This document shows positions 1-64,000 of a DNA stretch of 64,000 nt, in pieces. Numbering within the stretch: the first letter of the stretch is position 1; each line of letters starts with the position of its first letter. The notes beneath the pieces were generated by a model. It did not search any database and was not told the DNA's origin. It saw only the letters and a program-made list of their open reading frames with translations. The position numbers were made by a program, and so were the translations under genes. This DNA comes from an uncultured Acidimicrobiia bacterium. GTDB lineage: Bacteria; Actinomycetota; Acidimicrobiia; Spongiisociales; UBA5794. The stretch spans positions 395,146 through 459,145 of the forward strand of contig OY970200.1 of the NCBI GenBank assembly GCA_963708235.1, read 5' to 3'.

Positions 1-9626: not shown

Positions 9627-11048
9627 GTGGTACGTTGCCCCATGATCATCACCATGACGACCCGGTCCGCAGCCCGTCGGCTGGTGGTGATGGCGGTGAT
9701 CGCGTCGTTCGTGTTTGCCGTCGTACCGGCGGCGTCGGCCACCGCCACCTCGGTGCCGGCACCGTCGTGTCGTGACCACGACCCGTTCACCGCCGGGCTG
9801 TCCCAGCGACTTGCCGCCGATTACCCGAACCGGCGTTTCAGCGCCTCCGTGTACGACCAGCGCACCGGATGTCACTATCACCTCAACCGGTCGACCCGGA
9901 TCACCACCGCCTCGGTGTTCAAGATCGAGGTGATGGCAGGGGTGCTGCGTCGAGCACAGCTCGAGGGGCGCAAGGTCACCGCATCGGAATGGGACCAGAT
10001 GGTCCCGATGATCACGCAGAGCGCCAACCCGCCCACCAGCTCGCTCTACCTGTCGCTGGGCGGGATGAACGGGTTCGACCCCATCCACCGCGCCTTCGGA
10101 CTCACCGAGACCTCGCTCCCCCCGCCCAAGTGGGGGGCTACGGTGACCTCTGCCGCCGATCAGGTGAAGCTGATCCGTCAGGTGCTCCTCGGGGAGTTCG
10201 GGCCGCTCACCGCAGACAGCCGGGCGCTGGCATGGAAGCTGATGACCTCGGTGGTGCCGTCACAGCAGTGGGGGATCTCCGCCGGTCTCCCCAACCGTTG
10301 GCGGTTCGCCCTCAAGAACGGGTTCTACCCGCTCGGTGGCGGCGGGTGGCGGATCAACACCGCCGGATTCGTCGAGGATCTCGCCGGAGCCGGTTACGCC
10401 GTGGTGATCCTGTCGGACGGATGGCCCACCGAGGCGGCCGGGATCCGAGCGGTCGAGACCATCGCCACCGAGATCAACACCGTGCTGGCGCCACTCAGCG
10501 CCCCACCCGGGATCCCCTATGTCGACGTCGCCGCCGACGACTGGTTCTACGAGTCGGTGGTCTGGGCCCACGAGTCCGGGGTGACCAAGGGCGCCTCGGC
10601 GATCACCTTCGACCCGCTGTCATCGCTGACCCGCGGCCAGATGGCGGCGTTCCTGGTGCGTGCCTTTGCCCTCCCCAAGATCTCCGGACCGAAACGGTTC
10701 ACCGACACCACCGGGTCGATCTTCGCCGACGACATCGAACGTCTCGGCGCCGCCGGGATCACCCGGGGCTGTAACCCGCCCGCCAACACGCACTACTGCC
10801 CCGACCGCACCATCACCCGCGGGGAGATCGCCGCCATGGTGGCCCGCGCCCTCGATCTCCCGAGGCCACCCCCCGGCGACCGCTTCACCGACGACAACTC
10901 CTCGGTGTTCGAATCCGACCTGGAACGCATGGCCGGCGCCGGTCTGCTCATCGGCTGCAACCCGCCCGCCAACACCCGGGTGTGCCCCACCACAAATGTC
11001 ACCCGCGCCCAGATCGTGGTGATCCTGCACCGAGCATCGATGGATTGA
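9627..11048 (+). CDS. Secreted beta-lactamase-family (class A-like) serine hydrolase with three C-terminal SLH-like repeats
   Basis: Signal peptide MTTRSAARRLVVMAVIASFVFAVVPAASA (possible Tat RR). S-x-x-K motif in ASVFKIEVMAG. Three C-terminal repeats ending ITRGQ/ITRGE/VTRAQ, typical of S-layer-homology domains. Alternative starts at 9642 and 9654. Confidence 0.6.
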   Translation: MVRCPMIITMTTRSAARRLVVMAVIASFVFAVVPAASATATSVPAPSCRDHDPFTAGLSQRLAADYPNRRFSASVYDQRTGCHYHLNRSTRITTASVFKIEVMAGVLRRAQLEGRKVTASEWDQMVPMITQSANPPTSSLYLSLGGMNGFDPIHRAFGLTETSLPPPKWGATVTSAADQVKLIRQVLLGEFGPLTADSRALAWKLMTSVVPSQQWGISAGLPNRWRFALKNGFYPLGGGGWRINTAGFVEDLAGAGYAVVILSDGWPTEAAGIRAVETIATEINTVLAPLSAPPGIPYVDVAADDWFYESVVWAHESGVTKGASAITFDPLSSLTRGQMAAFLVRAFALPKISGPKRFTDTTGSIFADDIERLGAAGITRGCNPPANTHYCPDRTITRGEIAAMVARALDLPRPPPGDRFTDDNSSVFESDLERMAGAGLLIGCNPPANTRVCPTTNVTRAQIVVILHRASMD

Positions 11049-11061
11049 CCGCAATCAGGGT

Positions 11062-12007
11062 TCAGATCGTCAGGTACCAGGTGCAGATGTAGCGGGTGGC
11101 GGTTGAGTTGAGGCCGGTGGCCCCGTTGTCCATCCGGGTCTTCCCGCGGTCGGTGTTGTGGAAGTCGTCGCTCGCCTTTCCCCACAGGTCGTTGAGGCGG
11201 GTGGCGATCTGATCGGGGGTGCCGCCGGCGTGGGCGTAGAGCTTGGCCTGTGCCTCTCCGATGGTCGCCGCCGCAAAGGCGCGGCCGGTTCGCTGAGCTT
11301 CGGTGAGCTTGGCGTCCCAGGGACGGAGGACCTCGGCACTGATCCGGTCGATGTCGGCGGCGTGGACCTTCTCGTGTTTCTCGACCTGGGCGGAGAGGGT
11401 TGCGTGGTTCGGGACCCCGGTCACGCCGAGTTCGATCTCGGTGGCCCCACCGAGTCGAGCCTCCTCCTCGAAGTTGAGGAACCCGTAGGTCTTGAGCGCC
11501 ACCGGGCTCGTCGTGGTGACCCAAGGCCCCGGTTGCGGGAGACTCATCCGCCACCCAGACATGATTGGTGGCAACGGCGGTGACCACCGCCTCTGCTCCC
11601 TCCCCGGTGACCCGGGTGGCGATGGTCGGTGGCGAGAGGGCGGCGCGGGCATCGCCCGCACTGGTGGATTCGTTGCTGAGCACGGCGTTGTTCAGCCACG
11701 GGGGAGTGAATCCGAGACTGAAGTCGCCTCCTGCCTGGGCGACCGCCAGATCTTTGGTCCGGGTGGTGCCGTACTGGGCCAGGACCGCACGCTGCACGGT
11801 CAACGGCCCGATCGTGGGGGACGACGTGCGGGCCAACATGCGGGACACCGTGCGATTCCCCGCCCCGTACAGGGCACCGATCAGCGACCTCGCCTCCATC
11901 TCCGGCGGTCCGGTCGATGGTGCCGGGTGGCCCGCTCGGACCGGTGGGGTCGATCGCGGTCCGGTCCGCAGGGTCCTGCCAGTGGAGAGCCGATCAGCCG
12001 TGCCCAT
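11062..12007 (-). pseudogene. Hypothetical protein interrupted by a frameshift (or sequencing error)
   Basis: Protein-like translation in the frame of ORF 10793..12007 from ~12007 down to ~11540 (..AVVTAVATNHVWVADESP). It then degenerates into Arg/Pro-rich junk. A protein-like sequence resumes in the frame of ORF 11062..11661 (MSLPQPGPWVTTTSPVALKTYGFLNFEEEARLGG...RYICTWYLTI). The frame switch is near 11510-11560. Confidence 0.4.
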
Positions 12008-12209
12008 GTGTCCAGCCTATGGCAGGTTCCCCGGGGTTGGTAGATGCGTGGTTGGTTGCGCACCAAGGGCTGTACGAGAGGGCGCACGGAGGGGCATCGG
12101 TGCCGGTCAGCCCTGGGCCGGGCGATCCTCGTCGTCGCAGCGGTGTGCCCCGCCGTCCCCCGCCGGTGGGTGCCGTTTCGCAAGGTGCCGGGCCGGGTAG
12201 CCAGGAGCG

Positions 12210-12995
12210 ATGAATTTCGCCACCTGGAACATCGACGCCGATCAGCGCGTCCTCGCCACCGCCGTACATGCCGGCCACGAACTCCGCCCGGAGATCGCCG
12301 GCGCCATGATCCTCGACGCCGGTCATCGCCTCCGCGAGGAGGACCCGTTTACCGACGAGTTGGCCGCCGCCGTCGGTTCGTGGGTCGCCGTCGAGCGATC
12401 CCGCTTCGAAGTCGACCTCAACCGGCCGGTGGATACCGCGGTGTACCGCACCCCCGACGAGTGCTGGGGGATCGACGTGTGGTCGGGCTCCGCCCTCGCC
12501 GATCCGCTGGTCGAGCGGTCGCGGTGGCTGCACGACCGGTTCTACTCCGACCTCGCCGTCGTCCTCGACGAACTGGTGGCGCGCCACGGCGGGTTCGTGC
12601 TCTACGACGTGCACTCATACAACCACCGGCGCCACGGTCCGGGGGCGCCTCCCGAATCGCCAGCCGACAACCCGACCGTCAACCTCGGCACCGGATCGCT
12701 TCCCGACCGCTGGACCCCCGTCGCCGATGCCTTCGTGGAATCCCTCAGGGACCACGAGGTGGAGGGGGAACCGCTCGATGTGCGGCGCAACGTCAAGTTC
12801 GAGGGCCGCCACGTCGCCGCATTCGTCCACGAGCGCTACGGAGATGTCGGATGTGCGCTGGCCATCGAGTTCAAGAAGATCTTCATGGATGAATGGACCG
12901 GCGTGGTGGACAAGCCGGTGCTCGATACCCTCGGCGAGGCGCTCCGGGGCACGATCGGACCGGTCGAAGCGGCCTGGAGCACGGCATGGCGGTGA
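12210..12995 (+). CDS. N-formylglutamate amidohydrolase (FGase) family protein
   Basis: 261 aa. Overall similarity to the FGase fold family (..VLYDVHSYNHRRH..). First gene of a 3-gene operon with overlapping start/stops. Confidence 0.5.
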   Translation: MNFATWNIDADQRVLATAVHAGHELRPEIAGAMILDAGHRLREEDPFTDELAAAVGSWVAVERSRFEVDLNRPVDTAVYRTPDECWGIDVWSGSALADPLVERSRWLHDRFYSDLAVVLDELVARHGGFVLYDVHSYNHRRHGPGAPPESPADNPTVNLGTGSLPDRWTPVADAFVESLRDHEVEGEPLDVRRNVKFEGRHVAAFVHERYGDVGCALAIEFKKIFMDEWTGVVDKPVLDTLGEALRGTIGPVEAAWSTAWR

Positions 12996-14134
12996 CGGAG
13001 GCGGACCTCGCCGTCGACCACGAGCTGGCCGAGATCAGCGGGCTGCTCCCGTATCTGACCTATGTCACCCCGGTCAATGCCACCGAGGCGCGCCGCCGTT
13101 TCGACGAGGACGGGGCCGAACCTGAATTCGTCTACCGGGACCTCCCCGACCTCTCAGCCATCGAGGCCCGCCTCGCCACCGTGGAACCCGACCGCGCCGA
13201 CGACCCCACCGTCGGTCACATGGCCCGCGCCCTCAAGCGCGAGCTCGAGCTGCGGCTCGACCTGATCGGCTCGCGCGGATCCCCCCGCTTCTTTCTCGCC
13301 TCGGTCGAGATGTTCGGGCATGTGGACGGATCCCTGGCGGAGCTGGCCCACCGCATCCTCTCCTCGCCGTTCCACGATTCTCAGGGACCGGCCATCGGCG
13401 CAGAACGGCTCGCCCGGCTCGCCCGGGAGGAGATCGCCATCTACGGGCGTGCCTTCCCCGAGATCGCCTCCCGGACGGAGGTCCGCGACGACATCGCCGG
13501 AATCAGAGTGGAGAACGGCGACGTGCTCATCGGATCCGACGTCCAGGTGGTCGCCGAACATGTCCGGCAACTCCTCCATCACGAGGTCGGCGTCCACGTC
13601 CTCACCTACGTCAACGGCTCGGCCCAGCCCCTCCGGATGCTGGCCGCCGGGCTCGCCGGCTACGACGAGAACCAGGAGGCCCTGGGAGTGCTCGCCGAGC
13701 ACCTCTCCGGTGGTCTCCGCCCCGGACGGCTGCGCACCCTCGCCCAGCGGGTGGTGGCCGCCCAGATGCGCAGTGACGGGGCCGGTTTCGTCGACACCCA
13801 CCGACGGATGGTCGAACTCGGCGCCACCCCAGCCGGGGCCTTCGCCACCGCCATGCGGGCCCATCGCTCCGGCGGTATGACCAAAGATGCGGTCTACCTG
13901 CGCGGGCTGGTGCGGCTCTGCGACCATCTCGCCGCCGACGGTGAACTCGACACGTTGTTCGTGGGGAAGATCGCCCTCGAAGACGAACCGCTCATCGGCG
14001 AGCTCGCCGAACGCGGCGTGCTCGTCGACCCGCCATTGCGGCCCCGTTTCCTGGACAGTCCCGCAACCAAACGCCGTCTGGACGAGATCCGGGACGGCGC
14101 AGAAATCGAAGCTTTCGGAAGGATCGCCGCATGA
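12986..14134 (+). CDS. DUF1704 / flavohemoglobin expression-modulating QEGLA-motif family protein (putative zinc carboxypeptidase-like)
   Basis: Start ATG 12986 (MAVTEADL..) overlaps the upstream stop by 10 nt. HHEVGVH metal-site-like motif and DENQEALGV, a QEGLA-like motif. Confidence 0.5.
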   Translation: MAVTEADLAVDHELAEISGLLPYLTYVTPVNATEARRRFDEDGAEPEFVYRDLPDLSAIEARLATVEPDRADDPTVGHMARALKRELELRLDLIGSRGSPRFFLASVEMFGHVDGSLAELAHRILSSPFHDSQGPAIGAERLARLAREEIAIYGRAFPEIASRTEVRDDIAGIRVENGDVLIGSDVQVVAEHVRQLLHHEVGVHVLTYVNGSAQPLRMLAAGLAGYDENQEALGVLAEHLSGGLRPGRLRTLAQRVVAAQMRSDGAGFVDTHRRMVELGATPAGAFATAMRAHRSGGMTKDAVYLRGLVRLCDHLAADGELDTLFVGKIALEDEPLIGELAERGVLVDPPLRPRFLDSPATKRRLDEIRDGAEIEAFGRIAA

Positions 14135-15180
14135 AAATCGGATTTGTCGTCAACGACATCGCCACAGAACACCCGCAGTACACCACCACCCGGCTCGCCA
14201 TGACCGCCCACCGGCGCGGCCACGAAATCTCGCTACTGGGTGTCGGGGATCTCGCCCACGACCCGGCCGCTGCGGTGTCCGGTCGGGCCCGCGGTCCGGT
14301 CGAGGACAAGGCCTACCGGTCTCCGGCGAGCTTCCTCGACGATATCCAGAGCGAGGCGGGATGGTCCCAGCGGATCGACGTCACCGCACTCGACGTGCTC
14401 ATGCTGCGCAACGACCCCTCCGACGATGCCGTGGAGCGCCCCTGGGCGCAGTCCTCCGGCGCCCTGTTCGGTCAGCTCGCCGCTGCAGCCGGCGTCATCG
14501 TCGTCAACGACCCGGGCCACCTCGCCGACGCCGTCAACAAGACCTACTTCCAGCACTTCCCCGAGGCGGTGCGGCCCAAGACGCTGATCTCGCGCGATGC
14601 GGACGACATCAAGTCGTTCGTGGACGGGCTGGGCGGCGAGGCCGTCCTCAAACCCCTGCAGGGGTCGGGTGGGCAGGGGGTGTTCGTGGTGCGCGGCGAA
14701 GGCCGCCAGAACGTCAACCAGATCATCGAGTCCATCACCCGGGATGGCTTCGTCGTGGCCCAGGAATACCTCGAGGAGGCCGCCGATGGGGACGTTCGCC
14801 TGTTCCTTATCAATGGCCGCCCGCTCGCCGTCGATGGCGTCCACGCCGCATTCCGCCGGGTCAACAAGACCGGAGACCCGAGGTCCAACATGCACAGCGG
14901 CGGGATTGCCGAGGCGTGCAAGGTCACCGATGACATGCTCCGGCTCGCCGAGCTGGTCCGACCCAAGCTCGTCTCGGACGGGATGTTCCTGGTGGGGATG
15001 GACATCGTCGGTTCCAAACTCATGGAGATCAACGTGTTCAGTCCCGGTGGGATTCACAGCGCAGGCGAGCTGCAGGGCGTCGACTTCGCCGCACCGGTGA
15101 TCGACGCCCTGGAGCGCAAGGTCGCCATCCGCGCCAGCTACGGTCCGACGCTCTCCAACGTGGCGATCAACACCCTGTGA
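14131..15180 (+). CDS. ATP-grasp ligase of the glutathione synthetase/RimK family
   Basis: ATGA overlap with the upstream gene. ATP-grasp signatures (..GGEAVLKPLQGSGGQGVFVV.., ..MDIVGSKLMEINVFSPGG..). Confidence 0.6.
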   Translation: MKIGFVVNDIATEHPQYTTTRLAMTAHRRGHEISLLGVGDLAHDPAAAVSGRARGPVEDKAYRSPASFLDDIQSEAGWSQRIDVTALDVLMLRNDPSDDAVERPWAQSSGALFGQLAAAAGVIVVNDPGHLADAVNKTYFQHFPEAVRPKTLISRDADDIKSFVDGLGGEAVLKPLQGSGGQGVFVVRGEGRQNVNQIIESITRDGFVVAQEYLEEAADGDVRLFLINGRPLAVDGVHAAFRRVNKTGDPRSNMHSGGIAEACKVTDDMLRLAELVRPKLVSDGMFLVGMDIVGSKLMEINVFSPGGIHSAGELQGVDFAAPVIDALERKVAIRASYGPTLSNVAINTL

Positions 15181-15208
15181 CCGGCGCCGGGATGTGACGG
15201 GTCGTTCG

Positions 15209-15586
15209 TCAGACGAGACCGAGCGCCGCCTTGGTTGCGGCGACGTCGTTGGTGCCCAGGATCATCTCGCCTTCGGCGCCGAAGTACACGATGTAGGCGG
15301 TGAGACCGGCTTCGGCGACGGTGCGGGCCACGGTGACGGCACCACCGGGGGTGCCCGGGGGGACGACGATGCAGTCGCGTTCGTCGGCGACGGTCCCTCC
15401 GTGGTCCGCCACGATGAGCCGGACGGTGGCGACGTCGTCCTCTTCGACGGCGATGTGCGCCACCCGGCCCTCGAGCCGGGGGAACAGGCAGGCGCCGGCG
15501 ATGCGGACCCCCTGTTCCACAAGGCCGGCCAGCATCTGGGCGGGGCGCCCCTGGGTGGTGTCCATCAATATGGTGAGATCCTTCAC
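15209..15586 (-). CDS. Small ACT-domain-like protein
   Basis: GTG start at 15586 overlaps the iolB stop (GTGA). AGGAGAA SD 6 nt upstream. ~125 aa with a beta-alpha-beta-like pattern. Confidence 0.35.
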   Translation of the reverse strand: MKDLTILMDTTQGRPAQMLAGLVEQGVRIAGACLFPRLEGRVAHIAVEEDDVATVRLIVADHGGTVADERDCIVVPPGTPGGAVTVARTVAEAGLTAYIVYFGAEGEMILGTNDVAATKAALGLV

Positions 15587-16464
15587 GGCTTCTCCTCTCG
15601 GTACATCGGCAGCCGGGGGTCGGGAGACGCCGTTTCCCAGGTGCCGAGTTGCCATTCGTGTTCGGGATCGGTGCAGATGAGCCAGCGTCGCTCCGGGTCG
15701 GGTCCGGCCATCACGTTGAGGTAGTAGAGGTCGTAGCCGGGGGCCGCCACGCAGGGGCCGTGGTAGCCGCGTGGGATGAGGAACACGTCATCGGACCGCA
15801 CCGTCACGGTCTCGTCGATGTCTCCCGCCGGGTCACCCGTGGTGTAGGTGCGGTGCAGCCCGAAGCCGTGCTCCCCGCGCACCTGGAAGAAATAGACCTC
15901 CTCCAGCGGGACTTCGGTCTCCGTCCATTCGTCATGCTTGTGGGGCGGGTACGAGGACCAGTTACCCCCCGGGGTCAGCACCTCGACCACGATCAGCCGC
16001 TGCGGGCCTTCGACATCGGCCGACAGCAGACCGTTGATCTGGCGGGTCGCCTGTCCGGCACCGCGCACCTCGACGGCCACCTCGCCAGCCGGGTGGTAGC
16101 GGGGTCGGCGCACGTCGTCAGCCCTTGCCGTGGCCAGGGCGAACCGTCCACCGCGCACCGAGGTGACGACCGTCTCGGCACGGGCGGCGTCGGATGCGAC
16201 CGGGAGGTAGCAGAGGTCGGTGGTGGCCTCGAACACCGACGACCGGCCTTCGAGCGTGAAACCGAACCCGTCGCCTTCCACGGTGCACCCCCCGCGGAGC
16301 GGGATCACGGCGGTCTCGACACCGGTGCGGGACAGCGTGCAGGTACCTCCGGGCTCCAGATCCACCACCCGCAGCCCGCTGTACGCCCAGCCGGCGGTGT
16401 CGGGCGTCAGGTGGACCCGATCGGTCTCCGTCGCCAGGCTCCCCGCCGGGCGCAACCAGCTCAC
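15583..16464 (-). CDS. iolB: 5-deoxy-glucuronate isomerase
   Basis: WSSYPPHKHDE..EEVYFFQ and YYLNVMAGP match the B. subtilis IolB signature regions. GTG start at 16464 (VSWLRP), 28 nt after the upstream stop. Confidence 0.8.
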   Translation of the reverse strand: MSWLRPAGSLATETDRVHLTPDTAGWAYSGLRVVDLEPGGTCTLSRTGVETAVIPLRGGCTVEGDGFGFTLEGRSSVFEATTDLCYLPVASDAARAETVVTSVRGGRFALATARADDVRRPRYHPAGEVAVEVRGAGQATRQINGLLSADVEGPQRLIVVEVLTPGGNWSSYPPHKHDEWTETEVPLEEVYFFQVRGEHGFGLHRTYTTGDPAGDIDETVTVRSDDVFLIPRGYHGPCVAAPGYDLYYLNVMAGPDPERRWLICTDPEHEWQLGTWETASPDPRLPMYREEKP

Positions 16465-16492
16465 GGGGGCACCGTCGTCGACACCGCCGCAA

Positions 16493-17392
16493 TCACCACG
16501 GGCCCCCGTGGACGATCTCGACGGCGGTGTCGACCCAGCGCTCGACGTCGTCGTCGGCGGGGAAGAGCAGGCTGCGCCCGGCCACCAGCCCACGAACGTT
16601 GGGGATCGCCATCGCCCGCCGCCAACGCTCCAGCATCTGGTCGGCGTCGGGTCCCGGATCGCCCCCGAGCAGCAGGGCGGGGAGCGTGGTGGCGGCCATC
16701 ATCCGCTCCGGGGCCGCCGGCGCCGGCAGCTTGAGCCAGGTCCGGGACGATGTGGCGCCCAGCGCCGAGGCGATGGCGACCGCCTCGACCAACTGGTCCA
16801 CATCGGTGGAGATCCGCACCCTGCCCGTTTTGTCGCGGTCAGCCGGCAATGGTTCGACCAGTGCGATCAGCCCCCGTTCCGCCAGATCGGTCACCGCCCG
16901 CGCACAACCCTCCAGGGTGCGGGCGGTTCCCGGGTCGTCGTAGTCGAGGCGGAGCAGCATCTTCCCGCCGTTGAATCCGAGACGGTCGATGGTGGCGGCA
17001 TCGAACCCGGTGAACCCGTCGTCGAGCTCCCAGGTTGCACCGGTGAGCCCGCCACGGTTCATCGACCCGAACACCACCTTGCCGTCGAGCTCGCCGAGCA
17101 ACAGCAGATCGTCGACGATGTCGGGTGTGGCGAGGACGCCGTCGACACCGGGTCGCCGCAGCGCCCGCACCGTGCGTTCCAGTACCAGACGCCGGTTCGC
17201 CATGGCGTGGGGCTGGTCGCCGACGCCGAGAATCCTGCGCCCCGGGTGGTCGATGGCGATGATCACCAGTCGCCCGTCGTGGCCCAACATCGGACGGTGA
17301 CGGCGCAGCGCCGCCAACCGGCCCGGCTCGTCCGGTTCCTCGGCACGCCGCCGCAGCAACTCGGCGTACCGGGCATCGTCGAGAATGGTCAC
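16493..17392 (-). CDS. Putative class I aldolase (DUF2090/DeoC-like), candidate 5-dehydro-2-deoxyphosphogluconate aldolase
   Basis: 299 aa, placed between iolC and iolB as in actinobacterial and rhizobial iol clusters. The start is uncertain: GTG at 17392 or the internal Met at ~17290. Confidence 0.5.
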   Translation of the reverse strand: MTILDDARYAELLRRRAEEPDEPGRLAALRRHRPMLGHDGRLVIIAIDHPGRRILGVGDQPHAMANRRLVLERTVRALRRPGVDGVLATPDIVDDLLLLGELDGKVVFGSMNRGGLTGATWELDDGFTGFDAATIDRLGFNGGKMLLRLDYDDPGTARTLEGCARAVTDLAERGLIALVEPLPADRDKTGRVRISTDVDQLVEAVAIASALGATSSRTWLKLPAPAAPERMMAATTLPALLLGGDPGPDADQMLERWRRAMAIPNVRGLVAGRSLLFPADDDVERWVDTAVEIVHGGPW

Positions 17393-17394
17393 CG

Positions 17395-17943
17395 ATGCCT
17401 CACCTTCTCCGTCCGACGTTCGTCGCCACGGTTGTGGCGGTGCTCACTCTGGCAGCATGTGCCGCCGGCCCGCCATCGCTCGAATTCGCCGACGGTACGC
17501 CCGACGACGTCCGACGACTTGCCGCCGAGACCTTCACCGTGGTGTCGGACGCCTTCCCGGCCCACCACGACTGTCTGGGTGGGGTCACCGTCGCCACCGA
17601 GCGGGAACTCGAAGGGCGCGCCGCATACCTGCCGGAGACGGGCACGGTGGTGCTCCGGATCCCGGCCACCGCCGCCCAGCTTCGCCGGTCGCTCGTCCAC
17701 GAACTCGGGCACCATCTCGAGCACGCCTGCGACGGCCACGTGGCGCTGCGCCCGCGTTTCCTGGAGGCCCGTGGCTTCGTCGACCAGCCCTGGTTCGAGG
17801 GGACGACCTGGGAGGACACCCCGTCCGAGCAGTGGGCGTCGGCGGTGGTGGAGTATGTCCTCGGCGATCGCGACCCCCGGTCCGGTGTCTTTCTGAGCCC
17901 GGACATCCTGGACATGGTCGAAGACTGGGCGACGGACGGGTAG
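17395..17943 (+). CDS. Lipoprotein with an HExxH zinc-metallopeptidase-like motif
   Basis: MPHLLRPTFVATVVAVLTLAACAAG signal peptide plus lipobox. SLVHELGHHLEH. On the opposite strand inside the iol catabolic gene string. Confidence 0.5.
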   Translation: MPHLLRPTFVATVVAVLTLAACAAGPPSLEFADGTPDDVRRLAAETFTVVSDAFPAHHDCLGGVTVATERELEGRAAYLPETGTVVLRIPATAAQLRRSLVHELGHHLEHACDGHVALRPRFLEARGFVDQPWFEGTTWEDTPSEQWASAVVEYVLGDRDPRSGVFLSPDILDMVEDWATDG

Positions 17944-17979
17944 CGATCGCCGGACCGGGAGGAGAGGGCGGGTCGACGG

Positions 17980-18932
17980 TCAGCCACGCCCCATCAGCTC
18001 CCGGACCCGGGGCTCGTCGGGCATCGCATCGGCGCACGCCAGTTGGCCGGCCACATAGGCTCCGGCCGCATTGGCGAAGGTCACGATGTCGGCCCAGTCC
18101 CATCCCTCGAGCAACCCGTGACACACCGCACCACCGAAGGCGTCACCGGCTCCCAGCCCGTTCACCACGTCGACCGGTACCGGGGCGGCCCGCACCTCAC
18201 CGTCGGAGGTGAAGGCGGTCACCCCCTCCGGTCCCTGCTTGACCACCACCACACCGACCCCGAGGTCACCGATCCGCTCCGCCATCTCGGCGGGGGTTCC
18301 CGGTCCGACGGCGACGGCGCACTCTTCGACGTTGCCGATGGCGACATCGACATGCGTCAGCGCCTCCTGCTGCCATCGACCGGCCTCGGTCGGATCCCGC
18401 CAGAACATCGGGCGGTAGTCGAGGTCGTGGATCGTGGTCCCGCTCTCGTTGCCGGTGGTGCCGTGGCGGGTGGAAAGGGCGCTCAGGGTGGCAGTGCGCG
18501 ACGGCTGGTCCGCCAGACCGGTGCCGGTGGTCCACAGGATGCGGGCCGTCGCCACCGCCTCCAGATCGAGTTCCTCGACCCTGAGGTTCATGTCCGGCGC
18601 CTTGGGCTCACGGTAGAACAGCAGCGGGAAGTGGTCCGGGGGGTGCAGCTCGCAGAACACCAGCGGGGTGCGCAGGTCGGGGTCGGTCCCGACAAACCGG
18701 GTGTCCACCCCGAATCCGTCCAGGGCGGAGCGGACGTACTCGCCGAACCCGTCGTCGCCGACCTTGGTGATCAGGGCGCACCGGTGCCCGTAGCGGGCAC
18801 ACGCCACGGCCACGTTGGTGGCCGTCCCCCCGAGGAACTTGGAGAACGACGACACGTCGGCAAGTCTCGCCCCGCTCTGCTGCGGGTACAGGTCGACGCC
18901 GACCCGTCCCATCGCCACCAGATCGAATCGGG

Positions 18933-18936
<4 letters not shown>
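17980..18936 (-). CDS. iolC: 5-dehydro-2-deoxygluconokinase (PfkB family)
   Basis: PfkB ribokinase-like motifs ([10 protein letters not shown].., ..[12 protein letters not shown]). Confidence 0.8.
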
Positions 18937-19811
<875 letters not shown>

Positions 19812-19816
19812 GCCGC

Positions 19817-20899
19817 TCACCTCCGTGTCGCCTGTTGGCGGATGAAGTTGTTGAAGATCACGGCGAGGACCAGGATCCCGCCCAGGAACACCTGGAACCA
19901 GTCGCCCTGGACACCGGTGATGACGATGCCTTGTTGCACCATGGCGAAGATCACGGCGCCCAGCATCGCCCCGACCACCGATCCGTAGCCTCCGGTGAGC
20001 AGGGTGCCGCCGACCACCACGGCGATGATCGCCCGGAATTCGAGCCCGGTGCCCCGCAGCGAGTCGGCGCCGTTGAACTGCACGGCATAGATGAGGGCGG
20101 TGATGAATGCGGCGAGGGCGGTGGTCATGAACAGGGCGATCTTGAGCTTGTTGACCGGAACCCCGACGTTGCGGGCGGCATTGGCGTCGCCGCCGACCCC
20201 GAAGATCCAGTTTCCGGCCCGGGTACGCAGCAGCACCCAGGTGGCGACCAGCCCGAGCCCGACCATCCACAGGATGGCGACATCGAAGTTGCCGCCACCG
20301 ATGGCGAACTTGGTTCCGAACAGGGTGCCGATCAGGTCGTAGCCCTCGGTGTTCTGGAGACCACCGAGCTGGGTGCGGTTGGTCCACCCACGGGGGATGG
20401 CCACCGCCAGACCGCGCACGATGAACAGGGTGCCCAGCGTGATGATGAACGACGGGAGCTTGGTCCGGATCACCAGGAGCCCGTTGAACCATCCGACCAG
20501 AAGCGAGAAGACCAGGGCGGCGAGCAGTCCGGGGAGCAGCGGCCAGCCGAGCCCGCCCCCCGACACCGGGGTCACCGCCAACATGATCGCCATTCCGGCG
20601 GCACCGACCACCGAGCCGATGGAGAGGTCGAACTCGCCGGCGATCATCAGCAGGGCCACAGCAATGGCGAGAATCCCCAGCGGAGCGGCCGCATTGAGGA
20701 TGGCGGCGGTCGAGGTCATCGACACGAAGTTGTTGTCCCACGCCACGATGGCGAAGAAGACCCACACCAGCACGAGGGCGACGACCGCCCCGAACTCGGG
20801 TCTGGTCAGCAATCGAGATACCAGGGTTTGCCGCCGGACCCGTTCGTCGGCGTCCGACGCCGGTGGTGGGGCGGCGGGCGGGGCCGTTTGGGTGGTCAA
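19817..20899 (-). CDS. Sugar ABC transporter permease (ribose/xylose type)
   Basis: 360 aa, ~10 TM helices, typical RbsC/XylH-like composition. Confidence 0.8.
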
Positions 20900-20963
20900 C
20901 GTGCTCTCCTCCCTTGTCGAACCTGGGAGGGGGAGTGCGGTCTCCCCCTCCCATTGAACCTAC

Positions 20964-21974
20964 TCAGCGCAGACCGGCCTCCGAGTAGGCGATGACGTCG
21001 GCGGCGGTCTCGGCGGTGACGATCTGCGGCCCGGTGAGGATCACCCGGTCCACCGAACCCAGCGGTAGCGCCCCGGTGTCGAGGAACTTGGTCAGCAGCA
21101 CGATCGGCATGTATCCCTGCAGGTACTGGGCCTGGTCGATGGCGAACAGCATCTCACCGTCGACGATGGCCTGGAGCACCTCGGGACCGAGGTCGAAGGT
21201 CGCCAGTGACAGGTCCAGCCCGGCCTCCTCGACAGCGAGCATCGTCGGCGCCGCTCCGGTCGGTCCCAGAGTGAGGACGCCGTCGATGCCGGTGTTGGCC
21301 TGGAGGGCGCCTCCGACTGCCGACTGGGCCCCCGCCGGATCGTTGAGATCGACCGGCACCACGGTCACCGTACCGCCGAGACCGTCGGTGAAGCCCTCAC
21401 ACCGCGAATCGAGCGCGGCATTGCCGACTTCCTGGTTGATACACAGCGCCGTGGTGACACCCTCGTCGGCCATCCGCTGCCCTGCGATCAACCCGGCCTC
21501 GTATTCGGTCTGACCGACATGGACCAGCACTCCGAGGTCGGCGAACACGTCGGAACCCGAGTTCATCGAGATCACCGGAATCCCGGCATCGACGGCGGCG
21601 GTGATCGAGGCGCTCAGTGCGTCCGCATCGGGGATGGTGACCACCAGACCGTCGGGCTGTGACGCCACCGCGGCATCGATGAGCTGGCTCATCGCCGCCA
21701 TGTCGAAGGTGCCGGGTGCCTGGTATTCGACTGTGACGCCCATGTCGTCGGCGCCAGCGTTGACACCGTTGGCGGCGACCGACCAGAACGGATCCGATGA
21801 CTGGCCGTGGGAGACCACCACGAACCGGTAGTCGCGTTGGCTCACCCCGTTGTCGGTGCCGTCACCGCCGGCGGAAGTGGTGTCGGTGTCGTCGCCGCTT
21901 GTGTCGTCGCCGTTGCAGGCGGTGCCGACGAGCGCCAGCACCAGTAACAGGAGCATCCAGGTTCGGTTCTTCAT
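20964..21974 (-). CDS. Sugar ABC transporter substrate-binding lipoprotein (periplasmic-binding-protein type I)
   Basis: [22 protein letters not shown] lipobox. RbsB-like fold pattern. Confidence 0.75.
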
Positions 21975-22040
21975 ATACCTCATCTCCTCACGTTCGCTCC
22001 GATGCGCCGGGGGTGGGGCATCGTCCTTCTTCCCGGTCGC

Positions 22041-22952
22041 TCAGGGGGCCGGGACGCTCTGTAGAAATCTGAGGGATACGGCGACATCGAGGACGGGTCC
22101 CGCACCGTGTTCGGGAGCCCCGGAGAGCACCTGGTCCTGCTCCAGCACATACCAGCCCCGATATCCGACGGCGTCGAGCTCCCGGACGATGGCCGCCACA
22201 TCGACGTCGCCCTCGCCGAGAGGCCGGTACAGCCCGGCGGCGACGGCGTCGTGGTAGCTGATGTCTCCGGTGCGGACCTTGCCGGCCATCGCCGCATCGA
22301 CGTCCTTCATGTGGACGTGACCGATGCGGGTGGCGTGGCGGCGGGCCAGCTCGAGGGGATCGCCGCCACCAACCATCACATGGCCGGTGTCGAGACACAG
22401 CGCCACCTCGCTCACCTCGAGAAGTCGCTCGATCTGTTCGGTGGTCTCGACGACGGTCCCGTAGTGCGGGTGCAGTGTGGTGCGCATCGCGATCCCGGTG
22501 GCGGCCACCATGGCCTCCACCTCGGTGAGGGCCGAGGCGAGATGGTCCCACTGCCGGTCGTCGAGCTCCGGGGAGTCCTCGTAGCCTTCGGCCCCGGTGG
22601 ATGCCGCCATCACCACCGCTTCGGCGCCGGCCATGGCGAGCAGATCGATGCGGTCCCGCACCGCCGGACGGTCGACTGCCCACTGCAGCGGATCGTGCAG
22701 CACCGCCGGGATGAATCCGGCCACCAACACCAGCCCGTAGCCCCCGATGAGCCGGTTGATCCGGGGGGCGTCGTCCGGGAGGAACCCGTCGGGTCCCAGC
22801 TCGGTGGCGGACAGCCCGAGTGACGACATCTCGGCCAGCACCCGGTCGGGTTCGAGCTGATGACCCCATCCGGGCACCTCGCAGATTCCCCACGAGATGG
22901 GCGCCCCGGCGACGGGCCGGTACGGAAGGGGTGCAGTGGTCGCTTCGGTCAT
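22041..22952 (-). CDS. Sugar phosphate isomerase/epimerase (xylose-isomerase-like TIM barrel), IolE-like inosose dehydratase candidate
   Basis: Start at internal Met (MTEATTAPLPY) 22952, ATGA overlap with the iolG stop. The upstream part of the track ORF is Arg-rich junk. Confidence 0.55.
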   Translation of the reverse strand: MTEATTAPLPYRPVAGAPISWGICEVPGWGHQLEPDRVLAEMSSLGLSATELGPDGFLPDDAPRINRLIGGYGLVLVAGFIPAVLHDPLQWAVDRPAVRDRIDLLAMAGAEAVVMAASTGAEGYEDSPELDDRQWDHLASALTEVEAMVAATGIAMRTTLHPHYGTVVETTEQIERLLEVSEVALCLDTGHVMVGGGDPLELARRHATRIGHVHMKDVDAAMAGKVRTGDISYHDAVAAGLYRPLGEGDVDVAAIVRELDAVGYRGWYVLEQDQVLSGAPEHGAGPVLDVAVSLRFLQSVPAP

Positions 22953-23947
22953 ACGGCCACCTCGTCGAGTCGGACCGGTCGGTGCTCGGTGCGCGACAGA
23001 TCGCAGGCAACGGCCACCCGCAGCGCCTCCATGGCGTCGGCGACGGTACATGGATTCGGTCGGCGACCGGCGGCGACCTCGACAAAGGCCCGCAACTCCG
23101 CCTCGTAGGCGGAACGGAAGCGTTCCTGGAAGTTCGGGTAGGGATCGTCGGGCATCTCTGGTCCGCCGGGTTCGAGTGAACGGAGCGGGGTGCGGTCGTC
23201 CCACCCGACGGCGACGCTGTCACCGGACCCGAAGAGTTCCATGCGGATGTCGTACCCGTGGGGGTCGTGGCGGGTGCTCGACAGGATTCCCCTCGCTCCC
23301 GAATCGAGGGTGAGGATGGCGACGCCGGTGTCGATGTCGTCGTACTTGGCGAACACCGGGAAACCGAGCACAGCGCCGTCGGCATAGACCTCCACCACGT
23401 CCTGTCCGGTGACGAATCGGAGTGCATCGAAGTCGTGAACCCCGAAATCGCGGAACAGACCGCCCGAGGTGGGGATGTAGCCCTCGTGGGGCGGCTCCGG
23501 ATCGTGGCCCACCATCCGGATGATGTAGATCGTCCCCAGCCCACCCGAGGCCACCAGGTCGTGGGCGGCCCGGTAGCCGGGATCGAAGCGACGCTGGAAT
23601 CCCATCTGGACCGTGACCCCGCTGGCGGCGACATGGTCGACGATCGCTGCCGTCGATTCCAGGTCGAGCGATACCGGCTTCTCGCAGAAGGTCGGTTTCC
23701 CGGCGGCGGTGGTGAGGCGGATCAGGTCGGCGTGCGCCGAAGTGGCGGCGGTGATGACCACGGCGTCGACGGTGTCGATCAGGGTGGCGATGTCGTCAAC
23801 GGCGACGAGGCCGAGTTCGGCGGCGACCGTATCGGCCCGGTGCGGGTCCAGGTCGCCGATCGAGACCCGGTCGACTCCCGGGGAGGCCTCGAGGATCTTG
23901 GCATGGAGACCGCCGATGCGGCCTACGCCGATGACACCGATGTGCAT
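22949..23947 (-). CDS. iolG: myo-inositol 2-dehydrogenase (Gfo/Idh/MocA family)
   Basis: N-terminal Rossmann MHIGVIGVGRIGGLHA. GFQRRFDPGY-type motifs. Confidence 0.8.
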   Translation of the reverse strand: MHIGVIGVGRIGGLHAKILEASPGVDRVSIGDLDPHRADTVAAELGLVAVDDIATLIDTVDAVVITAATSAHADLIRLTTAAGKPTFCEKPVSLDLESTAAIVDHVAASGVTVQMGFQRRFDPGYRAAHDLVASGGLGTIYIIRMVGHDPEPPHEGYIPTSGGLFRDFGVHDFDALRFVTGQDVVEVYADGAVLGFPVFAKYDDIDTGVAILTLDSGARGILSSTRHDPHGYDIRMELFGSGDSVAVGWDDRTPLRSLEPGGPEMPDDPYPNFQERFRSAYEAELRAFVEVAAGRRPNPCTVADAMEALRVAVACDLSRTEHRPVRLDEVAV

Positions 23948-23996
23948 GGCTGGAGGCTCCCCGGGGGGTAGGGATCGAGATCACGGTCGAAATCTG

Positions 23997-24010
23997 TTGG
24001 AACGTTCCAA
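23997..24010. promoter_or_regulatory. Perfect 14-bp palindrome TTGGAACGTTCCAA, candidate LacI-family operator in the divergent iolG/iolD promoter region
   Basis: Read directly from the sequence. CG-centred palindrome typical of LacI/GalR-type operators. ~50 bp upstream of the iolG start, 165 bp upstream of iolD. An overlapping second near-palindrome CCAACGTTTGG at 24007..24017. Confidence 0.45.
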
Positions 24011-24174
24011 CGTTTGGGCTAAGTTACGACGGGACGGCAAGTGCTGTCAAGCGGAACCGCCGGTTTTCTGAACCCCTCACCCAGCCTGCTCACAGGGGCC
24101 CATCCACCGGATGGGTACCCCACAGCGAATGCAGGCCCCGATCAGACCCCCCGAAAGCGTGGAGGACCGAGACG

Positions 24175-26055
24175 ATGGAGACGGTGCGGCTGACCACCGC
24201 CCAGGCGTTGGTGCGGTATCTCGTCGCCCAACGCACCGAGGTCGATGGGGTCGAGGTCCCGGTGTTTCCCGGTGTGTTCGGGATCTTCGGCCACGGCAAC
24301 GTCACCGCTCTCGGTGAGGCCCTCTACCCGGTTCGCAAGCTGCTTCCCACCTGGCGGGGGCAGAACGAACAGTCGATGGCGATGGCCGCCATCGGGTTCG
24401 CCAAGGCGCGCCGGCGTCGCCAGGTGATGATCGCCACCTCGTCGATCGGACCGGGCGCCCTCAATATGGTCACCGCCGCCGGTATCGCCATGGCCAACCG
24501 GCTCCCGGTGCTGCTCATCGCCGGCGACACCTTCGCCAACCGACTCCCCGACCCGGTGCTCCAGCAGGCCGAACGTTTCGACGATCCCACGGTGACCGTC
24601 AACGATGCGTTCCGACCGGTGGTCCGCTACTGGGATCGCATCACCCACCCCGCCCAGGTGCTCCAGTCGCTCCCGCAGGCCGTGGCGACCCTGCTCGATC
24701 CGGCGGACACCGGTCCGGTCTTCATCGGGCTCCCCCAGGACATCCAGGCGGAGGCGTACGACTACCCGGCGGTGTTCTTCGAGACCCGGGTGCACCGCAT
24801 CCGCCGCCAGAGCCCCGATCCCGCCGAGGTGGAGGTGGCCGCATCGCTGCTCCGTGACGCCGAGCGCCCGTTGATCATCGCCGGCGGCGGGGTGAGGTAC
24901 TCGGAGGCGGAGGAGGCGCTGCGGACCTTTGCCGTCACCCACGGGATCCCCGTCGTCGAGACCGTGGCCGGGAAGGGCTCGCTGGGATGGGATCACCCCC
25001 ACAACGCCGGTCCCATCGGGGTCACCGGGTCGTCGAGCGCCAACGCCCTTGCCGCCGAGGCCGATGTGGTGGTGGCCGTCGGCACCCGGCTCCAGGACTT
25101 CACCACCGGGTCGTGGAGTGTCTTCCACAACGACCGGATGACGCTGGTGTCGATCAACGTCGCCAGATACGACGTGGCCAAACACCGCAGCCATCCGGTG
25201 CTCGGAGATGCCCGGGAGAGCCTGGCCGCCCTTGCCGCCGCCACCGGAGACTGGACGGCACCGCCGGGCTGGCTGGCATCGGCGCAGCGGCTCACCGCCG
25301 AATGGTGGGGCTACATCGACCAGGTCCAGTCGGGCGACCATCCCACCCCCACCGGGTTGCCGTCGTATGCCCAGGTGATCGGGGTGGTCAATCATCTTGC
25401 CGGGCCGGCCGACTACGCCGTGGCGGCCGCCGGTGGGTTTCCCGGGGAGCTCAACAAGATGTGGCGGACCGACCGGTCCGGGAGCTTCGACTGCGAGTAC
25501 GGGTTCAGTTGCATGGGATACGAGATCGGCGGCGCCTGGGGTGCGGCCATGGCGTCCACCCACGAGACAGGGGAGGAGGACCGCCGTCGCAATGTGATCA
25601 GCTTCTGTGGCGACGGTTCCTACATGATGCTCAGCCCCGATGTGTTTTCCTCGGTGCTCACCGGTCACAAGATGATCATGGTGCTCTGCGACAACGGCGG
25701 GTACGCCGTGATCCAGCGCCTCCAGGAGTTCAAGGGCTCTGCCCCGTTCAACAACCGCTACGACGAGGGCACCCTGCGGGCCGTGGAGATCGAGCCCGAC
25801 TACGCCGCCCACGCCGAATCGATGGGTGCGATCGTGGAACGGGCGGCCGATCTCGAAGATCTCGCCGCGGCGTTCCGGCGGGCTCAGCAGGCGGAGCGGA
25901 CCACCGTCATCGTGATCCGCACCGACCCGTCGACATGGACCGAGGGCGACGCCTGGTGGGATGTGGCGGTGCCCGAGGTGAGCGACCGCCACGAGGTACG
26001 CCTGGCCAGAGCCGCCCACGAAGCCGAACGCAAACATCAGCGGCGCGGGGTGTGA
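24175..26055 (+). CDS. iolD: 3D-(3,5/4)-trihydroxycyclohexane-1,2-dione acylhydrolase (TPP-dependent)
   Basis: 626 aa ThDP-enzyme architecture (..GDGSYMM.. ThDP-binding motif). Confidence 0.85.
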   Translation: METVRLTTAQALVRYLVAQRTEVDGVEVPVFPGVFGIFGHGNVTALGEALYPVRKLLPTWRGQNEQSMAMAAIGFAKARRRRQVMIATSSIGPGALNMVTAAGIAMANRLPVLLIAGDTFANRLPDPVLQQAERFDDPTVTVNDAFRPVVRYWDRITHPAQVLQSLPQAVATLLDPADTGPVFIGLPQDIQAEAYDYPAVFFETRVHRIRRQSPDPAEVEVAASLLRDAERPLIIAGGGVRYSEAEEALRTFAVTHGIPVVETVAGKGSLGWDHPHNAGPIGVTGSSSANALAAEADVVVAVGTRLQDFTTGSWSVFHNDRMTLVSINVARYDVAKHRSHPVLGDARESLAALAAATGDWTAPPGWLASAQRLTAEWWGYIDQVQSGDHPTPTGLPSYAQVIGVVNHLAGPADYAVAAAGGFPGELNKMWRTDRSGSFDCEYGFSCMGYEIGGAWGAAMASTHETGEEDRRRNVISFCGDGSYMMLSPDVFSSVLTGHKMIMVLCDNGGYAVIQRLQEFKGSAPFNNRYDEGTLRAVEIEPDYAAHAESMGAIVERAADLEDLAAAFRRAQQAERTTVIVIRTDPSTWTEGDAWWDVAVPEVSDRHEVRLARAAHEAERKHQRRGV

Positions 26056-26056
26056 G

Positions 26057-27187
26057 ATGACGCACAGGAACGGGCCGACCATCGTCGACGTCGCCGCCAG
26101 GGCCGGTGTGTCGAAGTCGTTGGTCTCGTTGGTGATGCGTCAGGCGCCGAATGTCAGCGAGGAGAAGCGGACCGCCGTGTTGCGCGCCGCCTCCGAGCTC
26201 GGATACCGTCCCAACGCCGCCGCCCGGACCTTGGTGCGTCGGCGGTCCAACATCATTGGGGTGCTGCTCTCTGATCTGCACAACCCGTTCTTCACCGAGG
26301 TCGTCGGAGGTATCTCCGATGCGGCGTTGAGCCGTGACTACCGGGCGCTGATCAACACCGGGGAACGCACCGTCGCCGGCGAGCAGGTGGCCACGGAGAC
26401 GCTGCTCCAACTACGCACCGACGGGATCATCCTGGTCGGCACCGTGGTCGGTGCGTCACTGATCGACCGGGTCGGTGCCGAGACCCCGACGGTGCTGGCC
26501 TCGCGGGCCAGCAGATCCAAGGTGGTGGACAGCGTCGTCACCGACGACGACATGGGAGCGCAACTCGCCGTCGACCACCTGGTCGGGTTGGGTCACCGCC
26601 GCATCGCCCACATCACGGGTGGGCGCGGCGCCGGCGCCCGTACCCGTCGGCGTGGGTACGAACGGGCGATGAGCCGCCACGGGCTCACCGCCCTGGTCGC
26701 CGATGGCGACTACACCGAGGCCGGAGGCATCGCCGGTGTCGACCTGCTCTTCTCGGGACGCTCGCGTCCCACCGCAGTGGTGGCCGCCAACGACCTCAAT
26801 GCGATCGGGGTTCTCCAGGCACTCGCCGCCCGTGGCGTCTCCGTCCCCGACGAGGTGTCGGTGGTCGGATACGACGACACCTTCCTGGCGGCCCTCGAGC
26901 ACATCGGTCTCACCAGCGTCCATCAGGAACGCGCCGTGATGGGCCGCACCGCCGTCGAACTGCTGGTGGAGCGCATCGACGGAGGACGGAGCGAGGCCCG
27001 CCACGTCGTACTCGAACCCGGTCTTACGATTCGGACCACCACGGCCCCGCCTCCGCCCACATCGAGTTCGGGAGCGCCCGGCGCCGTTCCCACATCGATC
27101 GGCCCATCCACGACATCCGCCCGAGCCAGAACCTCCCGGCCGACTGCAGCCAATGCGGTCGCCGTCCCGAAAGGAACTCCCGCATGA
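26057..27187 (+). CDS. LacI-family transcriptional regulator (probable iol repressor) with a Pro/Ser/Thr-rich C-terminal tail
   Basis: HTH TIVDVAARAGVSKSLVSLVM. Periplasmic-binding-like effector domain. Start 1 nt after the iolD stop. ATGA overlap with iolA. Confidence 0.8.
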   Translation: MTHRNGPTIVDVAARAGVSKSLVSLVMRQAPNVSEEKRTAVLRAASELGYRPNAAARTLVRRRSNIIGVLLSDLHNPFFTEVVGGISDAALSRDYRALINTGERTVAGEQVATETLLQLRTDGIILVGTVVGASLIDRVGAETPTVLASRASRSKVVDSVVTDDDMGAQLAVDHLVGLGHRRIAHITGGRGAGARTRRRGYERAMSRHGLTALVADGDYTEAGGIAGVDLLFSGRSRPTAVVAANDLNAIGVLQALAARGVSVPDEVSVVGYDDTFLAALEHIGLTSVHQERAVMGRTAVELLVERIDGGRSEARHVVLEPGLTIRTTTAPPPPTSSSGAPGAVPTSIGPSTTSARARTSRPTAANAVAVPKGTPA

Positions 27188-28680
27188 GCACCATCCACCA
27201 CTGGGTCAACGGCACGACATGGGAGGGGAGTGGGGACCGCAGCGGTCCGGTCTTCGATCCCGCCACCGGGCGGGAGGCCGCCCGGGTTGCCTTCGCCGAC
27301 ACCGGGGACGTGGACCACGTCGTCGCCGCCGCCGTTGCGGCGTTCCCGGCATGGCGGGACACCCCGGTCACCCGTCGCCAGGCCATCCTGTTCTCCTTTC
27401 GCGAGCTGCTGGTCGCCCACCGCCACGATCTCGCCAAGCTGGTCACGGCCGAGCACGGCAAGACCACCGACGACGCCCTCGGCGAGGTCCAGCGCGGTAT
27501 CGAAGTCGTCGAGTTCGCCTGTGGCATCCCCCATCTGCTCAAAGGTGACTTCTCGGAACAGGTCTCCACCGGGGTCGACACCTACCGGCTACGCCAGCCG
27601 CTGGGGGTCGTCGCCGGGATCACCCCCTTCAACTTCCCGTCGATGGTTCCGATGTGGATGTATCCGATGGCGATCGCCTGTGGGAACACCTTTGTGCTCA
27701 AGCCATCCGAGAAGGACCCCTCGGCGTCGATGTACGCCGCCGAGCTGTTCAGCGAAGCCGGGCTTCCCGACGGTGTGCTCAACGTGGTGCACGGCGACAA
27801 GGTGGCGGTGGACGCAATCCTGAACCACTCCGACATCGCCGCCGTGTCATTTGTCGGATCGACCCCGATCGCCCGGTACATCTACGAGACCGGCACCGCC
27901 CAGGGCAAGCGGGTACAGGCGCTGGGCGGCGCCAAGAACCACATGGTGGTGCTCCCCGATGCCGACATGGACCTCGCCGCCGACGCCGCCGTGTCGGCCG
28001 GATACGGTTCGGCGGGGGAGCGCTGCATGGCGATCTCGGTGGTGGTGACGGTCGGCGACGCCGCCGATCGGCTCCGTCCCAAGATCGAGGAAAGGATCAC
28101 CGGGCTGCGGGTCGGTCCCGGGTCGGCGGAAGGCTCCGACATGGGACCGCTGATCACCGCCGAACACCGCAGCAAGGTCTCCGGGTACATCGACGCAGGG
28201 GAGGCGTCCGGCGCCACGCTGGTCACCGATGGCCGCGGGCTGGTCGTCGACGGCCACGACGACGGCTTCTATCTCGGTCCGACCCTGTTCGACCATGTGA
28301 AGTCCGACATGAGCATCTACCTGGAGGAGATCTTCGGCCCGGTGCTCGGGTTGGTGCGGCTGGAAACCTACGAGGAAGCCATCGCCATGGTCAACGAGAA
28401 CCAGTACGGCAACGGCACCGCCGTGTTCACCAACGACGGAGGCGCCGCCCGCAAGTTCCAGAACGAGATCCAGGTCGGCATGGTCGGCATCAACGTCCCG
28501 ATCCCCGTCCCGCTCTCCTTCTACAGCTTCGGCGGTTGGAAGAACTCCATCTTCGGCTCCCACGCCATCTACGGCCCCGAAGGCATCCACTTCTACACCC
28601 GCCAGAAAGTCGTCATCTCCCGCTGGCCCGACCCCATCCACCGCGGCGTCGACCTCGGCTTCCCCCAACACGGCACCTGA
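27184..28680 (+). CDS. iolA: Methylmalonate-semialdehyde dehydrogenase (CoA-acylating)
   Basis: ALDH family, catalytic Cys in GERCMA, MmsA-like length of 498 aa. Confidence 0.85.
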   Translation: MSTIHHWVNGTTWEGSGDRSGPVFDPATGREAARVAFADTGDVDHVVAAAVAAFPAWRDTPVTRRQAILFSFRELLVAHRHDLAKLVTAEHGKTTDDALGEVQRGIEVVEFACGIPHLLKGDFSEQVSTGVDTYRLRQPLGVVAGITPFNFPSMVPMWMYPMAIACGNTFVLKPSEKDPSASMYAAELFSEAGLPDGVLNVVHGDKVAVDAILNHSDIAAVSFVGSTPIARYIYETGTAQGKRVQALGGAKNHMVVLPDADMDLAADAAVSAGYGSAGERCMAISVVVTVGDAADRLRPKIEERITGLRVGPGSAEGSDMGPLITAEHRSKVSGYIDAGEASGATLVTDGRGLVVDGHDDGFYLGPTLFDHVKSDMSIYLEEIFGPVLGLVRLETYEEAIAMVNENQYGNGTAVFTNDGGAARKFQNEIQVGMVGINVPIPVPLSFYSFGGWKNSIFGSHAIYGPEGIHFYTRQKVVISRWPDPIHRGVDLGFPQHGT

Positions 28681-28820
28681 CAACGCCGGCAGGTGCCGCA
28701 CGCGACAGGTCGGCCTTCAGGGACAACAAGCTTGCGCCCCGCCCCACCTCCTCCCAGAACCTCGGAGGCACCCCGCCCCCCGGGGCGGGGAGGGCCGAAG
28801 AGCGAACGCACGTAGGCAGA

Positions 28821-29096
28821 TTCCGAAACGAAGCCGCGTTCGCGAACCTTGCCGGGGTCGCCCCCATCGAGGCGTCCTCCGGGCTCATCACCCGACACCG
28901 CCTCAACCGCTACGGCGACCGGCAACTCAACCAGGCACTCCACACCATTGTCCTCTGCCGGCTCCGCTACGACCCCGAGACCCGCGCCTACGCCGCCCGA
29001 CGCGCCGCAGAAGGCAAAAAACCAGCCGAGATCCGACGCTGCCTCAAGCGCTACATCGCCCGCCACATCTACCGCCTCCTCGAAAACCCCACTTGA
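28821..29096 (+). mobile_element. IS110-family transposase C-terminal fragment (remnant, ~91 aa)
   Basis: FRNEAAFANLAGVAPIEASSGLITRHRLNRYGDRQLNQALHTIVLCRLRYDPETRAYAARRAAEGKKPAEIRRCLKRYIARHIYRLL matches the conserved C-terminus of DEDD (IS110/IS1111) transposases. No N-terminal catalytic part is present. Confidence 0.6.
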
Positions 29097-29111
29097 CATC
29101 CATAGGAGCGT

Positions 29112-29460
29112 CCCCCCGGGGTGCGTCGGAATACCTCCGGATCGGCAATCTGGGCGCTCCGAAACCCTTGTGCCCCAACGGCCCGAAATCGGCGGACGGA
29201 GTAGATCGACAGACCCCCTGGGGCGGGGGAGGGCCGAAGAGCGAACGCACGTACAGGGAGGCGAATAGCCTCCTCCCAGAACCCCGGAGGCACTCCGCCC
29301 CCCGGGGTGCGTCGGAATACCTCCGGATCGGCAATCTGGGCGCTCCGAAACCCCTTGTGCCCCAACGGCCCGAAATCGGCGGACGGAGTAGATCGACAGA
29401 CCCCCCGGGGCGGGGAGGGCCGAAGAGCGAACGCACGTACAGGGAGGCGAATAGCCTCCT
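29112..29460. repeat. Tandem duplication, ~186-bp unit x ~1.9, near-identical, immediately downstream of the IS110 fragment
   Basis: Unit begins CCCCCCGGGGTGCGTCGGAATACCTCCGGATCGGCAATCTGGGCGCTCCGAAACC at 29112 and again at 29298. A partial related copy at ~28746..28830. Confidence 0.7.
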
Positions 29461-29552
29461 TCCTGGGCGAGGGGAGACCCGATGCCAGGCAGGAGAACCC
29501 TTGCTGGCCCTCCTTTGGGGGCACTCTCGTGCGTGTCAGGCTCAGTAAGCCA

Positions 29553-29655
29553 GGTCCCCTTTCTGGCCCTCCCCGCCCTGGGGGGCGGGGTGGCTGCGGA
29601 CGCTTTGCGGACGCAGACGGGGCGGGGCGCGGCGTCGATGTCCCTGCGCTTGCAG
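29553..29655. repeat. Dispersed repeat X, copy A (GC hairpin + GGGGTGGCTGCGGACGCTTTGCGGACGCAGACGGGGCGG...)
   Basis: ~85% identical over ~100 bp to 40232..40345. An associated 35-bp Y segment (CAGGTCGGCCTTCAGGGACAACAAGCTTGCGCCCCGCCCC) at 28706..28746 matches 40395..40435. Confidence 0.55.
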
Positions 29656-29764
29656 TGTCACCACAACTGGCTCGCCAGACTGGCCCCTCCCTGCCCCGAG
29701 TGAGGGGCAGGGAGGGGCGGCAGGTACGAGATCGCCCGCACTGAACGGTGCGGGAGATCTTGGG

Positions 29765-31542
29765 TCAGCGTCTCCGGACGGACTCGTCGTCGACGACGGC
29801 GGCGGAGCCGCCTCCGCGGCGCACCGGTTCGGCGGCAGCCTCGAACCGACCGTTGCCGAGCATCTCGATCCCGGTCATGGCGCCGAGCTCGCCGGTGGAG
29901 GTCACGCTGTGGCCGAGCGCCTGCAGCGCCGGACCGAAGGCGGTGATCCACGCCGCTTCACCCTGGATGGCAGCCGTGTTGCGCTGGCTGCTGCGTGGAG
30001 CGGCCACGGCATCACCCAGCGTCATGCCACCGTCGATGCGGTTCATCAGCACCGCGATCACCGAGGTGATGATGGTGGCTCCTCCCGGGGTGCCGACGGC
30101 CAGCCAGGGCTCGCCGTCGTCGAGCACGATGGTGGGGCTCATCGAGCTGCGGGGGCGCTTGCCCGGCGCCGGCAGGTTCGGACCGTTGCCGGTGGCGTCG
30201 AAGTCGGTCAGCTCGTTGTTGAGCAGGAAGCCCCATCCCGGGACCGTGATCCCGGATCCGCCGGTTGCCTCGATGGTGAGCGTGTACGACACCACGTTGC
30301 CCCACCGGTCGGCCGTCGTCAGGTGGGTGGTCGACCCGCCGAGCGCCTCCACCGCACCTGCGGCGGGGACACACGCCGGATTGCCCCCGTCATAGGGACA
30401 TGGGTTCCCGGGCGCCGTCGGCTTCGCCATCGCCGTGGTCGCACTGATCAGGGCGGCGCGCACGGCGGCGAACGCCTGCGAGAGCAGACCGGTGATCGGG
30501 ACGTAGACGAACCCGGGCCGGTTGTCGCCGATGTAGGCGCCGCGGTCGGCGTAGGCCAGGGCGGTGGCCTCGGACAGGTAGTGCCAGCGGTTGGCCGGGG
30601 TCATGGCCGGGAGGTCGAACTCCTCCATGATGTTGAGCGACTCCCCGACGGTGATCCCGCCCGACGAGGGCGGGCCCATCCCGTAGATGTCGTACCCGCG
30701 GTAGGTCTGGTGGGTCGGTGCCGGTTCGAGCACCTCGTAGGCGGCGAGGTCGTCGAGGGTCATGTAGCCGGGGATGTACGGGGTGGCGCCGGGTGCGGTC
30801 TCGGCGCCCTGGACGGTGGCGATGAGGTCTTCGGCGAGCGGTCCCTCGAACAGACCGGCGTTGCCCCTCAACCCAAGATAGCGGTAGGTGTTCGCAAGAT
30901 CGGGATTGCGCACCACCGAACCCACAGCCGGTGCGTTGTTGTCGACGAGGAACGTGGCCGCCGTCGCCGGGAACCGGCGGAACAGCGCCAGGTTGCCCGC
31001 CGTCTGGCTGGCATACGTCGAGTCGACGACAAATCCGTTCTCGGCGATCTGCATCCCGGGTCGCAGCGCCTGGCGCAGGGTGATCGTCCCGTGGTCCTCG
31101 AGCGCCTTCACCCAGGTGGCGAGGGTTCCGGGGACGCCGATGGCGTGGCCGCTGCTGCGCCTCTGGTTTGCCGGGATCGGCAGGAAGACATCGCGGTCGT
31201 AGCGGGGATCGAGCGGGGCTGCCTCGCGACCGTCGAGGGTGACCACCTCATCCTCGTCGGCGAGGTAGATGACCATGAAGCCACCGCCCCCGATGCCGGC
31301 GGAATACGGTTCGGTGACGCCCAAGACGGCGGCCGTGGCGACCGCGGCGTCGATGGCGTTGCCGCCCTGTCTCGCACGCGGATCCCGGCCTCGGTTGCCA
31401 GCGGATCGACGCTGGACACCGCACCTCCGCCCCCGATGGCGACGGGCTTTCGCGGCAGGTCTTGCGGTGATGCCGCCACCGGAGTGGCGGCGGTGAATGC
31501 CATCATGGCGACAGTGAATAGCGCGACAAGTGTTCGGCGCAT
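29765..31542 (-). pseudogene. ggt: Gamma-glutamyltranspeptidase with a 1-nt frameshift (deletion) after codon ~55
   Basis: N-terminal signal peptide plus EAGIRV in one frame (31542 to ~31385). The canonical GGT sequence RQGGNAIDAAVATAAVLGVTEP..TTHLTTADRWGNVVS continues in the -1 frame. Observed GTGCGAGACAGGGC versus expected GTGCTGAGACAGGGC (V-L-R-Q-G). Confidence 0.7.
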
Positions 31543-31631
31543 GGTTCCTCTCCCTCTCTCGGACCCACTCTGGAACCTAGCGAAACACATCCGGCGCTGT
31601 CGATCGGGTCCGGACCCCCGGTGCCGCCAGG

Positions 31632-33110
31632 TCAGGCGGTGTTGCCATCGGTGCGCTCGCCACGGGCCCACGCTGTGGCATCGAGGATGGTGGCGACCGA
31701 CCGGTCGATCGAGATCAGCACCACATCGTCGGCTTCGATCTTGGTGCCACCGGTGGGGACGATCACCCGACTCCCGCGGATGATCGATGCCACCAGCATG
31801 CCGCGGCCGACGGGGGCGTCGCGGAGTCGCTTTCCGACGATGGGCAGCTCGGGTCGGACCTGGATCTCGGCGAGGTCGATCCCGACCTCGTCGAGCGGTA
31901 GCGCCTCGGCGATGGTGTCCCACGCCGGTCGGGTGGTCTCCAGCCCGAGACGGCGCGCCAGCGGGGCCACGGTGGTGGCCTGCAACAGCGTGGAGGTGAG
32001 TACCACGAAGAACACCACGTTGAAGATGGTGGAGCCGTTGGCGACTCCGGCCGAGGCCGGGAACGTGGCGAGAACGATGGGGACGGCGCCTCGTAGCCCG
32101 GCCCACGACAGGATGACCTGCTCACGCCACGGCAGCCGGAACGGGAGCATGCAGATCACGACGGCGAGGGGGCGGGCGACGAAGAGGAGGATGGCGGTGA
32201 CGGCGAGGGCGGGGAGCATCACCGGGGGCAACTCGGTGGGGAACACCAGGATCCCGAGAAGCAGGAAGAGCCCCAGATCGGCGCCGTTGGCGAGGCTGGT
32301 GTGGAACGTGACGACGATCCGACGACGCCGCCGCGCCAACGCCCCGATGATCAGACCGGCGACGTAGACCGCCAGAAATCCCGACGCCGAGAACCATGCT
32401 GCCACCCCGTAGGAGAGGGCGGCGATCCCGAGGGCGAGCAGCGGGTAGAGACCCTCGGACCGCAGACGGGTGCGAAGCAGCCACACCCCGGCAAGACCCA
32501 GCAGCGCACCGACGATGACGCCGCCGAGGAGCTGTAACGATCCGAACCTCACCCAGTCCCACAACGTCGGGGAACCCTGGAAGGTCTCGATCAGCCCGAT
32601 GGTCAGGACGATCGTGAACGGGTCGTTGGCGCCCGACTCGACTTCGAGGATGTTGGCGAGCCGGCGCGGGAGCGGCGCCCTCCGCAGCAGGTCGAACACC
32701 ACGGCGGCGTCGGTCGAGGCGACCACGGCGCCGAGCAGCAGCGAGGTCTCCCACCCTGGTGAGAAGGTGAGCTCGACCCCCACCGCGGTGACGGCGCCGG
32801 TGATCACCACCCCGAGGTTGGAGAGGACAAATCCTGGTGCGCCGGCTTCCCGCAGCGCCGAGGGTTTGGTGGTGAGCCCACCCTCGAAGAGGATCACGAT
32901 CAGGGCGAGGACGCTCAGGTTGCGGACCAGGTCGGCGTCATCGAGATACACAAGCCCGAGGACGTCGCTTCCGACCAGCATCCCGAGTCCCAGCGCCAGC
33001 ATCGACGCCGGCACCTTGAGCCGGTCGGCCGAGCCCACCACCATGATCCCCACTACGAGCAGCGTCGAAGCGAGCAGGATGACGGGGTCGATGGCGAGTC
33101 CGAACGTCAT
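31632..33110 (-). CDS. Na+(K+)/H+ antiporter, CPA1 (NhaP-type) with C-terminal TrkA-C/RCK domain
   Basis: ~12 TM helices followed by a soluble C-terminal domain. Start at the internal Met (MTFGLAIDPVILL) with ATG 33110. Confidence 0.75.
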   Translation of the reverse strand: MTFGLAIDPVILLASTLLVVGIMVVGSADRLKVPASMLALGLGMLVGSDVLGLVYLDDADLVRNLSVLALIVILFEGGLTTKPSALREAGAPGFVLSNLGVVITGAVTAVGVELTFSPGWETSLLLGAVVASTDAAVVFDLLRRAPLPRRLANILEVESGANDPFTIVLTIGLIETFQGSPTLWDWVRFGSLQLLGGVIVGALLGLAGVWLLRTRLRSEGLYPLLALGIAALSYGVAAWFSASGFLAVYVAGLIIGALARRRRRIVVTFHTSLANGADLGLFLLLGILVFPTELPPVMLPALAVTAILLFVARPLAVVICMLPFRLPWREQVILSWAGLRGAVPIVLATFPASAGVANGSTIFNVVFFVVLTSTLLQATTVAPLARRLGLETTRPAWDTIAEALPLDEVGIDLAEIQVRPELPIVGKRLRDAPVGRGMLVASIIRGSRVIVPTGGTKIEADDVVLISIDRSVATILDATAWARGERTDGNTA

Positions 33111-33331
33111 GCGGTCCAGGTGCTCCTCAGGGGACGGCGACGAGGTGTCGTTCCGATGGGCGGTTGTCCCATTGTCGCAGCCTCGGGAGGGGCGCCATCG
33201 CACCGCCCCCGCGGGGAGGGCACGTCAGCGTTGCCGGAGGTGCCTACCGGGCCGTTTCGAGGAGCCCGCGGGCGGGGGGGCGGACCGCAGATCCCTGCTC
33301 CACGGTCATCGCGATGGAGAGGTCTCCGCCG

Positions 33332-33562
33332 TCACTCCTTGGGGTGCCAGCGGTCGTCGTCACCCTTCTCGTACTTCTCCTTGACGGCCGACCAGGCAAC
33401 CCGGTGGGATCGGCTCTCGTCCTGGTCGTACTGATCCCATGCGCTGTTGAACGCTTCCTTGTAGATCTCCTGCCCGTGCTTCGGGACGTTGTCCCTGACT
33501 CCCGGAGGCAGGTCGTCGATCGAGTCGTACGGCACGCCGGGCTCCCTTCGGTGGTGTTCCAT
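33332..33562 (-). CDS. chaB: ChaB-family cation transport regulator-like protein (76 aa)
   Basis: QEIYKEAFNSAWDQY..HRVAWSAVKEKYEKGDDDRWHPK closely matches E. coli ChaB. Embedded antisense in a long spurious 900-aa ORF. Confidence 0.7.
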   Translation of the reverse strand: MEHHRREPGVPYDSIDDLPPGVRDNVPKHGQEIYKEAFNSAWDQYDQDESRSHRVAWSAVKEKYEKGDDDRWHPKE

Positions 33563-33721
33563 CCTGCGCGGTGCCTGCCCGGCGGCGCCCGTGGTCAAAC
33601 ACCACACGACGGGGCGCTGCGACCCCGGCGATGGGTGAGGAGATCCATCGTCTCGGAGAAATAGATTGCATCCCCTCCCGCAGGGGAGCATGATGCCTGG
33701 CGATACCCGGGGAGGCGTGCG

Positions 33722-36112
33722 ATGGGGATCGGTGAGGTTCGAGAGATCCGTATTCACGGGGTGTCGGGAACCCCCGCCCGCTCGATCCTGCGCACCGAAC
33801 CGGTATCGCGAGACCTCGGCGGGGGCTACGAACCGGCGGACCGCATCGAGATCCTCGCCCGACCGACCGTCGACCCTCAGGTGCTGGGCAAGCCTCTGGA
33901 GACGATGGCCTACCGGTGGGGACGGCTGACCGCAGGCAGTCTGTTGCAGGCGTTCTGGATCCTCCTGCTCCCCTACACCCTGATCAATGCCGCAGGGTGG
34001 ATGCTTCCCAAGTTGAACCAGAGCTGGTCCCGCACGCTCACCGCACTGGTGCGGCTGGCCGGCCTCGCCGTCACCGCCACCTTCGTGCTGCTCGCCGCCA
34101 ACGTTTCGATGGACCTCATGGCCTTCAAATGCCATCAGGCGGAGGCGCAGTGCGTGTCGTGGCTGGGCTGGCCGGACCTGTTCCGCATCAGGCTCGTGAT
34201 CGGTGCGCTGGTGCCGGTGGCCGTGGTGGGCTTGATCTACTGGGTGATCGCCAGGGATCCGAAAACGACGAGAACCCTCGATGCGATGGAAGGTGTCGAC
34301 GCCGATCCTGCACCGGTGGCGCCCGATGACCCGGCTCAGATGCTCACCCTCACCGATCCGGAGCTGTGGGCGCGTCATGCCATCGAGAAACATCTCGGGC
34401 TGCTCCACATGGCGGTGGGGGTTGCTGCGGTTGCTGCGGTGTTGGCGCTGGCCAAGGGTGTCTTCGCCCAGAGCACGACGCCGGAGTCGGTGTTCAGCCC
34501 GTGGGGCTTCATCGGTCTGGCGGTGGCGCCCCTTCTGGTTGGCGGTACCGGTATCGCTTCGGTGTTCAAGAACCACAAGTGGCGTTTCGGGGTGCTGGTG
34601 CGGATCTCGTTGGGGGTCGCCGTCGCCGGGTTCGTGGCGGTGGCGCTGTCGGTGGTGTTCGACGGGTCGCTGGACGATGCGGCCGGCGCATTCGTCGCCA
34701 CCCAGGGTCGGGCCCAGCTCCCCGGACTCCAGCAGGTGACCATCGTTGTGGCCGGTGCGCTCGGTGTGATCGGGGTGCTTCTCTACGTCTTCAGTGTGCG
34801 GAGCGGGAACGCCTCGGATGCCATCGGACCGGCGGCGATGCTGGTGCTGGCCGGGCTGATCAGCTCGGCGTTCGGTTCCGGGGTGATCCTCATCACCGAA
34901 TCGGCATTGGTTACCGGGGAGACGGATGGCACCGGGTTCCCAGGGATGGATTGGATCGCCGTCGGCTTCCTCGTCGTCCTGCTGGCGATCCTGGCGATGG
35001 CGAGCTTCATGGTGATGTGGTTCGCCTCCCGTGAATCCGACACGTTGCACGGCAGGCTGTTCACCGGGCTCAGCGAGGCCGCCCGTCGGGTCCGGACCGT
35101 GCTTCTCGTGGTCAGCCTGGTCGGACTGCTGGGAGGGATGTGGTTTCTCTTTGTGGTGCTGAGGGCTGGTTGGAACGAACCGATCGCTTCGCTGACCGGT
35201 CGACAGGAGTACACGGGGGCCCGGATCCTGGCTGCGTCCCTCGCCGTCCTCTCGGCGATCTTCATCTTCTGGTTCGTGCGGCAATTCGTACGTGGGTTGG
35301 CACGTGATGTCTTTGCGAGACCGTGGATGTGGTTCGTGGTGCCGGTGGCGGCAGTGATCGGTGTTGCGGTCCTCGTCTCGCTCATTGCCCGAGGGTTCGC
35401 CGTCCTCGGCGTGTCGCTGGAGTTCAACGGGCTCAGCGAGATCGCCACCTCGCTGGCGGTCCTTCTGCCGACCGGTCTCATCATCGGGCGGATGGTCACC
35501 GGGATCAGAAAGCCGGACTCGCAGCGGGCCGTCGGCGTGCTGTGGGACCTGGGGAGCTTCTGGCCACGCTGGTACCACCCGTTCTCGGCGCCGTACTACA
35601 CGCCGGTGGCCGTCCCCGATCTGCAGTCGCTGGTCGCCACCTCGCTCCGAAGCGGTACCGCCGACCCTGATCAGGGTGCCCGGTGTCTGGTGCTGGCGGC
35701 GCACAGCCAGGGCTCGATCATCGCCATGGCGGCCCTGCTGTCGCTGCAGACCTCCGCCTCGGCCGTGACTCCCGAGGAGATGCGACGGCTGGCGCTCCTC
35801 ACCTACGGCAGCCCCATCACCAAGCTCTACGCCACCATGTTCCCGGCGCACTTCAACGCCGATACGGTCGCCGCCCTTCGCGGCGAGCTCACCGACGCCA
35901 CGGCGGACACCCCGGTGGTGCGGTGGCGCAACCTGTTCCGGGTCACCGACCCCATCGGCGGGGCGGTGGAACCGGTCGGCGTGGCGGACCCGGTCGACCG
36001 CGGACCGCTTTCCGATCCGGACCGGGGTGGTCACTCCGGATACGAGGGGGAGCCGATCTATCGCCAGACGCTCGAGGAACTGGTGGAGATCGTCGTCGCC
36101 GGGTCGCCCTGA
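33722..36112 (+). CDS. Polytopic membrane protein with a C-terminal alpha/beta-hydrolase-like domain (AHSQGS nucleophile elbow)
   Basis: 796 aa, more than 10 predicted TM segments, then ..CLVLAAHSQGSIIAMAALLS... GGGGAGG SD before ATG 33722. Confidence 0.5.
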   Translation: MGIGEVREIRIHGVSGTPARSILRTEPVSRDLGGGYEPADRIEILARPTVDPQVLGKPLETMAYRWGRLTAGSLLQAFWILLLPYTLINAAGWMLPKLNQSWSRTLTALVRLAGLAVTATFVLLAANVSMDLMAFKCHQAEAQCVSWLGWPDLFRIRLVIGALVPVAVVGLIYWVIARDPKTTRTLDAMEGVDADPAPVAPDDPAQMLTLTDPELWARHAIEKHLGLLHMAVGVAAVAAVLALAKGVFAQSTTPESVFSPWGFIGLAVAPLLVGGTGIASVFKNHKWRFGVLVRISLGVAVAGFVAVALSVVFDGSLDDAAGAFVATQGRAQLPGLQQVTIVVAGALGVIGVLLYVFSVRSGNASDAIGPAAMLVLAGLISSAFGSGVILITESALVTGETDGTGFPGMDWIAVGFLVVLLAILAMASFMVMWFASRESDTLHGRLFTGLSEAARRVRTVLLVVSLVGLLGGMWFLFVVLRAGWNEPIASLTGRQEYTGARILAASLAVLSAIFIFWFVRQFVRGLARDVFARPWMWFVVPVAAVIGVAVLVSLIARGFAVLGVSLEFNGLSEIATSLAVLLPTGLIIGRMVTGIRKPDSQRAVGVLWDLGSFWPRWYHPFSAPYYTPVAVPDLQSLVATSLRSGTADPDQGARCLVLAAHSQGSIIAMAALLSLQTSASAVTPEEMRRLALLTYGSPITKLYATMFPAHFNADTVAALRGELTDATADTPVVRWRNLFRVTDPIGGAVEPVGVADPVDRGPLSDPDRGGHSGYEGEPIYRQTLEELVEIVVAGSP

Positions 36113-36130
36113 CCTGAACCGGGGCGACGT

Positions 36131-37873
36131 TCAGGCGGGGTCGGCCGCATCGGTATGGCGACGCCACAGCCCGGCATAGAGACCGTCGGCGGCGAGGAGC
36201 TCCTCGTGAGTGCCCTGCGCCACCACCTGTCCCCGGTCGAAGACCACGATCAGGTCGGCCCGGGTGACGGCCTCGAGCCGGTGGGCGACGAACAGCACGG
36301 TGTGGCGGGTGGCCACCACGGCAAGGGTCGCCAACACGGCCCGCTCGGACTCGGGGTCGAGCTCGGAGGTGGCCTCGTCGAGGATCAGGATGGCCCCCGG
36401 TCGCAGCAGCGCACGGGCGATGGCGAGCCGCTGACGTTGGCCGCCGCTCATGGTGTCCCCGAGTTCCCCGACATGGGTTTCGAGGTTCCGATCGAGCCCG
36501 CGCACCCAGTCGGCGAGCGCCACCCGCTCCAGCACCGCCCACAGGCGACGCTCGGTGGCGCCCGGGTCGGCGAGCCTGAGGTTGTCGGCGATGGTCCCGT
36601 GGAACAACTCGGGTTGCTGGGGGACGACGGCGACGTGGGAGCGCAGGGCCGAGGTGGGGATGGTGCGGAGATCGGCGCCCCCGATCGTGACCTCACCTGA
36701 CTGGGGCAATCGGAAACGCAACACCACGTCGACCAGGGTCGACTTTCCCGAACCCGACGGCCCCACCAGGGCGATCAGCCCACGCTCGGGTAGATCGAGC
36801 GTGACGTGATCGAGGGCGGGCGCCGCTTCCGGGGAGTGTCGCACGGTGACGGCACGAAGGCTCACCGCTCCACCCCGCGGCGTCGGGCCACCACTTCCCG
36901 GTTCGGGGATGGGCGGTGTCCGGTCGGCCAGCTCGAAGATCCGTCGACCGGCGGCGAGCGACTGTTCCAGATCGGCGGCGATCTCCTCGACGGCGCGGGC
37001 GGGGACCGCCACCACCCAGGCGGCGACGAGCGCCATGGCCAGCCCGTCGAGGGAAAGGGCAGCGGACTCCATCTGACCCGCACCCACCACGGCGACGGCG
37101 ACGACGGCGCCTGCAGCGACCAGATCGACGAGACCGGTGCGGAATGCGGCGATACGGGCAAGCTGGCTGCGCAGTGTGGCGACGGGTTCCTCGACCCGGT
37201 CGAGCCGGGCGACGACACGGTCGGCGGCGTCGAAGGCAACGATCTCCCGGATCCCCTGCCCGGCGTCGGTGAGGGTGGCGGCAGCCGCTCCGGATGCAAC
37301 TCGTAGCTGCGGGGCGAGTTCGCTGACCCGCCGGCGCCGCAGCCAAGGCACCGCGACCACGAGTGCCAGGAACGGCACCAGGGTCCCCGCCAGTGCCCAG
37401 TTGGTGACGAGACCCAGTCCGATCACGGTGAGGGTGGGAACGATGACCGCCCCGGCGAGGGGGGCGATGGTGTGGGCGAAGAAGGGCTCGATCCGGTCGA
37501 CGTCCCCGATGACCCGGCTGACCAGGTCGCCGGATCGGTCGTCCTCGAGCCCGGTCGGCGCCAGCGGTTCCAACGCCCGGTACGTGTCCGCCCGCAGCGT
37601 CGAGAGCAGCTGGAAGGCGACGGCGTGCCCGGTGAACTGCTCCAGATAGCGGAACAGACCCTTGATCAGGGCGAGACCGGTGAGCACCAGCACCAGCGAC
37701 AACGGCTCCGGTCCGCTCCCCATCCCGATACGCACCACCGACCCGGCGGCGATCACGGGGATGGCCACCCCGAGACCCTGGTTGACGATCCGACACAGGG
37801 TCGACCCCACGACCAGTCCCCGCATCGGCCGGAGCATGGCGAGAAGCCGGCGTCGGACCTGGGCCGGGGTCAT
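36131..37873 (-). CDS. ABC exporter, fused permease-ATPase (CydC-like thiol reductant exporter subunit)
   Basis: 6-TM domain plus NBD (GPSGSGKST, LSGGQRQRLAIARAL, ILILDEATS). Confidence 0.7.
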   Translation of the reverse strand: MTPAQVRRRLLAMLRPMRGLVVGSTLCRIVNQGLGVAIPVIAAGSVVRIGMGSGPEPLSLVLVLTGLALIKGLFRYLEQFTGHAVAFQLLSTLRADTYRALEPLAPTGLEDDRSGDLVSRVIGDVDRIEPFFAHTIAPLAGAVIVPTLTVIGLGLVTNWALAGTLVPFLALVVAVPWLRRRRVSELAPQLRVASGAAAATLTDAGQGIREIVAFDAADRVVARLDRVEEPVATLRSQLARIAAFRTGLVDLVAAGAVVAVAVVGAGQMESAALSLDGLAMALVAAWVVAVPARAVEEIAADLEQSLAAGRRIFELADRTPPIPEPGSGGPTPRGGAVSLRAVTVRHSPEAAPALDHVTLDLPERGLIALVGPSGSGKSTLVDVVLRFRLPQSGEVTIGGADLRTIPTSALRSHVAVVPQQPELFHGTIADNLRLADPGATERRLWAVLERVALADWVRGLDRNLETHVGELGDTMSGGQRQRLAIARALLRPGAILILDEATSELDPESERAVLATLAVVATRHTVLFVAHRLEAVTRADLIVVFDRGQVVAQGTHEELLAADGLYAGLWRRHTDAADPA

Positions 37874-39735
37874 GTGGTCTCCTCGGAGCCGTCATCACCG
37901 GTCACCGGGTCCTCGGGGGCGAAATGGAGCTGTTCCGGCAGTTCGTCGTCACGGTCCGGATCGATCTCGGCGGCGGGTTCAGAGACCGGTGCCGTCGGGG
38001 GCTCGATCGGTGGCCAGCGAGTTGCCGTGGGATCGAGATCGTCCTGATGGTCGGGAGCTGCGGCCGGTTGGTGGAGCAGCGTCGCCGCATCAGCCCCGGC
38101 GCCGGTGTCGACGATCCGACCCTGGTCGAGCCGGAGGAACCGGTCCGAGCCGGCAATGGTGGAGAGCCGGTGGGCGATGATCAGCACGGTGCGACCAGAC
38201 GTCAGTCGGGAGACGGCGGTCTTGATCCGAGCCTCGGTCTCGAGGTCGACATTGGAGGTCGGTTCGTCGAGCACCACGATCGGAGCGTCGACCAACAGGG
38301 CTCGGGCGATGGCCAACCGCTGCGCCTCGCCGCCGCTCAACGCCACCCCGCGCTCGCCGAGCTCGGTGTCGAGACCACCTCGGGATCGCATCAGATCGGC
38401 GAGTTCGGCGTCCTCGAGAGCCGACCAGAGTTCGGCCTCGGAAGCCCCGGGGTCGGCGAGACGAAGGTTGTCGGCAACGCTACCGTCGAACAGGTACGGC
38501 CGCTGTGGGACGAGCGCCACCCGACCGTTGACGTGGACCGAGCCGCTGCGGGGACGGTGCAGACCGGCGATGATCGAGGCCACCGTGGTCTTCCCCGAGC
38601 CGGATGGTCCGACGAGGGCGATGCGCTCGCCGGGTTCGATCCGCAGCGAAACCCCACGCAGGATGTCCGGACCCTCCCCGTAGGCGAATCTCACCGAGTC
38701 GAGTGCGACCAGACCGTCGGCGGCGCCGGTCCCGAGGTCACCACGGGTCGGCCGGGCGGCATCGGGGGCGGTGGCGAACAGCTTGCGGAGCTGGGTCGCC
38801 GCGGCGCGACCGATGGCTCCGACATAGAAGAATCGACCGATCTGCGAAAGCGGCTCGATCAGCATCACGCCGAGCAACACCAGCGTCACCGCCTCGCCGA
38901 TGGTGACGGCGTTGTTGGTCAGCCGCCACGCCGCCATCCCCGATGCCGCCACGACGGTGCCGATGGTGAACAGCGAATCGACGGCGAACAGGGCGAGCTG
39001 GTTGACCCGCAGCAGCCGCATCGTTTCGACCCGGAGCCGTTCCGACTCCCCGGCGATGGCATCGCCGTATGCCCGGGCGCGGTCCATGGATTTGAGCGCC
39101 CGCAGCCCCTGGACCCCGTCGAGGAACTGGGCGGCGAGGGTGTCGGCGGTCTGCCGGTATCGGGTGGTGACCGATGCGAACCGACCTTCCAGCCCGCGCA
39201 GCAGACCTGGCATGACCGGCAGGACGAGCACCAACACCACGGCGGTGGGGATGTCGATGGTCGCCACGACCATCGCCAGTAGCAGCGGGGTCGCCATCCC
39301 GCCGATGAGCTGGGGAAGGAACCGTCCGGCGTAGTCGCCCACGGCGTTGACCCCCTCGGTCGCCTGGGTGACGATGGCGCCGGTCCTCCGGTCGGCATCG
39401 GTGGGCCCGATCCGGACCATGGCATCGAGGGTGCGTCGCCTCAGGTCCCGTTCGACGGTGGAGGCGGTGGCCGATGCGAGCAGCGGGATGGCGGGAGCGA
39501 GCAGGGTCCGAACCCCCAGGAAGACGATCAGCCAGGTGATGGCCGGCCCCGATGGTCGCTGCGTCGAGAGATCATCGACGAGCCGGCCGAGGGCGACCAC
39601 CGCTCCCGCCGACATGAGGGCGCGACCCAGCCCCACCAGCACGGTCGCTCGGATGGTGCGGCGTGCGGCCACCACGATCGAAGGCGGTTTCTTCGGTTCC
39701 GGGAGGATGTCGGGTGAGATGGGAGCGCTGGCCAT
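37870..39735 (-). CDS. ABC exporter, fused permease-ATPase (CydD-like partner) with an acidic C-terminal tail
   Basis: Start ATG 39735 (MASAPISPDIL). The track ORF continues upstream through the 26/27-bp tandem array (RGENDQKRA... translations), which is not coding. NBD motifs GPSGSGKTT, LSGGEAQRLAIARAL. Confidence 0.7.
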   Translation of the reverse strand: MASAPISPDILPEPKKPPSIVVAARRTIRATVLVGLGRALMSAGAVVALGRLVDDLSTQRPSGPAITWLIVFLGVRTLLAPAIPLLASATASTVERDLRRRTLDAMVRIGPTDADRRTGAIVTQATEGVNAVGDYAGRFLPQLIGGMATPLLLAMVVATIDIPTAVVLVLVLPVMPGLLRGLEGRFASVTTRYRQTADTLAAQFLDGVQGLRALKSMDRARAYGDAIAGESERLRVETMRLLRVNQLALFAVDSLFTIGTVVAASGMAAWRLTNNAVTIGEAVTLVLLGVMLIEPLSQIGRFFYVGAIGRAAATQLRKLFATAPDAARPTRGDLGTGAADGLVALDSVRFAYGEGPDILRGVSLRIEPGERIALVGPSGSGKTTVASIIAGLHRPRSGSVHVNGRVALVPQRPYLFDGSVADNLRLADPGASEAELWSALEDAELADLMRSRGGLDTELGERGVALSGGEAQRLAIARALLVDAPIVVLDEPTSNVDLETEARIKTAVSRLTSGRTVLIIAHRLSTIAGSDRFLRLDQGRIVDTGAGADAATLLHQPAAAPDHQDDLDPTATRWPPIEPPTAPVSEPAAEIDPDRDDELPEQLHFAPEDPVTGDDGSEETT

Positions 39736-39770
39736 GTGTCGGACCCCGAGAGTACCCCGCCTGGGAAACT

Positions 39771-40250
39771 GCCCGGTAGGCCCCCTTCTGGTCGTTCTCT
39801 CCTCGGGCCCGCTTCTGGTCGTTCTCTCCTCGGCCCCCTTCTGGTCGTTCTCTCCTCGGGCCCGCTTCTGGTCGTTCTCTCCTCGGGCCCCCTTCTGGTC
39901 GTTCTCTCCTCGGGCCCGCTTCTGGTCGTTCTCTCCTCGGGCCCGCTTCTGGTCGTTCTCTCCTCGGGCCCCTTCTGGTCGTTCTCTCCTCGGGCCCGCT
40001 TCTGGTCGTTCTCTCCTCGGGCCCGCTTCTGGTCGTTCTCTCCTCGGGCCCCTTCTGGTCGTTCTCTCCTCGGGCCCGCTTCTGGTCGTTCTCTCCTCGG
40101 GCCCGCTTCTGGTCGTTCTCTCCTCGGGCCCCTTCTGGTCGTTCTCTCCTCGGGCCCGCTTCTGGTCGTTCTCTCCTCGGGCCCGCTTCTGGTCGTTCTC
40201 TCCTCGGGCCCGCTTCTGGTCGTTCTCTCCTCGGGCCCCTTCTGGCCCTC
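39771..40250. repeat. Tandem array, ~18 copies of a 27-bp unit GGGCCCGCTTCTGGTCGTTCTCTCCTC with 26-bp variants
   Basis: Read directly. Mixed 26- and 27-bp units break any reading frame. No unique spacers. The last unit grades into the dispersed repeat X hairpin. Confidence 0.85.
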
Positions 40251-40440
40251 CCCTCCTCGGGAGGAGGGGTGGCTGCGGACGCTTGCGGACGCAGACGGGG
40301 CGGAGCGCGACCTCGATGTCCGCCTCGCCCGCAGTGTCTCCGACGGGCACGAACGGCGCCACGGACCCCCCCGAACGCGCAGGCCCGTCCGCGGCAGGTC
40401 AACCCTGAGGGACAACGAGCTCGCGCCCCTCCCCACCAAC
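40232..40440. repeat. Dispersed repeat X (copy B, 40232..40345) followed by Y (40395..40435)
   Basis: Begins with hairpin CCCCTCCTCGGGAGGAGGGG, then GGTGGCTGCGGACGCTTGCGGACGCAGACGGGGCGG as in copy A. The Y segment GAGGGACAACGAGCTCGCGCCCCTCCCCA matches 28715..28745. Confidence 0.55.
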
Positions 40441-40570
40441 TGGAGAAGCGTGCGGGGAGGCCAAGCGAACAACGCCGCCAGCCGCGCTGCGGTGTGTTTG
40501 TATGTCGGCTCAGCGGTGCCCTGAGACGTCAGCCGAGGTGGCGGTCGGGGCGATCTCGAAGGAGGCGCAG

Positions 40571-41422
40571 GTGCCACGCCCGTTTCAACAGGTCAACGTT
40601 TTCGGAGCCGGCAAGGTCGATGGCAATCCCTTGGCGGTGGTGGTCGACTCGGAGGGGTTGAGCACCGACGAGATGCTGGCATTCACGCGCTGGATGAATC
40701 TCTCCGAGACCGCCTTTCTGCTTCCCCCGACGCAGCCGGGCGCCGACTATCGGGTCCGGATCTTCACGTTGGTCGGCGAGCTGCCGTTCGCCGGACATCC
40801 CACCCTTGGTTCCTGCCATGTGTGGCTGTCGACCCTGGGTCGGGATCATGCGGGCGGCACGGTCGTCCAGGAATGTGGCGCAGGTCTGGTGCCGATCCGT
40901 CGCAGCGATCCCGGTCTGGCGTTTGCGGCACCGCCGCTGCTGCGCGAGGGACCCGTCGACCCCGGCTATCTCGACGGCGTGCTGGCGATCCTCGGGGTCA
41001 CCGCCGACGAGGTGGTCGACTCACAATGGGTGGACAACGGCCCGGGCTGGGTCGGAGTGCTTCTCCGGGACGCCGAGGCGGTGCTTGCGGTGCAGCCCGA
41101 TGTCGGCCGGCACCAGGGTGACGACCGCTTCGACATCGGCATCGTCGGCGCCTACCCGCCGGGTTCCGAATGCGCCTTCGAGGTCCGTGCGCTGTTCACC
41201 GAGGACGGGGGAGGTATGCGCGAAGACCCGGTGACCGGCAGCCTCAATGCCTCGCTGGGGCAGTGGCTGTTTGGCGCCGGGTACGCCACCGCACCCTATG
41301 TCGCCGCTCAGGGGACGCGACTGGGCAGATCGGGCCGGGCCCACATCGATCAGGACACCGAAGGACAGGTGTGGGTCGGCGGCGCCACCGTCACGCTCAT
41401 CTCGGGCGAGGTCGATCTCTGA
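40571..41422 (+). CDS. PhzF-family (phenazine biosynthesis-like) isomerase
   Basis: GTG start after GAAGGAGG. FQQVNVFG..GNPLAVV N-terminus and overall PhzF/DAP-epimerase-like fold pattern. Confidence 0.7.
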   Translation: MPRPFQQVNVFGAGKVDGNPLAVVVDSEGLSTDEMLAFTRWMNLSETAFLLPPTQPGADYRVRIFTLVGELPFAGHPTLGSCHVWLSTLGRDHAGGTVVQECGAGLVPIRRSDPGLAFAAPPLLREGPVDPGYLDGVLAILGVTADEVVDSQWVDNGPGWVGVLLRDAEAVLAVQPDVGRHQGDDRFDIGIVGAYPPGSECAFEVRALFTEDGGGMREDPVTGSLNASLGQWLFGAGYATAPYVAAQGTRLGRSGRAHIDQDTEGQVWVGGATVTLISGEVDL

Positions 41423-41438
41423 ATCCACCCCGACACCC

Positions 41439-41939
41439 CTAGCGGGTGACGGCGACCGAATCCTCGAACTCGACGGAGTTGACCTCATCGGTGTAGGCGA
41501 CGGTCGGCGCCGTGATCTCCACCCACTCGAAGATCGGGCGGGGGTTGTTCGCCGGGTCGTGGACGTCGGGGCTGGTCGTGGCAACCGCCGAGATCCGGGC
41601 GTTCGAGAGTTGGATGCTGAACCGGTGCCGGGTCTCACCCGAATCGGGGTTGGTGTCGAACAGCTTGATCGTGCCGTCGAGAACCTGGTTCATGACCAAT
41701 GCCCGGTACAGCAACGGTGTGGTGCGGTCGGTCGGCTTGCGGATACGAACCGGGTCGATGGTGCGTCGCCCGGCGCGCGCCGACCCCGCCTCCTTTGCGG
41801 CCTGCCGCGACCCGAAATGCAGCTCATAGCCCTCGATGTGATCTGCGGACACATCGACCCCACCCATCGTTGAATTGGAGACGTCGCCGGTCAGGGCGCT
41901 CCCGTTGATCGTGAACTCGCAATAGAACAGCTGAGCCAT
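41439..41939 (-). CDS. Hcp-family (T6SS inner-tube-like) protein, orphan
   Basis: ATG 41939 with GAGGGAGG SD. MAQLFYCEFTING..HIEGYELHFGSRQ..IDPVRIRKPTDRTTPLLYRALVMNQVLDGTIKLF aligns with Hcp1 (IDVLAWSWGMSQ..LSFTKYIDKSTPNLMMACSSGKHY..). GC ~63%, below the local background. Confidence 0.6.
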   Translation of the reverse strand: MAQLFYCEFTINGSALTGDVSNSTMGGVDVSADHIEGYELHFGSRQAAKEAGSARAGRRTIDPVRIRKPTDRTTPLLYRALVMNQVLDGTIKLFDTNPDSGETRHRFSIQLSNARISAVATTSPDVHDPANNPRPIFEWVEITAPTVAYTDEVNSVEFEDSVAVTR

Positions 41940-42138
41940 CGTCGTTCCTCCCTCGTCGAATCCCACATCGAGGATGCTCCCGGTGCGAAACCTACCCGAG
42001 GGAGGTATCCGCTGTGGATCGCCGGGAAGGCCGTCTTCCGCCGTCTGCGCACCGGGCGCGCTCCTGGTGGACCGAACTCATCATGTAGAGCGAAGAAACA
42101 TCTTGTACTCTCGGTAGACATCAATTACAATCGAACAC

Positions 42139-43413
42139 ATGTTCGCTTCAGGTTTCTTCGACAACGAAGACCGGTTGATGTCACGGTCGATGCGGTTGGC
42201 CTATGCCGATGTCGACGATGCGCGATCCGACCTGGTTCGCATCGAGGGCCAGATCGCCGAACTCCGTGCCGAACAGATCCGGATCCTGGCGTGGCTCGAC
42301 GCCCGCAAGGTGGCTCGGGTCGAAAAGGCGCGGTCGATGGAAGAATGGACGGCGGCGACCCTCGACGTGACCCCGGCGACTGCCCGTGATCTCGTGTCCG
42401 TCGCCCGCAGCGAAGACGAGGTCCCTGCGGTGCGGGACGATCTCAGCAGCGGGGCCATCACGTTCGACCGGGCCGTGGCGACCGGTGCGCTGGTGGCGGC
42501 GGGCGGAACCGAACACGACGTCGCCGAGAGTCGCGATCGCGATCTCGTCGGCGTTCGCCGCCGTACCGCCCAGTTGAAGCGGGTCACCCGTGTCGACGAG
42601 GAAGAGCTGATGCGGCAGCGTCACCTGTCGATCACTCCCACCCTGGGCAACACCGCCTGGAAGATCAGCGGAATCGCTCCCGGATATGAAGGTCACGTCA
42701 TTGCCAAGGCCCTCGAGCAGGTAGCGGAGGGATTCCCGTCCAACCGGGCGGGCGGAAGCGAGCAGAGCCGTTCACAGCGGATGCTCGATGCGCTCACCGC
42801 ACTCTCCCAGGATGCCCTCGACGGACTGAACGCGGTCGATCTCGTCGATCCCGTCGACGACGATGATGACGACGACGGTCATCCGATACCGTCGACCGAT
42901 CCGGGTACCCCGATCCGGTTGGTCGGGTCATCGGTGACGGTGTTCCTCGATGGGGACCGGGCCGCACAGAGTGCCGGGGAGCTCGGTGGGGAGATCGCCG
43001 CCGGCCCGCGCATCGGCCCTGACACCTTGGACCGCATTCTGTGCGGTGGAACGATCGGTCTGGTGGTGCTGGACCGGAACGGCAAACCGGTGGTTTCGAC
43101 CCCCAGGTCCCGCCGCATCCCACCGGCGATCCGGGATTTCGTACTTCGTCGCGACGGCGGATGTGTGATGGAAGGGTGTCGAAGTCGGTATCGGCTCGAA
43201 CCTCACCACATCCTGCGCTACGCCGATGGTGGCACGCACCATGTCGACAATCTGGTGACGCTGTGCTGGCATCACCATCACGTCGTGGTTCACCGCTCCG
43301 GTGAGCGAATCGATCCCGACAGTCCGCCGCACCGTCGAAGATTCCTCCGCCCCGGCGAACGACGCGCCCTCATCGAGGCCGAACGGATCGCCATGGCCCG
43401 GGACATCGAGTGA
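42139..43413 (+). CDS. DUF222 + HNH endonuclease protein (REP13E12-like family)
   Basis: C-terminal HNH: CRSRYRLEPHHILRYADGGTHHVDNLVTLCWHHHHVVVH. N-terminal domain as in the mycobacterial 13E12 repeat proteins. AT-rich promoter region upstream. Confidence 0.7.
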   Translation: MFASGFFDNEDRLMSRSMRLAYADVDDARSDLVRIEGQIAELRAEQIRILAWLDARKVARVEKARSMEEWTAATLDVTPATARDLVSVARSEDEVPAVRDDLSSGAITFDRAVATGALVAAGGTEHDVAESRDRDLVGVRRRTAQLKRVTRVDEEELMRQRHLSITPTLGNTAWKISGIAPGYEGHVIAKALEQVAEGFPSNRAGGSEQSRSQRMLDALTALSQDALDGLNAVDLVDPVDDDDDDDGHPIPSTDPGTPIRLVGSSVTVFLDGDRAAQSAGELGGEIAAGPRIGPDTLDRILCGGTIGLVVLDRNGKPVVSTPRSRRIPPAIRDFVLRRDGGCVMEGCRSRYRLEPHHILRYADGGTHHVDNLVTLCWHHHHVVVHRSGERIDPDSPPHRRRFLRPGERRALIEAERIAMARDIE

Positions 43414-43464
43414 GGAACGGACCTCTTGGTCCCCTTTTCCTCACTCAGGCTCAGACCGGCAGCC

Positions 43465-44853
43465 TCAGATCAGGCTCTTGGCGGTGCTGTACTTCTTGGT
43501 CTCCATGGCCGACGAGAAGGTGTCCCACTTGACCTTGGTTTTCCGATCGAAGGTGTCGATCAACTCGGTGTACTTCCCAGCGAAGTACGCCTGCTGGACG
43601 GTGGCGTTTCCGACCCGCGTGGCGAGTTTTTCCATGACCTCGTGGTCGTTCGGATAGTTGCCGCGGATGATCCCGAGGGGTTCGGTGACCTTGCGGGTGA
43701 ACAACTCGGTCAACCCCTCGTCGATGGTGGACACCCCGGCCAGCTTGTACTGGCTGATCAGCGAGTCGCGCAGCGTGGGGTCGGCGTATTTGTGCATCCC
43801 CTCGTGGAGCACGGTGCCGGCGTTTCCCCAGTTCTTGTTGACCCAGATGTGGCGTTTGGGCAGGTTGACATCGACAAAAGCGTTGCAGACGCTGGAGTCG
43901 GTGTAGCCGAACGGTCCCCATTGCCGGAAGAAGGCGTCGTCCCAGTCCTTGCCCCCGACCACCGACACCTCCCCTTCGACCCTGCGGCCCTTGGTCACGG
44001 CATCCAACCCCAGGTCCTGCATGTAGCCCTGGATGTGCTGGTCCGCCACGGGTGCCTTCATGTGCTCGGTCCAGCCCGGGGTGGCTTCGCTCAGGTCCTT
44101 GTCCGGCTGGTTGTAGACCCGCAGGGCGGGGAGCAGCGCCAGATAGACGTCCTTCTTCAGCGTCAGGCGGGCCGTGTTCATCAACGTGGTGTCCTGGGAG
44201 ACCGTATCCCGTTCGTCCTGGGTGGCCTTCTCGATAAAGGGCCGGACATCGTCGATGGTCGTTGCGGTGGCCCCGTAGTCCTCGATGAACCGGGTGATCC
44301 TCGCCTTGAACGACATCCCCTGGCGGGTGTAGACCTTCATCATCGAGGCGACGTCGGCCCCGGCGGGATCGAGCCGGAAGGTCCCGGTGCGGATGTAGGC
44401 GTCGAGACCGTCGACCTTGTCGACCATCTTGTACCAGACGGTGTCTTTGGGGTTCTCCCGGTACTCCGACGGCTCCGGCGCCTCGTCGGTCTCCAGACGT
44501 GACGTGAACGGCTTGTTGTCGTGGATGGCGACATGTGAGTCCGGCGCAAACTCCTTGCCGGACCTCCCGTGCACCAGCGAGTCCCGGTCGGTTGGCCGGA
44601 TCCGCGGCTTGGTCTTGGTGGTGATCACCGCATCGACCGGTTTGCGCTGGACGGCGACATGCGACGAGACCGCCCGATTGCCGGCGGCGTGCAGCCCGGG
44701 AACCGATGGCGGCAGCCGATCCACGCCACCGCGCCGTACGGCCGAGCGACCGGTCCCGGTGGCGCTCTGGTCGGATCGTTGCGTCGACGTGACCCGACGC
44801 GACAGCGACATTCTCGAACGGTGCGACATCCTCGAACCTCCGGAAGGAGACAC
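43465..44853 (-). CDS. Hypothetical HExxH zinc-metallopeptidase-like protein with a disordered Ser/Arg-rich N-terminus (toxin/effector candidate)
   Basis: GGAGG SD before ATG 44853. VLHEGMHKY...IDEGLTE (HExxH + downstream Glu). Lys-rich, GC ~55% versus ~70% background. Confidence 0.5.
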   Translation of the reverse strand: MSPSGGSRMSHRSRMSLSRRVTSTQRSDQSATGTGRSAVRRGGVDRLPPSVPGLHAAGNRAVSSHVAVQRKPVDAVITTKTKPRIRPTDRDSLVHGRSGKEFAPDSHVAIHDNKPFTSRLETDEAPEPSEYRENPKDTVWYKMVDKVDGLDAYIRTGTFRLDPAGADVASMMKVYTRQGMSFKARITRFIEDYGATATTIDDVRPFIEKATQDERDTVSQDTTLMNTARLTLKKDVYLALLPALRVYNQPDKDLSEATPGWTEHMKAPVADQHIQGYMQDLGLDAVTKGRRVEGEVSVVGGKDWDDAFFRQWGPFGYTDSSVCNAFVDVNLPKRHIWVNKNWGNAGTVLHEGMHKYADPTLRDSLISQYKLAGVSTIDEGLTELFTRKVTEPLGIIRGNYPNDHEVMEKLATRVGNATVQQAYFAGKYTELIDTFDRKTKVKWDTFSSAMETKKYSTAKSLI

Positions 44854-44957
44854 TCGCCCTCGACCCTACCGAGCAGGTTCAGCCGGCCGCCCTCGTTCGG
44901 GCCATGCTGCCCCGAAGTCTGCCCGAACCGACACCTGTGCCCAGTTGGCGAGCTCGG

Positions 44958-45668
44958 TCAATCTGTGAAGTAGCACGTGGCTGTGATCAGGGTCCCGTCC
45001 GTACCCGAGAGCACGAGCCGGTCGAGTCCCTGAAACTCCGACGGGAGGCTGACGAGCTCCTCGAGGGTCACGCCCCCACATCCTTGGAGATCGAGCGCGG
45101 CGTCGGGAATCAGGATGAAGCCATCCTCGGTGACGACCCGCTCGGGAGAACTCTCGACGATACGCCGGGTGGGCAATGCAAGACGGTCGTAGTCGGTCTC
45201 AGCCACCTGGACTGGAGTCTCATTGTCGAGTTCCTCATCCGTCAGGCTGTCGGGCATCACGATGCGCAGAGCTTCGCTGGTGCCGGTTGCGTCGACGGTG
45301 GCGATTGCATGGCACGCAAGGCGGGAGGTGGCCGATGGGGGGTCGGGGGTGAGGAGGTCGCAGGCGTGACCGATCTCGGTGTAGGCCCGAACCGCGAACG
45401 TGGTGCCGTCGTCGAGCACGAGGGTCGCCGGCCCCACGGTGATGACCGGACCGCGCATCACGATTCGGAAGTCGGCGTCTCGTCTCACCTCGACCACGCG
45501 GCCAAACACCGTGGTCGACGCAATCGCGGCATCCGTTGTCGGAGGTGCCGTTGAGGATCCGCCAGTGGTGTCCGGAACCTCGATGGCGGTCGACCCGGTG
45601 CAGCCCATGAGAACGAGCGAGATCGCCACCATCCCCACCATCGACGATGTCAACCCGGTGTACCGCAT
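44958..45668 (-). CDS. Hypothetical lipoprotein
   Basis: MVGMVAISLVLMGCTGS lipobox. 236 aa. Confidence 0.5.
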   Translation of the reverse strand: MRYTGLTSSMVGMVAISLVLMGCTGSTAIEVPDTTGGSSTAPPTTDAAIASTTVFGRVVEVRRDADFRIVMRGPVITVGPATLVLDDGTTFAVRAYTEIGHACDLLTPDPPSATSRLACHAIATVDATGTSEALRIVMPDSLTDEELDNETPVQVAETDYDRLALPTRRIVESSPERVVTEDGFILIPDAALDLQGCGGVTLEELVSLPSEFQGLDRLVLSGTDGTLITATCYFTD

Positions 45669-45789
45669 CGACGCACGCTATCCGATTCGCCGGCGACGGC
45701 GTGGAGCAACGTCCCGATGCTCACCGAGCGTCCCGCTCAACCGGGGCCATATCGGCCGTTCAAACAGGGCTCCACCGGACGCCTCTCTG

Positions 45790-46233
45790 TCAGTGCCAGT
45801 CGCTGATGCTGACGTCGTTCGGAGCGGGACGGCCGCGGCCGGTCTCGACCAGTTCCTTGAGGCTCATCAGGAATGTCGCCCACTTGGTGCTGCAGTGGTG
45901 CATGAACTCGCCGGGCTCCTGCCAGCCCTCATGGGAGAACAGGACGATGGTGTATTCGTTGCGCTGGTCGAGTCGCCAGACGATCTCGGTCCCGATCCAC
46001 TCGTCGGGACCGGCGACGACCTGCCACCGGATGTGGCCGGACGGATCGAGCTCGAGGATCTCCATGTCGAAGCCGCCGACCTCGCCGAACCGGAAGGCCA
46101 GCTCGCCGCCGACCTCGCTCTTGCCGATGGTGTCGGTGGTCCACCATTCGGCGAGACCTTCCGGCGTCGCCACGGCCTGATACACCTCGTCGAGCGGGGC
46201 CACGACGCCGATGCGGTGAAGGATTTCAACCAT
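45790..46233 (-). CDS. SRPBCC-superfamily (AHSA1/polyketide-cyclase-like) protein
   Basis: Start at internal Met MVEILHRIGVVAPLDEVYQAVATPEGLAEWW. Typical partner of an ArsR regulator. Confidence 0.6.
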   Translation of the reverse strand: MVEILHRIGVVAPLDEVYQAVATPEGLAEWWTTDTIGKSEVGGELAFRFGEVGGFDMEILELDPSGHIRWQVVAGPDEWIGTEIVWRLDQRNEYTIVLFSHEGWQEPGEFMHHCSTKWATFLMSLKELVETGRGRPAPNDVSISDWH

Positions 46234-46591
46234 TGGGTTCTCCCGGGGTGTTTGTGGTGCTGCGATTGCGTTCGATCGTCTCGGCGATCTGCTTGATTCG
46301 GCGGAGACGGGCATCCCAGGCGGCGCCCACCGAGGACAACTGGGCGACGGCACGGGCGAGTTGGGTCTCGTCGATCTGGTAGTGACGTTCCCGGCCGATC
46401 GGTGCGCCATGGACCAGACCGACCCGGTCCAGCACCGCCAGGTGTTTGGACACGGCCTGGCGGGTGACCGGCAGCCTTTCGCTGAGCGAGGTGGCGGTGC
46501 CGGTGCCGTCGGTCACCAGGAGGTCGATCATGGACCGGCGGGTGGGGTCGCCGATCGCCGACCAGAGTTCGTTGTCGATGGCGGTGCTCAC
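46226..46591 (-). CDS. ArsR/SmtB-family transcriptional regulator
   Basis: GTG 46591. wHTH ..SAIGDPTRRSMIDLLVTDGTGTATSLSERLPVTRQAVSKHLAVLDRVGLV. Confidence 0.7.
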   Translation of the reverse strand: MSTAIDNELWSAIGDPTRRSMIDLLVTDGTGTATSLSERLPVTRQAVSKHLAVLDRVGLVHGAPIGRERHYQIDETQLARAVAQLSSVGAAWDARLRRIKQIAETIERNRSTTNTPGEPNG

Positions 46592-47046
46592 GAGGCCGCA
46601 ACCAGCCGGGCCACGTAGGCGCCGAGTCGCGGCATGAAGAAGTCCCAGCCGTTCTCGTGGTCGCGGTACTGCTCCTCGAGGACGGCGATCTCCCAGCCCA
46701 TCTCGCGGAACCCGGTCTCGGTCATCCGGATGTGGGTTCCGCCGTCGGCCGGGGTCAGCTCGAACGTGACCAGCAGCGAATTCCCGACCCGGGTCTGGTC
46801 CGGGAAGCACCAGCGGAAAGAGAAGCGCCTCGGAGGGTCGACCTCGACCACGGCGAGGGCCACGCTCGTCGTGTCCCCCGTCGTCTCGTCACGCCACACC
46901 AGCTCCCCGGCGCCGCCCACCACCGGCTCGAACCGGGCATCATCCGGCCACCACTCCCGAATGTGCTCGGGGCGGCTGACCACCTCGAACGCCACCTCCG
47001 GAGAAGCGTCGACATGGATATCCCGCTCGATCGTTCCGTACTCCAT
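46588..47046 (-). CDS. SRPBCC-superfamily (AHSA1-like) protein
   Basis: Start at internal Met MEYGTIERDIHVDASPEVAFEVV. GTGA overlap with arsR. Confidence 0.6.
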   Translation of the reverse strand: MEYGTIERDIHVDASPEVAFEVVSRPEHIREWWPDDARFEPVVGGAGELVWRDETTGDTTSVALAVVEVDPPRRFSFRWCFPDQTRVGNSLLVTFELTPADGGTHIRMTETGFREMGWEIAVLEEQYRDHENGWDFFMPRLGAYVARLVAAS

Positions 47047-47060
47047 TCGTACCCCGTCCT

Positions 47061-47120
47061 TTCGCAACCGATAGTTGCAGCAACCTATCACGAGAGCCTG
47101 AGTAACGCAATCACAAGTTG
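47061..47120. promoter_or_regulatory. Two inverted repeats upstream of the SRPBCC-arsR-SRPBCC operon, candidate ArsR operators
   Basis: GCAACCGATAGTTGC (5-bp arms) at ~47064..47078 and ACGCAATCACAAGTTGCGT (6-bp arms) at ~47098..47116, 15-70 bp upstream of start 47046. Confidence 0.35.
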
Positions 47121-47180
47121 CGTAATGGCTGGCGGGATGTTTCGCATCGGATGCTGATCGTGATGCGGTAGCGTCGCGGC

Positions 47181-49982
47181 GTGTTCGCCGACCCTGCCGT
47201 CGAAGCCACCTTTGTCCCCGCCGACCCGCCACGCGCCGGCTGGATGGCGTTGTGGAGGTTCGATGGCGCCATCGGGTCCGCAGACGACGACCTGGAGTTG
47301 GTGCTGCCCGCTGGCCGGTCGGTACGGCGTCGCACCGTTGCGGTGCGGCGTGTCGCCCTCGACGACATCATCGATCCCTTGATGGAGTTGGCGGCCACCG
47401 CCGAAGTGCGACCTTCGGTGCGGGCGTGGGCCACGGCGACCCGGCTTGCCGTGGACCTGGTGGGTCGGGGTCGGATCCTTCCCGCCACGACCGCCGGCGG
47501 TGGGGACGCCTGGAGTCTGGGACCTCTCGACCCCGACGATGTCGAGCGGCGTCGGCGCCTCGGAGCGGCACTTCCTCCTGCCGCCCATGCCGTGCCATTG
47601 CCCGGCACCCGTCCGATACGGGTCTGGTCGGCTGACGTCCTGGTCGATGCCTTCTCCGATGCGATCGCCGATGTGCTTCCCCGCACCGCCGCCGCACCGC
47701 TTGCCGCCGGGCACCCGGCATTCGCCACCCGAGCGGTGACACAGGTCGATGTCGCTGCCCCATGGTTCGCCACGGTCACCGCCGCCGACGACGAGGCGAC
47801 GGTTGCGCTCCGCCTCGAACCGCCCGGCGACGATCAGGCGGCGTTCGCCGGTGTCCTCCTGGTGCAGAGCCGTCGCGATGCCAGCCTGGTGGTGCAGGCG
47901 GAGGACCTGTGGTCGATGCCGTCGGCGGTGCTGGCCCAGTTCGGAGACGTCGATACGACGCTGCTGGTGGCGTTGCGACGAGGAAGCCGGGCCTGGTCAC
48001 CGCTTGGTCGGCTCCTCGAAGACACGCGGCCGGCCCGACTCGAACTCACCGATTCCGAGGTGGACGAACTGCTCGGCGACGCCGCTGATGCGCTCGCCGC
48101 CGCCGGAATCCAGGTGCTGTGGCCGTCGGAGTTGCTCGCCTCGGTCAGCCTCCGTCCGGTGGTGAGCACACCGACCCCCGCCGCAGTCGCCGGGGCGGGA
48201 TTGACGATGGAGTCATTGCTGACCTGGCAGGCGTCGCTCGACGGGTTCCCGCTCACCACTGCCGAACTCGCCGCCCTCGCCGACGCAAAGCGCCCGCTGG
48301 TGCGGCTGCGGGGCCGTTGGGTGCGGGCCGATCCGGAGCGCCTGGGTCGGCTGCGCCGCCGACGGACCCTTGGTGGAGGCGCCGCCCTGGCGGCGGCTCT
48401 GGGCGGGGAACTGCGCGTCGACGGGGAGCTGATCGAAGCCGATGTCGAGGGCCCGATCGCCGATCTCGCCCGACGACTGCGCAGCTTCGAGGGCGCCGGT
48501 TCCGACGGTGATCGCATCGGCACCGAACCCGACGGGCTGGAGGCGACGCTGCGGCCCTACCAGCTGCGAGGGCTGAGCTGGTTGGTCGAGATGGCGGAGC
48601 TGGGCCTCGGCGGGATTCTCGCCGACGACATGGGTCTGGGCAAGACCGTCCAGATGCTGGCAGCGATCCTTGCCCGCAACCACGCCAGACGACGCAACGG
48701 CGAGTCGGCACAGCCGACGCTGGTGGTATGCCCGGCGACGCTGCTCGGCAACTGGGAGCGGGAGGCCAACCGCTTCGCACCCGAGCTCCCGGTGCGCCGG
48801 TTCCACGGCGCCGGCCGGACCCTCGAGGATCTCGCCGCCGACGAACTGGTGCTCGCCACGTATGGCGTGGTGCGCCGCGACGCCGCCATGCTGGCACCGG
48901 TGGGATGGGGGCTGGTCATCGCCGACGAGGCGCAGGCGATCAAGAACCCGCTGGCGGGCACCGCCCGGGCGTTGCGTACCGTTCCCGCCGCCGCCCGGTT
49001 TGCGCTCACCGGTACCCCGGTGGAGAACCGGCTGACCGAACTCTGGGCGATCCTCGACTGGACCACCCCTGGGCTACTCGGCCCGCTGGAGACGTTCCGA
49101 CGTGAGGTGGCGATCCCGGTGGAACGCAACCGCGACCCGCATGCCACCCAGTCGCTGGCACACCTGGTCCGACCGTTCCTGCTCCGACGCCGCAAGTCGG
49201 ACCCGACCATCGTCCCCGAGCTGCCTCCCAAGACCGAGACCGATCGGGTGGTCCCGCTCACCGTCGAGCAGGCCACCCTGTACAAGGCGGTGGTCGACCA
49301 GACCATGGACGAGATCCGCAACGCCGAGGGGATCAACCGGCGCGGGCTGGTCCTCAAGCTGCTCAACGCCCTCAAGCAGATCTGCAACCACCCGGCGCAG
49401 TACCTCGATCAGCCGGGGCCGCTGGCGGGACGGTCCGGCAAGCTGACCGCAGCCGTCGAACTGCTCGAGGTGATCGGATCGGAGGACGCCGCCGCCCTGG
49501 TCTTCACCCAGTACGTCCGGATGGGGCGTCTTCTCGAAGAACACCTCTCGGCGAAGGGGATGCGAACGCTGTTCCTCCACGGGTCGCTGACGGTGCGTCG
49601 TCGCCAGGAGATGGTCGATCGTTTCCAGGCAGGCCACGCCGACGCCTTCGTCATCTCGCTCAAGGCCGGTGGCACCGGGCTCAACCTCACCCGGGCGAGC
49701 CACGTCATCCACTACGACCGCTGGTGGAACCCGGCCGTCGAGGATCAGGCGAGCGACCGGGCGTGGCGGATCGGCCAGGACCAGCCGGTCCAGGTACACC
49801 GGATGGTGTGCGAGGGGACCGTGGAGGACCGCATCTCCGCCCTGCTCGCCACCAAGCGGGAGCTGGCCGAAGCGGTCGTCGGCGGGGGGGAGGCGTGGAT
49901 CACCGAAATGGGTGACGACGACCTCGCCGACCTGGTGGCGCTCTCCGCCGAGACCAGGACGTCGACGGAGATTGGGTCATGA
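47181..49982 (+). CDS. SNF2/RAD54-family helicase (HelZ-like) with a ~450-aa N-terminal extension
   Basis: Motifs LADDMGLGKTVQ (I), DEAQAIKN (II), helicase C QASDRAWRIGQ. GTG start. Confidence 0.8.
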   Translation: MFADPAVEATFVPADPPRAGWMALWRFDGAIGSADDDLELVLPAGRSVRRRTVAVRRVALDDIIDPLMELAATAEVRPSVRAWATATRLAVDLVGRGRILPATTAGGGDAWSLGPLDPDDVERRRRLGAALPPAAHAVPLPGTRPIRVWSADVLVDAFSDAIADVLPRTAAAPLAAGHPAFATRAVTQVDVAAPWFATVTAADDEATVALRLEPPGDDQAAFAGVLLVQSRRDASLVVQAEDLWSMPSAVLAQFGDVDTTLLVALRRGSRAWSPLGRLLEDTRPARLELTDSEVDELLGDAADALAAAGIQVLWPSELLASVSLRPVVSTPTPAAVAGAGLTMESLLTWQASLDGFPLTTAELAALADAKRPLVRLRGRWVRADPERLGRLRRRRTLGGGAALAAALGGELRVDGELIEADVEGPIADLARRLRSFEGAGSDGDRIGTEPDGLEATLRPYQLRGLSWLVEMAELGLGGILADDMGLGKTVQMLAAILARNHARRRNGESAQPTLVVCPATLLGNWEREANRFAPELPVRRFHGAGRTLEDLAADELVLATYGVVRRDAAMLAPVGWGLVIADEAQAIKNPLAGTARALRTVPAAARFALTGTPVENRLTELWAILDWTTPGLLGPLETFRREVAIPVERNRDPHATQSLAHLVRPFLLRRRKSDPTIVPELPPKTETDRVVPLTVEQATLYKAVVDQTMDEIRNAEGINRRGLVLKLLNALKQICNHPAQYLDQPGPLAGRSGKLTAAVELLEVIGSEDAAALVFTQYVRMGRLLEEHLSAKGMRTLFLHGSLTVRRRQEMVDRFQAGHADAFVISLKAGGTGLNLTRASHVIHYDRWWNPAVEDQASDRAWRIGQDQPVQVHRMVCEGTVEDRISALLATKRELAEAVVGGGEAWITEMGDDDLADLVALSAETRTSTEIGS

Positions 49983-51187
49983 GCGGGCGACGCCGTGGCG
50001 AGTTCACCACCACCTGGTGGGGGCGGGCGTGGATCGAGGCGCTGGAACAGCGTGCCAGCCTCGACCCCAACCGGTTGCCGCGCGGTCGCACCTACGCCCG
50101 CCACGGACACGTCGCCGGGTTGGAGTTGGCGCCGGGAGCCGTGTCGGCGCTCGTGCAGGGGAGCCGGCGGCAGCCGTACCGGGTGAAGGTGGCGATGCGT
50201 CAGTTCACCGAAACGGATTGGGATCGACTCCTCGATGCGGTGGTCGCCAGGGCGGCGCATGCGGCGGCGCTCCTCGACGGCGACCTCGATCCCGGGATCG
50301 TCGAGGACGCCCGTGCCGCCGGTGTCGAACTCCTCCCCGGTGCAGGCGACCTGCGCCCACGCTGCTCGTGCCCGGACTGGGCCGACCCGTGTAAACACTC
50401 GGCGGCGGTCTGCTACCTGGTGGCGAGGGAGCTCGACAAGGACCCCTTCGCCCTCCTGCTGTTGCGGGGACGACCCAGAGACGAGATCCTCGACGAGATG
50501 CGTCAGCGGCGTCGCGGCGCAACCACCGTCGATGCGCCCGCACCCGGGGTGCCGGGAGAGGGAGCCGACGCAGGTATCCGCGCCACCGAGGCGTGGCGGC
50601 GGGAACCCGGTGCGCTGCCCGAAGTCCCGGCGGTGCGTGCCCACCCCGGCCGGTTGGCGACCTGGCCGGTCGACCCGCCACCGTCGGCGCCGTTCACCGC
50701 CGGCGGGCTGATCGCGGTAGCCGAAGACGCCGTCGAACGGGCCTGGCGGATGGCCCGGGGCGACACCGGTTCCCATCTGGGACTCGACCCCGATGCCGAT
50801 CTTGCCCGTCGCAGCGCCGCCCGGCTCGACACGGCGACACCGCCCGCGACGCTGGCCGAACTGGCGGCGGCAGCCGGGATCGATCGGCGAACCCTGACCC
50901 GCCGTGCCGAGGCCTGGCGCCACGCCGGCGAGGACGGACTCCGGGTCATCACCGAGTCACGCTGGAGACCCGATCCTCTGCTCATGGCCGAGGCCCGGGA
51001 TCGCCTCGCCCAGCTCGGCGTCGCCGTCTCTCGGATCAGGACCGACCGCAACGCCCTCACCATCGGTCCCCGCCATTTCCGACTCGGACACGACGGCCGC
51101 TGGTGGCCCTACCAACGTCGCTCCAACCGCTGGGAACTCGCCGGCCCACCCGCCGACGACATCGATGAGCTGTGGACCGCCGAGTAG
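49979..51187 (+). CDS. SWIM zinc-finger protein (partner of the SNF2 helicase)
   Basis: ATGA overlap. CSCPDWADPCKHSAAV is a CxC...CxH SWIM motif. Confidence 0.75.
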   Translation: MSGRRRGEFTTTWWGRAWIEALEQRASLDPNRLPRGRTYARHGHVAGLELAPGAVSALVQGSRRQPYRVKVAMRQFTETDWDRLLDAVVARAAHAAALLDGDLDPGIVEDARAAGVELLPGAGDLRPRCSCPDWADPCKHSAAVCYLVARELDKDPFALLLLRGRPRDEILDEMRQRRRGATTVDAPAPGVPGEGADAGIRATEAWRREPGALPEVPAVRAHPGRLATWPVDPPPSAPFTAGGLIAVAEDAVERAWRMARGDTGSHLGLDPDADLARRSAARLDTATPPATLAELAAAAGIDRRTLTRRAEAWRHAGEDGLRVITESRWRPDPLLMAEARDRLAQLGVAVSRIRTDRNALTIGPRHFRLGHDGRWWPYQRRSNRWELAGPPADDIDELWTAE

Positions 51188-51276
51188 GCACCCAGTCGCG
51201 TGCTCTACCAGTTGACCTGCCCTACCCCGTACGCATCGGTCATGTCGGAGCTGGGGCCGCGCTTCATGGTGTTCTC

Positions 51277-51308
51277 GGGCCCGGGACCCCGATGCGGATC
51301 CCGGGCCC
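51277..51308. terminator. Bidirectional intrinsic-terminator-like hairpin between convergent SWIM and nrdJ genes
   Basis: GGGCCCGGGA-(12 nt)-TCCCGGGCCC, a perfect 10-bp stem, 7 nt past the nrdJ stop. No U-tract, which is common in high-GC genomes. Confidence 0.4.
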
Positions 51309-51314
51309 CACGCT

Positions 51315-54300
51315 TCAGCTGCAGCCCTTGCTGTCGCCGCAGTTGAGGCAGCGGTAGCAGGAGCCGTTTCGCACGGTGATGTGACCGCAGGTGTCGCACA
51401 GGGGGGCGTCGCCCATCTTGTCGGCGAGGGCCTGCTGGACGGCGGCGGTCTGGACATCGGCGTTGGTGTGCACCCGGGCGGCGGCGGCAGGTGGGGCGGT
51501 CGCCGTGGCGGTGGCGGTCCCGTTGCCGTTGCTGTGGACGTGGTGACCGTTGCTGCCGGTGCCGTTGGACGGCGCGGTGTCGTCGTCGTCGTCCGTGAAG
51601 CGGGCGGCGGCGATCTCGGCGTCGATGTCGCTCTCCATGGCGGAGTCCTCGAGACCGAGCTGCAGACCGGCTTCGACGGCCATGCCCTTCGGGGGCTCGG
51701 GGAGGCTCATCGAACGGTCGGGCGGCACCTGGGCCAGTTCGTCGCGCTCGAGGTACTCCACACCGAGGGCACGGAACACGTAGTCGACGATCGAGTTCGC
51801 CATCTTGATGTTGGGGTGGCCCTCCACCATGCCGCGGGGCTCGAACGTCTGGAAGGTGAAGGTGTCGACGAACTCCTCGAGCGGGACGCCGTACTGCAGA
51901 CCCTTGGACACCGCAATGGCGAAGCAGGACAGGATCCCACGCAGGGTGGCGCCTTCCTTGGCCAGGTCGATGAAGACCTCACCGAGCGTCCCGTCCGGGT
52001 ACTCGCCGGTGCGGAGGAACACCTTGTGACCGCCGATGCGGCCTTCCTGGGTGTACCCGCCACGGCGCGACGGGAGCAGGAAGCGGGGACGGGGCAGATC
52101 TTTGTAGGCCTCCGACGGGGACGCCCCGGGACGGAACATCCCGGCGTGGACCATGGCGTTGCCGTTCATCACCAACTCGCGCTCGGTGGTGAGCGCCTCG
52201 TCGAGACCTTCGTCCTCGTCCTCGGCGACCGCATCGTCGGACTTCGCCGACAGCGGCTGGGACGCCTTGGAACCGTCGCGGTACAGCGCCATCGCCTTGA
52301 GACCCAGTTCCCACGACATGTGATAGGACTCTTCGATGTCCTCGACCGTCACCTCGTTGGGCATGTTGATCGTCTTCGAGATCGCCCCCGAGATGAACGG
52401 CTGGGCCGCCGCCATCATCTTGATGTGGCCGGTGTGGTGGATGAACCGCACCCCGATCTTGCCGTTGCGGTTGGCCGTGTCGAACACCGGGAGATGCTCG
52501 TCACGCAGGTGCGGGGCGCCCTCGATGGTCTGCCGCCCACAGATGTGGTCGTTGGCCTCGCGGATGTCCTGGTCGGAGAACCCGACCGCCTTGAGCATGT
52601 TGAAGCCGGGATCGTTGTACTGCTCGGAGGTGAAGCCGAGACGGCGCATCGTCTCCTCGCCCAGCGTCCACTGGTTGAAGGCGAACCCGAGCTCGAACAC
52701 ACCCGGGAGCACCGACTCGATCTTGTCGATGTCGTCGGCCGAGAAACCCTTGGCGATCAGCGTGGCGGTGTTGACGTGCGGCGCCCGGTTCAGGCTCATC
52801 GTCCCGACCACGTACTCGATGATCTGCTGGACCTGGTACTGGTCGTAGCCGAGACGCTCCAGCGCCGGGCGGATCGACTGGTTGGCGATCTTGAAGTAGC
52901 CGCCACCGGCCAGCTTCTTGAACTTGACCAGCGCAAAGTCGGGCTCCACCCCGGTGGTGTCGCAGTCCATCAACAGCCCGATGGTGCCGGTCGGCGCCAG
53001 GACCGTGGTCTGGGCGTTGCGGTAACCGTGCTCCTCACCCAGCGACACCGCGGCGTCCCAGGCGGCGTGGGCCTGCTCCAACATCTCCGGTGGGCACAAC
53101 GCCTGGTCGATCCCGACCACGAAGTGCGACACCTGGTCGTACTCGTCCTGCTCGGCGCCGTAGGCGGCACGGCGATGGTTCTCCATCACCCGCAGCATCG
53201 AGTCGCGGTTGTCGTCGAACTTGGGGAAGGCGCCGAGCACCTCGGCCATCTCCGCCGAGGCGGCGTACGAGTAGCCGGTGAGGATGGCGGTGAGCGCCCC
53301 GGCGATGGTGCGACCCTGATCGGAGTCGTACGGGATACCCGCCCGCATCAGCAGCGACCCAAGGTTGGCGTAACCGAGACCAAGCGTGCGGTAGTCGAAG
53401 CTGCCCTGGGCGATCGCCGCCGAGGGGAACTGCGCCATCGTCACCGAGACCTCCAACACCACGGTCCACAGCCGGATGGCGTGGCGGTAGCCGTCGAGGT
53501 CGAACGACCCGTCCGGGTTCTCGAAGGAGACCAGGTTGAGCGACGCCAGGTTGCAGGCGGTGTTGTCGAGGAACACGTATTCCGAGCACGGGTTGGTGGC
53601 CCGGATCCGACCACCGGCGGGGGAGGTGTGCCACTCCTGGATGGTGGTGTCGAACTGGACACCGGGATCGGCGCACTGCCAGGCGGCGTCGGCGATCTGA
53701 CGCCACAGCTCGCGGGCCTTGAGGGTCTTCATCACCGAGCCGTCGGTGCGGGCGGTGAGGTTCCAGTCGGCGTCGGCGAGCACCGCCTCGACGAACTCGT
53801 TGGAGAGCCGCACCGAGTTGTTGGAGTTCTGACCGGAGACGGTGGCGTAGGCCTCGCCGTTGAAGTCGGCGGAGTAGCCGGCGGCGACCAGCGCCCGGAC
53901 CTTCTTCTCCTCCTCGGCCTTCCAGTTGATGAAGGTCTCGATGTCGGGGTGGTCGACGTCGACGATCACCATCTTGGCGGCGCGGCGGGTCGTGCCACCG
54001 GATTTGATTGCCCCGGCGGCGCGGTCGCCGACCTTGAGGAAGCTCATCAGCCCCGAGGACTTGCCGCCACCGGAGAGCATTTCGCCCTCGGCCCGGATGT
54101 GCGAGAAGTTGGCGCCGGACCCGGCACCCATCTTGAACAGGCGCGCCTCGCGGACCCACAGGTCCATGATTCCGCCTTCGTTGACCAGGTCGTCGTCGAC
54201 GCTGTTGATGAAACAGGCATGGGGAGCGGGGTGGCTGTAGGCGTCGTCGGCCTCGACCAGCTCCTCGGTCTTGGGGTCTACGTACCAGAACCCCTGGGCG

Positions 54301-54773
54301 GTGCCGGTGATGCCGTAGGCGTGGTTGAGACCGGTGTTGAACCACTGCGGAGAGTTCGGGGCGGCCATCTGGTGGACCAGCATGTAGGCCATCTCGTCCT
54401 CGAACGCCTGGGCATCGTCGGCGGTGGCGAAGTAGCCGTGCTCCTCCGCCCACCAGCGCCACGTCGACGCCAGCCGACCGATGACCTGGCGCGCCGAGCG
54501 CTCCGGCCCGGTGACCGGGGCACCGTTCTCGTCGAGGATCGGATTGCCGGCGTCGTCGACCTGGGGGACACCGGCCTTGCGGAAGTACTTGGAGACCATG
54601 ATGTCGGCGGCGACCTGCGACCACCCGGAGGGGATCTCGGCGTCCTTCATCTCGAAGACAACCGAGCCGTCGGGGTTGGTGATCCGGCTGTCCCGATGGG
54701 ACCATTCGACAGTGGAATAGGGGTCCGATCCCTCTGTCGTGAACCGGCGTTCGATCCGCAGACCCTTGGTCAT
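51315..54773 (-). CDS. nrdJ: Vitamin B12-dependent (class II) ribonucleotide reductase
   Basis: Class II RNR core motifs (NPCSEY, CNLASLNL) and C-terminal zinc-ribbon CDTCGHITVRNGSCYRCLNCGDSKGC. Start chosen at MTKGLRIE (ATG 54773) with GGGAGGGATGAGC SD. Confidence 0.85.
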   Translation of the reverse strand: MTKGLRIERRFTTEGSDPYSTVEWSHRDSRITNPDGSVVFEMKDAEIPSGWSQVAADIMVSKYFRKAGVPQVDDAGNPILDENGAPVTGPERSARQVIGRLASTWRWWAEEHGYFATADDAQAFEDEMAYMLVHQMAAPNSPQWFNTGLNHAYGITGTAQGFWYVDPKTEELVEADDAYSHPAPHACFINSVDDDLVNEGGIMDLWVREARLFKMGAGSGANFSHIRAEGEMLSGGGKSSGLMSFLKVGDRAAGAIKSGGTTRRAAKMVIVDVDHPDIETFINWKAEEEKKVRALVAAGYSADFNGEAYATVSGQNSNNSVRLSNEFVEAVLADADWNLTARTDGSVMKTLKARELWRQIADAAWQCADPGVQFDTTIQEWHTSPAGGRIRATNPCSEYVFLDNTACNLASLNLVSFENPDGSFDLDGYRHAIRLWTVVLEVSVTMAQFPSAAIAQGSFDYRTLGLGYANLGSLLMRAGIPYDSDQGRTIAGALTAILTGYSYAASAEMAEVLGAFPKFDDNRDSMLRVMENHRRAAYGAEQDEYDQVSHFVVGIDQALCPPEMLEQAHAAWDAAVSLGEEHGYRNAQTTVLAPTGTIGLLMDCDTTGVEPDFALVKFKKLAGGGYFKIANQSIRPALERLGYDQYQVQQIIEYVVGTMSLNRAPHVNTATLIAKGFSADDIDKIESVLPGVFELGFAFNQWTLGEETMRRLGFTSEQYNDPGFNMLKAVGFSDQDIREANDHICGRQTIEGAPHLRDEHLPVFDTANRNGKIGVRFIHHTGHIKMMAAAQPFISGAISKTINMPNEVTVEDIEESYHMSWELGLKAMALYRDGSKASQPLSAKSDDAVAEDEDEGLDEALTTERELVMNGNAMVHAGMFRPGASPSEAYKDLPRPRFLLPSRRGGYTQEGRIGGHKVFLRTGEYPDGTLGEVFIDLAKEGATLRGILSCFAIAVSKGLQYGVPLEEFVDTFTFQTFEPRGMVEGHPNIKMANSIVDYVFRALGVEYLERDELAQVPPDRSMSLPEPPKGMAVEAGLQLGLEDSAMESDIDAEIAAARFTDDDDDTAPSNGTGSNGHHVHSNGNGTATATATAPPAAAARVHTNADVQTAAVQQALADKMGDAPLCDTCGHITVRNGSCYRCLNCGDSKGCS

Positions 54774-54841
54774 GCTCATCCCTCCCAGGGGGTGTGGCGC
54801 CCACCACGAGCGCCGTATGTAATCCACAGGTTTATCAACAG

Positions 54842-54889
54842 CCACTACATATGGGGGTGGGGGAGTCTGGCTGACCCAATATGTAGCGC
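54842..54889. promoter_or_regulatory. Two NrdR-box-like 16-bp sites spaced 32 bp centre to centre upstream of nrdJ
   Basis: cCACTACATATGGGGg (54842..54857) and, on the opposite strand, gcGCTACATATTGGGt (54874..54889), versus consensus acacTAtATaTagtgt. The spacing of ~3 helical turns is typical of NrdR operators. Confidence 0.55.
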
Positions 54890-55102
54890 AGACCCCCGAT
54901 CATAGTTACAGATGTGTAACTACGTCAAGGGGGTTCGGGGGGTCTCCCGGCCTGTTCGCCGCACATGCCCGACCGACCCCCACAGTTCTACCGCCGCCGC
55001 CGCTTCGGGGGCAAGTCGAGAGGGTGGTTATGTTTCGCGACGGCTCCTGACTTTTCGCGACGAAGGAGGTCACGACCGCCAGATCTCGGCCGGCGGCGGG
55101 GG

Positions 55103-55540
55103 TCAGGTTGCGAGTTCGACGCTCTCACAGGCGATGGTGATGGTCTCGATGGCGATGTCGTTGCTGCCGGCGTCGAGCGTCGGTCCCTCGTACATCGACG
55201 GCCATGCGTTGAAGAAGTTCCACCGGGCCACCTCCTGTCGACGGCGGTCGAGCAGGATCACCGAGATGGTGCGACGTTCGTCCTCGCCGCCGGCGACCGT
55301 CTCGAACCACCGCCACAGGTTCGGGTTGCCGTCGTATCCCCGGGTCAGCTTGAGGTCCCCGATCTCGACCGAGCCCATCAGGCGGCGTGCGCTCAGTCTG
55401 CGGTCGTCGCCCTCGCGCACCCGCATCGGCTGTGCCGAGATCTTGGGGAGGTCGGCGATGATGAAATCACTCACCTCGACCCCGGATATCTCGACGATGA
55501 AGTTGAATGCGCTGAACGGGTCGCCGTCTCGTGTGGTCAC
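55103..55540 (-). CDS. Phage T4 gp19-like / eCIS Afp1-type tail tube protein, orphan
   Basis: GTG 55540 with AAGGGGG SD. FNFIVEISGVE..KLTRGYDGNPNLWRWFE..ISVILLDRRRQEVARWNFFNAWPSMYEGPTLDAGSNDIAIETITIACESVEL matches the TIGR02241/PF06841 pattern (ISVILLD..RW..NAWP.K..GP...A.GN.VAIETLEIAHEGL). Confidence 0.7.
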   Translation of the reverse strand: MTTRDGDPFSAFNFIVEISGVEVSDFIIADLPKISAQPMRVREGDDRRLSARRLMGSVEIGDLKLTRGYDGNPNLWRWFETVAGGEDERRTISVILLDRRRQEVARWNFFNAWPSMYEGPTLDAGSNDIAIETITIACESVELAT

Positions 55541-55605
55541 CTCTACCCCCTTGTCGTCGCCACCGTCACCGGGGGTTGCCGAACCGCCGGTGGACGCCGT
55601 TCAGA

Positions 55606-58173
55606 CTACGGGACGTCGAGGTCCGATGACGGGGCAAGCGGCGTGGCGTCCGGCTCGGTGATGGTGCCGACATCGACCAGGCTGGCATGGAGATCGAAGG
55701 CGGCCTTGCGTTGCAGCCTGCGGTACTCCTCGACATGAACGGCGATCGCCGCCGCCACCTCGTCGCGCTCGGCGATGATGCGGTCGGTGACGGCGTCGAG
55801 GCGGTCCATCTCGTCGGTCCGGATCACGGCGGCTTCCTGACCCACCGACCGGGCGAAGTCCCTCACCTTGGGGCGGTACTCCAACGCCACGAACGGGGTC
55901 CCGGCGGCTGCGGCCATGATCGAGGCATGGAGCCGCTCGCCGATCACCACATCGGCCGACCCCAGCAGTCCCATGGTGGCGTCGAGGTCGGCGTATCCGG
56001 CGACATAGGGCATGTCGGCGGCGCCGGCCCGTCGCATCAGGTCGATGACCCAGCGGTCATCCTGGGGGAACGCCGACAACATCACGACCTCGCGTCCGTC
56101 GGCCCTGAGCCGGGCGATGGTCGTGGCCAGCGCATCGAACACCACATCGTCGCTGCCGCCGTGCAGGTTTCCCGTGGTGTACACCGGGCAGACCACGACC
56201 CGACCGTCGACCCGTTCCGTCCCTTCCGGTGCGAACAACGACAGCGCCGGATCCCCGATCACCGGCAGATCTCGGTGATAGCCCATGGTGCGGAGGTTGA
56301 CCACCGAATCGGGTCCACGCACGGCGGCGAACAGGGCACTGTCGATGAACCCGAACCACTCCTCCATCGGTTCGGTCACCCCCCAGTACTCCGGGCTGCG
56401 CACCCCGGTCCCGAACAGCGCACGTTCCACCACGGCGCTCTCCTGACGGAGCATCCGGTTCAGGTAATAGCGCCGGCCGTTGAGCAACGTGCCGCCACCC
56501 ACCATCACCAACCTGGGGTCGACCGGCTCGCGCTGCAGATCGGCCCACGGCATCAGCCGCTGGATGGCCAGCATCACCGCCTCGTCGCCGAGGTTGTCGT
56601 GGCCGGTGAATCCGACATACGCCACCGACAGCCGCTCGGCGCCGGCGGCGGCGACCGGATCGCCGGTGGTCGGGACACCGGTGGTTGCGGCATCGGCGGT
56701 CCGGTCATCGGACGAGCCGGTCCGGCGACGGAACTCCTTCACCATCGAACGTGCCAGTTCCCGAACTCCGAGTGCGGGGAGGTCCCCGAGACCGGGGCGT
56801 CGGGTCGGTGGCGGGCTGATGGCGGCGAAGCGCGGATCATCCAGGTCGACAAGGGAGGTGATGACCAGCGCCGGGACGCTCCGCTCCACCGTGGCGGCCC
56901 ACGCAGCGTGCGGTGCGGCCAGCAGGTCGGGGCGCTTCATCAGCTCGCGGCGGCGGGCGATGGCAAACAGCGGAAGTCCGTGAGGCCCGACCGCCGAGTC
57001 GACGGCGAGGAGGTCGTCGAGCCGGAGGTAGCGGTCACCCCCGATGCGGTAGGCGTGGCGCAACACCGCCACCTCGGGCTCGGTGTCCATACGATGGACC
57101 GCCTTGGCGAGAAGACCCACCGGCGGGGTCACCCGGGCGTCGAGGAACGCCACCAACTCCCCGGTGCTGGCGGCGAGCGCCTCGGCGAAGACATCCGGGC
57201 CCTCTCCGATCACCACGGAGAGCTTCGGGTTCGATGCGGCGACCGCGGTCAGATGACCCACCGCCTCGTCCCGTCCGTGAACGACCAGCTCGATGTCGCC
57301 GAACGGGCCCGCCGCAATGGCATCCCGAGCGGCATCGGCGGTCTCGGCGGTGGCGGCGGCGACGAGCCAGGAGACCTTCGGCACCGAAGCGAGCGGCGAG
57401 GAGAGCGGACGGGTTGCCGCATGGGGAATGCGGTCGGCGAGCACCCCGGCGAGACCGGGATCGTCCCCGGTGGTACCCGCTACCGCCGGGAGCGTGGCGG
57501 TAGCACTCCAATCGGGGACCACGAACGCCCCGTCGTTCCACAGTCGCCACCCCAGCATCGCATCGGTGCCCACCGCCAACCACGGAGTGAACCCGCCGGT
57601 GGGGTCGAAGCGACGACGGCGCACCGACATGTTGCTCGTCGGCAGCGTGAGGAACCCGGTGCCCCCGACCAGCAACAGTCGCGATCGCCGCTCGTTGCGG
57701 GACCGGTCGTCACCATCGCCGTCGGGGGTGGTGCCCGGGGTGTGGCCGGTCACCACGGTGTTGTCGGCACGTCGGTGCCAGGCGGTGTGCTGTTCGATGA
57801 AACCGGGATCCACGAGCGATCCGGCATCGAGAAAGATCAGGATCTCGCCGCCGGCCACGGCTGCGCCCAGATTGCGACGGGTGGCGACATCGTCGGAATC
57901 CGGGTCGACCGGAAGTACCGGCCAAGTTCCCGCACGGTCGGGGACGGGTCCGGCGGCGCCCACCGTCACGATCTCGACATCGCCTGGGTAGTGGTCGGCT
58001 CCGAGCGAGTCGAGTGTGGCGGTTGCGGCGCCGACGGCGACCCCCGACCCGACGGTCACCACCACGGTGACGGTCGGGGGCGGAGCGGGGTCACGATCGA
58101 GGATGCCGCGGTAGTCGTTGCCGGCTGCGTCCCAGGGAGCGGGTTCCCGGGGAGGGACATGGATTGTGCTCAT
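55606..58173 (-). CDS. Multidomain cell-wall glycan enzyme: GT2 glycosyltransferase + C-terminal polysaccharide pyruvyl transferase (CsaB-like)
   Basis: GGEILIFLDAGSLVDPGF (GT-A DxD region) N-terminally. C-terminal YVGFTGHDNLGDEAVMLAIQRL...GGGTLL resembles PS_pyruv_trans. Confidence 0.6.
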   Translation of the reverse strand: MSTIHVPPREPAPWDAAGNDYRGILDRDPAPPPTVTVVVTVGSGVAVGAATATLDSLGADHYPGDVEIVTVGAAGPVPDRAGTWPVLPVDPDSDDVATRRNLGAAVAGGEILIFLDAGSLVDPGFIEQHTAWHRRADNTVVTGHTPGTTPDGDGDDRSRNERRSRLLLVGGTGFLTLPTSNMSVRRRRFDPTGGFTPWLAVGTDAMLGWRLWNDGAFVVPDWSATATLPAVAGTTGDDPGLAGVLADRIPHAATRPLSSPLASVPKVSWLVAAATAETADAARDAIAAGPFGDIELVVHGRDEAVGHLTAVAASNPKLSVVIGEGPDVFAEALAASTGELVAFLDARVTPPVGLLAKAVHRMDTEPEVAVLRHAYRIGGDRYLRLDDLLAVDSAVGPHGLPLFAIARRRELMKRPDLLAAPHAAWAATVERSVPALVITSLVDLDDPRFAAISPPPTRRPGLGDLPALGVRELARSMVKEFRRRTGSSDDRTADAATTGVPTTGDPVAAAGAERLSVAYVGFTGHDNLGDEAVMLAIQRLMPWADLQREPVDPRLVMVGGGTLLNGRRYYLNRMLRQESAVVERALFGTGVRSPEYWGVTEPMEEWFGFIDSALFAAVRGPDSVVNLRTMGYHRDLPVIGDPALSLFAPEGTERVDGRVVVCPVYTTGNLHGGSDDVVFDALATTIARLRADGREVVMLSAFPQDDRWVIDLMRRAGAADMPYVAGYADLDATMGLLGSADVVIGERLHASIMAAAAGTPFVALEYRPKVRDFARSVGQEAAVIRTDEMDRLDAVTDRIIAERDEVAAAIAVHVEEYRRLQRKAAFDLHASLVDVGTITEPDATPLAPSSDLDVP

Positions 58174-58183
58174 CGGGAAATCC

Positions 58184-59944
58184 TCACGAGGCGAGGGGAT
58201 GGTCGGAGCGGCGCATACGGTATCCGATCCCCCCGAGGTCGGCGCGCAGCAGACCTGCGGAGATGGTGACGTCGGCGTCCGGGGCGACCTGGGCGAGGAT
58301 GTCGGTCACGGCGGCGATGTGCGGCTCGGTGGCATAGACATAGCCGCGTGCGGAGGCCACCGCCTGTGCCAGGGCCCCGGTGGCGCCGGGGCCGAAGGCC
58401 ACCGCATCGAAGGACCGGGGACGGAGCCGGTCGGGATCGGGTTCCCGGATCACCCGGTCGTCCAGTCCGAGCGGATCGGTGACCCCGAACACCGCCACCT
58501 CCTGAACCTCGACATCGCGGTCGATCAGGGCGCCCAGTGCGGTGTGCGGCCCCCCAGGTGGTGCGGTGACAGGGGTGGGGTCGGTGGCGGCGGCGATCGC
58601 CAACAGTTCGTCGACCCGGTGGTCGTACGTGTGATGGTCGGCGACGTGGCGGTACGCCGCCGCCGCCACGCCGGCGCTGGAACCCGAGACGAGGAGGTCC
58701 TCGACCTGGCCGGCGACGTCGTCTCCGAGCGGCGCATAGTGGTCGTGGCGACGCAGCAGCACCTCGGTACCGGGGAGATCTTCGGTGAGGAGCAGCGCCC
58801 CGGCGCCGATCGCCTCGAACACCCGCATCGTGATCGGGAAGTGCTTGGTGCCCCCGTCGTTCACCACGATCCGGCTGTCGCCGTAGAGGGCGAGCATCTC
58901 CTCGGGGGGAACCCCGTAGGCGAACGTGGTGCGCCCCGGGAGGCTCGCTTCCAGATCCTCGATGATGCGGCGACGACGGTCGTACCGGCTCCCGGCGCCA
59001 CCGACCCCGGCACCCACCATGGCCACTTCGTGGGTGCGGTCCTCCCAGGGTTTCGGATCGTTGAACATCTCGGGGGCGACGGCGAAGGGGAATCGATGGA
59101 CCGGGAGCGGGAACCGGTGGGCCAGATGCCAACTGTGCGCCAGCAGCACCGCATGTGCCCCGTACCGGCGGGCGAGCCGGAGATTGGTGGGGAGGTGATG
59201 TTCCCCGTGGTGGACCCACCACAACACCGGGACCCCCGGATTCTGTCCCACCACCTCGAGAGCCGGGTAGGGGCTCTCCACGATCACGAGGGCGGCGGTT
59301 CCCGCCGAGATCCGGTTCCAGTCGAGCACACCGTCGAGCACGGTGACGTCGGCTCCGGATCGGCGCAACGCCGCCTCCAGATAGCGACCGGGATTGGTGG
59401 GGGTCACCCGGTAGGCAATGGCGACCTGGACCCCCTGATGCCGACCGGGTTCGGGATGTGACGGGGGCCGGTGGTCGCCGGGGAGGTGGAACGGCGCCGA
59501 CGATCCATCCGGAGATGCTCCCCACCGTGCCGAGCCCGGTGCCAGGGCGACCAGATCGCGGGCGGCCACGGCGGCGGGGATCTGCCATTCGGGACGTCTG
59601 ACGATCGGTGCGTCGACCGTGGTCACCAGGTCGAGGTCGTCGAACCCGACCGGGTAGACGACGTCGGGGGTCGAGGCGGCAACCGCACGCCGCAGCATCC
59701 GGGTGAACACCTGGCTGCGGACCTTGGGCGGTTGCAGGCGACGCAGCATTCGACCGACGGCGCCGCGTCCCTGCGGCACCCGGGACGGGATCGTGACCAG
59801 CTCGGCGTCGTCGGGGAAGCCGGGTTCGGCAGCCCCGCCGCAGACCACGGTGACGCGGTGGCCGGCGCCGAGCAGCGAGACGACAAGAGCCCGGGCCCTG
59901 GGGTCCCGCGTGAGATTGCGGCGCGAGACGACGCAGATGCGCAT
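58184..59944 (-). CDS. Putative two-domain glycosyltransferase (GT4-like N-domain + CgeB/GT1-like C-domain)
   Basis: MRICVVSRRNL..ALVVSLLGAGHRVTVV N-terminus. C-terminal ..RVFEAIGAGALLLTED... Weak assignment. Confidence 0.4.
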   Translation of the reverse strand: MRICVVSRRNLTRDPRARALVVSLLGAGHRVTVVCGGAAEPGFPDDAELVTIPSRVPQGRGAVGRMLRRLQPPKVRSQVFTRMLRRAVAASTPDVVYPVGFDDLDLVTTVDAPIVRRPEWQIPAAVAARDLVALAPGSARWGASPDGSSAPFHLPGDHRPPSHPEPGRHQGVQVAIAYRVTPTNPGRYLEAALRRSGADVTVLDGVLDWNRISAGTAALVIVESPYPALEVVGQNPGVPVLWWVHHGEHHLPTNLRLARRYGAHAVLLAHSWHLAHRFPLPVHRFPFAVAPEMFNDPKPWEDRTHEVAMVGAGVGGAGSRYDRRRRIIEDLEASLPGRTTFAYGVPPEEMLALYGDSRIVVNDGGTKHFPITMRVFEAIGAGALLLTEDLPGTEVLLRRHDHYAPLGDDVAGQVEDLLVSGSSAGVAAAAYRHVADHHTYDHRVDELLAIAAATDPTPVTAPPGGPHTALGALIDRDVEVQEVAVFGVTDPLGLDDRVIREPDPDRLRPRSFDAVAFGPGATGALAQAVASARGYVYATEPHIAAVTDILAQVAPDADVTISAGLLRADLGGIGYRMRRSDHPLAS

Positions 59945-59974
59945 GGCCCGAGATGGTAGTGGCGGAGCGCCCGG

Positions 59975-61237
59975 TCAACCGATGTGGTCGGTGAGCAGGT
60001 TCATCCAGGTGGCGGCGACATCGTCGAAGGCGTAGCGGGACACGACCTGTCGCTGTGCCCGGGCGGCGGCCGCCGCCCAGCTGACGGCGGAGCTGTTGAT
60101 CTCGAGGATGCGTTCCGCCATCTCCGGGGCGGTGCCACTGAGCCACTCGTCGGCGTAGATGGCGTCGGCGCCGGGCCACGACCTCACCATCGGGACCGCA
60201 CCCGATGCGGCGCCCTCGGCCGGCGCCAGGTGGAAACTCTCGTCGTCCGAGGTCGACAGGACGAACCCGATGCTCCGCAGCCACGCCGCCACATCCGGAC
60301 CCGGGGCGTCGAACACCACCGCTTCACCCAGCAGCCGCTCCTCGTCGAGACGGCGACGGATGGCGGCGAAGTAGTCCTGTTCGGCGGGGCGGTCCTCCAC
60401 CCACTTCAACCCCCACGGCAGCGCACCCTTGAGGAACAGACGGTATCTGGGATCCGCCTGCCGCAGCTCGGTCAGGGTGTCCAACGCCAGGTCGAGTCGC
60501 TTGCGCGAGGAGGCGATCCCCAGCATCCCGAGATGGAACCGGGCGTCGGGATGTTTGGCCCGCGCCAGTTGGAGGTCGTCGACGAAGTTCGGGATCACCC
60601 GGACCTTCCCTGCGGGCCAGCCTGTCACCCGGAGGATCTCGTCGCGATAGTGCGGGCCGACCGCCACCACCACGTCCACGGCGTCGATGTCGATGTCGCG
60701 CCATTCCGGGTGGGTCAGTTCCATCCGGTGGAGACGGACCACGAGTCGCTGGTCGGGCCGTTTGGTGCGGCTGGCGAGAACCGCATTCGGTCCCGCCCAT
60801 TCGCAGACCACGATGTCCGCCCACTCCAGTGTCCCGGCGGTGGTCGCCTCGTCGTGGGCACGGAAGCGGGGCCACTCGTCGACCTTCACCTCGAAGCGTC
60901 CCGAATGCCGCCACCGCGTCACCAGGGGGTTGATGAACTTGAGGTCGGTTCCGACAACCGCCAACCGGTGCGGCGGACCGGTCACTCCCGGGTCGGGGCG
61001 GAGCCGGGCGAGCAGTTGCAGCGGGGACTCGCCGGCAACGGTCTTGCCCGCCGCAGCGTGGATCCGTTGCTCGAGGTCACCGCGTTCCTCCTCGGTGGCG
61101 CACACCACCAACTCTGCGTCGGCAACCGCATCGGCGTCGGGGTCCTCGATCCGGCGTGGCGTCAGTTCCATCGCCCGCAACATGTGGACCAGCCCCGCGG
61201 AGACATCGCCACAGATCAGAACCGGGCGCAGCATCAC
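59975..61237 (-). CDS. GT4 (group 1) glycosyltransferase
   Basis: EX7E region ESFHLAPAEGAASGAVPMV. Confidence 0.6.
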   Translation of the reverse strand: MMLRPVLICGDVSAGLVHMLRAMELTPRRIEDPDADAVADAELVVCATEEERGDLEQRIHAAAGKTVAGESPLQLLARLRPDPGVTGPPHRLAVVGTDLKFINPLVTRWRHSGRFEVKVDEWPRFRAHDEATTAGTLEWADIVVCEWAGPNAVLASRTKRPDQRLVVRLHRMELTHPEWRDIDIDAVDVVVAVGPHYRDEILRVTGWPAGKVRVIPNFVDDLQLARAKHPDARFHLGMLGIASSRKRLDLALDTLTELRQADPRYRLFLKGALPWGLKWVEDRPAEQDYFAAIRRRLDEERLLGEAVVFDAPGPDVAAWLRSIGFVLSTSDDESFHLAPAEGAASGAVPMVRSWPGADAIYADEWLSGTAPEMAERILEINSSAVSWAAAAARAQRQVVSRYAFDDVAATWMNLLTDHIG

Positions 61238-62139
61238 GGAACCGGTTTCCGAACCGGCCCCGCGGTGACGGAGTCGGGTGCGACCAGTTCGAGACCGGTC
61301 AGTGTGGCCAGTGCGGTGCGGATGTCATCCCACGACCTCGGCTCGGGGGCGTCGGCACCGCTCACCACAACCCCCGAAGCGGTTGCTTCGGTGGCGAGAT
61401 GGCGCATCGTCGGCGAGTCCGGGGCGTCGATCGTCAACTCACCGGCGGTGCGGAGTGCCGCTGCCAGCCGGTGGGGGTGGAGCAGCAACGGCTGGCCGAT
61501 CACCGCATCGCCGGTCAGCGGTTCGACCGAGACGATCCGTGCGGCGGTCGGTGACGGTCCCGGTGTGGGGGCGAACAGGGTGGTGTCGATGCCGTGGGGG
61601 AGGTGCTGCGCCGACGACCACTCGCAACCGGGAGCGGCGACGATGTGGTCGCAGGAGGCGGCGATGCGCTCCAGGTCGGAGGTCGGGGCCACCACATCCC
61701 AACGGAACACCGTGACCACGCCGGCGGTGCCCAGCTCGTCGACGATCCGCATCACCAGTTCCGTCACCGCCCACCGGCCCCCACCCATTCCCGCCCACAC
61801 CGAACCGGCGTCTCCGGCGGAGGCGTCGATCACCAGCACGCGGGCCCCGCCAGGGAGTCCCGACACCCGGTTGGGGTGGAGTGCGGTGATCCAGCTCGGA
61901 ACCCGCACCGCATGGAAACCCGAAGTGATGGTCACCACCGGGGTGGTCGGTGGGTCCTGGCCGGAGAGTTGCGGGACCGGCAGGTCGTCCCACGAGGGAA
62001 CGGACCCGGTGGGTCGGTCGTCGACCGGGTCCGGTGGGGGTGGCTCGACGGGTCCGGGGGCCGTCTCCCCGATGGTCTCCGGCTCGGACCGGCGCCGTCG
62101 CAGCAGCCGATCGATGCGGGACCGCTCACGGCGTGACAT
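61234..62139 (-). CDS. Hypothetical protein in the glycosyltransferase cluster
   Basis: Start at internal Met MSRRERSRIDRL (ATG 62139) to avoid a 200-bp overlap. Pro-rich N-terminal region. Confidence 0.3.
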   Translation of the reverse strand: MSRRERSRIDRLLRRRRSEPETIGETAPGPVEPPPPDPVDDRPTGSVPSWDDLPVPQLSGQDPPTTPVVTITSGFHAVRVPSWITALHPNRVSGLPGGARVLVIDASAGDAGSVWAGMGGGRWAVTELVMRIVDELGTAGVVTVFRWDVVAPTSDLERIAASCDHIVAAPGCEWSSAQHLPHGIDTTLFAPTPGPSPTAARIVSVEPLTGDAVIGQPLLLHPHRLAAALRTAGELTIDAPDSPTMRHLATEATASGVVVSGADAPEPRSWDDIRTALATLTGLELVAPDSVTAGPVRKPVP

Positions 62140-63922
62140 CGGCGACCTCGGAACGTTCGGGGTGGAATCCGCTCCAGGCATCGTCGGAACCGGCGAGGAA
62201 GACGGCGTCGTCGGCCTCCCAGGTGTGGCCGGCGGGGCGACGGACATAACAGAACTCCCATCGACTTCCGGCATACACGGCGGCGTCGGTCCGGCGTGCC
62301 GCACGCAGGAACCCGGTGTCGACATGACGGGGCCGGTGGGGGAACCCGACCCGGTCCCACACGTGGCGGGCGAAGACCAGTGTCGCTCCGTTCGGGGAGC
62401 CGTCGATCAGCATCTCCTCCTGACCGGGCCGGCGCAGCACGGTGCGGTCCCGGCCGGCCAGATAGGTGAACTGGGTGCCCTTGCCGACGATCTCGGCGCC
62501 CGAATAGGTCATGGCGTGGACGCTGTCCTCGAGGTGCGCCGGACCGTAGTGGTCGTCGTCGTCGATCTTGGCGAGGACTGGCGCCGACGTCGCCGCCGCC
62601 GCCAGATTGAGACATTCGCCGAGCGACCGGGAGCGGTCGAACTCGAGCACGGTGACCGGGATCTCGGCGCGGTCGATGGCATCGGTTATCGAGGCGTCGC
62701 GGCGAGCGCCGTGGATCCCGACCACCAGTTCGGTGAGCGGGTAGGTCTGGTGGAGAAACCCGGTGATGGCGCCGGGGAGGTCCTCGGGGCGGTGCGATAC
62801 GAGCAGACCGGCGACCCTGGGGAGCGCTGCCGGCGCCGTGAGCCCCATCAGGTCGAGAACCTGGGCGGCCCGCACCCACGGCGCATGATGACGGTAGGCC
62901 CACCGACGCGCCGCCACCGAGTCGGCCGAAGCGTCACGACCCGCCGGAGGGGGTCCGATGGGGACACCCGAGGCGGCGAGCTCGATCATCCAGAGCGGCG
63001 GCCCGGTCGAATGCCCGTCGGCGCGATCCACCCGGATCGGCTGACCGCCGGCCAGCACCACGGTGGCGCCGTCCCGGTGGTCCTCGTCGGTAGCAGGTCC
63101 AGGGGTCCACGGACCGGAGGGTCGGTGGGTGGCGGGGTCGAAACAACCCGGGAGGAGGTGTCCGCCAGACGCTGCGGCGTTCGAGACGTCGGTGGTCGCC
63201 AGAACATCGGTCGGAGACATCAGTGCGGCGACCTCGCCGAGGTCGGCGTCGCCGGTCCACACCAGCAGCCGCTGCCGTCCCGGTTCGGCGGTCCACGATG
63301 CGAACCGGTCCCGGACCGTCCGGTCCAGGTGGTGAAACGTGGTCGGGTCGATGATCACCAGGTCGGCCTCGTCGAGATCGCCGGCGGTGGCGGCAGCCAG
63401 ATCGACCGTGTCGAACGATGACGCCGCGCGGCTGATCCCCGGGTCGTCCACCGCCACGACGGCACGGATCGAGGTGATGTCCGGACCCCCGTGGCGGGCG
63501 GAGACCGTCTGCGGCGCCGGGGTCGTCTCGGGCGGGGTCGTCTCGGGCGGGGTCGTCTCGGGCGGGGTCGTCTCAGACTGGGCGTCGGCGGTCACCGGGG
63601 TCGCAGATGCGGGCTTTCGGGGCGTCACCGGTGGGGGTGCGGGCGTGCCGGGCTTCCCGGATCGGAGGGCGGCGCGGACCTTGTCGACAAAAGTCCGTTG
63701 CGCCGCCTCGGCGGTGCGGGCTGCCTGCTCGGCCCGGATGCGTTCGATGCGTTCGCTGCGGCGTTCGGCGCGATCCCTCCACACCTCGATGCGCTCCAGG
63801 AGTTCCTCGATGCGGATCTCGGCACGGCGCCGTCGCACCCGCTCGTCGCGCAGTGCTTGTTCGAGTTGGGCCTGTTCCGGCGGCGTCGGTTCCGGCGGGA
63901 TCGGTCGGTCGGGATCGTCCAT
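62126..63922 (-). CDS. GT2 glycosyltransferase with N-terminal coiled-coil and a TPPE-repeat linker
   Basis: KIDDDDHYGP (DxD) in the C-terminal half. N-terminal ERVRRRRAEIRIEELLERIEVWRDRAERR coiled coil. 15-bp x4 tandem repeat at 63519..63578 encodes TPPETTPPETTPPETT. Confidence 0.5.
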   Translation of the reverse strand: MDDPDRPIPPEPTPPEQAQLEQALRDERVRRRRAEIRIEELLERIEVWRDRAERRSERIERIRAEQAARTAEAAQRTFVDKVRAALRSGKPGTPAPPPVTPRKPASATPVTADAQSETTPPETTPPETTPPETTPAPQTVSARHGGPDITSIRAVVAVDDPGISRAASSFDTVDLAAATAGDLDEADLVIIDPTTFHHLDRTVRDRFASWTAEPGRQRLLVWTGDADLGEVAALMSPTDVLATTDVSNAAASGGHLLPGCFDPATHRPSGPWTPGPATDEDHRDGATVVLAGGQPIRVDRADGHSTGPPLWMIELAASGVPIGPPPAGRDASADSVAARRWAYRHHAPWVRAAQVLDLMGLTAPAALPRVAGLLVSHRPEDLPGAITGFLHQTYPLTELVVGIHGARRDASITDAIDRAEIPVTVLEFDRSRSLGECLNLAAAATSAPVLAKIDDDDHYGPAHLEDSVHAMTYSGAEIVGKGTQFTYLAGRDRTVLRRPGQEEMLIDGSPNGATLVFARHVWDRVGFPHRPRHVDTGFLRAARRTDAAVYAGSRWEFCYVRRPAGHTWEADDAVFLAGSDDAWSGFHPERSEVADVTP

Positions 63923-64000
63923 CGTCGCCCACGGTACCGGCTCGTCCGCAGCCGTGGTTCGGCATTGGCCGGCCGCCGGCGGTCGAACCGCCTGGCGTCG

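Follow-up and report, generated by a model that had tools for sequence, protein, structure and literature searches.

The window analysed here, by which the whole 64-kb stretch of DNA (G+C 68.5%) is meant, carries two genes for ABC exporter subunits and, divergent from them, a gene for a PhzF-family isomerase (Table 1). Both exporter subunits contain ABC_membrane and ABC_tran domains; their best NCBIfam models were CydD (TIGR02857) and CydC/MsbA, each below the respective equivalog cut-off. The CydC-like coding sequence overlaps the end of cydD, and the two genes thus form an operon. Compared with most homologues (540-560 aa; 85-88% query coverage), the CydD-like protein is longer by about 60 aa at its N-terminus; this extension is conserved in the closest relative and is under codon-level constraint there. 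The 835-bp intergenic region between cydD and phzF (39736-40570) holds a tandem array and, on its phzF side, one copy of a dispersed element, here termed X.

Table 1. Features of the exporter locus and copies of the X and Y elements in the window.
Feature	Position	Strand	Remarks
CydC-like ABC exporter subunit	36131..37873	-	580 aa
CydD-like ABC exporter subunit	37870..39735	-	621 aa; start ATG 39735
Conserved block upstream of cydD	39736..39783	-	48 bp, 6 differences from the relative (L001); array abuts distal edge
TACTCT, -10-like TANNNT hexamer	39749..39754	-	13 nt upstream of ATG; putative function
Tandem array	39779..40233	.	17 units, 26/27 bp, 455 bp
A-free stretch	39779..40261	+	483 nt; base composition
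Element X, copy X2	40234..40341	+	5′ module, hairpin 1, hairpin 2, conserved tail
Degenerate Y-type copy	40407..40476 (about)	-	inverted; resembles 28718-28807 with internal deletion; sequence reading
PhzF-family isomerase gene	40571..41422	+	divergent; start GTG 40571, preceded by GAAGGAGG
Y-type copy	28696..28815	-	hairpin 2 = CCTCC/GGAGG
Y fragments	29215-29302 and 29401-29463	-	sister type of X
Element X, copy X1	29554..29662	+	same 5′ module CCCCTTTCTGGCCCTCCCC; no array

The array proper consists of 17 full units arranged head to tail, which were obtained by cutting the sequence at TTCTGG and measure, in order, 27, 26, 27, 27, 27, 27, 26, 27, 27, 26, 27, 27, 26, 27, 27, 27 and 26 bp. Tandem Repeats Finder reported 39779-40261 with a period of 27 (18.1 copies, 96% matches, score 882) and a second period of 80 (27+27+26; 6 copies, 97% matches); the "18th copy" (40240) belongs to the 5′ end of X2 and is not an array unit. 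Each unit is composed of TTCTGGTCGTTCTCTCCTCGG followed by GCCCGC or GCCCC (consensus GGCCCGC-TTCTGG-TCGTTCTC-TCCTCG), and the self-identity of the array reaches 0.85 at lag 80, compared with 0.82 at lag 27. With up to three mismatches allowed, the 26-nt unit occurred 17 times, as against 0 occurrences in 100 shuffles. The units are contiguous, the start-to-start spacing of 26/27 nt being equal to the unit length. The structure is that of a minisatellite or VNTR (a unit of 10-100 bp, head to tail, spacer-free and beyond chance), and CRISPR was rejected because the repeats have no spacers. An earlier note on this DNA had described a pure tandem minisatellite of about 18 copies at 39771-40250 and had dismissed both CRISPR and a protein repeat; the array and both dismissals stand, the coordinates were off by about 8-10 bp and the copy number is 17. 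A protein-coding repeat was rejected on four grounds: the mixture of 26- and 27-bp units breaks the reading frame, the higher period is 80, the gene-sense strand offers no start codon, and the array is absent from the orthologous locus of the relative.

A 20-nt core (TTCTGGTCGTTCTCTCCTCG) is invariant in 17/17 units. Variation is confined to the G/C junction, where GGCCCGC and GGCCCC occur together with one GGCCCCC and one GCCCCC. The variants follow each other in the order A B′ A C A A B A A B A A B A A A B, so that three consecutive A-A-B blocks form an 80-bp higher-order repeat. On sequence grounds, invariant cores with junction-only variation indicate recent expansion or homogenisation; the perfect homogeneity of the 17 units could also reflect selection.

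The base composition of the array limits the signals that it can hold. Within the A-free stretch listed in Table 1 the (-) strand correspondingly lacks T, and the second-longest A-free run in the window is 70 nt. The absence of A on the (+) strand makes a TANNNT -10 hexamer impossible in either direction, and promoter duplication was rejected for this reason. It also leaves no stop codon in any frame of either strand, which explains the long spurious ORFs that span the array. The cydD-sense (-) strand contains no ATG, GTG or TTG start and 17 GAGGAGA motifs. Every unit boundary is a palindrome, CGGGCCCG, and 16 GGGCCC sites are present. When the array was folded as single-stranded DNA, eight hairpins were predicted, each formed by two adjacent boundaries around a 19-20-nt loop and each looping out exactly one unit; the free energy was -75 kcal/mol, compared with -50 +/- 4 in shuffled sequences (z = -6.0), and 0/100 shuffles were equally stable.

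The parent of the array unit is the 5′ module of X2, GGCCCCTTCTGGCCCTCCCC, which can be written GGCCCC-TTCTGG-CCCTCCCC. In X2 it leads into hairpin 1 at 40250-40269 (CCCCTCCTC GGG AGGAGGGG; the arm pair is also given as CCCCTCCTC/GAGGAGGGG), hairpin 2 at 40273-40294 (CTGCG...CGCAG) and a conserved tail (GGGGCGGAGCGCG...CAGTGTCTCC). The 26-nt unit matches X2 40234-40259 at 22/26 positions, shares with X2 the arm sequence TCCTCGG, which is missing from X1 (GCCCTG there), and continues in unbroken phase into the 5′ end of X2. Register, X2-specific arm and similarity together identify the array as a local amplification of the X2 5′ module, in keeping with the earlier note, which had derived the unit from the 5′ end of repeat X. 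The four differences between unit and X2 lie at alternate positions of one octamer (TCGTTCTC in the unit, CCCTCCCC in X2), and every unit carries all four; this pattern is not accounted for by simple slippage. In the 64-kb window only X2, one of two X copies, has been amplified. An exact search with the 22-nt unit core gave 0 matches in 185,579 species genomes, JGI metagenome contigs and IMG/VR. The array is thus most likely young and lineage-specific, as judged from these searches, and fits a recent private expansion.

Units that differ only by 1-nt indels or substitutions in a G/C run are also what assembly errors would leave behind if the copy number and the 26/27 pattern had been mis-resolved, with indel errors in the GGGCCC(G)C tracts, and short reads cannot span a perfect array of 455 bp; the source contig is a single 3.74-Mb sequence. 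The 26-mers recur regularly, however, in A-A-B order with the period of 80 and its 97% matches, rather than at random, and the array is bordered by unique, orthologously conserved sequence at one end and, in register, by an intact element X at the other. A wholly or partly artefactual array is very unlikely on this evidence.

The two X copies belong with a sister type, Y, and the window contains three to four Y copies or fragments; one more is present in the relative (contig L001). In both hairpins of this family the arms differ between copies yet remain complementary; the hairpin-1 arms of X1, CCCCGCCC/GGGCGGGG, are compensatory relative to those of X2. A 47-nt Y core is 100% identical between the window (28734-28780) and L001 (352-398), whereas the orthologous flanking DNA at the cydD-phzF site is only 84-88% identical, which suggests either strong constraint or recent mobility of the core. 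Neither the array nor X gave any Rfam hit at gathering thresholds or at E<=1, and a tRNA search found none. A degenerate X/Y pattern returned 41 single matches, scattered across phyla, among 185,579 species genomes; BLAST found extended similarity in none of them, and they were rejected as family members and attributed to chance. From its sequence features X/Y is classed as a structured, REP-like, dispersed two-hairpin family that appears to be undescribed.

Several further features lie among the X and Y copies. The C-terminal remnant of an IS110-family transposase (Pfam PF02371; 28829-29113, +) is located between Y copies and is, at the nucleotide level, about 75% identical to IS110 genes of Rhodococcus plasmids. 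Directly after it comes a 186-bp tandem duplication (x1.9; 29112-29460, score 675), the only other high-scoring tandem duplication in the window besides the array. The unit boundary of this duplication falls in the CCCCCCGGGG loop of a Y hairpin 1, and about 92 bp, flanked by a 10-bp duplication, have apparently been inserted into that loop. A third palindrome resembling hairpin 1 (29676-29722, +; CTGGCCCCTCCCTGCCCC GAGT GAGGGGCAGGGAGGGGC) is without a hairpin 2 and adjoins the 3′ end of a convergent gamma-glutamyltranspeptidase gene (29765-31324, -); it may be a terminator or a solo REP of the X/Y family. The association of a two-hairpin family with an IS110 remnant is comparable in interest to the array itself.

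The intergenic region was compared with contig L001, which carries the 83%-identical CydD and is the only usable relative locus; L003/L049 is identical to it upstream of the gene. The CydD-like protein of the source forms a cluster with a single member on one contig, the collections searched yielded no second strain, and its relatives lie mostly in sequences annotated as Acidimicrobiia/Actinobacteria. The cydD loci further removed (L002, L004-L007; 66% identity) have a different gene context and are uninformative for the intergenic region. A metagenome search with a conserved 22-mer from upstream of cydD matched the known relative contig only. Both flanks of the region align with L001, at 84% on the cydD side (39506-39783) and at 88% on the phzF side (40489-40638); between them the relative has 270 bp, as against 705 bp in the window. 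The phzF gene has a conserved upstream block of its own (40489-40570, 82 bp), which lies 255 bp from the array. On the cydD side homology ends at GGCCC (39779-39783); beyond this point a GC-rich hairpin element follows in the relative, and the array follows in the window. The element in the relative (L001 330-440) is a sister two-hairpin (Y) element at the same position in the cydD-phzF interval and in the same orientation, with no array. In our reading of this alignment, L001 displays the pre-expansion state of the locus.

The same comparison bears on the possibility that the repeats are protein-binding iterons, that is, sites of a plasmid or ICE origin, of a partition centromere or of a transposon end. 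Many identical direct repeats, each with an 8-bp palindrome, would suit such a function. No rep, par or complete transposase gene is found nearby, where the genes are CydDC-like, PhzF-like, Hcp-like and DUF222-HNH; the flanks are syntenic with a relative that has no array; and the spacing of 26.7 bp is not helically phased. A search of a plasmid collection gave no match to the array region. For want of partner genes and because of the syntenic chromosomal flanks, an iteron or centromere array was rejected and is regarded as extremely improbable.

The position of the array relative to cydD was assessed from the start codon upwards. Over the first 93 nt after ATG 39735 the window and the relative differ at 2, 1 and 9 first, second and third codon positions, respectively, a pattern which shows that translation starts at or before this ATG and makes the start adopted in the earlier note credible. 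The array is separated from it by 43 nt, within the 36-45 bp given there. In the conserved block upstream of cydD the proximal 27 nt (39736-39762, -) are identical in the 83%-identity relative. They include TACTCT, the only TANNNT hexamer on either strand of the intergenic region, which lies downstream of the array. A 17-bp spacer would place the -35 element at 39772-39777 and the start of the array at about -37, one base upstream of this predicted element. This promoter assignment consists of one hexamer and its conservation with a single relative; a consensus sigma-70 promoter scan of the region returned no sigma-70-like site, and a terminator scan gave two terminator-like hits, within chance expectation. 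On the most economical reading of the sequence, this proximal promoter drives cydDC and the leader is very short. The 27-nt block also includes CGGGGT(A/C)C as a direct repeat with 11-bp spacing, which could be a regulator site.

An array that abuts a predicted -35 element occupies a place where upstream DNA can influence promoters, and an effect on cydDC transcription is conceivable on positional grounds. A stronger version holds that the array is a functional, phase-variable promoter-proximal repeat, in which gain or loss of units changes cydDC transcription and gives rise to subpopulations with differing thiol export or cytochrome bd assembly. The slippage-prone structure of the array and its location 43 nt from a supported start and next to the predicted -35 are in favour of this, as is a precedent in Mycobacterium tuberculosis (Mtb), where the copy number of promoter tandem repeats is variable within populations and affects expression (PMC12817950). 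Those repeats have units of 54-58 bp in 2-7 copies, lie 12-29 bp upstream of genes and duplicate promoter sequence (PMC12817950). The present array resembles them, and MIRU-VNTR loci, as an actinobacterial intergenic repeat a few tens of bp upstream of a gene start with a promoter of the short-leader or leaderless type. It differs in its 26/27-bp unit, its 17 copies and its position upstream of the conserved core block; moreover, its units carry no promoter sequence, since no TANNNT is possible over 483 nt, and their number cannot multiply promoters as in Mtb. A unit of 26/27 bp also cannot tune the spacing between -35 and -10, and the array lies outside the conserved 48-bp block, where the relative has an unrelated hairpin sequence. 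Phase variation of cydDC by this route is unlikely.

The earlier note had suggested that copy number might modulate promoter or UTR spacing in the manner of a contingency locus. This part is not supported: the array lies upstream of the predicted -35, at the edge of the conserved 48-bp block, hence not between promoter elements and most likely not in the UTR either, and the unrelated hairpin sequence at its position in the relative leaves no conserved upstream site whose spacing could be tuned. In contingency loci the repeat unit measures 1-8 nt, and the repeats lie within a coding frame or else overlap or separate the -35 and -10 elements. The array shares with contingency loci that it is a slippage-prone tandem repeat close to a gene start; its unit is 26/27 nt long, and it lies outside the coding sequence and upstream of the predicted -35. 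The anatomy of the locus, as read from sequence, argues against a built-in gene switch, and the effect of the array on cydDC expression is most likely small or nil.

A role at the RNA level would require that the array be transcribed, whether within a long leader of cydDC or as an RNA of its own; the U-free, purine-rich transcript, with its motifs exposed in loops and linkers, might then serve as a ribosome standby site or act in a sponge-like manner. The 17 GAGGAGA motifs are Shine-Dalgarno-like and contain GGA, no start codon accompanies them on the sense strand, and the predicted fold is a row of regular hairpins that present the motif in their 19-20-nt loops. Against such a transcript, the interval 39736-40570 contains no cydD-sense TANNNT upstream of the array, and no promoter-like site came out of the consensus scan; Rfam gave no match even at E<=1, and the array is absent from the closest relative. 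The motifs are most simply seen as passively inherited from an arm of X2 hairpin 1. Altogether, a function as RNA appears highly improbable.

The reading that we consider probable is that the array is a young, lineage-specific minisatellite, which grew when the 26-nt 5′ module of X2, a REP-like element, was amplified in tandem, and which has little or no effect on expression. The amplified module would consist of the 5′ arm of hairpin 1 together with the flank GGCCCC-TTCTGG, and the first duplication would have formed beside this stable GC hairpin. Slipped-strand mispairing or unequal recombination may have driven later growth, some of it in 80-bp blocks of three units. Neighbouring CGGGCCCG boundaries on one strand could pair and loop out one unit, and such loop-outs on the nascent or the template strand would lead to the gain or loss of whole units; the A-A-B blocks suggest that some events involved three units at once, by unequal recombination or by slippage on a larger scale. 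In this reading the array lies immediately upstream of, and not inside, the core promoter and short leader of the CydDC-like operon. From its structure, variation in array length (VNTR) is expected.

Both of the window's large tandem duplications, the 27-bp one (x17) and the 186-bp one (x1.9), have hairpin 1 as their anchor, and the location of the 186-bp boundary in a hairpin 1 of the family suggests that the hairpin itself may promote duplication. A more far-reaching proposal is that hairpin 1 of X/Y is an active amplification hotspot, at which replication stalling and template switching, or an IS110-type recombinase such as the one whose remnant lies among the copies, would render the array hypervariable and alter the output of the CydDC-like exporter. 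This full chain of events is quite unlikely.

Measured against known systems, the minisatellite interpretation finds its closest behavioural analogue, by comparison of organisation, in the pneumococcal BOX element. BOX elements have the structure boxA-boxB(n)-boxC, in which boxB is amplified in tandem with a locus-specific and strain-variable copy number; variation from strain to strain increases with the length of the boxB array, and the elements can affect adjacent genes (PMC3049150). In both cases one module of a small, dispersed, hairpin-forming intergenic repeat has been amplified in tandem, and X/Y is, like BOX, a multi-copy dispersed element built of stem-loop modules. The amplified module is internal in BOX, whereas in X2 it is the 5′ end with the 5′ hairpin arm; the unit is 26/27 bp as against about 45 bp for boxB, the sequences are unrelated and the phyla differ. 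Amplification affects 1/2 X copies in the window, and strain variability, which is known for BOX, is for the array an expectation.

The X/Y elements also resemble REP/BIME sequences: they are GC-rich imperfect palindromes of the 20-40-nt class, intergenic, present in both orientations and clustered, with an IS110 remnant embedded among them. REP families are defined by high genomic copy number and are often associated with a RAYT transposase. To our knowledge, a 17-fold amplification of a half-element has no counterpart among classical REPs. Insertion of IS110 elements into REP sequences is documented (10.1101/2025.01.17.633520; PMC8450116). The array is best placed with the intergenic minisatellites of bacteria, as one that originated from a dispersed palindromic element, and as such is of a known kind. 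If its length varies, it would supply a typing marker for a poorly studied actinobacterial lineage and a clean example of how a minisatellite originates at one end of a REP-like element while a relative still shows the ancestral state; it would matter more if copy number altered expression of the CydDC-like exporter.

Some observations were made on the remaining genes of the window. Beyond phzF, an ORF at 41439-41966 (-) is Hcp/TssD-like (Pfam T6SS_HCP, 43.2 bits; NCBIfam, 52.8 bits, under the cut-off of 58.9) and is adjoined by an ORF for a DUF222-HNH endonuclease (42139-43413, +). An Hcp-like gene is unusual in a genome of actinobacterial type. Two ORFs, 33722-36112 (+, 796 aa) and 43465-44853 (-, 462 aa), have coding-like GC3 and gave no Pfam or NCBIfam match. 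A perfect 15-bp tandem repeat (x3.8; 63518-63574) encodes PETTP four times within ORF 62126-63922 (-) and is an ordinary Pro/Thr-rich linker repeat.

What the first reader, a model, noticed from the sequence alone, without database searches (positions are those of the whole stretch)
41439..41939. Orphan Hcp-family (T6SS tube) gene in a Gram-positive-type high-GC context
It gives a convincing alignment to Hcp1 over the whole length and has an excellent SD, so it is probably expressed. There are no TssB/C sheath, ClpV, TssM, VgrG or PAAR genes in 64 kb. Its GC (~63%) is below background. It is flanked by a DUF222-HNH (REP13E12-like) element and a low-GC HExxH protein, consistent with acquired cargo or an Hcp co-opted for a T6SS-independent role.
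Basis: partly seen in the sequence, partly recalled or inferred. Interest (0 to 1): 0.65.

Follow-up and report, generated by a model that had tools for sequence, protein, structure and literature searches.

The report
Orphan T6SS tube gene in Acidimicrobiia
An intact gene for Hcp, the tube protein of the type VI secretion "crossbow" of Gram-negative bacteria, sits alone in the chromosome of a Gram-positive-type actinobacterium (class Acidimicrobiia); it is real and well preserved, but what it does there is not shown.

Summary
Window 41439-41939 (- strand) encodes a 166-aa protein with a strong Shine-Dalgarno site. It passes the Pfam Hcp threshold (PF05638, 43 bits against a cut-off of 23.5). 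As a family profile it matches Myxococcus xanthus Hcp over its full length (E 1.6e-31). It models confidently (pLDDT 92.5) as an Hcp fold (TM about 0.8).

The host is an Acidimicrobiia actinobacterium. No T6SS core gene was found in the 64 kb.

Close relatives (45-57% identity) are the in-cluster tube genes of complete T6SS loci in Proteobacteria and Myxococcota. The gene is therefore a captured T6SS hcp, not a look-alike. It keeps 31 of 36 residues invariant in that clade. Its dN/dS against the nearest relative is 0.30.

- The low GC comes from amino-acid composition (GC3 0.86, as in host genes), so it says nothing about acquisition.
- A second orphan tube gene of the eCIS/gp19 type lies at 55103-55540.
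- The HExxH neighbour belongs to an eCIS-cargo-like family, and its adjacency to Hcp is seen nowhere else.

The function is unresolved. The most likely readings are a T6SS-independent ring protein or a passenger gene. It is a new member of a known family in an unusual host, of moderate interest.

The parts
41439..41939 (-). hcp/tssD-family CDS, 166 aa (MAQLFYCEFTINGSALTGDV...)
   Evidence: PF05638 at 43.3 bits, above the gathering cut-off. PDB 5urw Hcp at E 1.6e-31. AF2 pLDDT 92.5 with Foldseek TM 0.75-0.81 to Hcp crystal structures. 31 of 36 residues invariant in the T6SS clade are retained. dN/dS 0.30 against L022.
41945..41954 (-). Shine-Dalgarno sequence GAGGGAGGAA, 5 nt upstream of the ATG
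   Evidence: Read directly from the sequence.
41955..42138 (.). Divergent intergenic region shared with the DUF222-HNH gene. It is AT-richer (about 58% GC) and is the presumed promoter region. No consensus sigma-70 site was found.
   Evidence: Composition profile. The promoter scan found 0 sites.
42139..43413 (+). DUF222 + HNH endonuclease gene (REP13E12-like repeat family). It separates hcp from the HExxH gene. Context only; no functional link is shown.
   Evidence: PF02720 at 30.7 bits; PF01844 at 21.0 bits, just below its 21.4-bit cut-off (E 3.6e-4). PHROG HNH endonucleases. Paralogous elements occur in related Acidimicrobiia genomes L014 and L015.
43465..44829 (-). HExxH (HEGMHKY) protein, 454 aa, of an eCIS-cargo-like family: a disordered N-terminus carrying a GNRAV...VQRK motif, plus a conserved C-terminal domain. 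Context only; its adjacency to hcp is not conserved.
   Evidence: 42 homologues, of which 5 carry DUF4157/PF13699. Alignment A2. In the AF2 model residues 1-123 are almost entirely below pLDDT 50 and the C-terminal domain is mostly above 90. No Foldseek PDB match. No co-occurrence with Hcp elsewhere.
55103..55540 (-). Second orphan tube-fold gene, 145 aa: gp19/CIS1-type inner tube protein (eCIS / phage-tail lineage). It is 13 kb from hcp, and no sheath or baseplate gene is in the window.
   Evidence: PF06841 at E 3.2e-33. TIGR02241 at 92.9 bits, above its 62.4 cut-off; CIS1_fam at E 1.4e-23. phrog_4542 tail tube.

Best explanation
The gene is a true T6SS-type hcp (tssD) that reached an Acidimicrobiia chromosome by horizontal transfer from a T6SS-bearing diderm lineage (the Myxococcota/Proteobacteria type). 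It persists there as a single accessory gene.

Shown:
- Family membership and fold.
- Close kinship with in-cluster T6SS tube genes.
- An intact reading frame and a strong ribosome-binding site.
- Retention of the residues conserved in working T6SS tubes.
- No T6SS gene within 64 kb.
- An actinobacterial host.

Inferred: the protein is made in the cytoplasm (it has no signal peptide) and still assembles into the usual hexameric Hcp ring. A monoderm actinobacterium is not expected to build a trans-envelope T6SS, so the ring would work on its own. The known T6SS-independent property of Hcp rings is binding and stabilising a small partner protein in the lumen, as a chaperone or receptor. Applied here, that mechanistic step is a guess and has not been shown.
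For: Family and fold.

Same subfamily as the tube gene inside complete T6SS-i clusters:
- L009 has TssM-TssL-TssK-TssJ-Hcp-TssE-TssF-TssG, a ClpV-type AAA+ ATPase and Fha.
- L016/P0007 (57% identity) has TssJ-Hcp-TssE-TssF.
- L028 and L029 also carry T6SS genes.

Preservation:
- 31 of 36 T6SS-clade-invariant residues are kept.
- dN/dS is 0.30 at dS 0.88 against the closest relative, L022.

Host: Acidimicrobiia.

Other members with no T6SS gene on their contigs:
- Salsipaludibacter albus, an isolate of the Actinomycetota.
- L017-L021, the same housekeeping context in 5 samples.
- L025/L026, L005 and L006.

The gene is accessory. Hcp relatives other than the window's own lie on contigs of at most 38 kb. 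At least ten Mb-scale contigs from related Acidimicrobiia appear in the same database.

The Hcp fold is used outside the T6SS. About 46-58 of the 149 nearest cluster representatives carry Sec signal peptides placed just before the Hcp domain.
Against: - No partner, substrate or conserved neighbour was found; every orphan locus has a different context.
- Pairwise dN/dS cannot tell whether selection acted on this branch after the transfer.
- Possible donors are equally GC-rich, so the age of the transfer cannot be judged.
- Ring formation was not modelled; only monomer prediction was available.
- The rest of the genome was not visible, so a T6SS or eCIS elsewhere is not excluded.
- The taxonomy of most close relatives, on short metagenomic contigs, is unknown.
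Confidence: 0.45

Rival explanations
1. Functionless passenger. The hcp gene arrived recently by horizontal transfer, perhaps with the neighbouring variable genes. It is intact only because too little time has passed for decay, and it does nothing useful in a host without a T6SS.
For: - No cognate genes in 64 kb.
- It lies in a small variable stretch next to a DUF222-HNH repeat element.
- No member of this Hcp subfamily appears on the Mb-scale contigs of related Acidimicrobiia.
- The sequence looks exactly like a working T6SS Hcp (31/36 invariant residues), as expected if constraints have not had time to change.
- The subfamily is rare and patchy: 35 proteins among 5.8 billion, and 4 of 185,579 species genomes.
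Against: - The nearest known relative is only 65% identical and the nearest in-cluster T6SS relative only 57%, so no recent donor is visible.
- The start codon and SD are well formed.
- GC3 fits the host.
- Other orphan copies are stably present in an actinobacterial isolate and across several samples.
Confidence: 0.3
2. The Hcp works with a contractile injection system of the eCIS/CIS type encoded elsewhere in this genome, for example as a lumen-type chaperone or adaptor for cargo such as the neighbouring HExxH protein.
For: - The window holds an orphan gp19/CIS1-type tube gene.
- Next to hcp lies a protein with eCIS-cargo architecture: a disordered N-terminal region, family members with DUF4157, and a variable or conserved C-terminal domain.
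- DUF4157 is a marker strongly enriched in eCIS loci, and disordered N-termini load cargo into the tube (PMC8213781; bioRxiv 10.64898/2026.05.27.728243).
- In the window the ~110-aa partner gene that follows the three HExxH homologues examined (L011-L013) is missing. The downstream genes are the HNH gene and then hcp.
Against: - No known eCIS uses a PF05638-type tube.
- Hcp and HExxH homologues never co-occur in the other loci examined.
- No sheath, baseplate, spike or AAA+ gene is in the window.
- The 50-kDa HExxH protein is too large for a folded fit in an Hcp lumen (general knowledge of Hcp-carried effectors).
Confidence: 0.12
3. Ordinary orphan hcp: the genome carries a complete T6SS elsewhere, and this copy supplies tube subunits or carries an effector.
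For: Orphan hcp genes are common in T6SS-positive Proteobacteria. The Thiotrichales relative sits next to an EndoU toxin and a small putative immunity gene. The sequence is indistinguishable in quality from in-cluster Hcps.
Against: - The host is Acidimicrobiia, a Gram-positive-type lineage. Canonical T6SS-i needs the outer-membrane lipoprotein TssJ and a diderm envelope (established knowledge).
- A literature search found no T6SS described in this class. A RefSeq-wide survey reports only sporadic partial T6SS gene sets on plasmids of Actinobacteria.
- No small effector and immunity pair lies next to the gene in the window.
Confidence: 0.08

Closest known systems
T6SS-i tube protein Hcp/TssD, e.g. 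Myxococcus xanthus Hcp (PDB 5URW) and the in-cluster Hcp of loci L009, L010 and L016
   Same: Same Pfam family and same length (about 165 aa). Full-length alignment (E 1.6e-31 to 5urw). Same fold (TM 0.75-0.81). 45-57% identity to in-cluster tube genes. 31 of 36 clade-invariant residues kept.
   Different: No TssJ upstream or TssE/TssF downstream, and no other T6SS gene in 64 kb. The host is a monoderm-type actinobacterium.
Orphan hcp-effector-immunity islands of Proteobacteria (here: Thiotrichales MAG locus L001, with an EndoU nuclease and a 108-aa gene)
   Same: A stand-alone hcp away from the main cluster, from the same subfamily (47% identity).
   Different: In the window no small effector and immunity pair is adjacent. 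The nearest toxin-like gene is a 454-aa eCIS-cargo-like protein, separated from hcp by an HNH gene on the other strand. The host probably has no T6SS to fire.
eCIS/CIS inner tube proteins (PF06841 Phage_T4_gp19; CIS1/Afp1 family)
   Same: A tube protein of the wider contractile-injection kind. One such gene is also orphan in this window, at 55103-55540.
   Different: A different sequence family. The Hcp does not match PF06841, and eCIS loci are not known to use PF05638 tubes.
Signal-peptide-bearing Hcp-like proteins (not described in the papers searched)
   Same: They are among the nearest sequence neighbours of the window protein in the 1.84-billion representative library. They show the Hcp fold used without T6SS export.
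   Different: The window protein has no signal peptide. The reading frame upstream of its ATG offers only 9 further residues before an alternative GTG.

Membership tests
Hcp/TssD protein family (PF05638) | Sequence match above the curated Pfam gathering threshold | tested here: met
   43.3 bits against a 23.5 cut-off, E 5.3e-11.
Hcp/TssD protein family (PF05638) | NCBIfam TIGR03344 (VI_effect_Hcp1) score above its cut-off | tested here: not met
   53.0 bits against a 58.9 cut-off, E 3.5e-14. This is a near miss. The family profile still hits five solved Hcp structures at E 1.6e-31 to 2.7e-14.
Hcp/TssD protein family (PF05638) | Hcp beta-barrel protomer fold | tested here: met
   AF2 pLDDT 92.5 and pTM 0.86. 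The Foldseek PDB top 27 are all Hcp structures, with TM 0.75-0.81 for the best.
Hcp/TssD protein family (PF05638) | Assembly into hexameric rings that stack into a tube | not testable with these tools
   Only monomer prediction was available. Indirect support: 31 of 36 residues invariant in in-cluster relatives are kept.
Functional T6SS component | Co-location with T6SS core genes (tssA-M, vgrG, clpV) | tested here: not met
   Pfam scans of the window's ORFs and tblastn with the L009/L010 T6SS proteins found none in 64 kb.
Functional T6SS component | T6SS core genes elsewhere in the same genome | not testable with these tools
   Only the 64-kb window of the 3.74-Mb contig is accessible.
Functional T6SS component | Host with a diderm envelope able to hold the TssJLM membrane complex | tested here: inconclusive
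   The host is assigned to the Acidimicrobiia from NrdJ similarity. That this class is monoderm rests on general knowledge, not on a test here.
Orphan hcp-effector-immunity island | A small effector gene and a cognate immunity gene directly adjacent to hcp | tested here: not met
   Downstream lies a convergent PhzF gene. Upstream lies a divergent DUF222-HNH gene. The ~110-aa partner of the HExxH family is absent from the window.
eCIS / CIS locus | Sheath, baseplate (gp25, Baseplate_J), spike, tail terminator and AAA+ genes together with a gp19-type tube | tested here: not met
   Only an isolated PF06841 tube gene at 55103-55540 and one eCIS-cargo-like protein are present. No other eCIS core family was found in the window.

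The most novel reading that the evidence does not exclude
Hcp rings have a life outside the T6SS. In monoderm Actinomycetota a captured Hcp would serve as a stand-alone cytoplasmic ring, for example holding or chaperoning eCIS-type cargo such as the adjacent HExxH protein with its disordered N-terminus. In many other bacteria a large sister group of Hcp-like proteins would be exported by the Sec pathway through signal peptides. Together these would define T6SS-independent Hcp functions.
Probability: 0.15. Interest if true: 0.75.

Novelty: new member of a known kind. Interest (0 to 1): 0.45.

Why it matters
Hcp is treated as a diagnostic T6SS component of Gram-negative bacteria. An intact, well-preserved copy in an Acidimicrobiia chromosome raises two possibilities: annotation pipelines and T6SS surveys count genes that cannot be doing T6SS work, or the Hcp ring has uses independent of the T6SS.

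The second possibility gains some weight from the side observation that many of the nearest Hcp relatives carry Sec signal peptides. If a stand-alone function exists, this small soluble protein would be an easy experimental entry point, through expression, oligomer state and bound partners.

If it is only a passenger gene, the finding is a caution for genome-based calls of secretion systems.

Tried and rejected
- Conserved gene neighbourhood. Contexts of 12 relatives were fetched, together with 4 genome loci and 80 metagenome loci. No neighbour is shared among the orphan copies. The HExxH and Hcp families never co-occur elsewhere.
- Synteny with related Acidimicrobiia. L014 and L015 (NrdJ 81-83% identical) share no gene order with the window, so island borders could not be defined.
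- Flanking repeats, tRNA genes, promoters and terminators. There are no tRNA genes and no convincing direct or inverted repeats around 40.4-47.3 kb. Promoter and terminator matches are no more than chance gives.
- Defence-system or phage origin. PADLOC gave no hits. PHROGs gave only a marginal hit for Hcp. There are no relatives in IMG/VR and only distant tssD hits in plasmids.
- Low GC as a mark of foreign DNA. Rejected, because GC3 is host-like and the low GC1 is a family trait.
- Taxonomic names for close relatives through cluster members. None were obtained.
- Literature on Hcp in Actinobacteria or Acidimicrobiia, or on Hcp with signal peptides. Nothing relevant was found.

Full report
**The gene.** The minus-strand ORF at 41439-41939 starts with ATG. 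A GAGGGAGGAA Shine-Dalgarno sequence lies five bases upstream. The ORF encodes 166 residues.

It matches Pfam PF05638 (T6SS_HCP) at 43.3 bits, well above the gathering score of 23.5. It matches NCBIfam TIGR03344 at E 3.5e-14, but its 53.0 bits fall just short of that model's 58.9-bit cut-off.

A profile built from 33 relatives (alignment A1) hits five solved Hcp structures. The best is the Myxococcus xanthus tube protein in PDB 5urw, at E 1.6e-31 over the whole length. AlphaFold2 with this alignment gives a confident model (pLDDT 92.5, pTM 0.86). Its best Foldseek matches in the PDB are all Hcp protomers, with TM 0.75-0.81.

**The host and the rest of the window.** The class II ribonucleotide reductase at 51315-54845 is 76-83% identical to many proteins whose only source names are Acidimicrobiia or Actinomycetota MAGs. 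The exact Hcp sequence lies on a 3.74-Mb contig. The gene is thus embedded in an actinobacterial chromosome and is not on a stray fragment.

Pfam scans of essentially all long ORFs with high third-position GC show housekeeping genes:
- inositol catabolism genes,
- ABC transporters,
- PhzF,
- SNF2/SWIM,
- NrdJ,
- a glycosyltransferase operon.

No T6SS family appears. tblastn with T6SS proteins taken from related loci (TssM, L, K, J, E, F, G, a ClpV-type ATPase, Fha) finds nothing in the window.

One thing was missed. 55103-55540 (-) encodes a 145-aa gp19/CIS1-type inner tube protein (PF06841 at E 3e-33; TIGR02241 above its cut-off). It is also isolated, and it lies at the end of the glycosyltransferase operon.

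**Base composition.** The ORF is 64.3% GC against 68.5% for the window. Its third-position GC is 0.86, within the host range of 0.76-0.92. The low first-position GC (about 0.59) is shared by every relative examined, including those inside T6SS clusters. The GC dip reflects amino-acid composition and is not evidence of foreign origin.

**Where the gene comes from.** The subfamily is rare. It has 35 proteins among 5.8 billion, four loci among 185,579 species genomes, and six representatives at E<=1e-30 among 1.84 billion.

In several relatives it is the tube gene of a complete T6SS-i cluster:
- L009, a proteobacterial MAG, carries TssM, TssL, TssK and TssJ upstream. TssE, TssF, TssG, a ClpV-type ATPase and Fha lie downstream.
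- L016 (P0007, 57% identical) shows TssJ-Hcp-TssE-TssF.
- L028 and L029 carry T6SS genes. L010 (Sandaracinaceae) has a similar run of ORF sizes, but its flanking ORFs were not identified.

The window gene is therefore a homologue of working tube genes, not a remote look-alike. It keeps 31 of the 36 positions that are invariant in that clade. Against its nearest relative (L022, 65% identity) dN/dS is 0.30 at dS 0.88.

In a neighbour-joining tree it groups with P0002, P0003 and P0030. This group sits beside a clade that contains the copy of Salsipaludibacter albus, an isolate of the Actinomycetota (class Nitriliruptoria). It is apart from the clade holding the in-cluster genes. The tree is a rough distance tree, and most leaves have no taxonomy.

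**Orphan copies elsewhere.** Copies with no T6SS gene on the contig occur in several places:
- S. albus (6.3-kb contig);
- L017-L021, the same housekeeping context in five samples;
- L025/L026;
- L005 and L006;
- a Thiotrichales MAG, where the gene faces an EndoU nuclease and a small gene, a classic effector-island layout.

Their neighbourhoods have nothing in common. None of the other Hcp relatives lies on a contig above 38 kb. The same database holds at least ten Mb-scale contigs of related Acidimicrobiia. In this lineage the gene is therefore accessory and not a conserved trait.

**The neighbours.** Upstream and divergent lies a DUF222-HNH gene (42139-43413) of the REP13E12-like kind. Related genomes carry paralogous copies.

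Beyond it, on the hcp strand, lies a 454-aa HExxH protein (43465-44829). Its family (42 members; alignment A2) has:
- an N-terminal LxLQRxxGNxAV...QR motif (GNRAV...VQRK in the window protein),
- a variable middle part that in five members is a DUF4157 domain,
- a conserved C-terminal domain with an invariant HEGxHKY.

The model shows a disordered N-terminal region of about 125 residues and a confident helical C-terminal domain. That domain has no Foldseek match in the PDB.

DUF4157 is a marker strongly enriched in eCIS loci and linked to their toxins (PMC8213781). Disordered N-termini act as loading signals for eCIS cargo (bioRxiv 10.64898/2026.05.27.728243).

In three homologous loci the gene is followed by a conserved ~110-aa partner. 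That partner is absent from the window. No other locus combines this family with an Hcp. The adjacency here is therefore not evidence of a functional pair.

**What it most likely is and does.** The well-supported part is this: a T6SS-type hcp, acquired horizontally, sits as a single intact and probably translated accessory gene in a Gram-positive-type actinobacterium, with no T6SS partner in 64 kb.

I rate four readings:
- **A T6SS-independent ring protein (0.45).** It would keep the known ability of Hcp hexamers to hold small proteins in the lumen. This is the best of several weak options.
- **A functionless passenger (0.30).** This cannot be excluded. No donor closer than 57-65% identity is known, and pairwise dN/dS does not isolate this branch.
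- **A link to an eCIS elsewhere in the genome (0.12).** The orphan gp19-type tube gene and the cargo-like neighbour hint at this. No known eCIS uses an Hcp-type tube.
- **A full T6SS elsewhere (0.08).** This is unlikely for this class but was not testable.

**A side observation.** About 46 (by a crude score) to 58 (by eye) of the 149 nearest cluster representatives have an N-terminal Sec-type signal peptide. Its AxA cleavage site lies directly before the ALNAYA... start of the Hcp domain. The same is seen in P0033/L006, P0035, L030, L034 and L038. I found no paper describing such proteins. The window protein has no signal peptide, so this bears on it only by showing that the Hcp fold is used outside the T6SS.

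**Verdict.** It is a new member of a known family in an unusual host. The function is unresolved, and the interest is moderate.

Noticed in passing
window 55103-55540 (-): A second orphan tube-fold gene: a 145-aa gp19/CIS1-type inner tube protein (PF06841 E 3e-33; TIGR02241 at 92.9 bits, above its cut-off). It starts 65 bp downstream of a glycosyl/pyruvyl-transferase operon (55606-63922) and lies next to nrdJ. No sheath or baseplate gene is in the window. Its only relative in IMG/VR is 35% identical (L102).
   Followed up: partly
proteins P0226-P0368; loci L006, L030, L034, L038: Roughly 30-40% of the 149 nearest Hcp cluster representatives carry an N-terminal Sec-type signal peptide, cleaved (AxA) right before the conserved ALNAYA start of the Hcp domain. 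This suggests a sizeable group of Sec-exported Hcp-like proteins. No paper describing them was found. Their gene contexts were not analysed.
   Followed up: partly
window 43465-44829 (-); loci L011-L013: An HExxH (HEGMHKY) protein family with eCIS-cargo-like architecture: a disordered N-terminus with an LxLQRxxGNxAV motif, an optional DUF4157 domain, and a confident all-helical C-terminal domain with no Foldseek PDB match. In the three homologous loci examined a conserved ~110-aa partner gene follows it; that gene is missing in the window, where a DUF222-HNH gene sits instead.
   Followed up: partly
window 39779-40261: A near-perfect 27-nt tandem repeat, 18 copies at 96% identity, with extreme AT skew. 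It lies within the 5' part of the long ORF of an ABC transporter (37870-40362, -). It is open in several frames, so the true start of the transporter gene is probably downstream of the repeat.
   Followed up: partly
window 963-4985 and 4989-9563 (+): Two adjacent giant ORFs (1340 and 1524 aa) with high GC3 and no Pfam hit. The only match is a weak ZorA-like stretch in the first (23.5 bits, far below the cut-off). A beta-lactamase-fold protein with an SLH domain follows at 9627-11048.
   Followed up: no
window 44958-45668 (-): A 236-aa predicted lipoprotein (lipobox LMGC) with no family match, 104 bp upstream of the HExxH gene on the same strand. It is possibly co-transcribed with it.
   Followed up: no
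loci L014 14697-15839 and L015 14487-15602: In two related Acidimicrobiia genomes a DUF222-HNH gene lies about 1 kb downstream of nrdJ. This suggests a preferred location for these repeat elements.
   Followed up: no

Follow-up and report, generated by a model that had tools for sequence, protein, structure and literature searches.

The peptidase-like gene analyzed here raises the question of whether it encodes an effector toxin, whether it was acquired horizontally, and whether it forms a unit with an Hcp-like gene close by, as the original prediction had it. We analyzed the gene in its window, i.e., the whole 64-kb stretch of DNA, together with its homologs and their loci.

The peptidase gene is intact and compositionally explained by its protein

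The gene (43465..44829, minus strand) is a complete, real open reading frame of 454 codons plus a stop codon, as judged from the ORF list and translation, and its product is a 100% match to the database protein P0001. The predicted open reading frame at 43465-44853 (-) is present and starts at an upstream GTG at 44853, but an ATG at 44829, eight codons further 3', is likely to be the better start: a Shine-Dalgarno-like GGAGG (44837..44841, minus strand) is found 7 nt upstream of this ATG, and the protein read from it is identical to P0001. A search for repeats, promoters and terminators around the gene revealed a weak hairpin between the convergent genes and nothing else.

A GC content of about 55% against a background of about 70% had been described as a strong compositional signature of horizontal acquisition. 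Measurement gave 64.0% for the gene and 68.5% for the window. A comparison of codon usage and GC3, which had been suggested as a check, gave a divided answer: total GC of the peptidase gene is indeed the lowest among the 35 window genes (z = -2.05), but its GC3 of 0.888 is the second highest, the deficit is wholly in codon positions 1 and 2 (0.582 and 0.451), and in synonymous-codon distance to the other window genes it ranks an ordinary 15th of 35. The protein was correctly described as Lys-rich, with 6.6% Lys compared with 1.3 ± 0.7% in the other 34 window genes (z = 7.3). Mean Lys content across 155 relatives is also 6.6%, whatever the host, and Lys richness is thus a family trait. The low GC of the gene follows from this amino acid composition, which is common to the whole family, and the combination of host-like codon usage and family-wide Lys richness therefore provides no signature of recent transfer. 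The odd base composition is best attributed, from the sequences, to a Lys-rich protein and not to recent gene transfer. The gene serves as a warning that total GC misleads when taken alone: codon usage can be entirely native in a Lys-rich gene whose GC is low for a high-GC genome.

A hydrophilic leader precedes the folded region

Residues 1-118 (44476..44829, minus strand) form a hydrophilic, basic leader containing 16 Arg and 15 Ser with a net charge of +10, and have a pLDDT below 50 in the AlphaFold2 (AF2) model, in agreement with the disordered Ser/Arg-rich N terminus originally described. The summed hydropathy of the first 35 amino acids is -40.9 and the charge of residues 6-21 is +3; the same hydropathy and charge properties have been reported for the leaders of eCIS cargo (PMC11297309; bioRxiv 10.64898/2026.05.27.728243). 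The query is hydrophilic, disordered and slightly basic at its N terminus as eCIS cargo is reported to be (PMC11297309), although this feature is non-specific. By analogy, we propose that the leader may be a loading or export sequence. The highest 19-residue Kyte-Doolittle mean is 0.67, and the protein therefore contains no hydrophobic segment, which, as judged by Kyte-Doolittle hydropathy, fits a protein devoid of a Sec or Tat signal and agrees with the original description of a protein with no signal peptide.

Within the leader, residues 45-64 (GLHAAGNRAVSSHVAVQRKP; 44638..44697, minus strand) correspond, in an alignment of close homologs (A1), to a degenerate copy of the motif "LxLQRxxGNxAV ... 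VQR", of which the query retains just "AGNRAV" and "VQR". Of 160 family members with an N-terminal extension, 47 carry the motif, at about residues 35-70; a looser version of the pattern matched 0.5% of shuffled sequences. A search of a large protein database with the motif profile, aimed at other toxin domains behind the motif, gave 338 candidates, and the proteins of only 60-90 amino acids that were returned were uninformative on this point. Published work describes eCIS leaders as lacking any conserved sequence; the "LxLQRxxGNxAV" leader recurs, and a loading signal defined by its sequence is a possibility that could be tested. The middle stretch of the query is poorly modeled and is common only to the query and its closest relative. 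A comparison of residues 59-158 with the SH3-like module of other members gave an hhalign Prob of 0.8%, with just two query sequences.

The C-terminal unit combines an annexin-like repeat and a predicted zincin domain

From residue 160 onward the full-length AF2 model has a pLDDT above 88. Residues 155-239 (44113..44367, minus strand) form a helical module of six short helices, which, from the model and hhalign, contains one annexin-like repeat (approximately residues 178-238) lacking the GxGTDE loop. This repeat aligns with the GWGTDE repeats of the homologs P0068, P0081 and P0089 with an hhalign Prob of 97.8% and E value of 6.6e-13, and Pfam Annexin matches were obtained for 4 of 67 long family members.

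Residues 240-454 (43468..44112, minus strand) are predicted, from the AF2 model and the invariant residues, to form a zincin metallopeptidase domain of the gluzincin type, which we take to be the putative toxin domain. The domain-only model has a pLDDT of 93.8 and a pTM of 0.91, and its elements are ordered as a strand, a helix, two strands, the HExxH helix and a helix bearing Glu residues. The HEGMH motif (residues 342-346; 43792..43806, minus strand) provides the predicted zinc ligands H342 and H346 and the predicted catalytic E343, and the third zinc ligand is predicted to be E371 or E375 of the DEGLTE motif (residues 370-375; 43705..43722, minus strand), whose Glu residues are 25-29 residues past H346 on a modeled helix at 368-385. 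H342, E343, H346, D370, E371 and E375 are invariant in the 35 close homologs of alignment A1. In the 67 divergent members of alignment A3, where D370 was not scored, H342, E343, H346, E371 and E375 are at least 90% conserved, as are G372 and T374. The HEGMH motif with a downstream Glu, noted originally as gluzincin-like, thus recurs throughout the family, and the gluzincin-like metallopeptidase reading of the protein is probable on conservation and on the predicted model.

Assignment to a known peptidase family was sought in several ways. The query produced no useful match to Pfam, NCBIfam or PDB sequences, even at E ≤ 10, nor to PHROGs and PADLOC. Pfam models of known effector peptidase families, namely M27, M34/ATLF, M85, M91 and Tox-MPTase1-5, did not match the query at E ≤ 10; of these, M27, M34, M91 and Tox-MPTase had been named in the original prediction. 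Its sole Pfam match at that threshold, KaiC, is spurious, and a profile search of PDB gave just a 20-residue chance match, to CARMIL. When 35 relatives were scanned with Pfam at E ≤ 1, Peptidase_M61 was weakly matched in 10, with a best E value of 0.0065 in a relative rather than in the query, and the only other peptidase match was to Aspzincin_M35 (0.19). Foldseek detected no significant PDB neighbor (best E value 0.84 with the model of the whole protein and 1.2 with that of the domain); angiotensin-converting enzyme (ACE), ACE2, aminopeptidase N and an M32 carboxypeptidase were among the non-significant matches. In the absence of a significant PDB neighbor, the term zincin rests on the motif, the order of secondary structure elements and weak profile matches. 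A divergent DUF4157 was also considered as an identity for the domain and was rejected (hhalign Prob 1.5%); the strand-strand-HExxH alignment was topologically sensible but unsupported. With a domain model at a pLDDT of 94 and no solved structural neighbor, this protein is an attractive candidate for structure determination and for the identification of its substrate.

The unit defines a family with variable N termini and a conserved downstream gene

At E ≤ 1e-3 the annexin-like and zincin unit has homologs in 695 representative clusters, and at the stricter E ≤ 1e-10 in 293; on sequence comparison the unit defines an undescribed family of about 700 representative clusters. It is C-terminal in almost all of 150 listed representatives, in proteins of up to 1335 amino acids, and the N termini that precede it vary, including eCIS_core, the LQRxxGN motif, SH3_3 (SH3-like) and extra annexin repeats. 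DUF4157/eCIS_core (PF13699) is present in 27 of the 67 long members (40%), with a best E value of 5.7e-34. DUF4157 has been documented as marking CIS cargo proteins, in which it is located N-terminal to toxin domains (PMC8213781, PMC11297309), and eCIS_core has been reported to be highly CIS-specific (PMC8213781). The query itself has no PF13699 match at E ≤ 10, and none was found when the six-frame translation of the 64-kb window was searched with an HMM of the DUF4157 domains present in the family.

Most published EATs have a CIS operon no more than 10 genes away (PMC11297309). The gene tables of four related loci listed no CIS genes within about 10 kb, and among the ORFs of 12 further loci (about 10 kb) no CIS gene was recurrent among the 25 commonest of 160 families. 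The loci of family members are cassettes scattered among unrelated metabolic genes, and no family member was found in IMG/VR viral contigs.

A conserved ORF of about 120 amino acids is located directly downstream of the peptidase gene in 27 of 29 assessable loci, i.e., in 14 of 16 genome loci and all 13 assessable metagenome loci. These ORFs are mutually homologous, their start often overlaps the stop codon of the peptidase gene, and the family has no match in Pfam or PADLOC. From its position and conservation, this partner looks like an immunity gene. The likeness to injected effector toxins that had been noted for the query gains support at the level of the family, from its C-terminal domain, variable N termini, frequent DUF4157 and small downstream ORF.

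No partner gene was detected in the six frames of the 64-kb window by tblastn and hmmsearch --max (best E value 0.22, at an unrelated site), and its position is taken by a convergent DUF222/HNH gene. The window copy either lost both DUF4157 and the partner gene or never had them. An intact toxin without an immunity gene is unusual.

The gene sits between two orphan tube-family genes

The convergent gene (42139..43413, plus strand) encodes a DUF222 and HNH endonuclease protein (Pfam DUF222 2.5e-7, HNH 3.6e-4) with HNH matches among PHROGs, and its GC3 of 0.755 is lower than that of any other window gene. Beyond it lies the orphan Hcp-like gene (41439..41939, minus strand), present as had been predicted, which encodes a 166-amino acid protein of the T6SS tube family (Pfam T6SS_HCP 6e-11) identical to P0184. 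The protein scores 43 bits with T6SS_HCP, for which the cutoff is 23.5, and 52.8 bits with TIGR03344, below the cutoff of 58.9. The Hcp-like protein was also tried as a displaced partner, which was rejected (hhalign Prob 0.2%). An orphan gp19-like tube-family gene (gp19/TIGR02241) is 10 kb from the peptidase gene, which has the Hcp-like orphan on one side and this gp19-like orphan on the other. The window ORFs scanned contained no tail-related gene other than these two and no T6SS core genes. The host appears to be of the high-GC Gram-positive type, in which a T6SS would not be expected, judging by its DUF222 and SLH proteins and by the lineages of the homologs.

Explanations for the peptidase gene

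On balance we lean, by a little more than an even chance, toward an intact, expressed-looking orphan member of an uncharacterized metallopeptidase effector family of the polymorphic-toxin type (or CIS-cargo type). According to this proposal, the leader, whether or not accompanied by DUF4157, would guide the protein in its unfolded state into a machine for export or injection, of which a contractile injection system is the most plausible, and the zinc peptidase would cleave a protein or peptide substrate in the recipient cell, with the annexin-like repeat possibly giving membrane targeting before cleavage. The small downstream protein would neutralize the enzyme in producers, as an immunity protein. 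Should the family prove to be what its architecture suggests, the CIS-linked repertoire would gain an enzymatic toxin domain and an immunity family, both of them new, from Actinomycetota and Chloroflexota of soil and sediment, in which CIS have barely been studied. Several observations were counted against this explanation: the query lacks the partner and has no DUF4157 in cis or in the 64-kb window; no CIS structural genes were seen near homologs (four gene tables, and 12 loci for 25 of 160 families); all that the window offers is an orphan tube gene of the gp19-like kind, 10 kb off; the fold has no significant PDB neighbor; and the N-terminal motif is degenerate in the query.

The other explanations differ chiefly in what they make of the neighborhood and of the partner. 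The protease and a small inhibitor or substrate could form a non-exported intracellular two-component module, whether toxin-antitoxin (TA)-like, regulatory or an undescribed phage-defense pair, with DUF4157 as a general processing domain and the window copy as a decaying or re-purposed solo protease. The location of the cassettes among unrelated metabolic genes rather than in CIS operons, the close coupling of the two genes in an operon, their stop and start codons overlapping, which also fits TA-like pairs, and the missing signal peptide all suit such a module, which we regard as unlikely but worth keeping in view. It does not readily account for a C-terminal domain placed behind swappable N termini in proteins of up to 1335 amino acids, which is the polymorphic-toxin pattern, for eCIS_core in 40% of long members, given its reported CIS specificity (PMC8213781), or for long disordered hydrophilic leaders, which are unexpected in a cytoplasmic regulator; moreover, neither gene has a PADLOC match and IMG/VR viral contigs yielded no family member. 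That the gene was recently acquired on a small genomic island we think quite improbable. Its total GC is the lowest of the window genes, the family is rare and patchy across Actinomycetota and Chloroflexota metagenome-assembled genomes, the adjoining DUF222/HNH gene has the lowest GC3, and the window neighborhood has no synteny to the locus of the closest homolog; against this, GC3 of the gene itself is near the top of the window, its synonymous codons are unremarkable, and the deficit, confined to codon positions 1 and 2, is explained by a Lys content equal to the family mean. A tRNA, an integrase and flanking repeats were looked for and none was found, and a search of the 64-kb window for tRNA or Rfam RNA gave none.

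A relic or minimal effector/tube pair, in which an Hcp-type tube would chaperone or carry the peptidase, had been suggested originally, and we now consider it very unlikely. The gene 1.5 kb downstream on the same strand is a genuine member of the Hcp family, the gp19/TIGR02241 gene at 10 kb is a second orphan of the tube family, and one Hcp-like homolog elsewhere (L020) adjoins an EndoU toxin gene and a small ORF. Adjacency is nevertheless not conserved from either side: at 14 genome loci (L002-L015) there is no Hcp or gp19 homolog within 10 kb of the family members, the gene tables of L017 and L018 list neither, and no family member or partner is found near five Hcp-like homologs. Within the window, the DUF222/HNH gene intervenes between the two genes in convergent orientation, the ORFs scanned included no further structural gene of a T6SS or CIS, and the profile of the Hcp-like protein shows no relationship to that of the partner. 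Least probable of all, to the point of being hard to credit, is that the protein belongs to a known MEROPS family as an ordinary peptidase, housekeeping or secreted. An HExxH motif with a downstream Glu is frequent in many housekeeping gluzincins, and relatives have weak Peptidase_M61 matches, but the query has no Pfam, NCBIfam or PDB sequence match at E ≤ 10 and no significant structural neighbor, the family is rare (42 matches among 5.8 billion clusters in a word-indexed search), its architecture is variable and the protein has no signal peptide.

A more ambitious form of the effector proposal, to which we give only a small chance, is that the annexin-like/zincin unit and the partner of about 120 amino acids constitute an undescribed toxin-immunity pair, with a fold that has no solved relative, carried as CIS cargo of Actinomycetota and Chloroflexota with the "LxLQRxxGNxAV" leader as its loading signal. 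The arrangement in the window would then hint at a non-canonical export needing only a tube protein, because the window copy, lacking DUF4157 and the partner, is found between the Hcp-like and gp19-like genes.

Comparison with known systems

The M2 (ACE), M32 and M61 peptidases, clan MA(E) gluzincins with a long spacing from HExxH to Glu, are the only families that surfaced at all, and every match was non-significant. As in these enzymes, the query model places HExxH on a helix, has a small sheet and backing helix before it and, on the long helix that follows, has a conserved acidic motif 25-29 residues past the second His. The query domain is much smaller (about 215 amino acids) and is fused to an annexin-like repeat. 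The T6SS Hcp-effector pairs likewise have an Hcp-family gene near a putative effector without a signal peptide; unlike in those pairs, no T6SS core genes were found here among the window ORFs scanned, and the adjacency is kept in no other locus examined.

The peptidase family resembles the Tox-MPTase polymorphic toxins of the Zhang/Aravind literature. The two differ in that no Pfam Tox-MPTase or other peptidase model matches (the comparison was made by Pfam models only), in that the partner family is unannotated and in that the window copy has no partner. They have in common a C-terminal toxin domain behind interchangeable N-terminal trafficking modules, an HExxH catalytic motif, and a small, tightly coupled downstream gene, found in 27 of 29 loci of this family.

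The DUF4157-tagged CIS cargo proteins, or EATs, such as AlgoCIS Cgo1 and Cgo2 and Streptomyces Tme, differ from the query in that it has no DUF4157 in cis or nearby, no CIS operon was seen beside it or at 16 related loci, and its zincin effector domain is, as far as Pfam tells, outside the described EAT domains. A partner is near-universal in the zincin family, whereas many published EATs have no obvious immunity gene (PMC8213781). The leader of the query shares the physicochemical properties reported for EATs (PMC11297309; bioRxiv 10.64898/2026.05.27.728243), and in 27 of the 67 long family members eCIS_core is N-terminal to the zincin domain. The peptidase family and the EATs share a three-part logic, in which a leader that is disordered and hydrophilic comes first, DUF4157 may follow, and an effector domain that varies forms the C terminus.

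The HExxH protein is a probable gluzincin-type metallopeptidase

The open reading frame of the HExxH protein lies where the original prediction placed it, on the minus strand at 43465-44853, with 462 codons counted from a GTG; an ATG at 44829, with GGAGG 7 nt before it, is the likelier start and gives a 454-aa product with 100% identity to database protein P0001, a prediction from a contig of 3.74 Mb. The HEGMH motif occupies residues 342-346, and the downstream Glu motif that had been proposed was found as DEGLTE, starting 24 residues past it. Searches of Pfam, NCBIfam, PHROGs, PADLOC and PDB sequences with the protein gave no match. A word-indexed search retrieved 42 homologs, none of them named, with conservation confined to the C-terminal 56-65% of the query. 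An alignment of 35 sequences contains 40 invariant columns, among them H342, E343, G344, H346, K347, Y348, A349, D370, E371, G372, T374 and E375; because every invariant residue is retained, the gene shows no sign of decay. An exhaustive profile search covering 1.84 billion representatives recovered 695 family clusters at a threshold of E ≤ 1e-3; 293 of them pass 1e-10 and 114 pass 1e-30. The matching region is C-terminal in proteins of 200-1335 aa. H342, E343, H346, E371 and E375 are at least 90% conserved in 67 longer, more divergent members.

The AlphaFold2 model of the query has pLDDT >90 from residue 155 onward, and a domain-only model of residues 240-454 has a pLDDT of 93.8 and a pTM of 0.91. 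The modelled elements run strand, helix, two strands, HExxH helix, short helix and long DEGxTE helix, an order that would correspond to that of zincins, in which the "glutamate helix" should supply the third ligand. Foldseek gave no significant PDB neighbor for the full-length or the domain model (best E-values 0.19, an annexin, and 1.2, ACE, respectively). BFVD, searched with the full-length model, also yielded no significant neighbor. The peptidases that surfaced, all non-significant, were gluzincins only: ACE, ACE2, aminopeptidase N and an M32 carboxypeptidase. Weak Peptidase_M61 matches occur in 10 of the 35 relatives (best E 0.0065). Since the motif is conserved, the element order is zincin-like and gluzincins are the only peptidases to surface, the protein is probably a gluzincin-type metallopeptidase of an undescribed family, its motif conservation being observed and its fold class predicted. 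We regard the narrower assignment of this domain to the zinc metallopeptidases as likely.

Composition of the gene reflects its protein family

The gene had been described as having about 55% GC in a background of about 70%; these values are incorrect, the gene being 64.0% GC and the whole window 68.5%. Among 35 window genes selected on third-position GC it ranks last in total GC (z = -2.05), in GC1 (0.582) and in GC2 (0.451), but its GC3 of 0.888 is exceeded only by that of nrdJ, and for distance in synonymous codon use from all other genes pooled it ranks 15 of 35, so that by both measures it is host-like. The true outlier is lysine, which, as had been claimed, is abundant (6.6% vs 1.3 ± 0.7% in the other window genes; z = 7.3). 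The conserved C-terminal ~270 residues average 6.6% Lys over 155 relatives from many hosts, the query having 7.3%, and high lysine is a trait of the protein family. As the family is Lys-rich and codon usage is host-like, the low GC is an amino-acid effect and is therefore no evidence for recent horizontal acquisition, of which it had been called a strong signature. The gene is intact and its codon usage native; that it is a recently gained foreign gene on an island is improbable.

A partner gene follows the peptidase gene in relatives and is missing from the window

In related loci, a ~120-aa ORF directly follows the peptidase gene on the same strand, often with overlapping stop and start codons. 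These partner ORFs are mutually homologous (pairwise E down to 1e-27) and have no Pfam or PADLOC match. With a partner-family profile, the partner was found directly downstream in 14 of the 16 distinct loci taken from genomes or long contigs, and in 13/13 metagenome loci of close relatives, counting only loci having downstream DNA; overall it is present in 27 of 29 loci. The layout resembles that of a toxin with a putative immunity protein. In two genome loci the peptidase gene is broken over two reading frames (L013, about 9407-10812; L015, about 4821-5545), which may reflect a frameshift, a pseudogene or faulty assembly; the partner gene is retained in L013 and missing in L015. In a Chloroflexia metagenome-assembled genome (L014:10810-11289, plus strand), the partner ORF in its longest reading opens with a lipoprotein-like signal (…LLASC); started at an internal Met, it would be a cytoplasmic protein of the usual ~120 aa. 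Should the longer version be genuine, the site at which protection is required would lie outside the membrane.

No partner was detected in the window by tblastn or an unfiltered HMM search in six frames (best E = 0.22, elsewhere in the window). The exact position of the relatives' partner gene is occupied by a convergent DUF222 plus HNH endonuclease gene of the 13E12 type (42139-43413, plus strand), whose stop is 51 bp from that of the peptidase gene. Its GC3 (0.755) is the lowest of the window genes, and it resembles a newcomer more than the peptidase gene does; it may be a late insertion, and no flanking repeats were found around it. The partner is present in the closest relative, P0002, which shares 51% identity with the query across 88% of its length, and this makes partner loss in the window the simpler reading. 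The window copy is an atypical orphan.

N-terminal regions of the family suggest a link to contractile injection system cargo

The predicted disordered, Ser/Arg-rich N terminus was confirmed: residues 1-118, with 16 Arg, 15 Ser and a net charge of +10, have pLDDT <50. The leader has a hydropathy sum of -40.9 (35 aa) and a charge of +3 over residues 6-21. Because no 19-residue window has a mean Kyte-Doolittle value above 0.67, the protein has no signal-peptide h-region, in agreement with the original prediction, and no membrane helix. With Pfam, the eCIS_core domain (PF13699, formerly DUF4157) was detected in 5 of the 35 close relatives; among the 67 long divergent members, 27 have it (best E 5.7e-34). 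Of 160 members having an N-terminal extension, 47 carry a helix-like motif, LxLQRxxGNxAV, at about residues 35-70; a looser form of this pattern matched 0.5% of shuffled sequences. The query retains only a degenerate trace (GLHAAGNRAV...VQRKP, residues 45-64), and the DUF4157 profile has no match anywhere in the 64-kb window. Some members have an SH3_3-like module, and the N-terminal parts of the family are interchangeable. In four members (P0057, P0061, P0066 and P0071) the motif is soon followed by CxCxxC, e.g., ERGCGCPTCRS or GKGCSCASCSS, pointing to a small element in the leader that may bind metal or form a disulfide.

DUF4157 is a marker found N-terminal to toxin domains in contractile injection system (CIS) cargo (PMC8213781; PMC11297309). 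In AlgoCIS, tube loading needs a disordered N-terminal region and DUF4157 is dispensable (bioRxiv 10.64898/2026.05.27.728243). The query leader is, like CIS cargo leaders (PMC8213781; PMC11297309; bioRxiv 10.64898/2026.05.27.728243), hydrophilic, slightly basic and disordered, a character that is non-specific.

Between leader and peptidase domain, query helices ~178-238 are homologous to GWGTDE-type repeats (hhalign Prob 97.8%, E 6.6e-13), although the GxGTDE loop is missing from the query. Three members (P0068, P0081 and P0089) have extra copies; in these bacterial proteins, annexin-type repeats stand in tandem ahead of the zincin domain, and a single homologous helical repeat is retained by all family members, including the query. 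Pfam Annexin was matched in 4 of 67 long members (best E 1.3e-14).

Tube genes and genomic neighborhoods

The Hcp-like gene (41439-41939, minus strand), an orphan gene of a tube family, is genuine, but its proposed pairing with the peptidase fails, since the two are not conserved neighbors, whichever gene is taken as the starting point. No Hcp or gp19 homolog lies within 10 kb of family members in 14 genome loci (L002-L015) or in the gene tables of two further loci (L017 and L018), and five Hcp-like homologs have unrelated contexts with no peptidase- or partner-family member. That the two proteins form a pair is a weak proposal and very unlikely; with it, neither of the two most striking claims of the original prediction, the transfer signature and the Hcp pairing, stands. 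The Hcp-like protein is unrelated to the partner family and was rejected as a disguised partner. Its group comprises 32 proteins, including entries from Microbacterium and Salsipaludibacter. It is one of a small set of Hcp-family proteins whose genes stand alone in hosts where a T6SS would not be expected, among them Microbacterium sp. and Salsipaludibacter albus. In L020, the neighbor of one homolog is an EndoU_bacteria toxin gene (9073-9672) with a 108-aa ORF after it, an anecdotal observation. A second orphan tube gene, of the Phage_T4_gp19/TIGR02241 tail-tube family (55103-55600, minus strand; Pfam 3e-33; TIGR02241 92 bits, above cutoff), scores far under the cutoffs of the CIS1/CIS5 equivalog models and is placed between glycosyltransferase genes and the class II ribonucleotide reductase gene nrdJ. 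No other CIS or phage-tail genes were found among the window ORFs scanned.

The window otherwise contains ABC transporters, a PhzF-like gene, SRPBCC genes, an SNF2/SWIM pair, glycosyltransferases and inositol catabolism genes. Just upstream of the peptidase gene, on the same strand, is a 236-aa lipobox (LMGC) protein (44958-45668) with zero lysine and no family match. Two adjacent huge ORFs (927-4985 and 4986-9563, plus strand; 1352 and 1525 aa) have coding-like third-position GC (0.85) and no Pfam match at 1e-5, and are followed by a protein with beta-lactamase-like and SLH domains (9564-11048). A MATCAP-family putative metallocarboxypeptidase (12201-14134, plus strand; PF08014, 1.7e-72) adjoins an N-formylglutamate amidohydrolase-like gene. 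The SNF2 helicase (with DUF3670) overlaps the SWIM zinc-finger/HTH protein (47181-51187, plus strand); the PADLOC models for DpdE and ZorD match its core (1e-116 to 1e-118), in the helicase region only, and no further defence-system components were seen.

A candidate exported effector

The neighborhoods of relatives consist of unrelated metabolic and regulatory genes. No injection-system structural genes were found within ~10 kb in four loci with precomputed annotation, no injection-system gene was recurrent among the 25 commonest of 160 families (Pfam, 150 neighboring ORFs, 12 further loci), and no relative was found in IMG/VR viral contigs. Such scattered, CIS-free surroundings favor the main alternative, a protease/inhibitor pair that is not exported; the polymorphic N termini and DUF4157 fusions count against it, and we consider it rather unlikely. 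A housekeeping peptidase is a weak alternative and highly improbable. We favor, by a little over even chances, an exported effector, a reading that brings together the leader, the annexin-like repeat, the HExxH...DEGxTE domain, the DUF4157 fusions and the partner. The leader would feed the effector, unfolded, into an injection or export device, the zinc peptidase would cleave a substrate inside the recipient cell, and the small partner would protect producer cells.

The family would repay study by a toxin or CIS specialist. Its putative toxin domain, annexin-like adaptor and partner family are absent from Pfam, NCBIfam and PADLOC and have no solved structural relative, whereas the kind of system is already known, that of polymorphic or CIS-cargo toxins with immunity genes.

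Follow-up and report, generated by a model that had tools for sequence, protein, structure and literature searches.

A solitary gp19/Afp1-type tube gene in an uncultured Acidimicrobiia bacterium, likely a divergent member of a sheath-less lineage

Introduction

The definition of contractile injection systems (CIS) rests on the trio of tube, sheath and baseplate. What, then, is a tube gene that has neither of the other two beside it? Such a gene is found in a 64-kb stretch of DNA from an uncultured Acidimicrobiia bacterium, which was analysed as a whole and is called the window here. A reading of the window's letters, the original prediction, had described it as an unambiguous CIS tube gene between nrdJ and a cell-wall glycosyltransferase cluster, and had proposed that it is perhaps no stray part of a contractile machine, with an unrecognised minimal structure or a decoy or immunity-like use of the tube fold as candidate roles. 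Two large eCIS surveys recognised their loci by afp11 occurring together with afp1/5, or by the gene content of the operon (PMC6899500, PMC8213781), and these requirements for baseplate genes or an operon exclude solitary tube genes by design. The orphan gene of the window led to a large group of tube genes that never stand beside a sheath.

The tube gene and its product

The gene at 55103..55540 on the (-) strand is an intact ORF of 145 aa with a GTG start and a TGA stop. On the coding strand, its 5' flank reads CGACAAGGGGGTAGAG directly before the GTG and includes a Shine-Dalgarno-like AAGGGGG (55546..55552, (-)) at a spacer of 5 nt; both the ORF coordinates and the AAGGGGG element had been predicted exactly. 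The start fits the N-termini of homologues, which share a conserved D-P at residues 7-8, and no signal peptide is visible by eye. The frame of 145 codons stays open in a genome of 68% GC. Its GC3 of 0.86 is the same as that of the adjoining genes, and no compositional step or GC anomaly crosses this region of the window. The view that the gene is not a pseudogene is borne out by these features.

The PF06841 profile (Phage_T4_gp19) matches the protein with 115.4 bits (E 2.1e-33, cut-off 28.2) over profile positions 2-133 of 134, and TIGR02241 matches with 92.9 bits at a cut-off of 62.4, which makes it a member of both families. The scores against the two CIS equivalog models remain far below their cut-offs, with 83.7 bits against 220 for CIS1_fam (NF053769) and 66.5 bits against 260 for CIS5_fam (NF053770). 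Thus, the assignment to a gp19/Afp1-type tube stands, while the "unambiguous" CIS tube of the original prediction does not: the protein is of CIS type by descent, yet no typical CIS tube. Its sequence matches in the PDB are all CIS tubes, namely 9r9h_B, Anabaena All3324, AlgoCIS (7adz), the S. coelicolor CIS tube, Pvc1 and Afp1, and the matches to Pvc5 and Afp5 are much weaker than those to Pvc1 and Afp1. Of 36 columns that are conserved family-wide, 28 are retained and eight are changed, and the C-terminal motif RWNFFNAWP is common to the window protein and canonical tubes.

The AF2 monomer model, of moderate confidence (mean pLDDT 74.5, with residues 36-53 poorly modelled), shows a beta-sandwich with one flanking helix (residues 74-83), which is the tube fold. 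In a Foldseek comparison with the PDB, CIS tube or adaptor chains take the first 15 places, with a probability of 1.00 and TM values of 0.58-0.66; the best chains belong to 7adz, 7b5h, 6rao, 6j0b and 9gts, and T4 gp19, pyocin and Hcp follow at lower ranks.

Genomic surroundings

Domain content confirms the predicted position of the tube gene between nrdJ and an array of glycosyltransferase and pyruvyl transferase genes, all on the (-) strand. Downstream lies nrdJ (51315..54845), a class II ribonucleotide reductase gene with Ribonuc_red_lgC, Ribonuc_red_2_N and TSCPD domains. Directly upstream is a gene for a fusion of a GT2 domain and a pyruvyl transferase domain with CsaB-like similarity (55606..58173), preceded by further glycosyltransferase-type ORFs at 58184..59944, 59975..61237, 61234..62325 and 62126..63922. 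The 5' gap between the stop of the GT2/pyruvyl transferase gene and the tube ORF is 65 nt long (55541..55605) and contains no predicted promoter-like or terminator-like site; the 3' gap measures 257 nt, and no terminator is predicted after the tube ORF. Probably, a same-strand array or transcription unit spans 55103..63922 and ends with the tube ORF. In the 3' gap, 175 nt downstream of the tube stop, a sigma-70-like promoter TTGACG-18-TATGAT (54899..54928, (-)) precedes nrdJ and encloses the palindrome TTACACATCTGTAA, and a second AT-rich element, CTACATATTGGG ... CCATATGTAG (54846..54880, (-)), follows it. Both the palindrome and the second element resemble NrdR-type operator boxes and may represent such sites. 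With this promoter-like site between the two genes, nrdJ appears to have its own control region. Just 3' of the tube stop, two copies of the direct repeat CGTCGCGAAA(A/C) are spaced about 25 nt apart (55040..55075, (-)).

An SLH-domain protein with a beta-lactamase-like domain is encoded at 9627..11048 (+). Together with the GT2/CsaB-like pyruvyl transferase, it suggests a pyruvylated secondary cell-wall polymer that anchors SLH proteins, and synthesis of such a polymer is the likely job of the glycosyltransferase array. The glycosyltransferase at 59975..61237 (-) also matches PF20706, "GT4 in conflict systems", with 32.1 bits at a cut-off of 26, and this match overlaps generic GT4 matches.

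Beyond these genes, the Pfam content of the approximately 45 ORFs in the window comprises inositol catabolism, ABC transporters, a gamma-glutamyltranspeptidase, a SNF2/SWIM pair, a DUF222/HNH endonuclease, the SLH-domain protein and an Hcp-like protein. The claim that the window holds no other CIS or phage gene was confirmed in three ways: Pfam detects no sheath, baseplate, spike, cap (DUF4255), AAA+ or phage gene among these ORFs, PHROGs match none of the ORFs that lack a Pfam family, and in a tblastn search with 26 proteins of two complete eCIS loci the tube ORF is the sole match in the window. No Rfam family and no tRNA gene were detected in the window. The second tube-fold gene that had been noticed is real as well. 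This solitary Hcp-like ORF of 175 aa (41439..41966, (-)) matches PF05638 with 43.2 bits and the Myxococcus Hcp 5urw with 71.5 bits, stays with 52.8 bits below the TIGR03344 cut-off of 58.9, and has no T6SS gene beside it in the window. It adjoins the DUF222/HNH endonuclease gene (42139..43413). Two adjacent giant ORFs, 963..4985 (+) with 1340 aa and 4989..9563 (+) with 1524 aa, show coding-type GC3 and no Pfam or PHROG family; the former matches a ZorA-like NCBIfam model with 23.5 bits, far below its cut-off of 190.

In a tblastn search of plasmids, the best matches of nrdJ and IolD are found in Alphaproteobacteria (54-61%) and that of the SNF2 helicase in Streptomyces (53%), a mixed signal as to the phylum; among the window's genes, only DUF222/HNH and DUF3670-SNF2/SWIM point to Actinomycetota. 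None of ten window proteins has a relative from another genome at 90% identity; nine form singleton clusters and one shares its cluster only with a 1.6-kb metagenome contig. This indicates a sparsely sampled lineage, in which the absence of close tube orthologues says little about horizontal transfer.

The same surroundings bear on a phage origin. PF06841 carries the name of T4 gp19, and the fold is of common origin. The family name and two weak PHROG tail-tube matches (44 and 27 bits) could point to the remnant of a myovirus prophage tail module, but this explanation is largely refuted and has hardly any probability left. The best matches in 50,697 phage records, to Bacillus phage BCD7 and Streptomyces phages, are 26-33% identical, and no relatives occur in IMG/VR contigs. 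The window contains no integrase, tRNA, terminase, capsid or other phage gene and no compositional anomaly, and both neighbours of the tube gene are cellular genes.

Canonical relatives in eCIS loci

A word-indexed search, in which 117 word-sharing candidates were scored, returned relatives of at most 45% identity. The two that lie on long contigs are both located directly behind the sheath gene in complete eCIS loci, which share the gene order Pvc16_N, sheath, tube, CIS_tube/LysM, Phage_base_V, PAAR, gp25 and a large baseplate protein. When 185,579 species-representative genomes were scanned, 321 relatives emerged, the best of them 43% identical to the window protein. Among 82 loci with tubes of 37-43% identity, 78 have the sheath gene directly upstream as well as baseplate and spike genes; L055 and L067 are sheath-less, and the last two loci are truncated by the end of their contig. 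The components of such a locus, that is, sheath, baseplate (Afp11/gp25), spike, cap and AAA+ ATPase, are absent from the 64 kb around the window gene.

Sheath-less relatives and their partner gene

An exhaustive HMMER search of 1.84 billion representatives revealed closer relatives, which had escaped the word-indexed search. The best match to the window protein is P0017, with 50% identity and 154.8 bits, and P0018 and P0020 are 43-46% identical. A profile search gave thousands of proteins; among the matches listed, relatives of 43-51% identity come mostly from soil metagenomes, and their named sources are Gaiellaceae or Solirubrobacteraceae. On three contigs, L084 (656 kb), L166 (89 kb) and L085 (8.8 kb), an ORF of 130-134 aa precedes the tube gene and overlaps its start by 8 nt. 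These pairs are flanked by ordinary cellular genes, and no CIS gene is found within up to 10 kb.

A scan of metagenomes added 80 loci, 70 of which lack a sheath or any other CIS match. In the remaining ten, which have such matches, the tubes are only 31-42% identical to the window protein. The 70 loci and L083-L085 constitute a sheath-less group of 73 loci, whose tubes are 40-51% identical to the window protein apart from two outliers at 35%. Sheath or baseplate matches occur in none of the 73, and this applies also to four loci whose available flank reaches 10 kb, either in both directions or upstream. An ORF of about 130 aa adjoins the tube gene in 66 of the 73 loci, in 63 of them upstream and in three downstream (L139, L149 and L152); four of the seven loci without a detected partner have too little flank to tell. 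The partner ORF (L084:9616-10008, L085:6566-6970, L166:9616-10008 and about 60 more in L086-L161) almost always lies immediately upstream of the tube, typically with the 8-nt overlap, and the two genes are probably translationally coupled.

The partner family comprises 1225 clusters at 90% identity (E <= 0.001), which are always called hypothetical protein. Searches gave no Pfam or PADLOC match, no PDB sequence match and no profile similarity to ten eCIS component families, and structure modelling predicts an Ig-like beta-sandwich. Within the partner clade, dN/dS was calculated for about 2,000 sequence pairs of each gene; the medians are 0.31 in the tube and 0.32 in the partner, and values near 0.3 indicate that both proteins are kept by purifying selection. 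The partner-like ORFs downstream of the tube (L067:3695-3967, L139:713-1057, L149:739-1080 and L152:1478-1831) are 35-41% identical to the main partner family, and the tubes of L139, L149 and L152 are nearer to canonical eCIS tubes, with 67-70% identity to L018. The occurrence of downstream partners beside eCIS-like tubes suggests that the association of tube and partner arose or moved more than once.

Other arrangements of tube-like genes were also encountered. A Candidatus Acidiferrum MAG (L055:8319-8756) and a further contig (L155:4125-4535) carry tube-like genes with neither sheath nor partner near; in L055, the genes on either side run in the opposite direction, and one of them encodes a MacB/FtsX permease. 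Solitary, partner-less tube genes are thus present in other phyla as well. The homologue P0022, of 335 aa, combines a hydrophobic, signal-peptide-like N-terminus with two tandem tube domains, a non-canonical PF06841 architecture.

Placement of the window gene

A neighbour-joining tree was calculated for 148 tube sequences labelled by context, with 200 bootstraps. It places P0017 as the sister of the window protein (94% bootstrap) and joins this pair to the partner-associated clade at 70%; the rest of the tree consists of canonical eCIS tubes. The method is simple, the support of 70% is moderate and the branches are long, so that this placement of the window gene is likely, not certain. At ten columns that discriminate between the clades, the window protein has the sheath-less state in six and the CIS state in none, and P0017 agrees with it in both counts. 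Neither net charge nor pI distinguishes the clades; the tubes are acidic throughout. On a contig of 1.8 kb, an MFS transporter gene precedes the P0017 gene at a distance of 67 nt; there is no partner upstream, and by eye the 3' flank on this contig shows no similarity to the spacer between tube gene and nrdJ in the window. A partner HMM found no match in the 64-kb window (best E 0.018, in a non-coding frame).

The window gene shares with the sheath-less group its position in the tree and the signature residues, at moderate support, and a neighbourhood free of sheath and baseplate genes; it does not share the partner. Judged from these comparisons, it is likely a divergent member of the sheath-less lineage without an adjacent partner. 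The window gene and P0017 are the most divergent of the group, with approximately 44% identity to partner-clade tubes that are themselves about 70% identical to each other, and represent a rarer, more divergent and partner-less branch. A function proposed for tube and partner together may therefore not transfer to the window gene.

This placement bears first on the explanation that the gene belongs to a complete or split CIS elsewhere on the chromosome, either as a stray paralogue or as its detached tube subunit, and that its product polymerises inside the sheath of that system. Several Afp1/5 paralogues are usual in eCIS loci, and split loci exist, as is known for Amoebophilus (PMC6899500). 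The retention of most of the universally conserved tube residues (28/36) also fits a working subunit. Against it stand the absence of sheath or baseplate genes from the 73 loci of its nearest group, the six sheath-less and zero CIS states at the signature columns and the scores far below the CIS1 and CIS5 equivalog cut-offs. A weaker point is that no second PF06841 protein of the 3,740,380-bp contig is found among the 117 word-sharing candidates or the best 120 profile matches listed. A detached subunit is therefore considered unlikely, and the initial suggestion that the gene is perhaps no stray part of a contractile machine has been strengthened, as its nearest relatives never occur beside a sheath or baseplate.

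The divergence of the branch could instead reflect decay. A relic without function, left over from a degraded eCIS or from the two-gene module and with a frame still open by chance or because the loss is recent, would agree with the low identity to partner-clade tubes, with the missing partner and with the eight changed universal columns. The intact 145-codon frame at 68% GC, the correctly spaced Shine-Dalgarno sequence and the native GC3 argue against decay, and the tblastn search with 26 eCIS proteins found neither frameshifts nor fragments of neighbouring CIS genes. Moreover, P0017 is full length and matches PF06841 with 105 bits at only 50% identity to the window protein, which implies long retention under constraint. 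A relic thus seems quite improbable.

The adjacent envelope-glycan genes, from which a functional link had been surmised, are not a conserved neighbour: P0017 follows the transporter gene, and the wider group occupies varied housekeeping contexts. Since it is not common to P0017 or the wider group, the adjacency is likely incidental. The same contexts speak against a tube-fold decoy or sensor in anti-phage defence. Some defence systems are known to be triggered by tail tube proteins. Among the distant fold matches of the window model is a complex of DSR2 with the SPR tail tube (8ygo), and the upstream glycosyltransferase that matches the conflict-system family PF20706 could be taken as a further hint. 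However, that match overlaps generic GT4, and the CsaB-like pyruvyl transferase of the array fits a cell-wall polymer cluster. PADLOC matches neither the tube nor the partner nor the adjoining genes, no effector-type domain is encoded beside the tube, and the relatives reside among housekeeping genes, not in defence islands. The decoy or immunity role of the original prediction is consequently not supported, and its probability is very low.

Proposed explanation and implications

With moderate confidence, the ORF is interpreted as encoding a sheath-independent descendant of an eCIS inner-tube protein of the Afp1/Cis1 type. According to this proposal, a group of tube-fold proteins, to which the window ORF would belong, has left the CIS loci, and most of its members pair the tube gene with the gene for the approximately 130-aa predicted beta-sandwich partner as a two-gene unit. 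As the conserved fold core is kept, the window protein most likely still assembles in the cytoplasm, into hexameric rings like those of Hcp or into short stacks. No contraction machinery would be involved; the protein could, for instance, serve as a ring-shaped scaffold or binding protein. Its gene is probably transcribed as the last one of the glycosyltransferase array.

A broader and more tentative idea, which is possible though doubtful, is that the lineage represents a further domestication of the phage-tail tube beside T6SS and eCIS. It would provide self-assembling, non-contractile rings or tubes free of sheath, baseplate and spike, usually with a small Ig-like protein at their side as cap, chaperone or anchor; the tube of the window and that of P0017 would work alone. 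If this is true, soil bacteria annotated as Gaiellaceae and Solirubrobacteraceae would commonly carry sheath-less tube modules, which eCIS surveys would be unable to see.

No account of sheath-less PF06841 modules turned up in a text search of the literature. The lineage without a sheath, the partner conserved in it and the partner-less branch appear to be undescribed; the building block itself is familiar. If these proteins assemble without a sheath, they would constitute a new cellular use of a viral building block and, with only two parts, a compact self-assembling scaffold that could readily be tested. For the genome studied here, an annotation as "phage tail protein" should not be taken as evidence of a prophage or an injection system.

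Comparison with known systems

The nearest kin of the window gene by sequence (40-51%), tree and signature residues is the provisionally defined unit of sheath-less tube and partner (L084, L085, L166 and L086-L156). Both lack a sheath or baseplate nearby. They differ in that the unit contains the approximately 130-aa partner, which the window gene has neither adjacent to it nor elsewhere in the 64 kb, and in that the window gene is far more divergent than the members of the unit are among themselves.

The tubes Afp1, Pvc1 and S. coelicolor Cis1 resemble the window protein in fold and in their size of about 145 aa and are its best matches of solved structure. Canonical tubes of this kind are encoded behind a sheath gene; near the window gene, none of the genes for sheath, baseplate, spike, cap and ATPase is present. 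The adaptors Afp5, Pvc5 and Cis5 have the same fold, and 6rao_F and 6j0n_n are among the top Foldseek matches to the window model; these adaptors belong to a baseplate context that the window gene lacks. Myophage tail tubes, the kin of T4 gp19, are more remote, with an identity of 26-33% at most in the phage records searched.

The Hcp protein of the T6SS belongs to a different family (PF05638, not the PF06841 of the window protein), and its structures are distant fold matches to the window model. Hcp has the tube fold, forms hexameric rings unaided and is often encoded away from the main T6SS cluster; orphan Hcp proteins still work with a T6SS sheath that is encoded elsewhere. Its self-forming rings and its coding away from the cluster make Hcp the best functional analogy for a solitary tube gene.
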